A stretch of DNA of 64,000 nucleotides from Macrostomum lignano (lineage: Eukaryota), in NCBI GenBank assembly GCA_002269645.1, contig NIVC01001163.1, positions 124,001-188,000 on the forward strand. The letters run 5' to 3'. The notes under the pieces are model-generated. The model had not been told where the DNA came from. It did no database searches and saw only the letters and a program-made list of their open reading frames with translations. Positions 1 through 64,000 of this stretch are shown here, one piece after another. A program made the position numbers and the translations under genes. Positions within the stretch are counted from its first letter, which is position 1, and the number at the start of each line of letters is the position of its first letter.

Positions 1-195
1 CCCTTACACAAGAGGACGCGCATTTATAGAATAATAGGGTGTAAATTGTCGCAGTTAGAAGAGCGTTAGCCAGTTGGCAATAGAAAGGCACTGTAAAAGC
101 AGCATCGACTAGATGAGTAAAAATAAAAAGCAGCAAGGACTAGATAATAGAGAGCTGCATGGACTAGATTTACATGGTTTTGGCGGCGAGATCTA

Positions 196-1361
196 CTATC
201 CTGCAGCCTTCTCCATCAGCTCGGTGAGTTTGACTAATGTGTCTAATGGGGGATCTGGGAGCTTATGGTTTCTCCAGGCTTGCTTTGGAGGGGGGATTTC
301 GAATCCGTGGATGGCGTTAGCTATAACTTTTTGGTACCATTTGGTGGCTACCTTTTCTACCCTGGGCTTAACCATGGGTATGTTAGCTATTTTGTGCAGA
401 TAGTTGATTCTGGTGAATTTGGGGGTATTGTAGCAGAGTCTGAGGTTGGTGTTTTGGATATGCTGGAGTTTGGTAAAGTTGGTGCTTCCCATGGACAGGA
501 GAACTTGGGGGGCGTAGGTCATGTCACTCTCAATGTAAGCTCTGTACAGGAGTCTGAGGGTTCTGCTGGGGACCTTGGTTAGTCGGGCAATCCTCCTGAT
601 CTGAAAGGTTCTGACCTCGCATTTATTGTGTATCTTTTGGACGTGTTGGTTAAGGCTGAGGTTTCTGTCCAAGGTGACCCCAAGCTGGAATGTAACGGAG
701 TCTGTGTAGGGAATCTCTTCCCCATCGAGTTTAAGGGCTGGGGGTCGTGTCGAGGTCCGGATTTGCACCGATTGTCGTAGAATTTGACTGCCTGACTCTT
801 TTTGGCATTAACTTTGATGCCGTACTTCCCCAGCCAGGGTTGAAGGTTTTCTATGTATTTTTGGAGATGCCCTGCGGCATACTTGGGGCTAATAGACCTG
901 GCCCAAATGGCCATATCATCCGCATATTGACTAGTCTGGACGCAGGGACCCGAGGGTTTGGGCATCGTGCTAACATAGAGGTTAAAGAGGAGTGGGTTGA
1001 GGACCCCGCCCTGGGGGACCCCTGCCTGGGGGACGAAGACCTCACCCAGGCTCTCGCCCACCTTTACTATGATCCTTCTGTCATGCATGTAGCTGGATGT
1101 AATTCTGACTAGGGTACGTGGCATTTGTATTTCTGTGGTCCTGTGTCTGAGCATGTCATGCCTGACTGAGTCGAAGGCTGCCTCAACATCTAGGAATAGA
1201 CCCAAGTGTTTATAGTTTCTGTGTCTCTCTTCTTTGACATCTTGAACTAGTCGGAAAACATTGTCCGGGGCCCCGTGATAGGCGCGGTATGCACACTGGT
1301 TGCTGCCCAGGACCCCCTTCTCTTCCATCCACGGGATGAGTCTTTTTTTCTGGGCTGGCAT
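196..1361 (-). mobile_element. Non-LTR retrotransposon (LINE) reverse transcriptase, frameshifted near 745-790; no endonuclease or N-terminal RT subdomain recognisable upstream
   Basis: ORF 579-1361 has LINE RT motifs (NQCAYR, LFLDVEAAFDSV, GVPQGGVLNPLLF, QYADD). The thumb region (LGVTLDRNL, LYRAYIES, LQHIQN) continues in another frame (ORF 196-768). Confidence 0.92.
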
Positions 1362-1976
1362 CCCAGCGCGGTTTTATCCCCTGTTTTTATCTGGCCATAG
1401 TTGCCTCCAATTCTTCGGAGTTATGAGCTCTGCCCTCCCTGCCCGGTCCATCCTGCTCTGTCCTTGGTCCATCTGCTGGCTCCTCTGGTTGTCTCCCTGC
1501 CTAAGTGTCTCTGGCTCTCATCCTGACAGTGGATTGGTGTCCTGGGGAATGAGTTCGTCCCGAATCGGGGATACCGGCTGAGTTCGGGTCCTCTTGCTCC
1601 TTGTGCCCCTTCCTGACCCCTTGGCCTGGCCTCCAATATTGAGCTGGTTAGGTGACACCCTTGTGGCTTGCAGCCCTATAGGTAGTAGCAATATCCTGCC
1701 TGATAGGAGACTCGCCCTCGGAAACAAGCCTTCCAGACTCGCTCCAATAATTAAGCCATTTCCGTAGACTTCGGGGTTTCCCCGCTCTCGGACCGCTTTC
1801 AGTAGTAACCCAAGCTTTTTTCGCTTTTTCAATTTTTTTCTGCGCACTCCCGAAGATTTGTCTGCTGTGTGGTGGCCTGGGTGGACTCGGTCCTAGTACC
1901 GTCCCTGATTCCACTAATATTGGGTTGGCGGTGTCTTAGTCCATAAGGCTTGGGTTAGTAGCTCCAATACACCTTT

Positions 1977-2980
1977 TTCTCACCAGAGTCTTGAAATAAT
2001 GGTATTAAATATACTCACAAAACCTTGGTACTGTGTTCGACAATTTGAGTTAGAAGCCTTTTAGGATGTTAAAAAAGACATTCAGTAAAATTTGGTAAAG
2101 GCTTAGTGGGCTGTTAAAAAACTTAAGTAGCAGCAAGAGTTTAGTGTATGGTTTTGTCTCGCAAAGAGACGCCTAACCGCAGTACCCCTGTGACACTTGT
2201 CTCTATGGTTTTGTCTCGCATAGAGACGCCTAACCGCAGTACCCCTGTGACACTTGTCTCTGCCTGGCTGAAAGCTTGTAATGGGTTAGTAGGCTGGGTT
2301 GGAGGGTAATAGTCGATCCGCGAAGGGCTGTGGGTAGCTGTATAGGAAGGCAGGCCTATACCTGTTCCAGTTGATGCTCTGACGGTCTCCCTCGGAGTGT
2401 CCTCTGAGCGAACAGCCAGCGACTCTATTAAAGCTGGAGTGTGCCAGAACCAGGACTGAGTCTGAACAGGACGGGGCCGTTGGCACGGCCTAGTAGAAAT
2501 GGCGGGTTGGCGAAGCAAAGAGTGAAATAGTTCCGGCGATTAGCCTTCCTGCCGCTTCAAAGATAAGAGACTGTCTGGCAAGAGTACCCGGGGTTTAGTG
2601 GGTGGGGAGGCTCCTTCGGGTTGCCACGGCCGTGGGGGCGGTCATTTGACCGGTTTTTTGGCATTCCTAACCCAGGAGAAGGCACGGGCTTCCCTGAATG
2701 GTTCACTCAACCCCCTCTAGCCCCAGGGAGGTTTTGATTTGAGCTTGGAGTAGGCTTAACGCCTCGAAGGCAGGGGGTAGGGCCCGCCCTTTGCCCGACT
2801 GGTGTTGCCTGCTCAGCTTGTTGGCCACAGTCACTCTCACTCTAGCTTAGAAACCTTGTGTACCTGGGTACACTCCTAATCTGAAACCTTAAATATTACT
2901 AGTGGCGTAAGAGCCTGATCAATGGCCGAGGCGCCGGAATACTTATTTATTTAGTTAGTTAGTTCTCACCAGAGTCTTGA
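1977..2980. mobile_element. About 970-bp segment flanked by an exact 18-bp direct repeat; possible retro-insertion with TSD
   Basis: ttctcaccagagtcttga occurs at 1977-1994 and 2963-2980. A ttatttatttagttagttag tail precedes the right copy. Confidence 0.45.
2147..2260. repeat. 57-bp tandem duplication (2 copies)
   Basis: tatggttttgtctcgc(a/t)..gagacgcctaaccgcagtacccctgtgacacttgtctc occurs twice. Confidence 0.9.
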
Positions 2981-3575
2981 GCTCTGGTCCCAATAGTGGC
3001 CTCTCGGGCTATATGCCCCTGGCAGTATGGCCCAATCAGATCCCTGCGGTAGAGCCCCCTTTCGGGCTGATCCGCGGCAAGCCCCTGGCTTTCCACCCCG
3101 TTTGAGAAGAAGAAAAGGCCGTCGACACAGCTTGCTGGAAGACGTGTGGTTGCATTGTGTGCACAATTTTCTTTCGTACACGCTGTGTCCAAAAGTTTAC
3201 TGCGTGGAAAATGCCACGAGGGCTTAGTAAATTCCCACATAACTTTTTCCCTACAAAACTTGTAGGGAATAACAAGGATACGCAGAGCTGGGCGGTAGGA
3301 TTTGGGGATGAGGCTGCATACGAGTTGTGCATCATTGCAGACCTCGTCAATGTGCAAACTCTCTGCATTTATGTGCGGGACTCCTGCGCACGAGCCATGC
3401 GTGTACTTATTGGGAACTTTCATCCCGGGGTGCAACGGCCGCTGCGTACTTTATTTTATTTTCAGCTGGTTGCTTTGTGCAGCCCAGTCACAACCAGTCA
3501 GGTACCGATTTAAGAATGTGTGTATAAGCGAGGATTTTGCTGAAATCATAATCTGAGTGAAAGTCTGCGGTAGCA

Positions 3576-4204
3576 ATGTTCTCGAATACCGGTAGAGTTT
3601 CCAGTCAGCTCGATTCCAGCGGCTCACCGATCGATGCTGGCCAACTGATTGACAGTTCGGCAGATGAAACTGCCGTGGAACTTCCGACATTTTTAGCGGC
3701 AGAACAGCCTGGTTCATCATCGGATACGTCTGGGATTCTGATGGAAACCCGCTGTTTAGGACTGAGCTACGAGGAGAGACACGAGATCAACTTGATGTAC
3801 CACCAGCTGAGGGACCATGGCGAGCAGCTGCGACTGACAGGATGGAGACCCTTGCTAGGTGAGCGTCTGAGGCCAGTGGGTTGTGAAGTATCTTCGAGAA
3901 AATGAGTAAATAAATTTTTCTTCCTTTAGACTGCGAATACGTCAAGGATTGTTGCCATAGCGACAGATGCGACAACTGTAACGAGGCCACAGAAGATGAA
4001 GAGAACGACAGCTCGTGTTGCAGCAGCAGCGGTAGCAGCAAAAGCTCCTGCAGCTCGGGCAGCGGCAGCTCGGTATGCGGCACGAGGTTCAAGCACCGGC
4101 GTCGTACCGAGCGCTGGAACCAGGAGTTCGACGAGGAGGTGCGCGAACTGCAGGGCTTCATCGACCGCTCCTATTATCCGACTAAAGTGTACAGGGTAAA
4201 GTGA
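3576..4204 (+). CDS. Orphan two-exon ORF, join(3576..3858,3930..4204), about 185 aa, with a Cys/acidic/Ser-rich second exon
   Basis: Donor CTAG|GTGAGC (3859) and acceptor ttcctttAG| (3929) are both phase 1 and join RPLL-D-CEYVKDCCHSDRCDNC...RYYPTKVYRVK* in frame. No family recognised. Confidence 0.5.
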
Positions 4205-5599
4205 TTCGCGAACGGGAATAGGCAGTGTGTTCTTGTACGAGTAGTAGAGGATGTTTCTCTCCATTAATGAAATTATAGTTTTATTTGTCTTTCAATAGGA
4301 AGCATTAGGAAGATAATGAATTTGGACAACTGCAGTAGCAGGACGCTACAATTGGCTTTCTTAGAAATCAGCTGCAGCCCGGTAAGGCACCTATAATTAT
4401 CGTAATGTTGTCGAGAAGTCGCGGATTTTTTCATCAATCTCACTGACCCTATGGCACTCTGCTTGCGATCGCGGAGTAACGCATCATATCGGTTTTTATA
4501 ATCTTTGCTATCGACTCTGAGAGATCCATATGCTAAAAATGGTCTGTCGGTAGGTAGGTAGGTTTTTTTCGCAAATGAATTTCATCCAAACAGAAGCAAT
4601 GTCCGAACAGAGTGTGGAGGTTCGGGTTTGCCGATAAATGCTCGGGACCGGGGTAAATCCCGAATGCCGAAAAATGTCCATTTCCGAACACCTCTAGTCC
4701 TGCATCAGGGCGGAGCAAAGCTATTTAATGGGTTTAATAAAGTTGCCCCATAAAGATATTGCTAAGAAAACCGATTAAAACGCAAAGTCGTTTAACTCAT
4801 GATAATTCATTTGCAAAAAATGCTTACCTTGACCCCGGGGAGTCGTATGAGAGTTCGCACGAAAGTTCTCGAAAGTATAAAGTACATTTAACTACTATTA
4901 ATTGAAGCTGTTCAGCTGTTTCACTCGTACTACCTGATGACTCATTTGTTATTTTCAAGTAGAGACAGTTTTTGCAAGTAGTTTTTACGTGTACATTTTA
5001 CACTTTGTATACATTTAATACAAGTACAATAATACACATGCGTTCATTATTAGCTGCGCGTAGACTATACTAAGCTGCATGTAAATTTTCGTGTTAAATA
5101 TAAAACAGTGCCGTCTAACTCCGGTTTAACAGTAAACAAATTAAAACACAAACAGCCACTTTGCCTGTCTCTCCCTCCGTGGCTCTAATATTAGAATCCC
5201 ATGTACGCAAATATGAAAAATTCCAATGGGGTTCCCATTAGTCACCGACTTTACTGTATGGTTGCAGCCCAGGTTTAACCAATGCAATCCTTTATCAAGG
5301 AAGCCATGACGAAATAGGAGTTATTTCTTCTGCGGCCCAGCCTCTTCGATGAAGCATCGCCAATCCAGCAAATCTTTTAACAAAAACGGCTTCAGCGATT
5401 TGCCGCCGCATTCCGCATGCAACAGCTGGCCTGCCAGTCAGGGATGCACTGGAGGCGCAAAACTGATCGAAATCACCTAAGTATGTCAAATTCCCAACTA
5501 AGGCTTCAATGCTTTTATTGTAGCTTAAAAATAGTTACTGTATATAACTATCTCACTGCCCAGGCTCAAAATTCCTTTGTAGTCCACTGTTTACATGTA

Positions 5600-6305
5600 G
5601 ATTCAAAATCTCTGTTTAGATCAGAAATGGCACTGTTTAGATCAGAAATCCCAGTGTTTGGATCCGAAATCCCAGTGTTTACATCCAAAATATCACTGTT
5701 TAGATTCAAAATCTCACTGTTTAGATTCAAAATCTCACTGTTTAGATTCAAAATCTCACTGTTTAGATTCAAAATCTCACTGTTTAGATCCAAAATCTCA
5801 CTAATTAGATCCGAAATCTCACTGATTAGATTCAAAATCTCACTGTTTAGATTCAAAATCTCACTGTTTAGATTCAAAATCTCACTGTTTAGATCCAAAA
5901 TCTCACTAATTAGATCCGAAATCTCACTGATTAGATTCAAAATCTCACTGTTTAGATTTAAAATCTCACTGATTAGATCCGAAATCTCAATGTTTAGATC
6001 AGAAATCTCACTGTTTAGATCCGAAATCCCAGTGTTTACATCCGAAATCTCACTGATTAGATAAAAAATCTCACTTTTTAGATTCAAAATCTCACTGTTT
6101 AGATTCAAAATCTCACTGTTTAGATTCTAAATCTGACTATTTGGATCCAAAATCCCCGTGTTTAGATCTGAAATTTCACTGTTTAGATTCAAAATCCCAC
6201 TTTAGATCCAAAATCTCACTGATTAGATTCAAAATCCCACTTTAGATCCAAAATCTCACTGTTTATATCCGAACTGTCACTGTTAAGATACAAAATCTCA
6301 CTTTG
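5600..6305. repeat. 21-bp minisatellite (aaaatctcactgtttagattc)n
   Basis: Visible tandem array; ORF translations repeat every 7 aa. Confidence 0.95.
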
Positions 6306-6837
6306 AAGCTTCAAAATCTCGCCAAAGCGACTTGATAGCAGCTACAAGCAGCGCCAAAAAAGCTTGAAATGCGCACAAAATCTGGCTGACAGTACTTTAA
6401 GGAACTATTTTTTCCCGGCAAAACCGACGCATTTTCAACTAGTTTCGGCACAATAACATTTATTTCTAATATTTTTATAGTCTATTATAACTGCGTATTG
6501 GCTAAGCGCCTGCATGGCAGATGACATAACCGAGATTGAAGTTTTGTTACAAGTAGCAGTTTCACAAATCGAATTGAGCCTTTAGACTGGCATGAAAATT
6601 GAGGGTAGCGAGTTTGCAACAGCAGCAAGCGGTGCTATGGGGATGAGAGAAACGATGCGAAAAACGACAAAAAAATGCAACCAAAATTCTCTGCTCAAAG
6701 GCAATTCAGCCGGTGCCAGTAAGGCACGGTACACCGTGCCGGTGACACGGCACTGCTCCTGCCAAGCATTACGGAGAAACAGAGATTGCAGCATTGGGCA
6801 ATTCCTCGGCAGTATCAACTGCTTGGATACTCTATCC

Positions 6838-7681
6838 AACTGATCCCACATCGGAATCCACTGATCCCACTCTCGGATTCCACTGAATCCACACTCGGAT
6901 TCCACTGAATCCATACTCGGATTCCACTGATCCCATACTCGGATTCCACTGATCCCATACTCGGAATCCACTGATCCCACAATCGGACCCCACTGATCCC
7001 ACACTCGGAATCCACTGATCCCACAATCGGACCCCACTGATCCCATACTCGGATTCCACTGATCCCACAATCGGATCCCACTGAATCCACACCCGGATCC
7101 CACTGATCTGATACTCGGATTCCACTGATCCCATACTCGGAATCCATTGATCCCACAATCGGATCCCACTGAATCCACACTCGGATCCAACTGAATCCAC
7201 ACTCGGATCCCACTGATCTGATACTCGGATCCCACTGATCTGATACTCGGATCCCACTGATCTGATACTCGGATCCCACTGATCTGATACTCGGATCCCA
7301 CTGATCTGATACTCGGATCCCACTGATCCCATACTCGGAGTCCACTGATCCCACACTCGGATCCCACTGATCCCATACTCGGATCCCACTGATCCCATAC
7401 TCGGATCCCACACTCGGAGTCCACTGATCCCACACTCGGATCCCACTGATCCCACACTCGGATCCCACTGATCCCACACTCGGATCACACTGATCCCACA
7501 CTCGGATCCCACTGATCCCACACTCGGATCCCACTGATCTCACACTCGGATCACACTGATCCCACACTCGGATCCCACTGATCCCACACTCGGATCCCAC
7601 TGATCCCACACTCGGATCACACTGATCCCACACTCGGATCCCACTGATCCCACACTCGGATCCCACTGATCCCACACTCGG
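6838..7681. repeat. 22-bp minisatellite (gatcccactgatcccacactcg)n
   Basis: Visible tandem array; translations repeat every 22 aa (3 units). Confidence 0.95.
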
Positions 7682-8329
7682 AGCCAGTAACCTGAGTGCA
7701 GTATCGCGCACAGGCTTGTGCAGAAAATCCACAGCAGAAATCCATGAACAAAATTTAAACAACTGAAAGAGCAAAAGCATAAAATAGAAAGATATTTTTT
7801 GTCTATGAATATTTGAATTTTTAATATCTGATGATGATATTCCAGCACAAAGGGGTGAATGAATTCAACAAATATATAAAAATGGTGCATTATAAAGTAT
7901 TTACAGATTTTACACAGCTAAAGAGCTGACGAAGAAAATCTACTGAACTGTGGAACATATGCTCATACTTATACATAGTATGAAAAGAACAAATATTTAT
8001 CTTCTTTTTAATTGAATGGTTTTCAATATATAAACAATTGAGTAAAAAATATTGTTTATAAGAATGCCGCGGTGTTGACTGCAGGTTCATGCACCTCTCG
8101 ACGCACTGGCCGGCTGTGGACAAATGGACAAAGGAAAAATATGACTAAGTACGAGTAAAACTGTATCAATTATTTTGCAGATTTTGTACTACTAACGCCA
8201 AGTCCAAGTAGTATACAAGTAAATTTGCGAAACTACCAATCTAGCTATAATTACCTGTGCTTACCTGTGGTCCGTTAATCCATCCTAAAAGCTCTATGAC
8301 GTTTGTTAATCTAGCCTAAAGATTTCAAG

Positions 8330-8780
8330 AGGTCGCTAATTCGTTCGGTAGGTTTCAAGGGCTCGATAATTCATTCTGAGGATTTTGGGACTCGGTAATC
8401 CATTCTGGGGATTTGGGGGATTGTTAATCCACCCTGTAGGTCTCAGAAGGTCGCTAATCCCGCTGTAGGTTTCAAGTAGGAAACTCTGTAGGTTTCAAGG
8501 GGTCGCTAATCCCCTCTGTAGGCTTCAAGGGGTCACTAACCCTCTCTGTAGGTTTCAAGGGGTCACTAATCCTCTCTGTAGGCTTCAAGGGGTCACTAAC
8601 CCTCTCTGTAGGTTTCAAGGGGTCGCTAATCCTCTCTGTAGGTTTCAAGGGGTCACTAATCCTCTCTGTAGGCTTTAAGGGGTCACTAATCCTCTTTGTA
8701 GGTTTCAAGGGGTCGCTAATCCCCTCTGTAGGCTTCAAGGGGTCACTAATCCCCTCTGTAGGCTTCAAGGGGTCACTAAT
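8330..8780. repeat. 30-bp minisatellite (ctctgtaggtttcaaggggtcactaatcc-type unit)
   Basis: Tandem array; KPTERISDPL 10-aa periodicity. Confidence 0.93.
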
Positions 8781-8827
8781 CGACTTTGAGGATCTGAGGT
8801 GGCGTCTCGAATCGTTAGAAAACCTTT

Positions 8828-9072
8828 CTCAACTAAGCATCGCGACATCAAAAGCCCCCGGATAACCATGAACCCTCAACTAAGCATCGCGACATCAAAA
8901 GCCCCCGGATAACCATGAACCCTCAACTAAGCATCGCGACATCAAAAGCCCCCGGATAACCATGAACCCTCAACTAAGCATCGCGACATCAAAAGCCCCC
9001 GGATAACCATGAACCCTCAACTAAGCATCGCGACATCAAAAGCCCCCGGATAACCATGAACCCTCAACTAAG
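8828..9072. repeat. 47-bp tandem repeat, 5 identical copies plus a partial copy
   Basis: ctcaactaagcatcgcgacatcaaaagcccccggataaccatgaacc repeated head-to-tail with no spacers. Confidence 0.95.
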
Positions 9073-9104
9073 CCAGACTCAGGACGCACCTTTCCGACGC
9101 AAGG

Positions 9105-12587
<3,483 letters not shown>

Positions 12588-13698
12588 CTTTGGCAGGTTT
12601 ATTATCTTCTGTTACGCTAATTTGCAATAAAAGTAGCAGAGGGACTGCGTGCTGCATCTATCAAAACAGAGTCACAAGCCAGTCAAAAAAGTATATATTT
12701 AGCCAATTTAAAACTATGAATAAGCTGAATGATTTGACTTATAGGCTTATCAACTTAAAATATTTAATATATGTAAAGTGTTTACATGCTAGTTTTTGTA
12801 ATAGGTTGCCAAAATGAAATAGGAAAAGTTTTTTTGATAGGATTTATAAAAATGGGATTTCAATAAAGGGTGCAGGACTAGCCAATACAAGCTTTATTGG
12901 AGACTCAGGGAGCCACTAATAGCCTTATCCCTATACAGCAATGTGCCATTATTTAAAATGCCTAGCTAGATCTAAAACCCTAATAATCTCTTATCTAAGA
13001 CTGCCAATGTCTATAAATACAATAAAGCCACAATGGACTTATAAAAAGAACATACAGTTCATTATACAATAAAATGGACACTCATTTTTGCTTAGTAAAA
13101 TTTGCTAAAACAACTAGCACATTAAGTCCCCTATAGTGGGCATTCAATTTCAAAATTCAAACATAAAAGTATTAAAAACATTGTTTTTTTAATTTACCCA
13201 TTTCCAAAATAAATCTTCAATGTTTAAAATTTTATATAAGCATATTAAGCCCCCTATGAGGGCATTCAAATTCAAAATTAAAACAATGAAAGCATTAAAA
13301 ATGTTTCTTAAATATTTGACAAATTTCCTATTGCAATTGGTATAAATTCTATTCTATATACATATTTGCCAACTGAATCTGAATTAATTAGGCCCATTAA
13401 CTACTGCCACCATTTGCAACTGCACCACTTTCTTTGTGTTGAAAATTAATATAAACAAGATTAAAGCAATTTAGATAGTTGATAAAAAGGCACATTGCAT
13501 TTCAGGCTAGGCCTAGCTTTATAATCCAACTCTCTTTCATCAATTGTCTATTAGACTAGTAAATAATAAAATTCAATTATTCAATCAACTCTATAAATTG
13601 CAAGTCTGCCAGGGTGCTAGTCACTTTGTCAACTAGTGTTTTGTCAAATGGTTGACAAAGTGACTACTTGCATTTAGCAGGGTTAGCAGTATTAGCTA

Positions 13699-13897
13699 TT
13701 GACAAAATGACCAAATTTAAAGGTCTTACTGATTGGTCAATCAATGAAATGACCAAGACCAATGGCTCACTCTCACCTGTCACTAGTTGACAAGATGTAA
13801 CTAATTTAAAGGTCTTATTGATTGGTCAATCAATGAAATGACCAAGACCAATGGCTCACTCTCACATGTCACTAGTTGACAAAATGAAACTAATTTA
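13699..13897. repeat. About 89-bp tandem duplication in AT-rich intergenic DNA
   Basis: aatttaaaggtctta.tgattggtcaatcaatgaaatgaccaagacc starts at 13714 and 13803. Confidence 0.85.
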
Positions 13898-14819
13898 GAA
13901 TTATGGTTACTTGATTTCAAATGCATTGAGAATTATTTCTAAACTCTTGATTAGTAAACTTTAACATTATAATTTACTAATTAATTATTTACCTGTTTTT
14001 TATTTGCTTATCATTTCTTATAAAAATACCATTTCCTTTGTTGTAATTCAATATAATTAAATTGTACATTCAAATGTACATATTTATTGGTGCAATTTTG
14101 AGAGTTGGTTTAACAGAACAATTCTTGGCACAGATACAGCCATGAACATATCATATATATATATACAATACTGCATTGCATAATATATGTACATATATAT
14201 AAATGCACAGTTGACAAAGTAACTACCATTTTAAACTGTTTGCCATGGGATAGCTAGGCCCATGCAAAGGATGATAAAACTCCTTATATTATAGGCCTAG
14301 CTTTATTTAGAATATATATTTTACATTGGAAGTGCTTGACCCCACAGACCTATGCCAATAATTTCAATTTTATCCACACAGATCCATGTCAATAATTTCT
14401 AGCTTATCCCCTTAGCAGCTTATTGGAATAAAGAACCTTAAAATGAATCTGTTCAAAACCATCTATTTGTTTTCACTGTTTTACAAATCATCCAAGTAAA
14501 CTACTGAATATTGAATAGTATTGAATACTTTATTAAAACTTTTTTTGTCATTAAAAGGGTTAATTTTAAATATTTGCTTAGCTGCCAGCTTTGCTTACAA
14601 TAACCAAATAGACCCTAAGATCAAGGTGAATGAGACTTGCAAAATTCAAAATTCAAAATGTAATAATAATAAGTAGGCCTATAATAATACTAATACTAAT
14701 AATAATGACAATATCAATTTAACTTCAATACACAAAAATAAACACAAACAACTGTACAATCTTATCTTATCTATGGCCTGGGGATAAGCTGAAAACTATT
14801 GATACAGATCCATGTAGAT

Positions 14820-16335
14820 CAGTGTTGGCACTACAGCAACCAAAAAAATTATCGTAGGATAAGAAAAAAATTGCAGGAACAAATTTCTTATTTGTCATAG
14901 AGAAAAAGGCACCAGTTTGCGAAAACAACTTTCTTTTTTAGCTTTCCATTTCTAATTCCATCTTCTATTTGACTAAAAAACTACTAGAATTTGCAATAAC
15001 TGCATGCAACTCTCATTTATGCCAAATCAGTGAAGTAGTCATACAACACAAGCATTTTCTTAAGGGAAGACAGGCATACATACACTCAGCAACAGTCAAA
15101 ACTGCCACCCTACCGAGAGGAGACTTCTTTCTCATAACTGCAAGTGACGTAACTTGCGCCTTGGCATGGCTAAAGCTGGGTGAGAGTGAATTCCAGGGTG
15201 AGAGTACAAAAGGGACTAGGGTTGGGGTTGGGGGTGCAACATTCAATTCACTGTACACGTGACAATGGTCAGGCATATGACAGACGCTGAACGATGGCGC
15301 GCTGTTGGCATGCTAGAAGCTGGTGCATCCATCATCACAGTTGCTCGCCAATTTGGCCAATCACGTTCAACAATTTGAGCGCTGTTAATGAAGTCCCAAG
15401 AGACTGGTAGTGGTTAGCACGCAGCCATAGGCAGCCAGCGCCATGATCTCCGCAGCTCCACAGCCAGGGCAAATCAACGTCTGCTGCAGATTGTCAGGCA
15501 AACTCCAACTGCGCCAGCCACCCTGCTCCGTCTAATGTGGGGTGAAAGAAGCAGATGGGGCATCCCCTGCATCCCCTGATTGCCCTCTCCTGCATTCACT
15601 CACACCCAGCTTTAGCCACGCCGTGGCGCAAGTTACGTCACTTGCAGTTGAGGTGAGAGAGAAGTCGCCTCTCGGTAGGGTGGTGGTTTTGACTGTTGCT
15701 GAGTGTATAATATAGATTACTGATGTTCATTATGGAACCAACCCGAGCAACCAACTAAAACACAAGACGCTACCTACGACTGCTGATGAGTAATAACAAT
15801 TTTACAACTAAATTTTGTGCTATATTCCAGTTGTCTGAATCTGTTCTCAATTTTATATAGCTGAAATGAATTCTTTTAATATTTTAATTTTGATCAATGT
15901 CAGTTACTGTAGGGGAAGAAATACTTTTACGTGAATCTTTGTTTGGCTAGTCAAACGTTAGTCAGGCAAAACTGCAGGCTCTTCAGTGGATGTTCATTTT
16001 TTCTTTGGAACCTTTGGCAGGACAGATTGAGCGCAGAACTCTGGCTGTCTTTTTCGCCAAGCCGTTTTGTCAGCAGCTTTCTTCAGTGCTTGCTCGACCG
16101 CAGCATGCTCAATCTCCTTTTGCCGAGCTTCAAAACTGGAGGCTTGCACAGCCTCACGCTATATTGATGACATTCATGACACTTTAATTGAGCATAAAAT
16201 GAAACACAGTACTTGAAAAAAAGTTGAAAGGACTAGTGTCCACGAAAAATTGCAGGAAATGAGCAAATAGATGAAATTATTGCTGAGCGATTAAAAATCA
16301 CTGAGCAATAAAAAATTGCAGTGGTAGCAACACTG
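14820..16335. mobile_element. Non-autonomous hAT-like DNA transposon
   Basis: TIRs cagtgttggcactacagcaa and cagtgttgctaccactgcaa match at 16/20. The 8-bp TSD is atgtagat/atatagat. The reconstructed empty site matches an uninterrupted repeat copy at about 16405-16460. Confidence 0.72.
15083..15705 (+). mobile_element. Internally deleted Tc1/mariner element nested in the hAT-like element
   Basis: TA TSD and about 110-bp TIRs starting cactcagcaacagtcaaaac. An HTH remnant MVRHMTDAERWRAVGMLEAGASIITVARQFGQSRSTI*ALLMKSQETGS lies at 15265-15417. Confidence 0.9.
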
Positions 16336-18152
16336 ATATAGATAAAATTAGAATTATCAACATGACCTATAGACTTGAATGATAGCAGCTATTTCAATAA
16401 GCTGCCAGGGGATAAGCTAGAAATTATTGACATGGATCCATGTGGATAAAATTGGAACTAGGTCTATTGACATGGGACTATGAGGATAAGCACTTTCTTA
16501 TACATTGGCCAAGAAAAAGCTTGAATTCTTGAACTGAACAATTAAATTATTAAATTGAATGCCTAATAAAAGCATTATAAAATATCATTTTTCAAATATT
16601 TGACCTACTTTGAATTAAAATTCTTTATCAAAAAGTTCTTTATGATTGCCAAAGAATTATAATTTTTCAAAGTTAATTTAAAATAGGCCTAGCTAGATAA
16701 TTTTCAGAAAATCAAAGACATAGATAGTGACAAACAGCACAAAATTAAATATATAGATCTGCTCAAATTCTACTAAAAAATATGTAAAAAATTTGAGAGA
16801 TTTTGAGTCTTTTTGACTAACTATAGTATTAGTAGGCCCTATTATTATAGGCCTATAGATAGATACCACCAATAGACCATTTTTAGTAATACCAATAGTT
16901 TCATTTTTAGCTTTTACCTTGAAACTTTATCAAAAGAACAATAAATATATTTTTTATTGAATGGGTTAGGTTTTATTTCCATAGAATTAAATATACTAAT
17001 GAAACATCAACATGAAAGCAATAGGCCTAATCACTCAAAATAGGGGGGCCTAGTGATGTTTTGGATTGGGTGCCAACCCCAATGCAATACATTGCATATG
17101 CTGATATGCATATAATCTATAATGTTATACACACAATTCTTTGTTTAATATTTTTGGTCTACAAAAGGGAACTGGTTACTTCGGTGACAGGTTGGTTACT
17201 TCGGTGACAAGAGTATGGTGCGTACATTGTTTAAAGAACTAACTTATAAAGTCCGACCGAATTCGAAATCTCGATTGAAAATGAAACGCAATTCAATTTT
17301 GCGCCAAAAGAGGCATTGTTAAACGATTATTAAGCACTCAAAGGCCAAAAGGCATACAATGCTTCAGTTTCCATAACCACGTAGTGCCACCCGTTGAAGG
17401 TGCCGCCGGCGTCTGGATGACGACCGAATGCTTAAGAGACTAGCTGCATTATGATTACCTAGCAGTTGAGGATTGCCATACAACTCGACAAGCTTGAGAC
17501 GTAAGGCTCGATCCAGTCCGGAGGGGCTGGGGACTTGATTTTTGTTTGAGGAGAAGGTACGAAATGAAAAGTAAGCTTCATGTTCTTGAATTTCATTTGC
17601 CTGCGTTGCTCCTCCGTTCCGGTGCAGCAAAAATTGTCAGAAAGAGACTTCCCTTTAATTATAACATGTAGTATAGTTCGACGCCATCAACGGGCGGAAA
17701 ATGGCTTGCATTGGTACATGCATGTACTGTACATGTATTCCAACTGATTTATTAGTAGAAAATCCAAACAAATTAAGTTACCAAAGAAAATTTATTGAAA
17801 ATTGTAAGTCAAATTTCAATGAAAACAAGAATATAGTAAAAAAGTGTTGTGTATGCGGCTTGCACGCCGCCTAGAGGATCTTCTTGCGTTCTGATTGGCT
17901 GGGGTTTGTCTGTCTGCCCAGACCGGCCTAGGCCGGGTGGGGGGTTTGATGTTTGCTGAATCATGCTGGTTAGTAGTTTAACTATAAATAAGTAAGTGCG
18001 CACCGACCTTCCAAGCCTTTGTGACTTTTTCTACACTACAATTGCTTCTCGCATCAATTATTCATTTGGCCACGCTGCCTCAATGTACAACAGTAAGTGC
18101 GAGCGTATATTACATTTTCTGTCACAACTGTCATGCAATGATGGACTTGACT

Positions 18153-18329
18153 CAGTAGCGGATTTAGAGGGGGGTGGGCGCACAGGGCGCGCCCCGTTGA
18201 GTTTGATTTTTTGATTTTTTATATGGAAAATACACATTATCATATGTACATATACTTGTACATGATATGAATATATATGTAGCTTAGTAGTCTGCGCCCC
18301 CCGTTCAAAATTTTCTGGATCCCCTACTG
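18153..18329. mobile_element. 177-bp MITE with 8-bp TSD (hAT-type TSD length)
   Basis: Exact acttgact at 18145-18152 and 18330-18337. Termini cagtagcggat and atcccctactg are imperfect inverted repeats. Confidence 0.82.
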
Positions 18330-18772
18330 ACTTGACTCTGGATGTATACATGTACATGCTTACATCTTGTTGTTGTTTATCATCCAATCAAGGACGACAA
18401 CTTGATGCAACTTAATTGATGCCATCATTGCCTATATTTACATGTAACTGCCACTGTAATGGGCCAAGGACCACTTTAGCATATAACAGCGTATCTTTTA
18501 TCTCCACGGTGTATTTTTTCCAGGAAATTGGCCTCCAAAAATTACACGATCTTTGACTTTTATCTTACATCCTGTTATACTACTTTTAAATTGAACGGTA
18601 TTATACACACAATATGTTTTCAATAATGTTTTTATCAAAGACATGCAATAATCAACTCAAGAACTACTAGCAGTATCGCTGATAGCAGCACATATATATT
18701 GCTGCGATGGTGATATGGATTTTAACTATGAACTATTACGCATGCGATTGAACTATCTATGGTCATAATTCT

Positions 18773-19145
18773 GCTTCTTCATATTCGGGTCACGGACATT
18801 GTAGCTAGACGTAGCTAATAGGACCGGGTGCCTAGCACCATGCAGCCGGGGCGCTGACTCCGCGCGGGCGGACAGTAGACGACGGAATCCAATTTGCGGC
18901 CTGCGGCGGGTGGCCAGAGAGCGTGGGGACCCGAGTCCCGGTGCGCAGGGCTCCTCCGCAGACCGACTTACGCTGTAAAAACCGCCATCCACCGCCAACC
19001 CAGCAGTAGGGGACAACTCTCCCAGGCGGCATTACCCGGAGGTGAGACCAATTCGTCACCCCGTCGGTGACAGGGACGCACGAAGCTCCTGCCACATTGG
19101 TGGGGTATCCAGGGGCGCGACGTGGACGCTGGTCTCATGCCACCC
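18773..19145 (-). mobile_element. 373-bp SINE/SIDE-like retro-insertion with 14-bp TSD
   Basis: atggtcataattct at 18759-18772 and 19146-19159 brackets a GC-rich block in AT-rich DNA. The 3' end reads ...atgaagaagc. Confidence 0.85.
19044..19145 (-). ncRNA. HDV-like self-cleaving ribozyme at the 5' end of the SINE-like element
   Basis: P1 GGGUGGC/GCCCCU (U4 bulged, G1-U wobble); P2 GAGACCA/UGGUCUC (7/7); P3 GCG/CGC; L3 UCCACGU; P1.1 CC/GG; P4 UACCCC/GGGGUG; J4/2 ACGAA with candidate catalytic C at 19055. Confidence 0.8.
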
Positions 19146-19208
19146 ATGGTCATAATTCTCGAAGACCCAGCAGTTACTAAAGAGCTGGGAGCACGAGGGA
19201 AAATGGAA

Positions 19209-19300
19209 TCCATATACTAAAAATAAAAATCTTGTTTGTTTGTTTGTACGAAATCAATTATCTCCCAAAAGGCTCAACCGATTTTGTTCGAATTTGCACT
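19209..19300 (+). mobile_element. Possible Helitron-like 5' end fragment
   Basis: a|TCcatatactaaaaataaaaatcttgtttgtttgtttgt...atctcccaaaaggctcaaccgatttt resembles animal Helitron 5' termini. No matching 3' hairpin/CTAG was found. Confidence 0.35.
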
Positions 19301-19704
19301 GTTTGTTCGAGCGGAGCGAGACAAGGGCTCCTACGATAACGAACTATTTCCGCTCCTTTTTGTTAACACAAATATACGATCAGACGGAACGAACTGTCTT
19401 ACCAATATACATCACGTGGTCCTTGAATCAATAAAGAGATAAAGAGATTAGCGTAAAACAATTTTGGTTGTTCACATTGCATTGTTCCTCATTATAATTG
19501 GAATTTTTTAGAATTGGCTCGGGACCCATGAGAATGATGCCACTAAATTATGCAAAATGAGCATGCAATGCACATGTACATTACATGTCAATGACTACGC
19601 TCGTACTTAGAAAGAACGATGGAATACATGTAAGTCCTCCTTAGTACATGTACATATTATGAAGGTGATAGAAAAGCTTCGTACATGTCACGACTTAGTG
19701 TGAC

Positions 19705-19990
19705 TGCGGGCCAGAGGAGGGGAGAGAGGAGAAGGAATAGAGAATAGCAGAGACGAAAGATAAAAGATAGGAAAAAAGAGGCGAGCGCGAGAAGAGAGGA
19801 GACGAGAGGTTAGAAGAAATGGGAGAGAAGAGAGGAGAGAGGTTAGATGAAATAGAAGAGGAGAAAGGAGAGAAGGGGGAGAAGAGAGGAGAGGTTAGAT
19901 GAAATAGGAGAGGAGAAAAAGAGAAGGGAGAGGAGAGAGGAACGAAGAGAGGAGAGAGGTTAGAAGAGAAGAGAATGAGCGGAAGAGAGA
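19705..19990. repeat. Purine-rich (GA) low-complexity tract
   Basis: Nearly pyrimidine-free gagagga/agaga tract. Confidence 0.85.
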
Positions 19991-20775
19991 AGAGAGAAGA
20001 GACACAAACCTTTAAGGGGCCGGATTGCTATTGTGAAATTTCAATGGAGCCAAAGAGAGTTTTAAAGAGAGGCTTTGCTGGGGCCTGCTGGAGTCTGCCG
20101 ACCCGCGGCTTGGTGCTTCAATTAAGTGACAGCGGGGCATTTCTGCAAAAAAATCAACGCGTTTAGGCACGTTCTCTTCGCCAAGATGTAGCGGATACAA
20201 GTTGTTTGATCACGAAACTTGTAAATCAAATTTGATTCCTTTGTACATTGGTTATGCGATTTGGTGGCTCAGTTAGTGGCAGTGTAAATGAGCCTTTTGC
20301 AAAGCTTTCTGATACGCACACGGGGCTTAGGCAACATTGTGAGTATGCGTTACTGCAGCGCAACATAACATGCATGTGCGATCTTTGCGCCTTCTATATC
20401 TAAACCAGAAAATCCTTGCGTCAAGACTTATAGAATGCATCATAGTTGGCTATTCTTGCCAGAATTTTTTCTTTCATCTCAAAGAAGCAAAGGAAGCGGC
20501 AAGACTAACTACACGAAATAAATAGCGCCTGCTCAGCAAGCCTACAAAGTGACTGCCGTTTTGGGCCCATCTGGTTTGCAGCAGCTTTCCAGCGCTTATT
20601 TTCTGTTAAATTTGGCTGATAATTGCTTGGGGGACAGCGGACACAAAAAACACTACCGTTGCTGCTCAGAAATATGCTCTCCGCGGATAGAATAAGCAGT
20701 CTTTGATCGACTATTTATCCGTGCAGATTTTGTTTGATTTCTGCCATTCGCAGCTTTTTTCCAGCGAGCTATAAT

Positions 20776-22375
20776 GGGTCTACGACGTTTGCCTGCCGGA
20801 CGTTTGCCAGCCGACGTTTGCCTGCCGGACGTTTGCCAGCCGACGTTTGCCTGCCGGACGTTTGCCAGCCGACGTTTGCCTGCCGGACGTTTGCCAGCCG
20901 ACGTTTGCCAGCCGACGTTTGCCAGCCGACGTTTGCTTTCCGGACGTTTGCCAGCCGACGTTTGCCTGCCGGACGTTTGCCAGCCGACGTTTGCCTGCCG
21001 GACGTTTGCCAGCCGACGTTTCCCTGCGGGACGTTTGCCAGCCGGACATTTGCAGGCGGCAATTGGTTAAGGAAGTACGCCCTCTCTAGGCTTACATGTA
21101 CTTGCATTTGAAAACTGTGGACATAGCACTAATCAAATTTCACCTCGCTCCCTACTACTGCTATTAAATATACAGGTTACTAACAAACTACTGTTCAGGC
21201 TTGTTGAAGTTATTGCTCTTGTCTGCCTAAATATAAAGGTAAAAATACAAAATAGGAGTTTCCATCGTCACAGTTGATGTCTATGTATGCCATGGAACGC
21301 CCCTTTCCATCTCAGTGGCCAAACAAGCTAAGTGTTTACAAGCTAAATGGGAAAAGACTGAGACATCCATAATGGTATTGGCTTAGTCTCGCCTATATAT
21401 ACTTAACTCAAAAACCAAACTCTGCTTAACGGAGTTTGGCCATGATAGCGTGCACTTGACAAGCTGCATTGGAATTAATTCGCTTAATTTTGGATCTCCC
21501 AATAAACTGGGAAATATATAAGCCAGAATTATCGTTCAGCAGGTCTTTTATTTGCCCAAAACTTGACTCGCTGGAGATTCCCGATTAAATTTGCGTGTCT
21601 TCATTCGCAAATCAAGAATCAAACATCTCAAACTGGGAAATATATAAGCCAGAATTATCGTTCAGCAGGTCTTTTATTTGCCCAAAACTTGGCTCGCTGG
21701 AGATTCCCGTTTAAATTTGCGTGTCTTCATTCGCAAATCAAGAATCAAACATCTCAAACTGGGAAATATATAAGCCAGAATTATCGTTCAACAGGTCTTT
21801 TATTTGCCCAAAACTTGGCTCGCTGGAGATTCCCGATTAAATTTGCGTGTCTTCATTCGCAAATCAAAAATCTAACGTCTCAAACTGGGAAAAGCGATAC
21901 AAAACTGTCAGAAGTAAACTTTATAATATTTTTACATTCAAAGGAATTGTTGTTAAACTAGGATACTAGATTGATGAACTGCATAATTTGTATAGATTTT
22001 GTTTTCGAACTTCTATACATGCGAATAACCGTCAAAAAGTTGGACTGAAAAACCGGGTTTTTTTCAACCCGCTAAACTGCGAATATTTCAGTATCAATTT
22101 TTTCACTCACTGACTTAATTTTGGCTGGCAAAGGTCAGCTGGCAAACATCGGCTGGCAAACGTCGGCTGGCAAACGTCCCGCAGGCAAACGTCGGCTGGC
22201 AAACGTCCCACAGGCAAACGTCGGCTGGCAAACGTCCCGCAGGTAAACGTCGGCTGGCAAACGTCCCGCAGGTAAACGTCGGCTGGCAAACGTCCCACAG
22301 GCAAACGTCGGCTGGCAAACGTCCGGCAGGCAAACGTCGGCTGGCAAACGTCCGGCAGGCAAACGTCGCTATCCC
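20776..22375. mobile_element. Foldback-type non-autonomous DNA transposon with inverted subterminal arrays
   Basis: (gacgtttgcctgccggacgtttgccagcc)n at 20783-21050 is mirrored by its reverse complement at 22125-22368. Termini are ggg.../...ccc with AT on both flanks. Confidence 0.75.
21504..21892. repeat. 126-bp tandem repeat, about 3 copies, internal to the foldback element
   Basis: aaactgggaaa recurs at 21504, 21630, 21756 and 21882. Confidence 0.93.
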
Positions 22376-23557
22376 ATAGACATCGCTTTGAGATGTGTTT
22401 TAGCTGTATTTGCCGTGGGTTACTGCGACTCAAATAATGGACAGTTGAATGAGTGCTTACGATCGAGCGTATAAAATACCTGTAACTACGGTTAAAAAGC
22501 TATAGTCTTTGTCATGTAATCTGTAAGTACGGTAATGGATAAATCAGTAGTACAGTGCATGGATTATCGCTCTGTGTTGTGCTTGGTTTCATAAATTGAA
22601 AGCAATATGGGGAGTCGGAATGATCAGTCAGTTAGGTACAAATGAACCTGTTTCTTAGGATAGGTAAAATTAATTGACACCATCCATGAACTGCTCATTC
22701 GTAAGAGATATTGCGATGAGGACCTATTTGAATTGATCAAAACTATTGACATCTGCGGATATGAAGACAAGCTGAACCTGTTAATAAAGGCGCTGTACAT
22801 TAAAGTGCACCGCTATTGGGGCATAGCAGGCCGTCTACTCAGTGTAGCTCGGAGTTGGCCGTTCGTTCCTTATGCTTTTCTTTGTTGATATAAATAGCAT
22901 TTATCTACCTTATCATGGTAGAGCGAGCCGCAGTTCCTGAACCAGCACTGCGGCTTAGAATGAAAGAGTCCAGTTACTTGCAGTAATGCAGTTACTTAAG
23001 TCCAAACGGCATCCTCCGTCTGATTTTCCTCTTTTTCCGTTGCTGCTTTTTATTGCCCCGCTTCTTCGACCCGCCGCCAGCTTGGTTGGCTGACGCGGTT
23101 GCGGTGGCAGCTGCTGCGTGAGCGGCTGCGGCCAACCGCCTGTGAATCTGTGAGTCCACCAGAGCGCCTGTGAAGGCCCGGCCTCGCCAGGTCACGGTGA
23201 CAACCAGGGGCAACCGCTGTCGCCACGCTGAGCATCCAGCCAGATTACGCCTTGCAGATGCACTCGGGTGCCAGGAGGCCGCGGAGTCGCTTCGTCGTGG
23301 ATTTCTGCCGGCTCGTCTGGGAGGCTGGAGCTGGTTGGTGTGGCGTCCTGTTGCGGATTGACGCTGTCGACACAAATACTTCTTGACTGCTGCTGCCACT
23401 GTTCGTTTTGCACCGTCTGGAAATATTTTGGGGTTTGAAAAGCCTACAGGTTATTGCAGTGCACTGAATTTGGGTCAGAACGAGCGCATCACTCTACTTA
23501 TAGGACTGGGAAGATTAGATTGCTCGAAAGGACCACTAGAAGTAACGCTAACTTCTA

Positions 23558-23753
23558 CCTTAGTGCGTCCAAAAAGTTCTTAGACACCCCTCCTATCTCT
23601 GCATCCGTTTAATCGATTTTTATAAAAATTTACACAAACCCGGGCTTATATCTAATGAGTTCAGTGCTAAAGTTTCAGCTTAATCGGGTTGACAGAGCAA
23701 AAGCAATCGATCATTTACTAAGGGTGTCTAAGAACTTTTTGGACGCACTAAGG
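23558..23753. mobile_element. 196-bp Tc1/mariner-type MITE in the paralog intron
   Basis: Perfect 32-bp TIR ccttagtgcgtccaaaaagttcttagacaccc with TA on both sides. Confidence 0.9.
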
Positions 23754-23817
23754 TAGTGGTATTTGAAATTTCTACTGTTGAAGTTCTATAAACACTAGAG
23801 ATTCAAAGTGGAGTATG

Positions 23818-24165
23818 GAAGTAGATACCCAGTGTGTGGGCGGGAAGTAGATACCCAGTGAGCAGTGTGTGGGCGGGAAGTAGATACCCAGTGAGCAGTG
23901 TGTGGGCGGGAAGTAGATACCCAGTGAGCAGTGTGTGGGCGGGAAGTAGATACCCAGTGAGCAGTGTGTGGGCGGGAAGTAGATACCCAGTGAGCAGTGT
24001 GTGGGCGGGAAGTAGATACCCAGTGAGCAGTGTGTGGGCGGGTAGTAGATACCCAGTGAGCAGTGTGTGGGCGGGTAGTAGATACCCAGTGAGCAGTGTG
24101 TGGGCGGGAAGTAGATACCCAGTGAGCAGTGTGTGGGCGGGGATTTTAGATGCCCAGTGAGCAGA
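23818..24165. repeat. 33-bp minisatellite, about 10 copies, in the paralog intron
   Basis: (agtagatacccagtgagcagtgtgtgggcggga)n. Confidence 0.95.
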
Positions 24166-26346
24166 GGAGTAGAATTGGGACCTGTACCCAATTCCCTATA
24201 AGGTCCGGCATGTCGCAGTCCAGCGCGGGAGTCATAATTAATTACCTCGGAAGTTTCCCCAGGACAGCCGCACGCGTCCACTCCGTGGCCACTTCCTCCG
24301 CGTCCTTCACCGCCGCTATCATCATGGCCGGCGACCTTGAACTCGTGCTGATTGTCGAAAATCGATAAAAGGGATTTTCGAATTCGTATCTTCAACGGCA
24401 TGCCGCGGCTTCAGTTCGGAGATTCTAGCAAATCTGGCAACGAGTCCTGGTGGGGATGGTGAAGAGCTGGGGTTAGCCTGTTTAATTCCTGCCTGGCCTC
24501 TGGCTGTGACAATCCTAGAAAAGAGGGGTTTGAGAGAGCAAGACAGACAGCTACGAGCAGGGAAGGTGCGGTGAATCATACATAGCCCAGGATGGGGCAG
24601 AAAAGCCACGCCAAGATCGAACCAATAGCGGATGGATTTGAGAAAGAGGCCTGAACTAGCAAACATCCCTCACCCCGCTCAGGACAGAAGAGTTGAGCTG
24701 AGAACATGAAGTGTGGAAAAAATAACTGGGTGCAGAGCCAGCCAGCATCTGATGGGGAGGAGCAAAATATGCATGCAACAGAGCGCAATAGCAAATTTAA
24801 GTCAGTTACTTCTTTTCAGCCACCGCAGGAGGGACCACAGTTTGTATTTTCACTCCGATTGTTCGTCAGAATAAACACACAGGCTGCATCTTCTCCCGAT
24901 AAGAAGGAAACAATCTTGGAAACAATACTATGTTACTAACATCGAGAGCATGCCCTCTTAGTGCTTGGAAATTTATTGGCGTTGTTTGGTTCGGCCTATT
25001 TATAGAATTGTCTGTTTCTGGACAGTGTGACGTCAGTTTCTATTTTTAGGCACCCATTTAATCAATAGACGGCAATCAATTCGTTGATAACACCACAGTG
25101 GAGCGCTTTAACAAATTAGAGAATTCTACTTTGGGATATGCAGTTTATAGAATATAAAGTCCCGACTCAGCTTAACTGATTTTTTAAAAACTGATTAAAT
25201 ACAAAAGCCGCATTTCCTACTTATAAGTAGTGCTGAGCAAACGTTTCGAACAGATAATTTGCTTGTATTATGCCGATTATTTCAAACAATTCGCTGGCAT
25301 AAATATTTTACAATGAAATGCATTCGATCAGTAACCAATTTCTGAGCCGGGTGCCCCAGGGAAGCGACCCCGTTCAGTAGCGCAAGGAAGTCAGTGTTGG
25401 CGGCGCGGGCTGAAGAGCTGCATCGAGAGCAATCAAGTGAATCCCTGGAGGCTTTTGTAGGCCAGCAGCGCTCGATCCACCGCATGCAGCATTGACCCGG
25501 ATTCGTAATATTACGAGTCTCCCATATCCTCTGATGAATCGCGTCGTATTTTAGCGAATACCCGCGAGCCTGTTGCGTAACACCAGCCCACCAAACAGCA
25601 TCTCCGCAATCTCCCGGCCGCTCGCTCATTCATGTTCACTCAGTCACTCTTCACTCCCACCTCTTCATTCATGTTCACTCAGTCACTCTTTACTCCCGTC
25701 TCTTCATTCGTGTTCACTCAGTCACTCTTTACAAATTCATTCTTCCTATCCTACCAGTTTCTATCAATCACTCCATACGCGATTTCCTACGTTTCCACTT
25801 GTAGTTTGTAATCATAATTTATTTCGTCAATAAAACGCAGGCGATGTTTTGCTTCCCTGGTTTTTCGTTCTTCCTTGTATCAAGTAGGGCTTCAAGCACC
25901 GGCATGGGGTGCCTGCCGGTCTTACAGAGGCCACACAGGGCGGCCTGCAGCCATGCAATGAGGCGCTGCACTCGCTATTCGACCGGCATAGGGATCCCGG
26001 ACAGGGAAGGGGGCAAAGTGGGGAGAATCCGGGAGGGGAAGACAGACTTGGGAGGTTGGGGCGAGTATGGCGGAGGAGAGCGAAGGATTGGAGGAGCTTA
26101 TCTACCCGTTCCGCAGCAGATGCCGAGGTGCTCGGAGGGCGCTGGTTGAGGCCGCTGAAAGCAGATCGCTAGAATGTCTTTAAATGATGAAGCCGGGTTC
26201 CATCCACTCGGATTTCGATGACGAGGCCCTGCATTTGCCAGTGAGGTCAGCAACTGATTTTTCTCTCAGCGAGCATCTGAGTCGAATTTGATATCCTGAA
26301 AATGATTAGGAATCGGCGTAGTGACTGACAACTTGAGCAGAAAGAA

Positions 26347-27037
<691 letters not shown>

Positions 27038-27769
27038 AAAATAATGAGTGACACCCGTAATGATCACAAGAAGCCCCGTCAAAGCTCTGAGAGTGCTGCA
27101 CTCATCGCGAACAAGCACCCATAAGCAGTGGCGAATGAGTTAAATAAGCAGAAAAGAGGATAAAAGACTCTTGCGTTTTCCCGTTTCCACCCACCTCCGC
27201 TGCTCCCTATTCCCCTGAACTGATTCGCAGATCCTCTTGCATCCTCTCGGCCTATTTTTCACCGAGAGACCCGCAACAGTCTGGGGATAATCAATCTTAG
27301 TTACCGGGGCAGTCCCCGCTTCCCTGCTTTCGGACCCTGAGCTGCCCCTCTTTTTCCCCTTGCTCCCCTCGCCCCAATCTCCCCACCATCCCCTCCGCGT
27401 CCCTCACCCCGTCAGGGCCTTCCGCTTCCTTCTCTTTTCGTTCGCGGCCTTCTCATTAATACGCATGGCCTGTCTTCAACTCCCCTCCATCCCCGGACCC
27501 CCGCTGTGCCGCGCTGCTCTGAGAGAGCCGCCAACCCCAACCGGACCCTGCTGGAGTCGGCTTGAGAAACTTTCTCCATCCCCCCCCCCAATTGCCGACG
27601 CTCCGTCTCTTTTATTCTGTCCGATTTTTGTCTTCTTGCGTCTCTCGCCGTCTCAGTGATATCACCGCCTCTCTGTCTGCGGCTACTTTCATCTCTCTCA
27701 TCTCACCGATTCTTTAATTTCTAGGCGTCTCCTTCTCTCGCGTTCTCTCCTTTTACAACTTTGTTTCCT

Positions 27770-28250
27770 ACTCTACTTCTCTTTACTTCTACTCTACTTC
27801 TCTCTCCCTCTACTCTACTTCCCTCTCTCCCTCTGCTCTACTTCTCTCTCCCTCTACTCTACTTCCCTCTCTCCCTCTGCTCTACTTCTCTCTCCCTCAA
27901 CTTTTTCCTTTCCCACACTCCACTCCCCTTTTCTCTCCCTCTACTCTACTTCTCTCTCCCTCTACTCTACTTCTCTCTCCCTCTACTCTACTTCTCTCTC
28001 CCTCTACTCTACTTCTCTCTCCCTCTACTCTACTTCTCTCTCCCTCTACTCTACTTCTCTCTCCCTCTACTCTACTTCTCTCTCCCTCTACTCTACTTCT
28101 CTCTCCCCCTATTCTACTTCTCTCTCCCTCTGCTCTACTTCTCTCTCCCCCTACTCTACTTTTCTCCCCGTCTACTTTTCCTTTCCCACCCTCCATTCCC
28201 CTTCTCTCTCCCTGTACTCCCTTTTTCTCTCCCTCTACTCTCCCTGTCTT
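27770..28250. repeat. Pyrimidine-rich 21-bp array (tctactctacttctctctccc)n
   Basis: SLPLLYF periodicity. Confidence 0.92.
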
Positions 28251-28849
28251 CTACAATTCGAACTAAATTTCGCGCCTCAATACAACAGTTGCAATGCAGG
28301 TAACCTGTGCTGTGTCTTACAATGCCTACGATTTACAAAAAATACAAATTTCAGCGGCAGAAATCTATTAGCACAGCCTGGCAAACCGCCCCTGATCCCC
28401 ACTTGGTGTTTTCCACAGTTGTTCCCTAATAGCGCCCCAATAACCTGCCTCTCTGTCCCGCGCCAACCCCGCCTCGCTTCTTTAAACACCGGAAGAAAAG
28501 GGAGCCCGTTCGCTTTGGGGGGGGGGTTGGCGATTCTTTTAGTAATGGAAGAGAGGAACTGGAAAACGGAGTGATCCCCATGCTGCCCATGAACCGTAAT
28601 CTTAGCCTGATCCCTATCGCTCTTTCAAGCCAGCCAGTTCCTAACCCAGCCCGCCCTCCAACTCTTTAATCCACTTTGCATTCAGCAGCAGACCTGGCTC
28701 TCCCATATGGCTGGCAGAAACTCCACCCCAACTCCCCTCTCAGCTGATAGGCAATACCAAAATACTGGGCACAACTGGGCTTGTGGGAGTCCATCTGCTG
28801 TCCTATAGACGCGTGTCAATAAGTGTGCTGCAACCGCTACAACTGTTTT

Positions 28850-29070
28850 GCATCCTAACACCCTCACACCCTCACATCCTAACACCCTCACATCCTCGCA
28901 TCCTAACACCCTCACATCCTCACATCCTAACACCCTCACACCCTCACATCCTAACACCCTCACATCCTCGCATCCTAACACCCTCACATCCTCACATCCT
29001 AACACCCTCACACCCTCACATCCTCACATCCTAACACCCTCACATCCTCACATCCTCACATCCTAACACA
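28850..29070. repeat. (catcctaacaccctca)-type minisatellite
   Basis: Visible tandem array. Confidence 0.9.
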
Positions 29071-29130
29071 CTCTATACATTAATTGTAGCATTCTAATCT
29101 ATAAATATTTCTATTAGGTATTAGTTCCTA

Positions 29131-30245
29131 CTGTCTGTCCCAGTGTCTGTCTCAGTGTCTGTCTCAGTGTCTGTCTCAGTGCCTGTCTCAGTGTCTGTCC
29201 CAGTGTCTGTCCCAGTGTCTGTCTCAGTGCCTGTCTCATGTCTGTCTCAGTGTCTGTCCCAGTGTCTGTCTCAGTGTCTGTCTCAGTGTCTGTCTCAGTG
29301 TCTGTCTCAGCGTCTGTCTCAGTGTCTGTCTCAGTGTATGTCCCAGTGTCTGTCTCAGTGTCTGTCTCAGTGTCTGTCTCAGTGTATGTCCCAGTGTCTG
29401 TCTCAGTGTCTGTCTCAGTGTCTGTCTCAGTGTGTGTCTCAGTGTGTGTCTCAGTGTGTGTCTCAGTGTCTGTCTCAATGTCTGTCTCAGTGCCTGTCTC
29501 ATGTCTGTCTCAGTGTCTGTCCCAGTGTCTGTCCCAGTGTCTGTCCCAGTGTCTGTCTCAGTGCCTGTCTCATGTCTGTCTCAGTGTCTGTCTCAGTGTC
29601 TGTCTCAGTGTCTGTCTCAGTGTCTGTCTCAGTGTCTGTCCCAGTGTCTGTCCCAGTGTCTGTCCCAGTGTCTGTCCCAGTGTGTGTCTCAGTGTCTGTC
29701 TCAGTGTCTGTCTCAGTGTCTGTTTCAGTGTCTGTCTCAGTGTCTGTCTCAGTGTCTGTCTCAGTGTCTGTCTCAGTGTCTGTCTCAGTGTCTGTCCCAG
29801 CGTCTGTCTCAGTGTCTGTCCCAGTGGCTGTCTCAGTGCCTGTCTCAGTGTCTGTCCCAGTGTCTGTCTCAGTGTATGTCCCAGTGTCTGTCCCAGTGTC
29901 TGTCTCAGTGCCTGTCTCATGTCTGTCTCAGTGTATGTCCCAGTGTCTGTCTCAGTGTATGTCCCAGTGTCTGTCCCAGTGTCTGTCTCAGTGTATGTCC
30001 CAGTGTCTGTCCCAGTGTCTGTCTCAGTGCCTGTCTCGTGTCTGTCTCAGTGTCTGTCCCAGTGTCTGTCTCAGTGTCTGTCTCAGTGTCTGTCTCAGTG
30101 TCTGTCTCAGTGTCTGTCCCAGTGTCTGTCTCAGTGTCTGTCCCAGTGTCTGTCCCAGTGTCTGTCTCAGTGCCTGTCTCATGTCTGTCTCAGTGCCTGT
30201 CTCAGTGTCTGTCTCAGTGTCTGCCTCAGTGTCTGTCCCAGTGTC
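29131..30245. repeat. 12-bp satellite (gtgtctgtctca)n
   Basis: Tandem array; reverse complement of the 35322-37423 array. Confidence 0.97.
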
Positions 30246-30765
30246 TAAGTGTCTTTGTGTCCGCCCGTCCATCTGTCTGTCCCCCTGTCCCCAGTCGATC
30301 CCATGTAGTTCCTATGCAACACCTACCTTTATCCCATCAATTGCTTTCATCATTCCCCAGGCAGTCAGGCCGTCAGTACGCCAGGCACGCGGCCCACAGA
30401 AGAGCTGCGACCACCCCCTGCTTTTCCTCTCCTCTGGACCGGCGCACCAGCACTGGTTTATCCCAGGATGGGGTCTTCAGACCTCGAAGCGCATCTTCTT
30501 CAAGTATTCCTTTGCTTAACTTTTCCCTTCAGGATTTTCTGCCCTCCAGCCGTGGCCGCCGCGTCTTTAATACACCCCACGAACCGCAGCCTGAGAAAGC
30601 AACCAGAGCGGCAGGCATGAACTGGGGGACCGGCACTGCACGGGCCTGGTGAGTGGCCCCACAAGGAGACAGGAAAAAATAGAGCTCTGCTCTCCAAGCG
30701 GTGAAGCTGATACTGAGATTCTTTAATATTTTCGTACGTGCAGTGCGGAAATAACTCAATGAGAT

Positions 30766-31011
30766 GATCAGATCCCGATGGGATGAGCACCTGTGGGAAC
30801 ACGGGATCAGATCCCGATAGGATGAGCATCTGTGGGAACACGGGATCAGATCCCGATAGGATGAGCATCTGTGGGAACACGGGATCAGATCCCGATAGGA
30901 TGAGCATCTGTGGGAACACGGGATCAGATCCCGATAGGATGAGCATCTGTGGGAACACGGGATCAGATCCCGATAGGATGAGCACCTGTGGGAACACGGG
31001 ATCAGATCCCA
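30766..31011. repeat. 39-bp minisatellite, about 6 copies
   Basis: (gatcagatcccgataggatgagcatctgtgggaacacgg)n. Confidence 0.95.
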
Positions 31012-31351
31012 GTACTGCATTCTGGAGCAGGGATTAGAGACACACGAGTAGAACACCAACACAGAAAACAGAAAACCAAATTCAGTAATGAGTCACACAT
31101 TACAATTGTCAAACAAGTGGGTAGTCAGTTATTAATTTCAAATATTTCTACACAGCTTGTTGACAGTAGAGCAGCAGACACGGAAGAAAAGAAGCAACAA
31201 ATAAAGCAGATTAGAATTGTTTGTAATTTAATATGCAACTCAAATATTTGTACAAACCAAAAGTGTCTGAGTAATATGGTTATAGCAATAGTAATAATAA
31301 TAGAATAATAATATCAAGTGCGTGAAAGTGTCTAACTAAAATCAGTGCTCG

Positions 31352-31373
31352 TTTATTATCATAAAGTTTTATT
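31352..31373 (-). promoter_or_regulatory. Candidate polyadenylation signals (two AATAAA) of the ZNF608-like gene
   Basis: tttatt on the plus strand at 31368-31373 and 31352-31357, about 155-170 nt after the predicted stop and followed by AT-rich DNA. Confidence 0.55.
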
Positions 31374-31526
31374 GGGGCCAATCGGGCAGCGGGGCATCAC
31401 TGCCGCTCTCACGCACTCGGACCGCTGACTCGCACAGCTCGCTGAGTCATCCTTGGTTGAGTTCAGGTTGAACAGCAGCTGAGATTGCCGTCCTCACTGC
31501 CGATTGGGGGGCTGCGCGTGCAAGCC

Positions 31527-32970
31527 TCACTTTGGAATGGGTGGGAAGGCCGCTGAAATGAGATCGCCGGGTGGCTTGTCAGCTGTCAGCTTCATCCTAT
31601 GTCTATTCCCACTCTAGCTATCTCGTTTCCTTTATCTCTATTCCCTTATCTCTATTCTCACCCTATCTATCTCATTTCTCTAATCTCTTATCTCTATTCC
31701 CTTATCTCTATCCTCACCCTATCTATCCTATCTCCTTTCTCTTATCTCTATTCCTTTATCTCTATTCTCACCCTATCTATCTCATTTCTCTAATCTCTTA
31801 TATCTATTCCCTTATCTCTATTCTCACCCTATCTATCTCATTTCTCTAATCTCTTATCTCTATTCCCTTATCTCTATCCTCACCCTATCTATCCTATCTC
31901 CTATCTCTTATCTCTATTCCTTTATCTCTATTCTCACCCTATCTATCTCATTTCTCTAATCTCTTATATCTATTCCCTTATCTCTATTCTCACCCTATAT
32001 ATCTCATTTTTCTTATCTCCATTCTCACCCTATCATCTCCTTTCTCCTATCTCTATTCTCACCCTATATCTATCTCATCTCATTTCTCCTATCTCTATTC
32101 ACACCCTATCTATCTCATTTCTCCTATCCATCTCATTTCTTGATCTACCCTCATCACATGGACTCCATCAAAGTCTCAAGGAAGTGGCCAATAGCGGAGC
32201 TCATCCTAAAGCGGCATGATAAGCCATCGAAGATGTCAAAACTGCTCTCATACTGGGGGGAGAGGGGACGCCGGGCGGTGACCTCGAAGTCAAGTGGCCC
32301 CGCGGCAGCCGGGATTGGATTTGCCACTCGCATGTCCGGCTCCCGACCGCCTCCTCCCTCACATCCGGCCGCTCGCCCAGACACTGAGGCAGGCCGTCTG
32401 GAGGCTGGGTCGGGGCTGAGGCCCAACCAAATATAAGATGCAGACGGAGGAACTGAGAACAAGGCGGAAGCCCTCGCCGCGTTTGAGAGGGAGAGAGGGA
32501 AATCCCATTGAGGACTGATGCAGCTGCATCGATGCGGCTCTCGGGAGTCTGGGTGATGCAGAAGAGGCGATGTGGGAGGATGAAGAGGCCTCTGCAAAAA
32601 CTAGAAAGGGGAGGAGGGAGCCAGCAGCTTGCCGGGCAATCATGCGAGCATTAGGGAGAGACGGAGAGGGAGAGGTCTAAGAAGGCCTGCCATGCCCCCC
32701 CCCTAATCTCAGAGCGCTGAGCCGGAGTGAGGAGCGGAGAATGGGAAGCCTTGATGCCACCTCACACTCCCACTGTGACACGCATCCCAAAACCGCAGCA
32801 ATGCCTTACACAGAGGCAGTTGCAGCGCATTCAGTGAGAAGGCCTGTGTTTGTGTTTGCCGGGAGAAGTGATGAGGGAGCCCCGCTTCTGCAATGGAAAC
32901 TAAACAAGCAATCAATATCTCACAGAGTGAGTGAGAGCTGGGGATGAGCGCTGCGGGTGGTTCGGCTGCT

Positions 32971-33040
<70 letters not shown>

Positions 33041-33042
33041 GT

Positions 33043-33080
<38 letters not shown>

Positions 33081-33492
33081 GCTGTCTCACCGTGGTGAAA
33101 CCCGCCAACAAAGCCAGCAAACGGGTCGGCTGGGTACGGGGCTGGCGGGGGACCAGGCGGCAGAAACTGCGGCGGCGGCGGCTGCGGAGCCCCACTGCCA
33201 GTGCTGGCCGAGGAGCCGCCACCAATGGGAAATCCGGTCCCCGCGGAGGAAGAGACGGCGGCAGCGGCAGCCGCGGCCGCGGCGAAGGCGGCCTCCATAA
33301 AGCGGAGCTGCTCGAGCTCGTACAGCTTTCTGGGGTCGGCGGGAGGCCAGTAGAGCTGATGGGGCGGGAGCGGCGGCTGCGGCTGCGGCGGCTGAGGAAG
33401 GAGGCTGGCCACAGATGTTGGTGGGGGATCAGCCTTTGGCGACTGTGGAGGCGGCGGGGGCGGCGGGGGTGCCATGGTAGTTCCGATGCACG

Positions 33493-33530
<38 letters not shown>

Positions 33531-36500
33531 GGATTCTTGGACCCGCCGGCCTCCCGCTGCTGCTGCTGACGCTTCGCTGCAGCCGAAACCGCTGGCTTCC
33601 GCTGCTCGGGGACTTTGAACACGGGGTGCGGATCGGCGCCCCCCTGAGGACTCGACGATGCCGTCGATGGCGTCTGCGGATCTGCAAGCGGTTGCGGAGG
33701 TGGCGGTGGCGGGCGCCTGCGTTCCGAGTGACAGTCGTTGTGGTGCCACTTCATGGCCAGCTCGTTGATGAATCGCTTGGAGCAGTCGGGATGAGGACAA
33801 GAGACTGGGAGAAGCTGCTGCTTGGTGGCAGCGCGGCTGTGCTGCGGCTGCTGCTGCGGCTGCGAGCGCCTCCGGTTGATGATGGCCCCGTTGGAGGCGG
33901 CGGCGGCCGCTGCTGCGGCTCGACGCTTTCGTCCAGTTGACGGAGGTGAAGATCGGTGAGTCTTCTGCTGCTGCTCTGCCTGCTGCTCCTGGCACTCCTG
34001 CTGCTGCTGCTGCTGTGCGCTTGGCTCAGAAGAGACCAGGTCGCGCTGAGACGAGTCTAGCAGGGTGCCAACGTAGGTTCGACCGCGCCAGGTGACGTTA
34101 ACGACTAGCATGCCTGCAGTGCCAGATGCGAGATGAGCATGGGTGAGATGAGTATGGGTGAGGTGAGTATGGGTGAGATGAGCATGGGTGAGATGAGCAT
34201 GGGTGAGATGAGCATGGGTGAGATGAGTATGGGTGAGATGAGCATGGGTGAGATGAGTATGGGTGAGGTGAGTATGGGTGAGATGAGTATGGGTGAGATG
34301 AGTATGGTGAGGTGAGTATGGGTGAGATGAGTATGGGTGAGATGAGTATGGTGAGGTGAGCATGGGTGAGATGAGTATGGTGAGGTGAGCATGGGTGAGA
34401 TGAGTATGGGTGAGATGAATGGGGTGAGATGAGTGTGGTGAGATGAGTGGGGTGAGATGAATGGGGTGAGATGAGTGTGGTGAGATGAGTGGGGTGAGAT
34501 GAATGGGGTGAGATGAGTGGGGTGAGATGAGTGGGGTGAGATGAGTGGGGTGAGATGAATGGGGTGAGATGAGTGGGGTGAGATGAATGGGGTGAGATGA
34601 GTGGGGTGAGATGAGTGGGGTTGAGATGAGTGGGGTGAGATGAGTGGGGTGAGATGAGTGGGGTGAGATGAGTGGGGTTGAGATGAGTGGGGTGAGATGA
34701 GTGGGGTGAGATGAGTGAGATGAGATGAGTCAATGGTGATGGCCGATCAGGGGCCAGAGGAAATCGAGTTATTCAACCAGAATCGCCTAGCCGGCCACAT
34801 GGGCCTCAGCGGAAGGGTTGCAAGATCGGCAAGCAGCGCAAAGAGCCCCCCCCCCCGGCTGACAGCGCATTCGATATCAGACTAATCTGTGCCCCGGTGC
34901 ACCGATCGATAAGAGGGCCTGCGCACCCACCAGTGCTGTCAATGTGGAAACCATGTTTTAACTCCTTAACTTGCTTCAACTACCGCCCGGTGTGTTATCG
35001 CGGCCAGGCAGCAACCCCCTCCGCCTCCCGCCTCTGCAGGAGGTCGTAAATAATTAATTAGGGCGCGCTGAGCCGACAACAGATTAAGATGCAGACAGCG
35101 ACGAGAGGGAGGAAGTTAGGGAGGTAGCCAGGGCCTCTCAAGCAGGTATTGGTGGAGGCGCAAGTGCTTGCTAAACGAATTTGCTGCGCCGTCGGCCGGT
35201 TGGTGAAGTTGCATTTGGATTGACTTTTAGCGCTTACCAGTGCGCAAGATCAGAGCTGGATTCAAATTATTGCCTGCCAGCTTAGTTTAGTTTAGAGAGG
35301 AAAGGAGATTAATGATACTCTGGCAGACACTGAGAGAGACACTGAGAGAGACATTGAGACAGACACTGAGACAGACACTGAGACAGACACTGAGGCAGAC
35401 ACTGAGACAGACACTGAGACAGACACTGAGACAGACACTGAGACAGACACTGAGACAGACACTGAGACAGACACTGAGACAGGCACTGAGACAGACATGA
35501 GACAGGCACTGAGACAGACACTGAGACAGACACTGAGACAGACACTGAGACAGACACTGAGACAGACATGAGACAGGCACTGAGACAGACACTGAGACAG
35601 ACACTGAGACAGACACTGAGACAGACACTGAGACAGACACTGAGACAGACATGAGACAGGCACTGAGACAGACATTGAGACAGACACTGAGACAGACACT
35701 GAGACAGACACTGAGACAGACACTGAGACAGACACTGAGACAGACATTGAGACAGACACTGAGACAGACACTGAGACAGACACTGAGACAGACACTGAGA
35801 CAGACACTGAGACACACACTGAGACAGACACTGAGACAGACACTGAAACAGACACTGAAACAGACACTGAGACAGACACTGAGACAGACACTGAGACACA
35901 CACTGAGACAGACACTGAGACAGACACTGAGACAGACATTGAGACAGACACTGAGACAGACACTGAGACAGACACTGAGGCAGACACTGAGACAGACACT
36001 GAGACAGACACTGAGACAGACACCGAGACAGACACTGAGACAGACATTGAGACAGACACTGAGACAGACACTGAGACAGACACTGAGGCAGACACTGAGA
36101 CAGACACTGAGACAGACACTGAGACAGACACTGAGACAGACACTGAGACAGACACTGAGACAGGCACTGAGACAGACATGAGACAGGCACTGAGACAGAC
36201 ACTGAGACAGACACTGAGACAGACACTGAGACAGACACTGAGACAGACACTGAGACAGACACTGAGACAGACATGAGACAGGCACTGAGACAGACACTGA
36301 GACAGACACTGAGACAGACACTGAGACAGACACTGAGACAGACACTGAGACAGACATGAGACAGGCACTGAGACAGACATTGAGACAGACACTGAGACAG
36401 ACACTGAGACAGACACTGAGACAGACACTGAGACAGACACTGAGACAGACATTGAGACAGACACTGAGACAGACACTGAGACAGACATGAGACAGGCACT

Positions 36501-39500
36501 GAGACAGACATTGAGACAGACACTGAGACAGACACTGAGACAGACACTGAGACAGACACTGAGACAGACACTGAGACAGACACTGAGACAGACACTGAGA
36601 CAGACACTGAGACAGACACTGAGACAGGCACTGAGACAGACATGAGACAGGCACTGAGACAGACACTGAGACAGACACTGAGACAGACATGAGACAGGCA
36701 CTGAGACAGACACTGAGACAGACACTGAGACAGACACTGAGACAGACACTGAGACAGACACTGAGACAGACATGAGACAGGCACTGAGACAGACATTGAG
36801 ACAGACACTGAGACAGACACTGAGACAGACACTGAGACAGACACTGAGACAGACACTGAGACAGACATTGAGACAGACACTGAGACAGACACTGAGACAG
36901 ACACTGAGACAGACACTGAGACAGACACTGAGACACACACTGAGACAGACACTGAGACAGACACTGAAACAGACACTGAAACAGACACTGAGACAGACAC
37001 TGAGACAGACACTGAGACACACACTGAGACAGACACTGAGACAGACACTGAGACAGACATTGAGACAGACACTGAGACAGACACTGAGACAGACACTCAG
37101 ACAGACACTCAGACAGACACTGAGACAGACACTGAGACAGACACCGAGACAGACACTGAGACAGACATTGAGACAGACACTGAGACAGACACTGAGACAG
37201 ACACTGAGGCAGACACTGAGACAGACACTGAGACAGACACTGAGACAGGCACTGAGACAGACATGAGACAGGCACTGAGACAGACACTGAGACAGACACT
37301 GAGACAGACACTGAGACAGACACTGAGACAGACACTGAGACAGACATGAGACAGGCACTGAGACAGACATTGAGACAGACACTGAGACAGACACTGAGAC
37401 AGACACTGAGGCAGACACTGAGAGAAAAGTAGCGCAGCAGCAGCAGCCATACCGGGCGCTAACGGGGGGACTGCATGGGCATTTGAAGTGGGCATTGAAG
37501 AAGACAGTTGCCGCGGTCCTTGAAAGGGAAGAGAGAAGGCCCGAGGCTCGCTGCCCACTTTCCAGTCGCCGTCACCCAGTCGGAATCCGAGGCCAAACCT
37601 GCCCGTCCCCGCCCCGGGTGTCCGATATTCTCGGCCATCGGCCGGTCAGCTTGGCTGTTTGGATCTGATTCCTTCCCTTGCTTCGCCGGCGCCTCACTCT
37701 CGCTCCCAGTCTCCTCTCTTCCCCTCCCTTCACTCATTTCTCTCTATCCCTCGCCTGGTCTAAGTTGGGAATAATATACACACACTGCTGACTGGAGTGG
37801 GCCCAGTTTAGATGAGCTCCATTAATCCTTTCCAGCAAATAATTTGAAACAGTCTTAACAGTTATTATTAGTCACCACAGCTTACCTGAGCCGGTCTCCA
37901 GCCATACAATGCCGTCAAGGTTAATATTGGTGCCTGGATCGCACGGGCCGAGGCACTCGGGCTCAATGTTGGTAGCCTTAGTTGTGCCCGATGCTGCACT
38001 GACGGAGGCTGCTGGGTTGGCGGCGGCCTTCTTCATCTTTTTATTAGCCTGAAAAGGAATTTTAGCAGTAGTGATGAGTGCTGCTGCATGCATGACTGCA
38101 GGTGTGTTCGCTGCTGAGCTTGTTCTTAACTGGTAATGCAGCTTTGCTGTAGCTATATTACAGCCTTACTGTATTTGCTGTAGCTGCATTACAGCCTTAC
38201 TGTATTTACTGTAGCTATATTACAGCCTTACTGTATTTACTGTAGCTATATTACAGCCTTACTGTATTTACTGTAGCTATATTACAGCCTTACTGTATTT
38301 GCTGTAGCTGCATTACAGCCTTACTGTATTTACTGTAGCTGCATTACAGCCTTACTGTATTTACTGTAGCTATATTACAGCATTACTGTATTTACTGTAG
38401 CTATATTACAGCCTTACTGTATTTACTGTAGCTATATTACAGCCTTACTGTATTTACTGTAGCTATACTACAGCATTACTGTATTTACTGTAGCTATATT
38501 ACAGCATTACTGTATTTAGTGTAGCTGCATTACAGCCCTACTGTATTTACTGTAGCTATATTACAGCATTACTGTACTTACTGTAGCTATATTACAGCCC
38601 TACTGTATTTACTGTAGCTATATTACAGCATTACTGTATTTAGTGTAGCTATATTACAGCCTTACTGTATTTAGTGTAGCTATATTACAGCCCTACTGTA
38701 TTTACTGTAGCTATATTACAGCCCTACTGTATTTACTGTAGCTATATTACAGCCTTACTGTACTTACTGTAGCTATATTACAGCATTACTGTATTTACTG
38801 TAGCTATGAAAGCAATAACGGTAATGAGTTTGAAATGACGAATAATGTAAGCTCGTCAGCTTTTAACAAATTCTCCGGAATGAATCCCGTTACATCTGGG
38901 GAGTATCGAGTTCAAAAATATTCAAAGCCACTGATGCGGTACAGCTAACTGCCTGCCGATAGACCAATAGCGGCACTGAGCTGTGCTCAATGGGAGAATA
39001 TCAATTGCAGCACTTCCTGTTGTTTAAAGCCATACGTAGTCCTCTCTGAATGCCGATCCTGCTCTCTGGCTGTCTCATCAGAGCGGTCCCAGTCAGAGAA
39101 AGAGAATGCGACAAGTGCCATGGATGATTGCTTGAGAATAGAGGGAAAAACAGGTACGTATCAACCTGAATTACAATTCCCCAAGTCTAATTCCCCGGCC
39201 TAAGGGACTTGCTATCCAAAGACGACGATATTCTATAGAAACCTGGACTAGATGGAAGACAGACAGGCGGCCTGAGGCCCAACTGCAATCCTGATTTACG
39301 CAAGTGGAAAATTGAAGCGCACGGAGAGGCTGCGGTACTGCATGAGGTGATTTTATTAACGGGTGTTTGCCCCTCCAATTTTTCACTTCCACGGGCACTG
39401 GCTTCCAGTCCAGACAATCAGAGCTCCTTGGCTGGCTCATACGGCCCCCCTCTACATGTATACAACGGCCGAGTTTCGACATTTGGGTCTTCCAATGTCC

Positions 39501-41135
39501 TGAAAACTTATTGTGCTGGACTAAAACTAGCAGGTAGGCTGGCAAGTGTTCATGTGTAGCTCTGGCTAATAAATGAAACGAATATTGAACTGGAAATTGA
39601 AACTGAAAGAAGTAAAATAATAGCTGTGCCAGGAACACCCCATAGAAACCTCCAGAGCCGCCTCCCTCGGGGAGGGGGGACGACACAAATGCTAGTCCCT
39701 TGGTACTAAACTTTCCTGATCCGTGTTCTTTATCTTGCATTGAATGCAAACAGAATCCCCCCAGCGCATAGATATGACTGCGGCCTGGCCCGAGTGACAG
39801 CAGCGCGGAACTCGTCTGAGCAGTCAGCCCTCTCAAGCTTCAAAATGGGAAGAATGGGATTATAGAGCTCGCTATAGCGCGTGTATGTGTGGTTAGGGGA
39901 AGTGGGGAAATTGAGGGTGCAGGGGGAAGACTTGCCCCGGGGGAAAGGGCCGGGTGAATAGGGAAGAGAGACAGATGAGGAAGGGACGAGAGTGAGATCT
40001 TGCGTGGCGTGTGAAGTCCCTGGCGGGGACGACTGCTGGCCTCTCTGCTTTATAATACATAACACACACACACTGGGCCCAGTGAGCAGTAGGGAGCTCT
40101 TTCATCATCCATATATACATAATCTGCAATAGGCAGCAGCCTGAGCGAAGTGTTAGTGTGTTGAGCATTCCCTATCCCTTACCGCCACTCCCCAGCCAGC
40201 CAGCACAACAGAAATTGTTCCCGGGATCTGATCCCGGGAGGTGGCAGGCCGGGCGTTGAAGGGCAAATTGCCTAATCTCCCAGCTCCCCAGATGATGGCA
40301 GGGCGATAATCTGCATTCCTCAATCTGCTCAGCCACCACTGAGCTGTAGCTGAGCTGGGAGGGTTGGGGAAGGCAGTGACCAGACAGCAGGGGGAGCGAG
40401 AGTCAATCGGGATGGGAGAATGACTGTGGGCTGTTACCAGCCAACCATATTTATTAATTGCCTCTGCATTTTCTAGTTCAACAATTCAAGAAGGTGAGCT
40501 TCTTGAAGCAATGTGAGAGCATTGCTGCGATTCAGGTTTTATATTTTGTTGGCAACACTTAAACTCCTTCACATTCCTTCGCAATTAATGTCATTTGATG
40601 AGATGAGAGTGACTTTGATGAGATGAGTGTGGTTTTGATGAGATGAGTGTGGTTTTGATGAGATGAGTGTGGTTTTGATGAGATGAGTGTGGTTTTGATG
40701 AGATGAGTGTGGTTTTGATGAGATGAGTGTGGTTTTGATGAGATGAGTGTGGTTTTGATGAGATGAGTGTGGTTTTGATGAGATGAGTGTGGTTTTGATG
40801 AGATGAGTGTTGTTTTGATGAGATGAGTGTGGTTTTGATGTGATGAGTGGCTCCTTGATGTGATGAGTGGCCCCTTGATGTGATGAGTGGCTCCTTGATG
40901 TGATGAGTGGCCCCTTGATGTGATGAGTGGCTCCTTGATGTGATGAGTGGCAATTGGATCCTGTTGCAGATGCTGGACACATGCCAGCGGTCCTTACAGG
41001 CTAATATTGCAGTCTTGCTTAATCAAATACCAGCTCGTACTCAGAGAATACTGAATCGTTTCCTTACCTCGGACGGCTTGCCACCGCCGCTGCTCTTTCG
41101 TTTGTTCGACTGAGCTGAGGCTGAGGTTCTGTTAG

Positions 41136-41185
<50 letters not shown>

Positions 41186-41511
41186 TTGTTGTTCGTTTTG
41201 TCAAGTTTGGCGCCTTGTACTTCTTCTGGCGCTGGAGTCGACTCCGACGGTTGGGGCAGCGGCGGCGGCGGCGGCGGTGGCGATTCGGGAGACGCCGGGG
41301 GTGTCAGCGGGGCGGAGTCCTCGCTGATGATTGCGGCGGCGGCGGCGGTCTGTTTCGGAGTGGCAGCTATCGATGCTTCCGAGCCATTGCGAAGGTCGCC
41401 AGCCGTCTCTAGGTCCTGACTGTCCTCTTGCTGCTGCGGCAGCACCTCGCAAGTCTTGGATTTCCGTTTGATCTTCATTCTGAGAGCGGGGGAGTCCTTG
41501 TCTGTAGCCAT
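31527..41511 (-). CDS. ZNF608: ZNF608/ZNF609 (scribbler/brakeless)-like C2H2 transcriptional co-repressor; complement(join(31527..31552,33091..34113,37886..38048,41068..41511)), about 551 aa; last exon less certain
   Basis: Motifs include [33 protein letters not shown]|[19 protein letters not shown] and the single zinc finger [24 protein letters not shown]. Canonical GT-AG sites with phases 0, 1, 1; total 1656 nt. Confidence 0.9.
31590..32135. repeat. Pyrimidine-rich (ctatctctattctcacc)-type array in ZNF608 intron 3
   Basis: Degenerate tandem array. Confidence 0.88.
32975..33080. repeat. (CT)n microsatellite just inside ZNF608 intron 3
   Basis: Follows the donor CACG|GTGAGA on the minus strand. 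Confidence 0.9.
34125..34732. repeat. (gggtgagatgagtat)-type array abutting the exon 3 acceptor
   Basis: 14-15-bp tandem units. Confidence 0.93.
35322..37423. repeat. 2.1-kb 12-bp satellite (gacagacactga)n in ZNF608 intron 2
   Basis: Tandem array with visible higher-order variant blocks. Confidence 0.98.
38150..38808. repeat. 31-bp minisatellite (ctgtagctatattacagccttactgtattta)n
   Basis: About 21 copies; the unit contains ctgta/tacag inverted pairs. Confidence 0.95.
40600..40950. repeat. 20-bp minisatellite (gatgagatgagtgtggtttt)n
   Basis: Tandem array in ZNF608 intron 1. Confidence 0.95.
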
Positions 41512-42277
41512 GCTCTGCCGGCTGTGTGTTTAAAACTAGACGCTGATTTTATCGCACAGATTGACAGGCGGGTGAAATTTATTAATATGCAATCGCCAGC
41601 GCTGGGCCAGCGAGCTTGCAGAGGGGGGGGGGCGGCGGCACAAGTGGAGCGGCAATCACACAAAGGCCAGGACAGAGAGACTGTGAGAATTGCGGCCCCG
41701 CAGTTTTGGCTTGTTTGGCTTGAGTGAATGAGAGTGGCAGTGGGGTGGGGGGCGGTCGAAAGGAAAAGGTTGGCAAGATGATCGGTAGAGGGTTGAGCTG
41801 CAACAGCAAATACGATTAGGGCACTGGAGTTTTTACTGCAAAGAGAGGCCACAAATGAGGGCGTGGTGGTGAAGGAAGGCTGTCTGCCAAGGCTGGCCCG
41901 CGGTTGGCTGAGTCGTGACGAACCAATCGAAAGCGTCCAGGGTCTTGGTGGGGAGGGGTGGGAGAGTCAAAGCTGCAAGCGGTCAGGAAAGGAAGGGCCA
42001 CAATCCAGCGTATGATATTATTGATTCACTAATAAAGTGGCCAGCAAATCTTCGTGACTGACTGAGGGGCCGGCAGTTCTGCTTTGGTTAGCCTAATTCG
42101 ACTGGCTTTTAGTAGAGTAAAATGTTGATCAGCTACACTTAGCTCGCAGAGTCAGCTGGTAAAATGTTTAGCACTTATAGATTATTAAGTCGGTGGAGAC
42201 TTAGTGTAGTTTGACTGGTTCTTATTAACTGAAGGCCTTGGGAAACCGAAATCATAATCACAAATTAATAAAACCTT

Positions 42278-42875
42278 ACGTCCTTCAGTGGGCGTCAGTA
42301 CACCCCTCCGTCCTTCAGAAGGCGTCAGTACACCCCTCTGTCCTTCAGTGGGCGTCAGTACATCCCTCCGTCCTTCAGTGGGCGCCAGTACACCCCTCCG
42401 TCCTTCAGAAGGCGTCAGTACACCCTCCGTCCTTCAGAAGGCGTCAGTACACCCTCCGTCCTTCAGAAGGCGTCAGTACACCCTCCGTCCTTCAGAAAGC
42501 GTCAGTACACCACTCCGTCCTTCAGAAGGCGTCAGTACACCCCTCCGTCCTTCAGAAGGCGTCAGTACACCACTCCGTCCTTCAGTGGGCGCCAGTATAC
42601 CCTCCATCATTCAGTGGGCGCCAGTATACCCTCCATCATTCAGTGGGCGCCAGTATACCCTCCATCATTCAGTGGGCGCCAGTATACCCTCCATCATTCA
42701 GTGGGCGTCAGTGCACCCTCCATCATTCAGTGAGAGCCAGTACACCCCATCAGTCAGTGAGAGCCAGTACACCCCCATCAGTCAGTGAGAGCCAGTACAA
42801 CCCCATCAGTCAGTGGGAGCCAGTACACCTCTCCATCAGTCAGTGAGAGCCAGTACACCCCTCCATCAGTCAGTG
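42278..42875. repeat. About 30-bp minisatellite (ccgtccttcagaaggcgtcagtacacccct)n with variant blocks
   Basis: Visible tandem array. Confidence 0.93.
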
Positions 42876-43529
42876 GCGCCAGTGCCTCCTCCCCATTATG
42901 AATATGTTATATTTTTAATTGCCCAGAGCAGACCCGATTGCAGCAGACTACACCGAAGTTTGCAGAGAAACTCTGCAGCAAATAAACTTTCCCAAGAAAT
43001 CTTATTTTCCAACAAGTTTCAAAGCATTCTCCTGCCAAGCTCAAGTTCACGCAGACAGCTTGTATATGCGGCAGTGAGGCAGAGTCCCAGCCACTTGAAT
43101 GGCGTGCTGGCGAAGCCCGAACAGCTATCTGCATTGTGCAAACACAGTATATTGGGCTTCTATTTCTGTGTTCTTATCTGCCCGGCTCTGTCTATTTCTT
43201 TATTCGATTTTCTGTTCTCTGCACAATGCGCTGCAGTCCAGCAGTGCCTGACACCTTGAAGAGCGCGTTGAGTGACTATAGAGTGAGGTGGCGGCTGCCG
43301 AATGAGAAAAATAAGTGGCTTCAGCACAAACTGCCAGCAGCAGCAAAGTCTGCAGAGTGCAAAGAACAAATTGGACTGTCTGAGAGCCAGGTGCTGCTAG
43401 CTCAAGGCTTGAGGCAGAGGCCTTTTCAACATTCGTTCAATGACAAGTTGGAACCCTTAATTAAACTAATTAAAATGCAACTTCTTAATCCGCTTTTGCC
43501 CAGGCTCTCGATTTATATTTATCGCGCTA

Positions 43530-44140
43530 GATCTCTCCCCATCTCCCCACTCTCTTCTCATCTCCCCACTCTCTCCCCATCTCCCCACTCTCTCCCCATC
43601 TCCCCACTCTCGCCCCATCTCCCCACTCTCTCCCACCCTCTCTTCCACTCTCTCCCACTCTCTCTCACCCTCTCTCACCCTCTCACACTCTCTCCCACTC
43701 TCTCCCCATCTCCCCACTCTCTCCCACCCTCTCTTCCACTCTCTCCCACTCTCTCTCACCCTCTCTCACCCTCTCACACTCTCTCCCACTCTCTCCCACT
43801 CTCTCCCCATCTCCCCACTCTCTCCCACCCTCTCTTATATTCTCTCCCACCCTCTCCCCATCTCCCCACTCTCCCTCACCCTCTCCCACCCTCTCTTCCA
43901 CTCTCTCCCACTCTCTCTCACCCTCTCTCACCCTCTCACACTCTCTCCCACCCTCTCCCGCTCTCCCACTCTCTCTCACCCTCTCTCACCCTCTCACACT
44001 CTCTCCCACCCTCTCCCGCTCTCCCACTCTCTTTCACCCTCTCCCGCCCTCTTCCACCGTCGTTCACTCTCTCCCACCCTATCCCACCCTATCCCACTCT
44101 CACCCCCCTCTCCCACTCTTTCCCACTCTCTCCCACCCTT
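43530..44140. repeat. Pyrimidine-rich (ctctcccact)-type low-complexity array
   Basis: Visible tandem array. Confidence 0.9.
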
Positions 44141-44724
44141 GCAGATTTGCAATTAAAAATCATTGGCTACCCGTCTTCATCGTGTGACCTCACGTTCTAG
44201 GATTAGTGGATCAGCAGGAAACCTGGTGTGGCAGCGAACTACCCAGGTCCAAACCATTAATTGTAATCCAAAAAGAAGCCAAATATGAATAGAACAAAAT
44301 CAGTGACCGATCACCCACCCCGCAAACATTGAGCATTTTCCCTGCTTAAGAACAGAGTAGCTTCTTAGCTTGTTGGCAGTTGCAGAAGATAATTATCGCG
44401 GGTCGTCATCGCGATCTAGGCGGGATTCAGAGGACAGAAGTTGGCAGCAGGGAGGCAGCCACCCCCCCCCCCCAGCGCAGGCGGCCATTTGTTGTCGCCT
44501 TTCATTTGCTATCCCATATTTGCCGGCGTCCCGACATGGGCGCGGCGCGCAGGCACGCGACAACTGTCACCGGAGCCGCGTGCCCCGCGTGTTTACTCAG
44601 GAGGCACCGCCGGCGCCCGGGGGGGGGGGGTAAGCAAAATGGGAGGAGTCTTAAAGAGAGTTCCCGGCTAAACCTTGGAGTCCCAGAGCTAGAATCTGGT
44701 TCGCACTCGGTTTTCAGACAACTA

Positions 44725-45593
44725 CACCTTTTTACTTTCTATTTTGAAAAATCTGCACTCAATATTGACATCTTTGCATTCAATTTTGACACTGTGTTAC
44801 AAAACAGTGCCTTTATCTCGCCGTCTATGGAACAAAGCTTGCATATGCGCATCCACTTTTGACAGAGTGCATCCAGAAGTGACAGATTGCAGTAGCACAC
44901 ATTGAAAACAACCTTAGTTAACCGTATAAATACAGTAGCTAATCAGTTTGCCAAGTCGTATTACGTTCTGTATGGCATGTCCGCGAGTCAACGCCTAAGT
45001 TAGCGACGACGACAGGAGGCGGTTAACGACTTTTTTACCTGGCTCGTGCCTTGGGGATCAAAAGAACCACAGCGTATGCCGTTGGTAGAAGTGGACGAAT
45101 AAAAAAGCTGCCAAATGGAGATCAGATTAGAGTTCAAATCAGGACATGCTGGCGGTTTCATGAAGAACCTCGATTGAGACAAATCCCAATATTGCTCTGG
45201 CCGGGACCTGGGATCAGCGAACACTCGCCGGGGCGATTGGCCAGGGCGAACTCTCACCGGATCAGTCAGGGCGCGTAGGCCCCGCTAGGGTTGGGATCGG
45301 ATCTTTAATTGTCACTTCTGGGTGCACTCTGTCAAAAGTGGATGCGCATATGCAAGCTTTGTTCCATAGACGGCGAGATAAAGGCACTGTTTTGTAACAC
45401 AGTGTCAAAATTGCTTGCAAATTGTTAATTAAGGTTGAAGTTTGTCATTTTTCGGTTGAAATTCATCATTATTGCAATTGAGTTTGTCAAAATAGGTTGA
45501 ACATTTCTACAAGCAATGCCACAGACTGTCAAAATTGAATGCAAAGATGTCAATATTGAGTGCAGATTTTTCAAAATAGAAAGTAGAAAGGTG
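44725..45593 (+). mobile_element. Deleted Tc1/IS630-like transposon with long TIRs
   Basis: TA on both flanks. Left arm 44725-44884 is the reverse complement of 45310-45412 plus 45527-45593. An HTH-like remnant LARALGIKRTTAYAVGRSGRIKKLPNG lies at about 45040-45120, after a stop-interrupted ATG at 44977. Confidence 0.75.
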
Positions 45594-46214
45594 TAGCGAA
45601 GCGCACGTGTCCTATCGCCAGTAGAACGCCACAGACAATGGTGGACCTGACGTCGAAGAAAGTTGCGATGCAGATTTTTGTCTGTGCGGCCAGGCTGCAT
45701 AAAGATTGGGGGAAGAGAGTTAGCAATCCAAGTTCCGGTTCTCGGGTCTCCCTGGCTGAACCCGCCGCCGCCTTCATTTGTCCCAGCAGAGAGCTTTTCC
45801 CCTCGGCTTTTCTAACTCCCCACCCTCCCCAGCTGCATGCTTCCTTGTCTTCCCAAACCCCTGGGGGGCCGTCGGGTGAAGTCAGATTTCGTTAACTTGC
45901 GGATTTTGTTGGGCTATCAGGCTAAATCTGTGTCCCACGGTCAGTGACGTCATGCCCTGCGAATGGACGATGGGCAAAGCTGACAGTGTAGGGATGGGTC
46001 TGTGGAATCAGTGCTGATTGAACACATTGCCGCGTCAGCCTGTTTGTCATCCCACTAAGCAGGCCAGATTCCGAACTCTTACAGAGGCGGGCTTAGCAAC
46101 TGCTGAAGGCAGGCTCAGTCCGGTGCCCTCTGGTTCTCCATTTCACTTTACTTGGGGATTTCAATGGGATTTTATTCAGTTCAAATTGTCCTTACCCATT
46201 TCCCAATAGGTACT

Positions 46215-46510
46215 TTGGGATTTTACAGTTGGGATTTTACAGTTGGGATTTTACAGTTGGGAGTTTACAGATGGGATTTTACATTTGGGATTATAAAGTT
46301 GGGATTTTACAGTTGGGAGTTTACAGATGGGATTTTACAGTTGGGATTATAAAGCTGGGATTTTACAGTTGGGATTATACAGATGGGATTTTACAGTTGG
46401 GATTATAAAGCTGGGATTTTACAGTTGGGATTATAAAGCTGGGATTTTACAGTTGGGATTTTACAGTTGGGATTATAAAGTTGGGATTTTACAGTTGGGA
46501 TTTTACTGTT
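46215..46510. repeat. 14-bp array (gttgggattttaca)n
   Basis: Visible tandem array. Confidence 0.92.
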
Positions 46511-46954
46511 GAAATTTAGAATACCTTTTAATGATTTCTAGAAAAATGTTATGCTTTATGCATTTTACGAAACAGAGTTTAAAAATATTTACCAGCGAGA
46601 TTTAATGCTCTTAAGCAAGTTGTTTTTGCTAGTTAATGTGTTCCCTAATATCTACCATGTCAGACGTTAATTTTATGCCCACCAAAGCAGAGACAAACTA
46701 GCCCAGCGGATGAAGCAAGTCCAGCCTCACTCTCTGAAGTTCTTTCTCTCCATTTTCTTTCTTCATCCTCCTAAGCCAGCAATCGATAAAGGCTAGAGAT
46801 GAGGCCACCGGAGAGCGAGGACCTGCAGGGACTGATTGAGGACGAACTGCAGTCAGGCTTTTTTGGGCTCACAGCCACCGCACAGGGAGCGAGCAGCGAG
46901 GTTTGGCTGGCAATTTGAAGGACAGGTCGAACTGCTGGTGGGGAGCGGCTGGAG

Positions 46955-47352
46955 ACTGAGTGACTCACTGAGTGAGTGAGCCATAACTGATGAGTGAGTG
47001 AGTGAGTGAGCCATAACTGATGAGTGAGTGAGTGAGCCATAACTGATGAGTGAGTGAGTGAGCCATAACTGATGAGTGAGTGAGTGAGCCATATATAATG
47101 AGTGAGTGACTGAGCCATAACTGATGAGTGAGTGAGTGAGCCATAACTGGTGAGTGAGTGAGTAAGTAAGTAAGTGAGTGAGTGGGTGAGTGAGTGAGTG
47201 AGTAAGTAAGTAAGTGAGTGAGTGGGTGAGTGAGTGAGTGAGTGAGTGAGTGAGTGAGTGAGTGAGTGAGTGAGTGAGTGAGTGAGTGAGTGAGTGAGTG
47301 AGTGACTGAGTGAGTGAGTGAGTGAGTGAACGAGTGAGTGAGTGAGTGAGCC
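46955..47352. repeat. (GAGT)n microsatellite with gagccataactgat inserts
   Basis: Visible array. Confidence 0.93.
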
Positions 47353-47784
47353 AGCCATAACCAAGCCGTACTGGGACAATAACCGATGGGGATAAAAGAA
47401 ATCTATCAATGCCGCACAGCATATAGAAAAGCAGAAACTGAACGAGAGAGGCGAGGCAGAAATGGGAGAAGTGGAAGCGAGACGGTCTGTGGGGAGAATT
47501 GGGCCCAAATATCAGCCAGTGTTTACTGCCTCTATTCCCAATTCACCGCCCGCAGCCTCTTTCCGGTTGAGCTTCCTCACCAAGCTTCATGAGCAGCTTG
47601 AGCCCAACTTCTGAGCACGCAGTCTGCGCCGCTCTCAGCCATCCACTCTTTGCAGCCCTCAGCAGACGAACCCACCGGGCAAAACCTCAGTGCAACAAAC
47701 AGCCCGCTATGAAAGTTTGCTGCGATTGTTCAGAAAAAATAGCAATGAGAAAATAGAAACCCTTAAGTTATTTCCTTTTGCGGG

Positions 47785-48395
47785 GCAACTGACCCCTCTA
47801 GAACTATCCGGGGCAACTGACCCCTCTAGAACTATCCGGGGCAACTGACCCCTCTAGAACTATCCGGGGCAACTGACCCCTCTAGAACTATCCGGGGCAA
47901 CTGACCCCTCTAGAACTATCCGGGGCAACTGACCCCTCTAAAACTATCTGGGGCAACTGACCCCCTATAAGTATCTGAGGGGCAACTGACCCCTCTAGAA
48001 CTATCCGGGGCAACTGACCCCTCTAAAACTATCTGGGGCAACTGACCCCCTATAAGTATCTGAGGGGCAACTGACCCCTCTAAAACTATCTGGGGCAACT
48101 GACCCCCCTATAAGTATCTGAGGGGCAACTGATCCCTCTAGAACTATCCGGGGCAACTGACCCCTCTAAAACTATCTGGGGCAACTGACCCCCTATAAGT
48201 ATCTGAGGGGCAACTGACCCCTCTAGAACTATCCGGGGCAACTGACCCCTCTAGAACTATCCGGGGCAACTGACCCCTCTAGAACTATCAGGGGCAACTG
48301 ACCCCTCTAGAACTATCTGAGGGGCAACTGACCCCTTATAAGTATCTGAGGGGCAACTGACCCCCCTTATAAGTATCTGAGGGGCAACTGACCCA
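47785..48395. repeat. 28-30-bp minisatellite (ggggcaactgacccctctagaactatcc)n
   Basis: About 21 copies. Confidence 0.95.
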
Positions 48396-49084
48396 ACCTC
48401 AAGAGTCAGAAGCAGTCGACTTCATTACCCCAGCCCTGTGAAAGTGTTTAGCAAGTTGTAAAAGGAACGCTTGTACTCAAGCATTAGTCGCATAACTGTT
48501 AACAATAGTAAGACTCAAGAACCTTGACAGCTGAGTGAGGCAAAGGCAATTTGAGAGCAACAGAAAGAAACGAAGGAGGACGAGTAAAAAAGTAAAGAAA
48601 AGTTGCTCTGGTTGCAAACAGCCAAAGCCAATTTCAGCACGAGTGGCTCGCTTTCGCAATTGTCTAAAGCTAAAAGGCCTCCCTAGCCTCCAAGGCTCGC
48701 GCAGTGCATGTGCGACAGGCAGCCTCGCTGCTTAATCAAACAGGACTGGTTAACAAGCTTTTCCGAAGCACCGCGTGGGGCCCCGACATCTCAGCTTCTC
48801 TCTCTGTCCCCCACCTTCCCCGCTTTGGCCCAGCTGTGAGGGCGCACTGGAATGCAGACCATATAAGCTATTAAATGCGGGGCCAGGGGGAATGAGAGAA
48901 AACAGTTTCTTCAATTGCTTGCCAGCTCTCTCTCATTCTAAGCCTGTCTGCAGCACCACTGGGGCAGACGGAGTGTGCGGATTTAGCGGGTATACGGACT
49001 GCTGGCAGATAAGATATGCCATGGGGTGTTTACGGCCTTGACCAGAGTACAGGGCTGTCACTTCACAGTTCCTAGCTGGTCTGC

Positions 49085-49920
49085 TGTATGTGGTCTGGTG
49101 AGTGACCCATGTGGTCTGGTGAGTGTGTGACCCATGTGGTCTGGTGAGTGTGTGACCCATGTGGTCTGGTGAGTGAGTGACCCATGTGGTCTGGTGAGTG
49201 TGTGACCCATGTGGTCTGGTGAGTGTGTGACCCATGTGGTCTGGTGAGTGAGTGACCCATGTGGTCTGGTGAGTGTGTGACCCATGTGGTCTGGTGAGTG
49301 TGTGACCCATGTGGTCTGGTGAGTGTGTGACCCATGTGGTCTGGTGAGTGTGTGACCCATGTGGTCTGGTGAGTGAGTGACCCATGTGGTCTGGTGAGTG
49401 TGTGGCCTATGTGGTCTGGTGAGTGTGTGACCCATGTGGTCTGGTGAGTGTGTGACCCATGTGGTCTGGTGAGTGAGTGACCCATGTGGTCTGGTGAGTG
49501 TGTGACCCATGTGGTCTGGTGAGTGTGTGACCCATGTGGTCTGGTGAGTGAGTGACCCATGTGGTCTGGTGAGTGTGTGACCCATGTGGTCTGGTGAGTG
49601 TGTGACCCATGTGGTCTGGTGAGTGAGTGACCCATGTGGTCTGGTGAGTGTGTGACCCATGTGGTCTGGTGAGTGTGTGACCCATGTGGTCTGGTGAGTG
49701 TGTGACCCATGTGGTCTGGTGAGTGAGTGACCCATGTGGTCTGGTGAGTGTGTGACCCTTGTGGTCTGGTGAGTGTGTGACCCTTGTGGTCTGGTGAGTG
49801 AGTGACCCTTGTGGTCTGGTGAGTGTGTGACCCTTCTGGTCTGGTGAGTGTGTGACCCATGTGGTCTGGTGAGTGTGTGACCCATGTGGTCTGGTGAGTG
49901 TGTGACCCATGTGGTCTGGT
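49085..49920. repeat. 25-bp minisatellite (gtggtctggtgagtgtgtgacccat)n
   Basis: About 33 copies. Confidence 0.96.
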
Positions 49921-49924
49921 CCGT

Positions 49925-50375
49925 GGCCTACTCAGTGCCTGATGCCCATGGCTTACTCAGTGCCTGATGCCCATGGCCTACTCAGTGTCTGATGCCCATG
50001 GCCTACTCAGTGCCTGATGCCCATGGCCTACTCAGTGCCTGATGCCCATGGCCTACTCAGTGCCTGATGCCCATGGCCTACTCAGTGTCTGATGCCCATG
50101 GCCTACTCAGTGCCTGATGCCCATGGCCTACTCAGTGCCTGATGCCCATGGCCTACTCAGTGCCTGATGCCCATGGCCTACTCAGTGCCTGATGCCCATG
50201 GCCTACTCAGTGCCTGATGCCCATGGCCTACTCAGTGTCTGATGCCCATGGCCTACTCAGTGCCTGATGCCCATGGCCTACTCAGTGCCTGATGCCCATG
50301 GCTTACTCAGTGCCCTGATGCCCATGGCTTACTCAGTGCCTGATGCCCATGGCCTACTCAGTGCCTGATGCCCAT
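49925..50375. repeat. 25-bp minisatellite (gcccatggcctactcagtgcctgat)n
   Basis: About 18 copies, directly abutting the previous array. Confidence 0.96.
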
Positions 50376-51164
50376 GACAGTGTTTGATGTCAAATGAAAA
50401 TTCGCAATCAGACAACAGCAACCCGAATCCGAGTTTCATTTATGGTTCCGAAGGGAAGGAAAAGTGCTGTAGACAAAAATTGCATTATAAATTTATTAAT
50501 ATAGTAAAGTGAACATAAAAATGACAAAGTTGAAGGCATAAAACACACACTTAGACAACAGTCGCACAGTATAAGCTGAGTTAGTATCAAATAGTTAACA
50601 AAAGCAATTGGAAAGAGCTGATGCTCAGTATAAACTGTCATGTGTAAGCTTTTTTATTGTGCCTCAGGAAAGAAAAACTCGAAACAGAAGAAGACTATGC
50701 CAAAAAATAAATCAAGCTAATCGCAAACTACTGTCAGTAGCCTATTGCACAATAATTCCGTGAATTGTTGTAAATAATAGCAGAGTATTAAATTGAAAAA
50801 TTAAGACTAATAAAGCTAAGAAATAGAGCTATGTATGTGTATAATACAGGGACAGATTAAGCAATACCTATATAACTGCATAGCAAAAGGATTGAATCCA
50901 ATCATAAGCGAGAGAGACAGACAGTCTATCCTATCTGTAATTACAGCATATTGTGGAGTAGGACAGGTCAAAACAGGGAAGGCCTGAGTCAAAACAACAA
51001 AAATCAATAACACTGCGGCTTATGTTAGATCGCTGCACTGGCAGATAACTTGATTATTAGTATAATTAACAGCAGATTAAGACAGTTTGACATGTCAAAA
51101 ACGATTTTGAGTGGCAATGCCACGTCAAGTGAAAGTGAGGGAGGCCTTTGTCAGGGTCACTATC

Positions 51165-51638
51165 AGGGGAGGCCAATGTCAGGGTCAATATCAGGGTAGG
51201 CCAATGTCAGGGTCAGTATCAGAGGGGGCAATGTCAGGGTCAATATCAGAGGGGGCAATGTCAGGGTCAATATCAGAGGGGGCAATGTCAGGGTCACTAT
51301 CAGAGGGGGCAATGTCAGGGTCAATATCAGAGGGGCAATGTCAGGGTCAATATCAGAGGGGGCAATGTCAGGGTCACTATCAGAGGGGGGCAATGTCAGG
51401 GTCACTATCAGAGGGGGGCAATGTCAGGGTCACTATCAGAGGGGGCAATGTCAGGGTCACTATCAGAGGGGGCAATGTCAGGGTCAATATCAGAGGGGGC
51501 AATGTCAGGGTCACTATCAGAGGGGGGCAATGTCAGGGTCAATATCAGAGGGGGCAATGTCAGGAGGAGGCAATGTCAGGAGGGGGCAATGTCAGGAGGG
51601 GGCACTGTCAGGGGCAATGCCAGGAGGGGGCAATGCCA
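51165..51638. repeat. 27-bp minisatellite (gggggcaatgtcagggtcactatcaga)n directly after the NOSTRIN stop
   Basis: Array begins at the TGA (51640-51642). Confidence 0.93.
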
Positions 51639-51639
51639 A

Positions 51640-54600
51640 TCAGAAGTCCTCGGCATAGGAGCCGGGAAAGATGCCCCTGTTGCCGGAGGAGTCCTCGCCG
51701 AGCCACCAGCCGTCGGCGCACTTCTCCAGCACGCTGACGACGTCGCCCTCGCGCAGGCTGAGCTCGTCATCGCCTGTGGCTGGATAGTCGAACAGGGCGC
51801 GGGCCCAGCCGCAAACTCGAACAGCTGCGTCCGCTGCATCAACCGACTCAGCTTCAGCTGGCGATTCTGACTCCGGCTCCTCAGCCGTGGTGCTCAGCTG
51901 AGTCGGGTGCGGGGGCGGCAGCGGAGCGCGCTGGCGCCGGGCGGAGGTCGGTGGCGCGGTGTCCGAAGCTTGGCACTGCGGCAAGTCCAGCTGTGCGTAG
52001 GTCGGATCGTCCAGATCGTCAGCGCTGTCGGTCAGGTGTCGGCAATTCAACAGTCCGCCGGATGCAGCCTCTCGACTGACATCGTCAGCACCGTAGTCGC
52101 GAAGGTCCGGCAGAGCGGCCGCGCCGGCGGAGGCGGCCGTGGCGTGGCCGGCTGCAGTGGAGGAGTTGTTGGAAGAATCAGCTGACTGAGCAGAGGAGGC
52201 GCGGCGCAGGGCTGGCGCCAGCCGGAGCACCGTCTGCGGCATCCCCAGGCGGTCCTTGCTGCGCTCCAGACAGTGCGCCAGGCTGAACACCGGCCTGCAG
52301 GGCGGCGGCGACCCGGCCAGGGCGTGCAGCGCCAGCTCCTGCTTGTAGCGGGAGGCCTCCAGGAACAGCAGGGTGGAGCTGATGCTGGCCAGCTTGGAGG
52401 CCGCCTCGTGCTGCGATGCTGCCTCGGCGAAGCCCGGACTGCTGCTGTACACCTGCGGAGAGTGGCGCCGGGTTGATTATAGTAGTAATTCACTTTAATG
52501 GCTACTTCCAGTAGGAAAATGCCAGCAAAAATTAAGAAAGCCAGTCACATATTCAAACTAGTGTATCGCCAGCCACAGATATGATCGATTCACATTAATT
52601 TTGATGAAAAGCCATTGATATAATTTTGTTTTACGTTAATATTAAAAGCATTAATATTACCTATTTACGTTAACTTGGATAGAACCATCAATATCAGTGT
52701 TTTAGTTGTCCCTGACAATTAAAATTATCAATTTATTATCAATATTATCAATTAACGTTAACTTTGATAAAACCGTTAATATTATCGATTTACGTTAACT
52801 TTGATAAAACCATCAATATTATCGATTTACGTTAACTTTGATAAAACCATTAATATTATCGATTTACGTTAACTTTGATAAAACCAGTAATATTATCGAT
52901 TTACGTTAACTTTGATAAAACCATTAATATTATCGATTTACGTTAACTTTGATAAAAACATTAATATTATCGATTTACGTTAACTTTGATAAAACCATTA
53001 ATATTATCGATTTACGTTAACTTTGATAAAAACATTAATTTTATCGATTTACGTTAACTTTGATAAAACCATTAATATTATCGATTTACGTTAACTTTAA
53101 TAAAACCATTAATATTATCGATTTACGTTAACTTCAAAAGCAACCAAGATAAACAATAGAATCGATAAAAAATAACACAATAAATATCGAAAGCAGACCC
53201 GCTCACCTGAATCAACTTTTCCACTCCCTCTCTGCCCTTAATCTCCCGCTCAATGTCAGCGCAGATCATGGCAGTGTAGGACCTCAGCGCGGTCTCCCTG
53301 CGGCAGCGGTCCATCGGATTATTTAAATCTTCGGCGTAGCTCTCGAACAGCAGCTGCTCGCTGGCCTGCAGCAGGGCGCCGCGCTGCTCAACCACGGTGC
53401 CAATGTCAGCCTCGATGTCTGCGCCCGAGAGGCAGCGGTGCAGTCGGCCGCTGAGCTGGGCGTAGGCCGGCGCCAGCTGGTCCACCCGGCGCTGGTAGCG
53501 CTCCAGCATCTCGTGCGTCTGGCGCAGTCGGTCAGTTTCCAGAGCCTGCAGCTGCTCCGAGCCCTGGGGGGGGGGGAATGGGGATATTTGGCGTCCACTG
53601 ACTTTTCTTCAGTTGATTTAACACCTAACATTTCTAACATTTCTAAGGGGATCGTCACATGAACCTAGCGTGATCTGCAGATAGTCAAATTATCCTTGAG
53701 ATCTCCAGACTCTTGATGATTCTTTAAATTGTAAGTGGTCACGTGACGTGTCGATTTAATTGTAATCAAAAGTGGTCACGTGACCCCTGTTGATTCGATT
53801 TGATTCTATTCTAAAAGTGGTCACGTGACCCCTGTTGATTCAATTCAATTTCTTAAAGTGGTCACGTGACCCCTGTCGATTCGATTCTATTTCTTAAAGT
53901 GGTTACGTGACCCCTGTCGATTCGATTCCATTCAATTTCTAAAAGTGATCACGTGACCCCTGTTGATTCGATTCCATTCTATTTCTTAAAGTGGTCACGT
54001 GACCCCTGTCGATTCGATTCTATTTCTTAGTGGTTACGTGACCCCTGTCGATTCGATTCCATTCAATTTCTAAAAGTGATCACGTGACCCCTGTTGATTC
54101 GATTCCATTCAATTTCTAAAAGTGGTCACGTGACCCCTGTTGATTCGATTCCATTCAATTTCTAAAAGTGATCACGTGACCCCTGTTGATTCGATTCCAT
54201 TCAATTTCTAAAAGTGGTCACGTGACCCCTGTCGATTCGATCCCAATTCAATTTCTAAAAGTGGTTACGTGACCCCTGTCAATTCAGTTTCTAAAGGTCA
54301 TGTGACCTTAATTGGTTCGTTTTGCAACGGGGTCGCGTGACCCATTTAAATTTTGATTCTCCAAGGTCACTTGACTAATCTAGATTGGATTTATTTTAAG
54401 GGTCACACAGCTCTATGCAAACGGCCCCCATAAAAAACCAAGGCACGCAGGTAAGTATAAATAAGTCTCGGCTCACCTTAGCAACGGTGCTCTCCCAGTC
54501 GAGTCTGGCCAGCTCGGCTCGCAGACAGGCGTCATAATAATCCTTGTCGCATTTGGACATGCTCGCCTGGCATGCGCGACACTTCTTCTCTTGCTGTACG

Positions 54601-57600
54601 GATTGGGCGACATAGGGATTTAGCATTGGCAACATCGGTTTTGGAATCGGGATCAGGGGATTTAGAATCGGGATCAGGGGATTTAGAATCGGGATCTGGG
54701 GATTTAGAATCGGGATCAGGGGGTTTAGAATCGGGATCTGGGGATTTAGAATCGGGATCAGGGGATTTAGAATCGGGATCAGGGGATTTAGAATCGGGAT
54801 CAGGGGATTTAGAATCGGGATCAGGGGATTTAGAATCGGGATGGGACAATGGAATTACAGATCAACCAACCTTAGATGCGTCCTTATCAGCCTTGGCGTC
54901 CCCGTTGCTGCTGCCTCCGCCGCCGCTTCCTTTCTTGCCAATCTGTGCATCCGACAAAGAGTCCCAAGCCTTCTCGGCCTCCTTAGCCGAACAGTAGGCC
55001 TTCTTCTTCGCCGTAGCCTCCTCCGCCCTCTTCTCCAACAGGGTCCGGATGGATTTCTCCACCTGCACTTCGATGGGCTTGCGCGACTTGTGAAACGATT
55101 CATTTAGCTCTCGCATTGGCTTGGTGACCTCGTCTGACAAGTTGGCGGCGAATTCCTGCCGGATCTCCGCCTCGCGCTTGATCGACTCGCCGATGGAGCC
55201 CCAGGATGCGGCCACGGTGCTGCGGGAATTGCGGTCGATTCCATTTTGTTAGAATGCTTGGAATTTTGACATGGATTACATGATCCTGAACATGGATTAC
55301 ATGATCCTGAACATGGATTACATGATCCTGAACATGGATTACATGATCCTGAACATGGATTACATGATCCTAAACATAGATTACATGATCCTGAACATGG
55401 ATTACATGATCCTGAACATGGATTACATGATCCTAAACATAGATTACATGATCCTGAACATGGATTACATGATCCTGAATATGGATTACATGATCCTGAA
55501 CATGGATTACATGATCCTGAATATGGATTACATGATCTTGGATAGGGATTACATGATCCTAAACATAGATTACATGATCCTGAACATGGATTACATGATC
55601 CTGAATATGGATTACATGATCTTGGATAGGGATTACATGATCCTAAACATGGATTACATGATCTTGAATAGGGATTACATGAGTTTGAATAGGGATTACA
55701 TGAGTTTGAATATGGATCACATGATTCTGAATCGGGGATTACATGATTCTAAACATGGATTACATGATCTTGAATAGGGATTACATGAGTTTGAATAGGG
55801 ATTACATGAGTTTGAATATGGATCACATGATTCTGAATCGGGGATTACATGATTCTGAATCTTGGTGTACATGATCTGGAATCCGGATGAAATGATAAAC
55901 ATGATGCAGTCTCTCGAATTAAATCAGATTAACAGCATCAAAATGCAAAAGCCCCATCAATAAGGCTGGTTTCACACAGACAGACTTACAGCAATTACAG
56001 ACGCAGTTTCTAGGGAAAATTTATGCAGGAGTTGGGATCTTGCTCTAGGTCTGCACAGGGCGGCGCACAGGGAAGTGCAAGAAGCAACTAATCAATCGAT
56101 AGGCTCGCTGCACTCCCGCCAGCCTCTTCCTTCTGCCCTCGCGCCATTTCGTCCCTCATCAGGAGCGAGCATACTAAACCCTCTACTAATATATATTACA
56201 CTATTATATATTATATACTCAAGTTCGGTCCGAAACTCTTCATCGCAGATGCCAGAGGGAAGAAGCAGATGAGCTGGACTTTAAAGCAATCAAAATAAGC
56301 CGCTATCTGCCTGCGCATTCCCTATTAGGTTGCAGCAGCCTCCGCAGCTCCCTCTCATTTAAGAGACCGATTCGGACTAAGCTATGGAACACAATCTATA
56401 AGACTAAAGAAAACTGTAGCAAGGAAATAGAGGTGAGATAAAGGAGTAAAGATAAAGAGAAGGGAGAAGGGAGAGAGGGAAGAGGGAGAAGCGAAAAGGG
56501 AGGGAGAAGAGAGAAGGGAGGGGAGAAGGGAAGGGAGAAAGGAAGAAGGGAAGGGAAAGGGAGAAAGAAAAGGAGAAAGGAGAAGGGAGAAAGGAGAGAG
56601 GGAAGGGGGAGAAGCGAGAAGGGAAGGGAGAAGAGAGAAGGGAAGGGAGAAGAGAGAAGGGAAGGGAGAAGGGAAGGGAAGGAAGAAGGGAAGGGAGAAG
56701 GGAGAAGGCAAAGGAGAAGGGAAGGGAGAAGGGAGAAGGCAAGGGAGAAGGCAAGGGAGAAGGGAAGGGAGAAGGGAGAAGGCAAGGGAGAAGGGAAGGG
56801 AGAAGGGAGAAGGCAAGGGAGAAGGGAAGGGAGAAGGGAGAAGGCAAAGGAGAAGGAAAGGGAGAAGGGAGAAGGCAAGGGAGAAGGGAAGGGAGAAGGC
56901 AAGGGAGAAGGGAAGGGAGAAGGGAGAAGGCAAGGGAGAAGGGAGGGGAGAAGGGAGAAGGCAAGGGAGAAGGGAGAAGGCAAAGGAGAAGGGAAGGGAG
57001 AAGGGAGAAGGGAAGGGAGAAGGGAGAAGGGAAGGGAGAAGGGAGAAGGGAAGGGAGAAGGGAGAAGGCAAAGGAGAAGGGAAGGGAGAAGGGAGAAGGG
57101 AAGGGAGAAGGGAAGGGAGAAGGGAGAAGGCAAGGGAGAAGGGAAGGGAGAAGGGAAGGGAGAAGGGAGAAGAGAAGGAAGAAAGGGAGAAAAACCAAAA
57201 GCCAAGAAGCTTCAGAGACCAGAGCATACAAGCATGCCAACTCTGTCACACATTAAATGTGGCTCACCCAGCGCAGGTTGCAGCCACCTTGGCCATTCGC
57301 TGGCTAATTTTAACCAGACTCCGCGCATAGTGGTGCTCCAGTTCGCACCTCTCAACCAGGATGGCCGAGAGCTCCTTGCACAGGTCATTGCCCTGCTTGA
57401 TGTAGCGCTTCAGCTCGTCAAAGCCGTTCGTGCCCTGCAGTTGAGGGTGAGTCGGCTCTCATGGAGATTCTCGGATACTGGGCAATTGGATCTCTACCTG
57501 TCCTAAACTATGCTATGTCAAATCTCAAAATCTCACTCTTGATTGTATCAAATCTCAAAATCTCACTATTGATTGTATCAAATCTCAAAATCTCACTCTT

Positions 57601-58882
57601 TAACTGTGTCAAATCTCAAAATCTCACTCTTGACTGTGTCAAATCTCACTCTTGACTGTGTCAAATCTCACTCTTGACTGTGTCAAATCTCACTCTTGAC
57701 TGTGTCAAATCTCACTCTTGACTGTGTCAAATCTCAAAATCTCACTCTTGACTGTATCAAATCTCAAAATCTCATTCTTGGCTATACCGAATATGCCCAA
57801 TATCGAAATCAAGCTGACAATCCGCACTATTTATTGCAAATCTACCAAATGGACAAGGACAAAAAACTGCACACTATTTCTGTACAAGAATTTCCCGCCA
57901 TAACTCCACAGCAAACCAATATATAGGTAAAACAGAAGTCTGCAAATAAAAAGCTTTATGACTCAGGGCGACATTTCCATATCTCTCTCTGCCAGACGCC
58001 CCGTCTATCCGCTAACCGCTTGTGTTGCATTTCCTAAGAAGACCTACAAAATGCAAATAAGCCGATGTGGTATTTAAGCATTACTAAGCAGTGTCTTAAC
58101 TATTCTCCCCCTTTCTCTAATCCCAACGCTGACGGGCCAGGACCTTCTTTTGATTTCAACTTTGCTGGCTAAAAATAGACTGATGCACCTGATACTGACG
58201 CACGATTGGCAGAGATGCCTGACTGGCTCCCGTTTAAAGCATTTAAAGCAGTTCCTACGGGGGTCGGCAAGCTCTATCTCTATCCAGCCCTGTTGAAGGC
58301 TTGTGTCTCTTCTCAGATCTAGTCTCTAGTATTTAGTCTCTCCTCTCTTCCATCTCCTCTCACCCCTCATCTAGCAAGATTCTCTAATCTTCAAGCCAAT
58401 GCGGGCAACTGAAGCTTTTGAATTATAAAATACAAGCACGCTCTTTTTTAATTAAGTCGGTTGTTCTATAACCACCGATATGAAATCTTATGTATTAAAA
58501 TGTATATAACTGCCGATCGCTCGCTTCACTGAACGCACAGTCTGAAAACGAATCGGTTTGCTTTCCTTAATCGATTTTTCGCCCCAGCGCAAAGTGGAGG
58601 GGAGACTGCCAGCAATCGGCCGGGGAAATCCTATTAAAGTGCACAGCAGTGCGCATGTTGTGGCTTCCAATGTATTGTGTCTCTCTACCTACCTACCTAC
58701 CTACCTACCTACCTATCTATCTATCTATCTACATATCTATGTATCTATGTATCTATCTATCTATCTATCCATCTATCCATCTATCTATCTATCTATCTAT
58801 CTACCTATCTATCTACCTATCTATCTATCTATCTATCTATCTACATATCTATGTATCTATGTATCTATCTATCTATCTATCC

Positions 58883-58913
<31 letters not shown>

Positions 58914-58973
58914 CATCTATCTACCTATCTATCCATCTATCCATCTATCTATCCATCTATCTACCTATCTATC

Positions 58974-59023
<50 letters not shown>

Positions 59024-59050
59024 CATATCTATGTATCTATGTATCTATCC

Positions 59051-59095
<45 letters not shown>

Positions 59096-59100
59096 CCTAC

Positions 59101-59131
<31 letters not shown>

Positions 59132-59166
59132 CATATCTATGTATCTATGTATCTATCTATCTATCC

Positions 59167-59197
<31 letters not shown>

Positions 59198-59490
59198 CAT
59201 CTATCTACCTATCTATCCATCTATCCATCTATCTATCTATCTATCCATCTATCCATCTATCTATCTATCTATCTATCTCTCTACCTACCTACCTACCTAC
59301 CTACCTACCTACCTATCTATCTATCTATCTATCAACATATCTATGTATCTATCTATCTATCTATCTATCTATCCATCTATCCATCTATCTATCTATCTAT
59401 CTATCTATCTACCTATCTATCTACCTACCTATCTATCTATCTATCTATCTATCTACATATCTATGTATCTATGTATCTATCTATCTATCC

Positions 59491-59521
<31 letters not shown>

Positions 59522-59610
59522 CATCTATCTACCTATCTATCCATCTATCCATCTATCTATCCATCTATCCATCTATCCATCTATCTATCTATGTATCTAT
59601 CTATCTATCC

Positions 59611-59641
<31 letters not shown>

Positions 59642-59706
59642 CATCTATCTACCTATCTATCCATCTATCCATCTATCTATCTATCTATCCATCTATCCAT
59701 CTATCC

Positions 59707-59784
<78 letters not shown>

Positions 59785-59794
59785 TGATCTATCC

Positions 59795-59829
<35 letters not shown>

Positions 59830-59830
59830 C

Positions 59831-59905
<75 letters not shown>

Positions 59906-59922
59906 CATCTATCCATCTATCC

Positions 59923-59971
<49 letters not shown>

Positions 59972-60142
59972 CCTACCTACCTACCTACCTACCTACCTAC
60001 CTATCTATCTATCTATCTATCTACATATCTATGTATCTATCTATCTATCTATCTATCTATCTACCTATCTATCTACCTACCTATCTATCTATCTATCTAT
60101 CTATCTACATATCTATGTATCTATGTATCTATCTATCTATCC

Positions 60143-60181
<39 letters not shown>

Positions 60182-60274
60182 CATCTATCTACCTATCTAT
60201 CCATCTATCCATCTATCTATCCATCTATCCATCTATCCATCTATCTATCTATCTATCTATCTATGTATCTATCC

Positions 60275-60309
<35 letters not shown>

Positions 60310-60374
60310 CATCTATCTACCTATCTATCCATCTATCCATCTATCCATCTATCTATCTATCTATCCATCTATCC

Positions 60375-60452
<78 letters not shown>

Positions 60453-60594
60453 TGATCTATCCATCTATCTATCTATCTATCTACCTATCTATCTACCTAC
60501 CTATCTATCTATCTATCTATCTATCTACATATCTATGTATCTATGTATCTATCTATCTATCCATCTATCTATCTATCTATCTATTGATCTATCC

Positions 60595-60637
<43 letters not shown>

Positions 60638-60638
60638 C

Positions 60639-60715
<77 letters not shown>

Positions 60716-60726
60716 CCTATCTATCC

Positions 60727-60789
<63 letters not shown>

Positions 60790-60790
60790 C

Positions 60791-60823
<33 letters not shown>

Positions 60824-60878
60824 CCTACCTATCTATCCATCTATCTATCTATCTTTCTATCTATCTATCCATCTATCC

Positions 60879-60909
<31 letters not shown>

Positions 60910-61714
60910 CATCTATCTATCTACATATTCATCTATCTATCCATCTATCTATTTATTTATTTATCTATTTATCAACCTGTGTATCTATCTACCCACCTAC
61001 ATGTCAGACAGAGAGCCTCACCATTTGCACATAGCACATATTCTCACCTTCCGCACATAGTACATGTTCTCACCTTCCGCACATAGTACATATTCTCACC
61101 TTCCGCACATAGTACATATTCTCACCTTCCGCACATAGTACATATTCTCACCTTCCGCACATAGTACATATTCTCACCTTCCGCACATAGTACATATTCT
61201 CACCTTCCGCACATAGTACATATTCTCACCTTCCGCACATAGTACATATTCTCACCTTCCGCACATAGTACATATTCTCACCTTCCGCACATAGTACATG
61301 TTCTCACCTTCCGCACATAGTACATATTCTCACCTTCCGCACATAGTACATGTTCTCACCTTCCGCACATAGTACATATTCTCACCTTCCGCACATAGTA
61401 CATATTCTCACCTTCCGCACATAGTACATGTTCTCACCTTCCGCACATAGTACATATTCTCACCTTCCGCACATAGTACATATTCTCACCTTCCGCACAT
61501 AGTACATGTTCTCATCCATGCTGGGCAGGCCAGGCGACATGCTGGCGGACAGGAATTTAAACGGATTGGTCAGCCGAGAGGCCGCAGGCGACAAAGAAGA
61601 GACGGACGGCGATGGAGAAGAACTGGACGCTGCGTTAATTGCGGGCGAAGACGAGGGGCTGGCGCCGCTGCCAGTGGAGGACAAGTTCAGCGACCGGCGC
61701 TTGGGCGAATGCAT
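51640..61714 (-). CDS. NOSTRIN: NOSTRIN-like F-BAR/HR1/SH3 membrane-trafficking protein; complement(join(51640..52452,53207..53563,54477..54593,54871..55219,57268..57434,61490..61714)), about 675 aa
   Basis: F-BAR start [33 protein letters not shown]; DKDYY...RLDWEST; [17 protein letters not shown]...[14 protein letters not shown]; C-terminal SH3 [36 protein letters not shown]...GIFPGSY. GT-AG junction phases 0, 2, 0, 0, 0; total 2028 nt. The start codon is less certain. Confidence 0.88.
52680..53135. repeat. 37-bp AT-rich minisatellite in NOSTRIN intron 5
   Basis: (ttatcgatttacgttaactttgataaaaccattaata)n. Confidence 0.95.
53735..54345. repeat. About 45-bp minisatellite carrying an E-box in each unit, in NOSTRIN intron 4
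   Basis: (aaagtggtcacgtgacccctgttgattcgattccattcaatttct)n, about 13 units. Confidence 0.95.
54645..54845. repeat. 21-bp minisatellite (gaatcgggatcaggggattta)n in NOSTRIN intron 3
   Basis: ESGSGDL periodicity. Confidence 0.95.
55268..55875. repeat. 21-bp minisatellite (atggattacatgatcctgaac)n in NOSTRIN intron 2
   Basis: MDYMILN periodicity. Confidence 0.95.
56410..57190. repeat. Polypurine (AAGGG/gggagaagg)n array
   Basis: Visible array in NOSTRIN intron 2. Confidence 0.95.
57520..57775. repeat. 21/30-bp array (tgtgtcaaatctc[aaaatctc]actcttga)n
   Basis: Visible array; shares the aaaatctcact core with the 5600-6305 array. Confidence 0.9.
58683..60985. repeat. 2.3-kb (ATCT)n / GATA microsatellite with ACCT, ATCC and ATGT variants
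   Basis: Visible array in NOSTRIN intron 1. Confidence 0.99.
61025..61512. repeat. 25-bp minisatellite made of the NOSTRIN exon 1 end plus its splice donor
   Basis: The minus-strand unit atgtactatgtgcggaag|gtgagaa(t/c) gives 18 donor copies. Confidence 0.95.
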
Positions 61715-64000
61715 ATAAGAGTGCTGGGCTAACAAGATGAAGCGATGGAGGGAGATGCAGCAGAAAAGACTGGAGAAAGTCAGACAGCTTAGCTGCTTGG
61801 CTGGATTATAGATGGCGGCATTGCAGGTGGAGCAGGAAGTTTTTTAAGTAATAAAACCAGCTATTGTTAGACTGCATTTGGGAACTAGCTGGGTCATTAG
61901 ATCCAGGTATAATGATCATATGGCTAAAATAAGTAATGCAAAGCATTAAAATATTATCTAGAACAAGCTTAATATAGCAGTTGAATGAATATACTTTTAT
62001 TTAAAGTTTATAAACATTGAATTTGAGAGAAAGTCTGTTACATACATATCTAAAATTTAAATTTTTATGTTCATATAAATATAAACTAATATATATATAT
62101 GATGGTTCTATTTAAACAATTAAATGAATGCAAAATTAAGGAAAATATGAAATAAAATAAAATATATATATATACCATACTAAAATTGGGTTACCTAAGT
62201 CCTAAATATTATACAAGAAGAGAAGTCATAGATATGGTTACAAGAATATATAATTCCCATATCTAGTAATATTGACCACTGAATAACTAAGACTTAAAAG
62301 GCTATCAGGGACTTAAGCAGTAGAGATTATTAGACTTCTTAAACTTGAGGAATGTAAAATACTTCTGATTTTCCAATTTTTCTGAAACTTTTGCCAGAGT
62401 CTTAAAATGTATCCAAAATGATAATAAAGCAAAAAACTACAAAAATTACCTTTATAGGTAATGCAAGCTCAATTTGTTAATCTTCTTTGTTATTAATGAT
62501 AATTTGATACAAACAGTTTTGCAAAATTGTATCAAATTTGGAATTTGAAAAATTGAATTTTTTTAGAATCCTAACTTTTCAACTTTTATATTTTCAAAAA
62601 TCAAATTAATTTATTCTGAAACAAAATCCAAAGTATTTGAATATTAATTATAATAAACAGAGTGTCCATTTTAGGTTTTATTTACTCAATTTGTTATAGA
62701 ACAGCAATAGTACCACATAAGTTTAGTGCTTTTGAAAAATGCTAATCACTGGTTTGGCAATGGCACTTGCCCTGTGCCTCCTACTTTTGATTTGCTGTCA
62801 TTCTCTTATCATTGTGACTAAGAGAGCCCTCCCTAGCTATACATTCTTTATTTGTTTACCTATATTAATTTTTACTAATTTTCATTGTCTCCATTCTAAA
62901 GGTAACTATAGCTGCTGATATCAAATAGTTTTGATAGGATTATAATTTTTCTCTATAGAGGTATTTGATACTTTTTAACTGAAGCTTCATTGCAATTTAC
63001 CCCAAGCCCCCCCCCACTTAACCAGTCTTGGAATTTATCTACCTAATCTTCAATAGACCTCCATGGCTATATTGAAGTTTATATACATAAAATCAATCCT
63101 TATGAAATTTTCTCTACTCTAAAACCCTTATTCCCCATGCCCTGGTAGTTGGCTTTAAGATACAAAAATGAAGCTAAAATTTGAAATCAGTATCATCAAA
63201 AACTTCTATAGAGACAAAATTATGATCCTATCAAAACTGCAACTATTTTATCTACCTAAAGTTCAAGAAGTCTAGATTATCTTTTATATTTGTATTCTTT
63301 ATCTTTTATTTTATTCTTGACTTACCACTATTCTGATAATTTCTAGCGTATATATAACAACAAGTAAATTAGTTTTACAAGCATAAACCTTAATTTAAAG
63401 TATATGGGGGGTTTTTGGCATGCCATGTAACAGATATGAGAATGTGGTATATATATTGGTTGGGGAAAAATATTTAATAGTTTATAGCCAGATAGATAAT
63501 ATTCCCTATAGAAAAAAGTTGTAAAACTGTGGACGGCATCCGGCACACTTGAAATTTTTCTAAAGTGCAGTGTGTGCACAGCCTGCATGTGTGCTGCCCT
63601 TTCCTGCTAGCTGCTGCTCTAGCAAATAAATATACATGGAAGAGGGTCTAATGCCTCTGTGGAAGGGGCCTATACACTTGTAATTTATAAAGCTTAGAGA
63701 AGTTCCGAAATTTAAATTTCAAAAAAATTTAGAAGTCAAAATTTTGGAAGTCTAAAAAAGTCGCTAAAATAAACTAATTTCTGCTACATATTTTGTTTGT
63801 TTGTTCATTCGTTTTGCATAAGCAGTAAATTGAAAGTAAAAAAGTGAGTGTTGTTCATATTAAACTTTGTTTTTCTAAATTTTAATTTTGGAAAATTTTA
63901 ATTTTGATTTTGGAAAGTTAGCCAATTTTTATTTTGATGAAATAGAACATCTCTAATAATCCTAAAATGTGGTAAAATAGTTTGACTCTTTTCTAAAGCT

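What the first reader, a model, noticed from the sequence alone, without database searches (positions are those of the whole stretch)
18759..19159. SINE-like element headed by an HDV-like ribozyme whose cleavage site is exactly the element's 5' end
Seen: a 14-bp TSD. The first base inside (19145) is G1 of a nested double pseudoknot with HDV-like spacing: P2 10-16, P3 17-19, U20/C21/C22, G25, GG for P1.1, J4/2 ACGAA, and a perfect 7-bp P2. P1' is one base short, so U4 bulges, and a competing GUCACC/GGUGAC hairpin could sequester the catalytic C. Known: HDV-like ribozymes process the 5' ends of R2, RTE and L1Tc elements and their short non-autonomous derivatives. Inference: a ribozyme-headed non-autonomous retroelement family with no tRNA head, possibly undescribed in this lineage.
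Basis: partly seen in the sequence, partly recalled or inferred. Interest (0 to 1): 0.85.

Follow-up and report, generated by a model that had tools for sequence, protein, structure and literature searches.

The report
Ribozyme-headed short retroelement in a flatworm
A 373-base insertion in the flatworm Macrostomum lignano begins exactly at the predicted cutting site of an HDV-like self-cleaving RNA; this is a known way for short, non-coding relatives of LINE retrotransposons to trim their own front end, here seen in an animal where I found no earlier report of it.

Summary
On the minus strand, a perfect 14-bp duplication (18759-18772 and 19146-19159) brackets a 373-bp block of 64% GC in 36-38% GC DNA. 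The first 102 nt fit the HDV-like nested double pseudoknot. G1 of that fold is 19145, the first base inside the duplication. The Rfam HDV model aligns end to end and puts G1 on the same base, but scores 22 bits against a gathering score of 50. My own pseudoknot descriptor finds only this site in the window, against about 0.007 expected from shuffles.

The window is Macrostomum lignano. A second, roughly 97-98% identical assembly copy carries the same insertion.

The element has no ORF, no tRNA, 5S or 7SL head, no A or B boxes and no poly(A). It has an internal T5 run. The best reading is a short internally deleted, "bipartite" non-autonomous LINE derivative. Its template RNA was cut from a longer transcript by the ribozyme and copied by a partner LINE.

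- **Not shown:** that it is a family (one locus in about 136 kb examined), the partner LINE, covariation, and cleavage by this copy.
- **Deviation:** P1 is 6 bp with a bulged U4.

It is a new member of a known kind, of moderate to low interest.

The parts
19146..19159 (-). Target-site duplication, upstream copy (AGAATTATGACCAT on the element strand)
   Evidence: 14/14 direct repeat. The next base inside is G and the next base after the other copy is A, so the 5' boundary is unambiguous.
19044..19145 (-). HDV-like ribozyme fold, 102 nt; G1 = 19145
   Evidence: Rfam RF00094 global alignment, 22 bits. It is the only descriptor hit in the window, against 0.007 expected. The native nested fold is -31.8 kcal/mol plus a P2 duplex of -9.9, against a non-native MFE of -38.7.
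19139..19145 (-). P1 5' strand GGGUGGC (n1-7); U4 (19142) bulged
   Evidence: Read from the sequence. The descriptor reports 'bulge5_4'.
19111..19116 (-). P1 3' strand GCCCCU (n30-35), one base short of a 7-bp partner (GCCACCU)
   Evidence: Read from the sequence. The single-base-deletion reading is inference.
19130..19136 (-). P2 5' strand GAGACCA (n10-16)
   Evidence: Seven Watson-Crick pairs with 19044-19050; duplex -9.9 kcal/mol.
19044..19050 (-). P2 3' strand UGGUCUC (n96-102)
19117..19129 (-). P3 (GCG/CGC) with L3 UCCACGU (U20, C21, C22, G25)
   Evidence: The stretch AGCGUCCACGUCGCGCC also aligns to the CPEB3 model RF00622, partial, 11.6 bits.
19109..19110 (-). P1.1 G36 G37, pairing with C22 and C21 (19124, 19125)
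   Evidence: Read from the sequence; required by the descriptor.
19057..19107 (-). P4, a long irregular helix (base UACCCC/GGGGUG, inner stem GUGGCAGG/CCUGUCAC)
   Evidence: Folds alone to -23.1 kcal/mol.
19051..19056 (-). J4/2 ACGAAU with the candidate catalytic C91 = 19055
   Evidence: Aligned to GGCuAAu of RF00094; numbering.
18773..19043 (-). Non-coding body and tail of the element, 271 nt, 63.5% GC
   Evidence: No Pfam hit in any ORF. Fold z-score -1.97. No similarity elsewhere in the window.
18977..18981 (-). T5 run in the sense strand (n165-169), a Pol III terminator-type signal
18802..18817 (-). Hairpin near the 3' end, UAGCUA-CGUC-UAGCUA (n329-344); candidate recognition site for the partner reverse transcriptase
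   Evidence: Read from the sequence and present in the MFE. The function is inferred.
18759..18772 (-). Target-site duplication, downstream copy

Best explanation
This is a 373-bp, ORF-less, non-autonomous non-LTR retroelement in Macrostomum lignano, of the 'short internally deleted / bipartite non-autonomous LINE' type.

Proposed mechanism:

1. A source copy is transcribed as part of a longer transcript. This is probably Pol II read-through or an unknown internal promoter.
2. [quoted passage not shown]
3. The 3' part, which includes a hairpin about 30 nt from the end, is recognised in trans by the reverse transcriptase of a partner LINE.
4. Target-primed reverse transcription at a staggered nick copies the RNA to its very 5' end and produces the 14-bp duplication.

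Shown here: the duplication, the compositional island, the fold, and the identity of the DNA 5' end with the predicted cleavage site. Inferred: the transcription mode, the partner, the role of the 3' hairpin, and cleavage itself.

The bulged U4 is most simply explained by loss of one A from a GCCACCU partner strand. This copy may therefore be a weakened or dead relic of an active master.
For: - **Insertion:** a perfect 14-bp duplication arises rarely by chance, 25 of 20000 shuffles. GC jumps from 36-38% to 64% exactly at its edges.
- **Fold:** the Rfam HDV model aligns over its full length and places G1 on 19145. The independent descriptor has a single hit in the window, against about 0.007 expected. 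P2 differs from the HDV consensus on both strands yet keeps 7 perfect pairs.
- **Energy:** the native fold is energetically competitive with the best non-native fold.
- **No coding or Pol III features:** no ORF with a Pfam match, no tRNA, no other Rfam family, no A or B boxes, an internal T5 run, and no poly(A).
- **Real genomic DNA:** the same insertion is in two diverged assembly copies of the locus.
- **Precedent:** ribozyme-plus-3'-end derivatives are known for R2, RTE and ingi/L1Tc (PMC3414825, PMC5786205, PMC3383444). Natural HDV-like ribozymes have 6- or 7-bp P1 helices and P2 helices of about 7 bp (PMC4908430).
Against: - **Only one insertion locus was found.** There is no second copy in the window, in about 72 kb of other M. 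lignano loci, or in the metagenome, prokaryote-genome and viral collections. Element ORFs have no relatives among predicted proteins.
- **No partner LINE.** The only LINE fragment in the window (196-1900, minus strand) shares nothing with the element.
- **Sub-threshold score.** The Rfam score is well below gathering (22 against 50).
- **Fold weaknesses.** P1 has a bulge, untested in what I read. J4/2 is one nucleotide longer than in HDV. A -10.4 kcal/mol hairpin can sequester C91.
- **No empty site was recovered**.
Confidence: 0.6

Rival explanations
1. This is a one-off retrocopy of a cellular RNA, not a transposon family. On this reading a host transcript carries an HDV-like ribozyme, as the mammalian CPEB3 intron does. 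Its 3' cleavage product was reverse-transcribed once by a LINE enzyme acting in trans.
For: Only one locus was seen. The P3-L3-P1' stretch is nearly identical to the CPEB3 consensus. The 5' end at G1 is explained equally well.
Against: There is no poly(A) tail or poly(A) signal, no coding or intron-like features, and no source locus is known. Ribozyme plus a structured 3' end is the architecture expected of a non-autonomous LINE derivative (PMC3414825).
Confidence: 0.15
2. This is a retro-copied unit of a ribozyme-bearing small circular or tandem RNA. That could be a retrozyme-like element using an HDV-like motif in place of a hammerhead, or an endogenised fragment of a delta-like agent.
For: The sequence is GC-rich and somewhat over-structured (z = -1.97). 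The 5' end lies at a cleavage site. The fold resembles the viral HDV model over its whole length.
Against: There is no second ribozyme on either strand, no delta-antigen or other protein match, and no tandem arrangement. It is a single unit with a 14-bp duplication. The fold is only marginally better than shuffles (7 of 200 fold as well).
Confidence: 0.06
3. This copy is a dead relic. The fold is real by descent, but the U4 bulge, the longer J4/2 and the competing hairpin make this particular copy unable to cleave.
For: P1' is exactly one base short of a perfect partner. The non-native MFE of -38.7 kcal/mol includes the hairpin that buries C91. The insertion predates the split of two roughly 97-98% identical loci, so there was time for decay.
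Against: The element is 100% identical in both loci, where about 3 differences would be expected (P about 0.05, weak). P4 forms before the competing 3' arm is transcribed, which is inference. 6-bp P1 helices occur naturally (PMC4908430).
Confidence: 0.4
4. The direct repeat and the fold coincide by chance.
For: The Rfam score is below gathering. The window is rich in repeats.
Against: Descriptor expectation is about 0.007 per window. Repeat chance is about 0.001. The two features coincide to the base, and there is a sharp GC boundary.
Confidence: 0.02

Closest known systems
R2 SIDEs and R2/R1 hybrid SIDEs of Drosophila (Eickbush and Eickbush 2012, PMC3414825)
   Same: A short ORF-less element made of a 5' HDV-like ribozyme joined to a LINE 3' end. 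The 5' end is defined by self-cleavage. The hybrid SIDEs even have 14-bp duplications.
   Different: SIDEs insert at fixed sites in 28S rDNA and are co-transcribed with rRNA. This element sits in AT-rich non-rDNA sequence about 6 kb upstream of a TENT4/PAPD5-like gene. Its partner is unknown.
Bipartite ORF-absent non-autonomous LINEs of the RTE, Ingi/Vingi and R2 clades (Kojima 2018, PMC5786205); NARTc of Trypanosoma cruzi (PMC3383444)
   Same: These retain the LINE's own 5' end, including its ribozyme, together with its 3' end. They have no small-RNA head and are presumed to be Pol II transcripts.
   Different: Here neither the partner clade nor the copy number is known. The L1Tc/NARTc ribozyme also doubles as the Pr77 promoter, which was not tested here.
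HDV and CPEB3 ribozymes (Rfam RF00094, RF00622)
   Same: The same nested double-pseudoknot layout. Many core nucleotides are identical: GGCAUG after P1, UCC...CG in L3, CGAAU in J4/2, and AGCGUxCACGUCGCG as in CPEB3.
   Different: Scores are below both gathering thresholds. P1 is 6 bp with a bulged U. L3 is 7 nt, as in CPEB3 and not 8 as in HDV. J4/2 is one nucleotide longer. P4 is much longer, at 51 nt.
Perere-3 (RTE-clade LINE) of Schistosoma mansoni with 5' twister-variant ribozymes (PMC8501958)
   Same: A flatworm non-LTR element with an APE-type, non-site-specific insertion, a duplication, and a 5' self-cleaving ribozyme.
   Different: It uses a different ribozyme class (twister, not HDV-like) and is an autonomous element.

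Membership tests
HDV-like self-cleaving ribozyme | P1 helix of 6-7 bp starting at the cleavage-site nucleotide, closed by G1-U | tested here: inconclusive
   G1-U35 plus 5 G-C pairs are present, but U4 must bulge. 6- or 7-bp P1 helices are normal (PMC4908430). I found no data on a bulged P1.
HDV-like self-cleaving ribozyme | P2 pseudoknot helix of about 7 bp formed with the 3' end | tested here: met
   GAGACCA/UGGUCUC, 7 Watson-Crick pairs, -9.9 kcal/mol. It differs from the HDV consensus on both strands.
HDV-like self-cleaving ribozyme | 3-bp P3 capped by L3, whose two C residues form P1.1 with GG after P1 | tested here: met
   GCG/CGC; L3 is UCCACGU; C21 and C22 pair with G37 and G36.
HDV-like self-cleaving ribozyme | P4 helix followed by J4/2 carrying the catalytic C | tested here: met
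   P4 39-89 folds to -23.1 kcal/mol. J4/2 is ACGAAU, with C91 aligned to the model's C. The catalytic role is inferred.
HDV-like self-cleaving ribozyme | Reaches the gathering score of an Rfam HDV-type model | tested here: not met
   RF00094 scores 22 bits against 50. RF00622 scores 11.6 against 35, partial. Nothing reaches gathering. These models are built from narrow sets (the viral ribozyme, mammalian CPEB3); that is my own knowledge.
HDV-like self-cleaving ribozyme | Mg2+-dependent self-cleavage 5' of G1 | not testable with these tools
   There is indirect support only: the DNA copy starts exactly at G1.
Bipartite non-autonomous LINE / SIDE | Target-site duplication and no ORF | tested here: met
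   A 14-bp duplication. No Pfam hit in any of the six ORFs that overlap the element.
Bipartite non-autonomous LINE / SIDE | 5' and 3' ends shared with an autonomous LINE | tested here: inconclusive
   The only LINE fragment at hand (window 196-1900, minus strand) shares nothing with the element. The genome could not be searched.
Bipartite non-autonomous LINE / SIDE | Multiple dispersed copies with independent duplications | tested here: inconclusive
   One locus in about 136 kb of M. lignano DNA. The public collections that could be scanned do not contain this genome.
SINE (Pol III small-RNA head) | tRNA, 5S or 7SL-derived head with A and B boxes | tested here: not met
   ARAGORN finds nothing. 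There are no such Rfam hits. There are no A or B boxes, and a T5 run lies mid-element.
Delta-like agent (endogenised fragment) | Second ribozyme of opposite polarity and a delta-antigen ORF | tested here: not met
   One HDV-type hit only, on one strand. No Pfam match.

The most novel reading that the evidence does not exclude
This could be the founding example of an undescribed family of HDV-like-ribozyme-headed, ORF-less retroelements in free-living flatworms. Its ribozyme would cleave despite a bulged 6-bp P1, which would widen the accepted P1 rules for this ribozyme class. It would also show that different flatworm lineages recruited different ribozymes for LINE 5' processing: HDV-like here, twister in Schistosoma.
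Probability: 0.25. Interest if true: 0.5.

Novelty: new member of a known kind. Interest (0 to 1): 0.38.

Why it matters
The mechanism itself has been established since 2010-2012: HDV-like ribozymes trim the 5' ends of non-LTR retrotransposons and their short derivatives. This case adds three things.

- It is a clean example in Macrostomum lignano, a regeneration and transgenesis model flatworm for which I found no ribozyme report.
- It is a natural P1 variant, 6 bp plus a bulged U, that would be worth a cleavage assay.
- It gives a concrete seed for annotating a possible retroelement family and its partner LINE in a repeat-rich genome.

The exact match between the DNA 5' end and the predicted cleavage site works as a natural experiment. 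It argues that the template RNA was cut by the ribozyme in vivo.

Tried and rejected
- **Rfam at gathering thresholds on the window:** no hits.
- **Other copies in the window:** blastn with word size 7 found none.
- **Exact-product look-ups** of two element ORFs, the window's RT ORF and two host ORFs: none on record.
- **Homology search with an element ORF:** no candidates.
- **Homology search with a short host exon:** too weak to name the host.
- **RT search:** two distant hits only, and the contig of the better one carried only the RT gene.
- **Metagenome scan** with a degenerate core pattern: two hits, both a chance match inside a bacterial coding gene from TARA samples, with no HDV fold.
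- **Prokaryote-genome and viral-contig scans** with 5' and 3' patterns: nothing.
- **Literature search** for the core sequence string: nothing.
- **Empty site in the third, 90-94% identical paralogous locus:** homology breaks 63 bp from the insertion, against unrelated sequence at the edge of the fetched DNA, so no empty site was obtained.
- **Two further M. lignano loci fetched at random:** no copy and no other HDV-like site.
- **Excess conservation of the element between the two assembly copies:** 0 differences where about 3 were expected, so not significant.
- **Pol III SINE reading:** rejected.
- **Delta-agent reading:** disfavoured.
- **Positive controls:** the descriptor's controls were the standard short HDV and CPEB3 ribozyme sequences. 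I supplied them from my own knowledge, not from a tool.

Full report
**What is in the sequence.**
Read on the minus strand, the interval holds a perfect 14-bp direct repeat, AGAATTATGACCAT. On the + strand this is ATGGTCATAATTCT at 18759-18772 and 19146-19159. The repeat brackets a 373-bp block, 19145 down to 18773. The repeat cannot be extended at either end, so the element's first base is unambiguously the G at 19145. The block is 63.8% GC, and the 500-nt flanks are 36-38% GC. A direct repeat of at least 14 nt within 600 nt arose in only 25 of 20000 shuffles of 18500-19400. The element occurs once in the window.

**The ribozyme fold.**
Position n on the element is window 19146-n.

| Part | Positions | Sequence and pairing |
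|---|---|---|
| P1 | 1-7 with 30-35 | GGGUGGC with GCCCCU; G1-U35 wobble, five G-C pairs, U4 bulged |
| J1/2 | 8-9 | AU |
| P2 | 10-16 with 96-102 | GAGACCA with UGGUCUC; seven Watson-Crick pairs |
| P3 | 17-19 with 27-29 | GCG with CGC |
| L3 | 20-26 | UCCACGU, with U20, C21, C22 and G25 |
| P1.1 | 36-37 with 22-21 | G36 and G37 with C22 and C21 |
| P4 | 39-89 | long helix |
| J4/2 | 90-95 | ACGAAU; C91 = 19055 |

- **Rfam.** At permissive thresholds the HDV model RF00094 aligns over its whole length (1-89 of 89) to 19147-19043 (-). The score is 22 bits, with E=0.64 for this 521-nt search against 4227 families. Model position 3, the G after the cleavage site, lies on 19145. A partial match to CPEB3 (RF00622, 11.6 bits) covers the P3-L3 stretch. 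Neither reaches its gathering score, and the default Rfam scan is empty.
- **Descriptor.** The covariance models ignore the pseudoknots, so I wrote a descriptor that demands P1, P2, P3, L3, P1.1, a P4 base and a C-N-R-A J4/2. It accepts an HDV control and a CPEB3 control. It finds exactly one site in the 64-kb window on both strands, with G1=19145 and C=19055. It found two sites in 300 block-wise dinucleotide shuffles of the whole window, an expectation of about 0.007.
- **Coincidence.** A fold this rare sits with its cleavage site on the very first base inside a duplication that is itself rare. That is not chance.

**Energetics.**
- P4 alone folds to -23.1 kcal/mol as a long irregular helix.
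- The nested native part (P1+P3+P4) is -31.8 kcal/mol, and the P2 duplex adds about -9.9.
- The best pseudoknot-free alternative is -38.7 kcal/mol. It contains the GUCACC/GGUGAC hairpin (-10.4) that buries C91.

The native fold is therefore competitive but not dominant. The 5' arm of the competing hairpin is already part of the inner P4 stem before its 3' arm is made. Co-transcriptional folding should therefore favour the native P4; this is inference.

**Deviations from the canon.**
- P1' is one base short. GCCCCU is GCCACCU minus the A, so a single-base deletion would explain the bulged U4; this is inference.
- J4/2 has one extra U.
- Natural HDV-like ribozymes have 6- or 7-bp P1 helices and P2 helices of about 7 bp (PMC4908430). 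I found nothing on a bulged P1.

**The rest of the element.**
- Nucleotides 103-373 have no Pfam match in any ORF.
- There is no tRNA and no other Rfam family.
- There are no A or B boxes, no poly(A) signal and no A-tail.
- A T5 run at n165-169 would tend to stop Pol III.
- A hairpin, UAGCUA-CGUC-UAGCUA, lies about 30 nt from the 3' end.
- The body folds only slightly better than shuffles (z = -1.97).

**Host and locus.**
A host exon at 12117-12587 (-) is 99% identical to a Macrostomum lignano polynucleotide adenylyltransferase (UniRef A0A1I8HAY9; the same 90%-identity cluster holds NCBI PAA71477.1, PAA79540.1 and PAA52073.1). Contig NIVC01001163.1 is identical to the window across the 3-kb stretch compared, window 17500-20500, which includes the element. 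A second contig, NIVC01000629.1, is 98.2% identical over those 3 kb and about 95-97% identical over the 10 kb upstream of the gene. It carries the same 373 bp with both duplications, with no difference in the element. About 3 differences would be expected at the flanking rate, so this is only weakly suggestive.

The insertion therefore predates the split of these two copies and is real genomic DNA. A third, 90-94% identical paralogue loses homology 63 bp from the insertion, so no empty site was recovered.

**Was a family shown?**
No. No second locus was found by any of these routes:
- the window;
- 72 kb of other M. lignano loci;
- the metagenome, prokaryote-genome and viral collections;
- predicted proteins.

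None of the scannable DNA collections holds this genome, so absence there says little. The only LINE fragment at hand (RVT_1, window 196-1900 minus strand) is unrelated to the element.

**Interpretation.**
The best-supported reading is a non-autonomous non-LTR retroelement built from a LINE-type 5' ribozyme and a 3' recognition region.
1. The template RNA was released from a longer transcript by self-cleavage.
2. It was then copied to its very 5' end by target-primed reverse transcription.
3. That reaction left a 14-bp duplication.

This is the architecture of R2 SIDEs and R2/R1 hybrid SIDEs (PMC3414825), of NARTc (PMC3383444), and of the "bipartite ORF-absent non-autonomous LINEs" of the RTE, Ingi/Vingi and R2 clades (PMC5786205). 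"SINE-like" is acceptable only in the loose sense, because nothing points to Pol III.

The rivals are these:
- a single retrocopy of a cellular ribozyme-cleaved RNA, which cannot be excluded with one locus;
- a retrozyme-like or delta-like RNA, disfavoured because there is no second ribozyme, no antigen ORF and no tandem structure;
- chance, which is effectively excluded.

Whether this particular copy still cleaves is open.

**Novelty.**
The kind is known. The host lineage appears new. The library holds no paper on ribozymes in Macrostomum. The flatworm LINE whose 5' ribozyme has been studied, Perere-3 of Schistosoma mansoni, uses twister variants (PMC8501958). I rate it a new member of a known kind, with moderate to low interest.

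Noticed in passing
window 196-1900 (-): A degraded non-LTR retrotransposon fragment: Pfam RVT_1 at E=3.6e-27 on ORF 579-1361, with a frameshifted continuation at 196-768. Its closest database relative is only 48% identical. It is unrelated to the ribozyme element and has no HDV-like site at its 5' side.
   Followed up: partly
window 9500-12050: Large minisatellite arrays fill the introns of the TENT4/PAPD5-like gene, whose exons lie near 12117-12611 and 11400-11610 on the minus strand. Similar arrays dominate much of the window, for example 5.6-9.9 kb, 20.7-22.4 kb, 23.8-24.2 kb, 26.2-27.1 kb, 46.8-49.9 kb and 56.4-61 kb.
   Followed up: no
window 32912-34363 (-) and 22995-23450 (-): The Pfam 'Pentapeptide' hit (E=1.9e-11) is an artefact of a THLTH low-complexity run. 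The same ORF contains a real-looking exon with VTWRGRxYxGTLLD and a C2H2-type [10 protein letters not shown]...H motif. A similar VTWRGRAFTGALVD motif occurs at 22995-23450, suggesting two related exons or paralogues.
   Followed up: no
window 51643-55248 (-): Exons of a gene that looks like an F-BAR plus C-terminal SH3 protein by eye ([21 protein letters not shown]...[10 protein letters not shown] at the end). This was not verified with a family search.
   Followed up: no
L008 1-346 (NIVC01003305.1): The third paralogous locus loses homology to the window at window 18696, 63 bp from the insertion. The replacing sequence ends in a short ORF tail, NVAQLRHAIENAWQQLLQDFLRRASS*, that looks like the C-terminus of a transposase. 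This was not tested. It blocked recovery of an empty site.
   Followed up: partly
L006 vs L007 (NIVC01001163.1 vs NIVC01000629.1): Two assembly copies of the whole locus are about 95-98% identical depending on the stretch, and a third is 90-94% identical. This suggests that the region is present in several copies in the M. lignano assembly. The element is identical in the two closest copies.
   Followed up: partly
window 18908-18914 (element n232-238): GCCACCC, a perfect 7-nt complement of the P1 5' strand GGGUGGC, lies far downstream in the element body. It could compete with P1 in the full-length RNA, or it could be coincidence.
   Followed up: no

What the first reader, a model, noticed from the sequence alone, without database searches (positions are those of the whole stretch)
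22992..24401. Hidden mini-paralog of ZNF608/scribbler lacking the zinc finger
Seen: same strand, about 7 kb downstream of the full gene. Exon 1 has LKIRIRK (main gene: LRMKIKRK) and ends with the same tcc gag|GTAA junction. Exon 2 has the conserved PGT-x-x-x-L-x-G-x-x-W...VV-x-VTWRGR...G-x-L-x-D domain without the intron that splits it in the main gene, then ends in a basic NLS-like tail. One extra C in a C4 run would restore a roughly 190-aa ORF. Known: this conserved N-terminal region of Brakeless/ZNF608/609 is implicated in co-repressor interactions. Inference: a tandem duplicate with intron loss that could act as a DNA-binding-less decoy, if the frameshift is a homopolymer error or polymorphism.
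Basis: partly seen in the sequence, partly recalled or inferred. Interest (0 to 1): 0.75.

Follow-up and report, generated by a model that had tools for sequence, protein, structure and literature searches.

The report
Truncated scribbler/ZNF608 paralog, one frameshift
Downstream of a scribbler/ZNF608-type co-repressor gene lies a short partial copy that keeps the family's conserved beta domain but has no zinc finger. Its sequence says it was kept as a working gene for a long time, but in this assembly one missing base breaks its reading frame.

Summary
On the minus strand, 8.5 kb downstream of the main gene's last recognisable exon, sits a two-exon unit. It encodes the family's N-terminal basic motif (LKIRIRK..QHEFKV), the D2 / 'ZNF609_beta' domain, and a basic patch. 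It has no C2H2 finger. One extra C in the C4 run at 23207-23210 gives a 193-aa ORF.

Homology is real: BLASTP E = 3e-12, and independent orthologs hit both halves in two different frames.

The missing intron is a true loss. A beetle gene, a fish gene and the window's main gene all carry a phase-1 intron in the same Gly codon.

The codon-position pattern (identity 0.63/0.82/0.37) and an otherwise stop-free ORF argue for long purifying selection. All 14 invariant D2 residues are also kept. It is not an old pseudogene. The single frameshift is therefore either very recent or an error or polymorphism. I cannot tell which, and put the odds near even.

The 'DNA-binding-less decoy' idea is untested and rests on a weak premise. 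The family's finger shows no sequence-specific DNA binding, and flies already make a finger-less isoform, Bks-A. No counterpart was found in 1.84 billion representative proteins. Interest is modest.

The parts
24246..24401 (-). Mini-paralog exon 1. ATG at 24401, 52 codons, with the N-terminal basic motif LKIRIRK..QHEFKV. Phase-0 donor tcc gag|gtaatt.
   Evidence: The motif is unique to the two gene starts in the window. It aligns with the family motif LKMKIKRK..KHEIV.
23417..24245 (-). Inferred intron of the mini-paralog. It holds a 33-bp x 10.1 tandem repeat (23830-24164) and a MITE-like insert bounded by 56-nt inverted arms (23534-23589 and 23722-23777).
   Evidence: GT..AG boundaries read. 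Splicing is inferred, not shown.
22992..23416 (-). Mini-paralog exon 2: linker, D2 domain, Ala-rich helix, basic patch, and stop TAA at 22994-22992.
23142..23284 (-). D2 / ZNF609_beta domain of the copy, uninterrupted by an intron but read in two frames.
   Evidence: The AF2 model places strands at residues 108-111, 123-129 and 132-138, with pLDDT 70-81.
23207..23210 (-). C4 run (G4 on the plus strand) where one additional C restores the frame. It lies in the variable loop between beta-strands 1 and 2, within about 9 nt of the position of the lost ancestral intron.
   Evidence: It is one of 10 homopolymer runs of 4 or more bases in the CDS.
23013..23066 (-). Basic patch KKRGNKKQQRKKRKIRRR, NLS-like. 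It is collinear with the basic stretch that follows D2 in family members.
   Evidence: aligned with GRKRR in the main gene, GRGRGNRRRGGR in M. lignano and KGRGKRGR in Carabus.
41068..41511 (-). Main gene exon 1 ([17 protein letters not shown]...GGGKPSE). Phase-0 donor tcc gag|gtaagg.
37886..38048 (-). Main gene exon 2, carrying the first half of D2 (...[18 protein letters not shown]|). Phase-1 donor.
32912..34113 (-). Main gene exon 3 (its maximal extent to the ORF stop). It carries the second half of D2 ([21 protein letters not shown]) and the single C2H2 finger at about 33728-33799.

Best explanation
The unit is a partial tandem duplicate of the 5' part of the neighbouring scribbler/Brakeless/ZNF608-family gene.

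It kept three collinear modules: the N-terminal basic motif, the D2 (ZNF609_beta) three-stranded beta domain, and the basic patch that follows D2. It ends before the C2H2 finger and the whole C-terminal half.

It kept the phase-0 intron upstream of D2 and lost the ancient phase-1 intron inside D2.

For most of its history it was maintained by purifying selection as a protein of about 193 aa, probably nuclear and finger-less. Constraint was relaxed or altered: the copy is 45-52% identical to every family member in D2, whereas canonical members are 64-81% identical to each other.

In this assembly a single missing base in a C4 run breaks the frame in the loop between strands 1 and 2. This lesion is either an assembly or polymorphism artefact (the gene is intact in at least some genomes, about 0.45) or a very recent fixed inactivation (about 0.45).

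Inferred mechanism if intact: a D2-only nuclear protein would occupy whatever partner D2 binds, without bringing the finger or the C-terminal regions of the full-length co-repressor. It would then modulate or compete with the full-length protein, much as a constitutive version of the fly finger-less isoform Bks-A.

Shown: homology, architecture, intron history and past constraint. Inferred: splicing, nuclear location and the competitive mechanism.
For: Homology of D2.

All 14 columns that are invariant across the 15 sequences are kept in the copy: G101, L106, W111, G117, LVV123-125, VTWR127-130, G136, L138, D140.

N-terminal motif. The basic patch is collinear with the family's.

Intron 1 is phase 0 and lies 40-48 codons upstream of PGT in the main gene, in the copy and in M. 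lignano.

The D2 intron is ancestral and was lost in the copy.

Evidence of selection:
- Identity by codon position is 0.63/0.82/0.37, with pS 0.61, pN 0.31 and dN/dS about 0.31.
- If the copy's branch had been neutral, expected 2nd-position identity would be about 0.55. The observed 31/38 has P = 6e-4 with symmetric branches and P = 0.05 if only 30% of the divergence lies on the copy's branch.
- A neutral simulation gives P(no stop in 192 codons) of 0.13 at d = 0.1, 0.003 at d = 0.4 and 0.0004 at d = 0.64, and predicts many frameshifting indels. Exactly one frameshift and no stops are seen.

The copy shares lineage-specific residues with the main gene and the M. lignano gene (W-L, RGR, D-S), placing the duplication inside this lineage.

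Precedent for a functional finger-less form: Bks-A (PMC1868043).
Against: As assembled, the frame is broken. The product would be 126 aa ending in mid-D2.

The copy is the only sequence that deviates at about 7 nearly invariant D2 positions: C98R, V110I, E113D, N126T, Y134F, V135T, T137A. That is compatible with decaying constraint.

No homolog of the mini form was found in 1.84 billion representative proteins. The only hit was a full-length M. lignano gene, E = 6.5e-4. The word-based search found nothing. There is no mini copy within 10 kb either side of the M. lignano gene.

There is no expression evidence, and no canonical AATAAA just after the stop.

The selection tests rest on only 38 codons that were chosen because they are similar.

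D2's molecular partner is unknown, so the competitive mechanism is conjecture.
Confidence: 0.8

Rival explanations
1. Plain, long-dead pseudogene: a partial duplicate that never functioned and has drifted neutrally since duplication.
For: The frame is broken. D2 is highly divergent, with deviations at otherwise nearly invariant positions. No homologs of the mini form were found elsewhere. It is truncated relative to its parent.
Against: Third codon positions are near saturation (37% identical) while second positions are 82% identical. P = 6e-4 under a neutral copy branch. There are no in-frame stops in 192 codons and only one indel, against expectations of several stops and 5-30 frameshifting indels at the observed divergence. 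All 14 invariant residues are kept.
Confidence: 0.05
2. Not a separate gene but an alternative 3'-terminal exon of the main gene. Main exon 1 (donor at 41068, phase 0) would splice to 23416 (phase 0) and give a finger-less isoform, analogous to fly Bks-A.
For: Both junctions are phase 0 and therefore compatible. The two lie on the same strand with no recognisable gene between 32912 and 24401. The family is known to make a finger-less isoform.
Against: The unit has its own ATG, preceded by an in-frame stop, and its own copy of the N-terminal family motif. It also has a donor at the homologous position. Together these mark a duplicated gene start, not a mere exon. The frame is still broken either way.
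Confidence: 0.1
3. The sequence is correct and the frame is restored during expression. A -1 P-site slip of tRNA-Pro on C CCC would give exactly the same GCPLVV product as an extra C.
For: The -1 codon within the C4 run is also CCC, so re-pairing would be perfect. A 0-frame stop follows four codons later.
Against: There is no canonical X XXY YYZ heptamer and no evident stimulatory element. Recoding of this kind is very rare in animal nuclear genes. Nothing here tests it.
Confidence: 0.02

Closest known systems
Drosophila Brakeless/Scribbler isoform Bks-A (929 aa)
   Same: It contains the conserved D2 domain but not the C2H2 finger or the C-terminal D3/D4 regions. It is nuclear, binds Tailless and Atrophin, and represses when tethered (PMC1868043).
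   Different: Bks-A arises from the same gene by alternative processing and is far longer. The element here is a separate duplicated locus of about 193 aa with a strongly diverged D2, and its frame is broken in the assembly.
Canonical scribbler/ZNF608/ZNF609 genes (the window's main gene; M. lignano PAA79269.1; Carabus 'scribbler'; Liparis ZNF609)
   Same: They share the N-terminal LKxKIKR..HE-V motif, the D2 / PF27627 ZNF609_beta domain, the basic patch after D2, and a phase-0 intron upstream of D2.
   Different: The copy has no zinc finger, no C-terminal half, and no phase-1 intron in D2. Its D2 is 45-52% identical to the others, against 64-81% among canonical members. Neither the copy nor the window's main gene shows the LxID Integrator-binding strand described for ZNF608/609.
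Protein encoded by circ-ZNF609 (exon-2 circle, 753-nt ORF)
   Same: It is a short finger-less N-terminal product of a family member (PMC5387670).
   Different: It is made by back-splicing, not from a duplicate gene. Whether it contains D2 was not established here. In the fish ortholog the first coding exon ends at the D2 intron, which would leave only half of D2; this is a lead only.

Membership tests
Scribbler/Brakeless/ZNF608/ZNF609 family | D2 / ZNF609_beta domain (PF27627): PGT-x-V-x-L-x-G-x-x-W ... LVV-x-VTWR ... G-x-L-x-D | tested here: met
   BLASTP E = 3e-12 against the main gene. tblastn hits from several orthologs. All 14 invariant columns are kept. The PF27627 HMM itself is absent from the local Pfam copy (one search returned nothing relevant), so it could not be scored directly. 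The family tag comes from the precomputed annotation of the hits.
Scribbler/Brakeless/ZNF608/ZNF609 family | Single C2H2 zinc finger downstream of D2 | tested here: not met
   The ORF stops 50 codons after D2. The only C2H2 pattern in the window is the main gene's, at 33799.
Scribbler/Brakeless/ZNF608/ZNF609 family | N-terminal basic motif L[KR]xKIKR[KT] followed by HE[IV]V | tested here: met
   LKIRIRK..QHEFKV sits at residues 3-23. The motif is found only at the two gene starts in the window.
Scribbler/Brakeless/ZNF608/ZNF609 family | N-terminal acidic LxID strand that binds Integrator INTS13-14 (bioRxiv 10.1101/2024.01.24.576984) | tested here: not met
   No W[DE]..L-ID or LxIDL pattern is associated with either gene in any frame of the window. 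The motif is present in the M. lignano, Carabus and P0001 sequences.
Scribbler/Brakeless/ZNF608/ZNF609 family | Ancient phase-1 intron in the Gly codon between the two halves of D2 | tested here: not met
   Present in the window's main gene, Carabus and Liparis. Absent in the copy and in M. lignano.
Processed (retro)pseudogene | No introns, a poly(A) remnant and target-site duplications | tested here: not met
   A phase-0 intron is retained at the homologous place, with GT..AG boundaries. No A-run follows the stop. The copy lies in tandem on the same strand as its parent.
Expressed protein-coding gene | Intact ORF and transcripts with the predicted junction | not testable with these tools
   The ORF is broken by 1 nt in the assembly. 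No reads or RNA-seq are available. Exact-sequence look-ups of window ORFs found nothing on record.

The most novel reading that the evidence does not exclude
The frameshift is an assembly error or a segregating allele, and the organism expresses a stand-alone nuclear protein of 193 aa. That protein would consist only of the N-terminal motif, D2 and a basic patch. It would act as a natural antagonist or modulator of the full-length Scribbler/ZNF608-type co-repressor by competing for D2's still-unknown partner.
Probability: 0.25. Interest if true: 0.5.

Novelty: new variant of a known kind. Interest (0 to 1): 0.3.

Why it matters
D2 (ZNF609_beta) is conserved across the bilaterians compared here: the fish and beetle domains differ at only a few positions. 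The fly study found only a weak Atrophin interaction for D2 together with the finger, and its function remains unassigned.

If this minimal 'D2-only' gene is alive, it would show that D2 can be selected for on its own, without the finger or the C-terminal regions. It would also give a compact bait for finding D2's partner.

If it is dead, it is an ordinary, recently inactivated partial duplicate. It would still be a clean example of intron loss at an ancient intron position.

Tried and rejected
1. Word-indexed protein searches. The repaired copy gave no hits. A low-complexity-free query from the main gene also gave none. Only the first main-gene query returned family members.

2. phmmer against 1.84 billion representative proteins gave one hit, a full-length M. 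lignano gene. No mini-form relatives appeared.

3. Exact look-ups of window ORFs and of the 126-aa frameshifted product found nothing on record. No same-species or sister-species DNA could be obtained.

4. The local Pfam copy lacks PF27627.

5. The Rfam scan of the window found nothing, so it gave no taxonomic or RNA clue.

6. The AF2 model is confident only in D2. A Foldseek search of the PDB gave nothing at E <= 0.001, so it says nothing about the fold.

7. Tiny-intron idea. The copy has 14 extra nt in the loop, a length of 3k+2, so removing them would restore the frame. The only GT..AG pair in the loop is 10 nt, the wrong length and far too short. Rejected by reading.

8. Intron-scar idea. 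Short matches (GCTCAG, GTGGYGAC) exist between the copy's loop and the main gene's donor region. A rough estimate gives about 0.15 for such a match arising by chance, given the offsets tried, so they are not significant. The frameshift lying within about 9 nt of the lost intron's position remains an unexplained coincidence (about 5% by chance).

9. I first thought the intron was a gain in the main gene, because M. lignano lacks it. The beetle and fish loci overturned this.

10. blastn found no nucleotide similarity between the two loci outside D2.
Full report
**What is there**

The window is eukaryotic and very rich in simple repeats. A scribbler/Brakeless/ZNF608-type gene lies on the minus strand.
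- Exon 1, 41511-41068: [17 protein letters not shown]...GGGKPSE, donor tcc gag|gtaagg, phase 0.
- Exon 2, 38048-37886...[27 protein letters not shown]|gtaagc, phase 1.
- Exon 3, from 34113: cag|GC ATG CTA GTC..., encoding [21 protein letters not shown]. It also carries the single C2H2 finger [24 protein letters not shown] at about 33799, and the ORF stays open to 32912.

The closest database relative recovered is a Macrostomum lignano protein, PAA79269.1 (P0014). It is 71% identical over a 62-aa BLASTP alignment spanning D2, and 81% over the 42 core D2 columns. It also has a similar finger and a similar VFKVP motif. From this I infer, without showing it, that the organism is a flatworm or something near one.

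**The finding itself**

- Exon 1 of the copy is 24401-24246: MPLKIRIRKSLLSIFDNQHEFKVAG...PGETSE, donor tcc gag|gtaatt, phase 0. An in-frame TGA lies four codons upstream of the ATG.
- An 829-nt inferred intron follows. It carries a 33-bp x 10 tandem repeat (23830-24164) and a MITE-like insert with 56-nt inverted arms (23534-23777).
- Exon 2 begins after atttccag at 23416. In one frame it reads TVQNEQ...PRPPGTRVHLQGVIWLDAQRGDSGCPW and stops four codons later.
- In the frame offset by one base it reads LPLVVTVTWRGRAFTGALVDSQIHRRLAAAAHAAAATATASANQAGGGSKKRGNKKQQRKKRKIRRRMPFGLK*.
- One extra C in the CCCC at 23210-23207 joins the two frames into 193 codons.

**Is it more than chance?**

- The repaired product matches the main gene's D2 at 49% identity over 45 aa, E = 3e-12.
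- Unrelated orthologs, from insect-like Logan ORFs, marine-eukaryote transcripts and M. lignano, hit the two halves separately in different frames. This confirms both the homology and the frameshift.
- The alternating basic heptad occurs only twice in the six-frame translation, at the two gene starts. Expected counts are 0.52, or 0.06 when anchored near a Met.
- In a 15-sequence alignment the copy's LKIRIRK..QHEFKV lines up with the family's LKMKIKRK..KHEIV. Its C-terminal basic patch lines up with the basic stretch that follows D2 in other members.
- The copy is therefore collinear with roughly the first 270 residues of the parent and ends before the finger. No second C2H2 exists anywhere in the window.

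**Intron history**

I first suspected that the D2 intron was a gain in the main gene, because the M. lignano gene lacks it. Fetching two more genomic loci reversed that view.
- Carabus (beetle): ...GAA GGC G|gtgagt ... ttccag|GA GTC CTT GTT.
- Liparis ZNF609 (fish): ...GAG GAC G|gtgagc ... ctgcag|GT ATG CTG GTT.

Both have the intron in the same Gly codon and the same phase as the window's main gene. The intron is ancestral, and the copy lost it, as M. lignano did independently.

The upstream phase-0 intron lies 40, 48 and 46 codons before PGT (SGT in M. lignano) in the main gene, the copy and M. lignano respectively. This argues for a DNA-level duplication followed by loss of the 3' intron, not a retrocopy.

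**Gene or pseudogene?**

Outside D2 there is no detectable nucleotide similarity between the two loci, so the duplication is old.

Within D2 (38 aligned codons):
- Identity by codon position is 0.63/0.82/0.37.
- pS = 0.61 and pN = 0.31, giving dN/dS of about 0.31.
- If the copy's branch had been neutral, second positions should be about 55% identical. The observed 31/38 has P = 6e-4 with symmetric branches and P = 0.05 if the copy carries only 30% of the divergence.

A neutral simulation gives P(no stop in 192 codons) of 0.13 at d = 0.1 and 0.0004 at d = 0.64. It also predicts many frameshifting indels. The copy has no stops and one frameshift.

All 14 invariant D2 columns are retained, although the copy alone deviates at about seven nearly invariant ones. 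It is 45-52% identical to every member, whereas canonical members are 64-81% identical to each other.

My reading is long-term purifying selection with relaxed or altered constraint, followed by one very recent lesion or an error.
- The missing base lies in a homopolymer. That is the usual place for long-read deletion errors, but also for real slippage mutations. It is one of 10 runs of 4 or more bases in the CDS.
- I rate 'intact in the organism or in some alleles' and 'recently fixed pseudogene' as about equally likely.
- The caveats are the small number of codons and ascertainment, since the codons were chosen for their similarity.

**An unexplained detail**

The frameshift sits in the variable loop between strands 1 and 2 of the AF2 model, within about 9 nt of the lost intron's position. 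The chance of this is about 5%. An imprecise genomic deletion of the intron could explain it. That would, however, require the intron loss itself to be recent. I found no significant intron remnant.

**Function**

D2 is predicted as a three-stranded beta meander followed by a helix, with pLDDT 70-81. The rest of the protein is predicted disordered. No structural neighbour was found.

From the literature:
- Fly Bks-A has D2 but no finger. It binds Tailless and Atrophin and represses when tethered.
- The finger, with or without D2, shows no sequence-specific DNA binding.
- D2 plus the finger gives only a weak independent Atrophin interaction (PMC1868043).
- ZNF608/609 bind Integrator INTS13-14 through an N-terminal LxID strand (bioRxiv 10.1101/2024.01.24.576984). 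Neither gene in this window has that motif.

So 'DNA-binding-less decoy' is not well founded as phrased. The defensible inference is narrower: a nuclear D2-only protein would engage D2's unknown partner without the rest of the co-repressor, and would modulate or compete with the full-length protein.

**Comparison and novelty**

It belongs to the family by its D2 domain and N-terminal motif. It fails the finger, LxID and D2-intron criteria.

The nearest functional analogue is the Bks-A isoform. A looser analogue is the circ-ZNF609 product.

No stand-alone D2-only relative turned up in 1.84 billion representative proteins. The window's own species appears to be absent from those collections, so the scope of that negative is limited.

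Verdict: a real, lineage-specific, truncated paralog; a new variant of a known kind; current functional status unresolved; modest interest.

Noticed in passing
window 9909-12587 (-): Exons of a non-canonical poly(A) polymerase (TENT4/Trf4/Cid1-like). Pfam hits are NTP_transf_2, MTPAP-like_central and PAP_assoc. One intron (about 10.2-11.3 kb) is filled with a long CLPLPVCL-type minisatellite.
   Followed up: partly
window 51640-52452 (-): An ORF ending in a clear SH3 domain (SH3_1, E = 2e-16). It is probably the last exon of a gene upstream of the main scribbler-like gene.
   Followed up: partly
window 196-1361 (-): A reverse-transcriptase fragment, apparently of a non-LTR retrotransposon (RVT_1, E = 4e-27). 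It is split over two overlapping frames, so it is a decayed copy.
   Followed up: partly
window 35287-37418 and 26247-27118, 28000-30650, 58558-61086: Kilobase-scale microsatellite and minisatellite arrays. One of them occupies about 2 kb of the main gene's D2 intron. They produce long spurious ORFs on both strands.
   Followed up: no
window 23534-23777 and 23830-24164: Inside the copy's intron: a MITE-like element with 56-nt inverted arms (82% complementary) and a 33-bp x 10 tandem repeat (97% matches).
   Followed up: partly
window 44722-45596: Nested inverted repeats of 112 nt (97% complementary) and 76 nt (96%), 425 and 723 nt apart. They lie about 3 kb upstream of the main gene and may be a foldback element.
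   Followed up: no
window 41511 upstream region; whole window: The main scribbler-like gene, as modelled from its ATG at 41511, lacks the LxID Integrator-binding strand. That motif is present in the M. lignano, beetle and other orthologs. Either the motif was lost in this lineage or an upstream exon lies outside the window.
   Followed up: partly
window about 24515 (-): A strong acceptor-like sequence, cccctcttttctag|G, lies about 110 nt upstream of the copy's ATG. It could be a 5'-UTR or spliced-leader acceptor if the organism trans-splices. This is speculative.
   Followed up: no
L001 (M. lignano NIVC01000644.1) 10001-12973: The M. lignano ortholog has only two coding exons. It kept the phase-0 intron upstream of D2 and has lost the ancient D2 intron.
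   Followed up: yes
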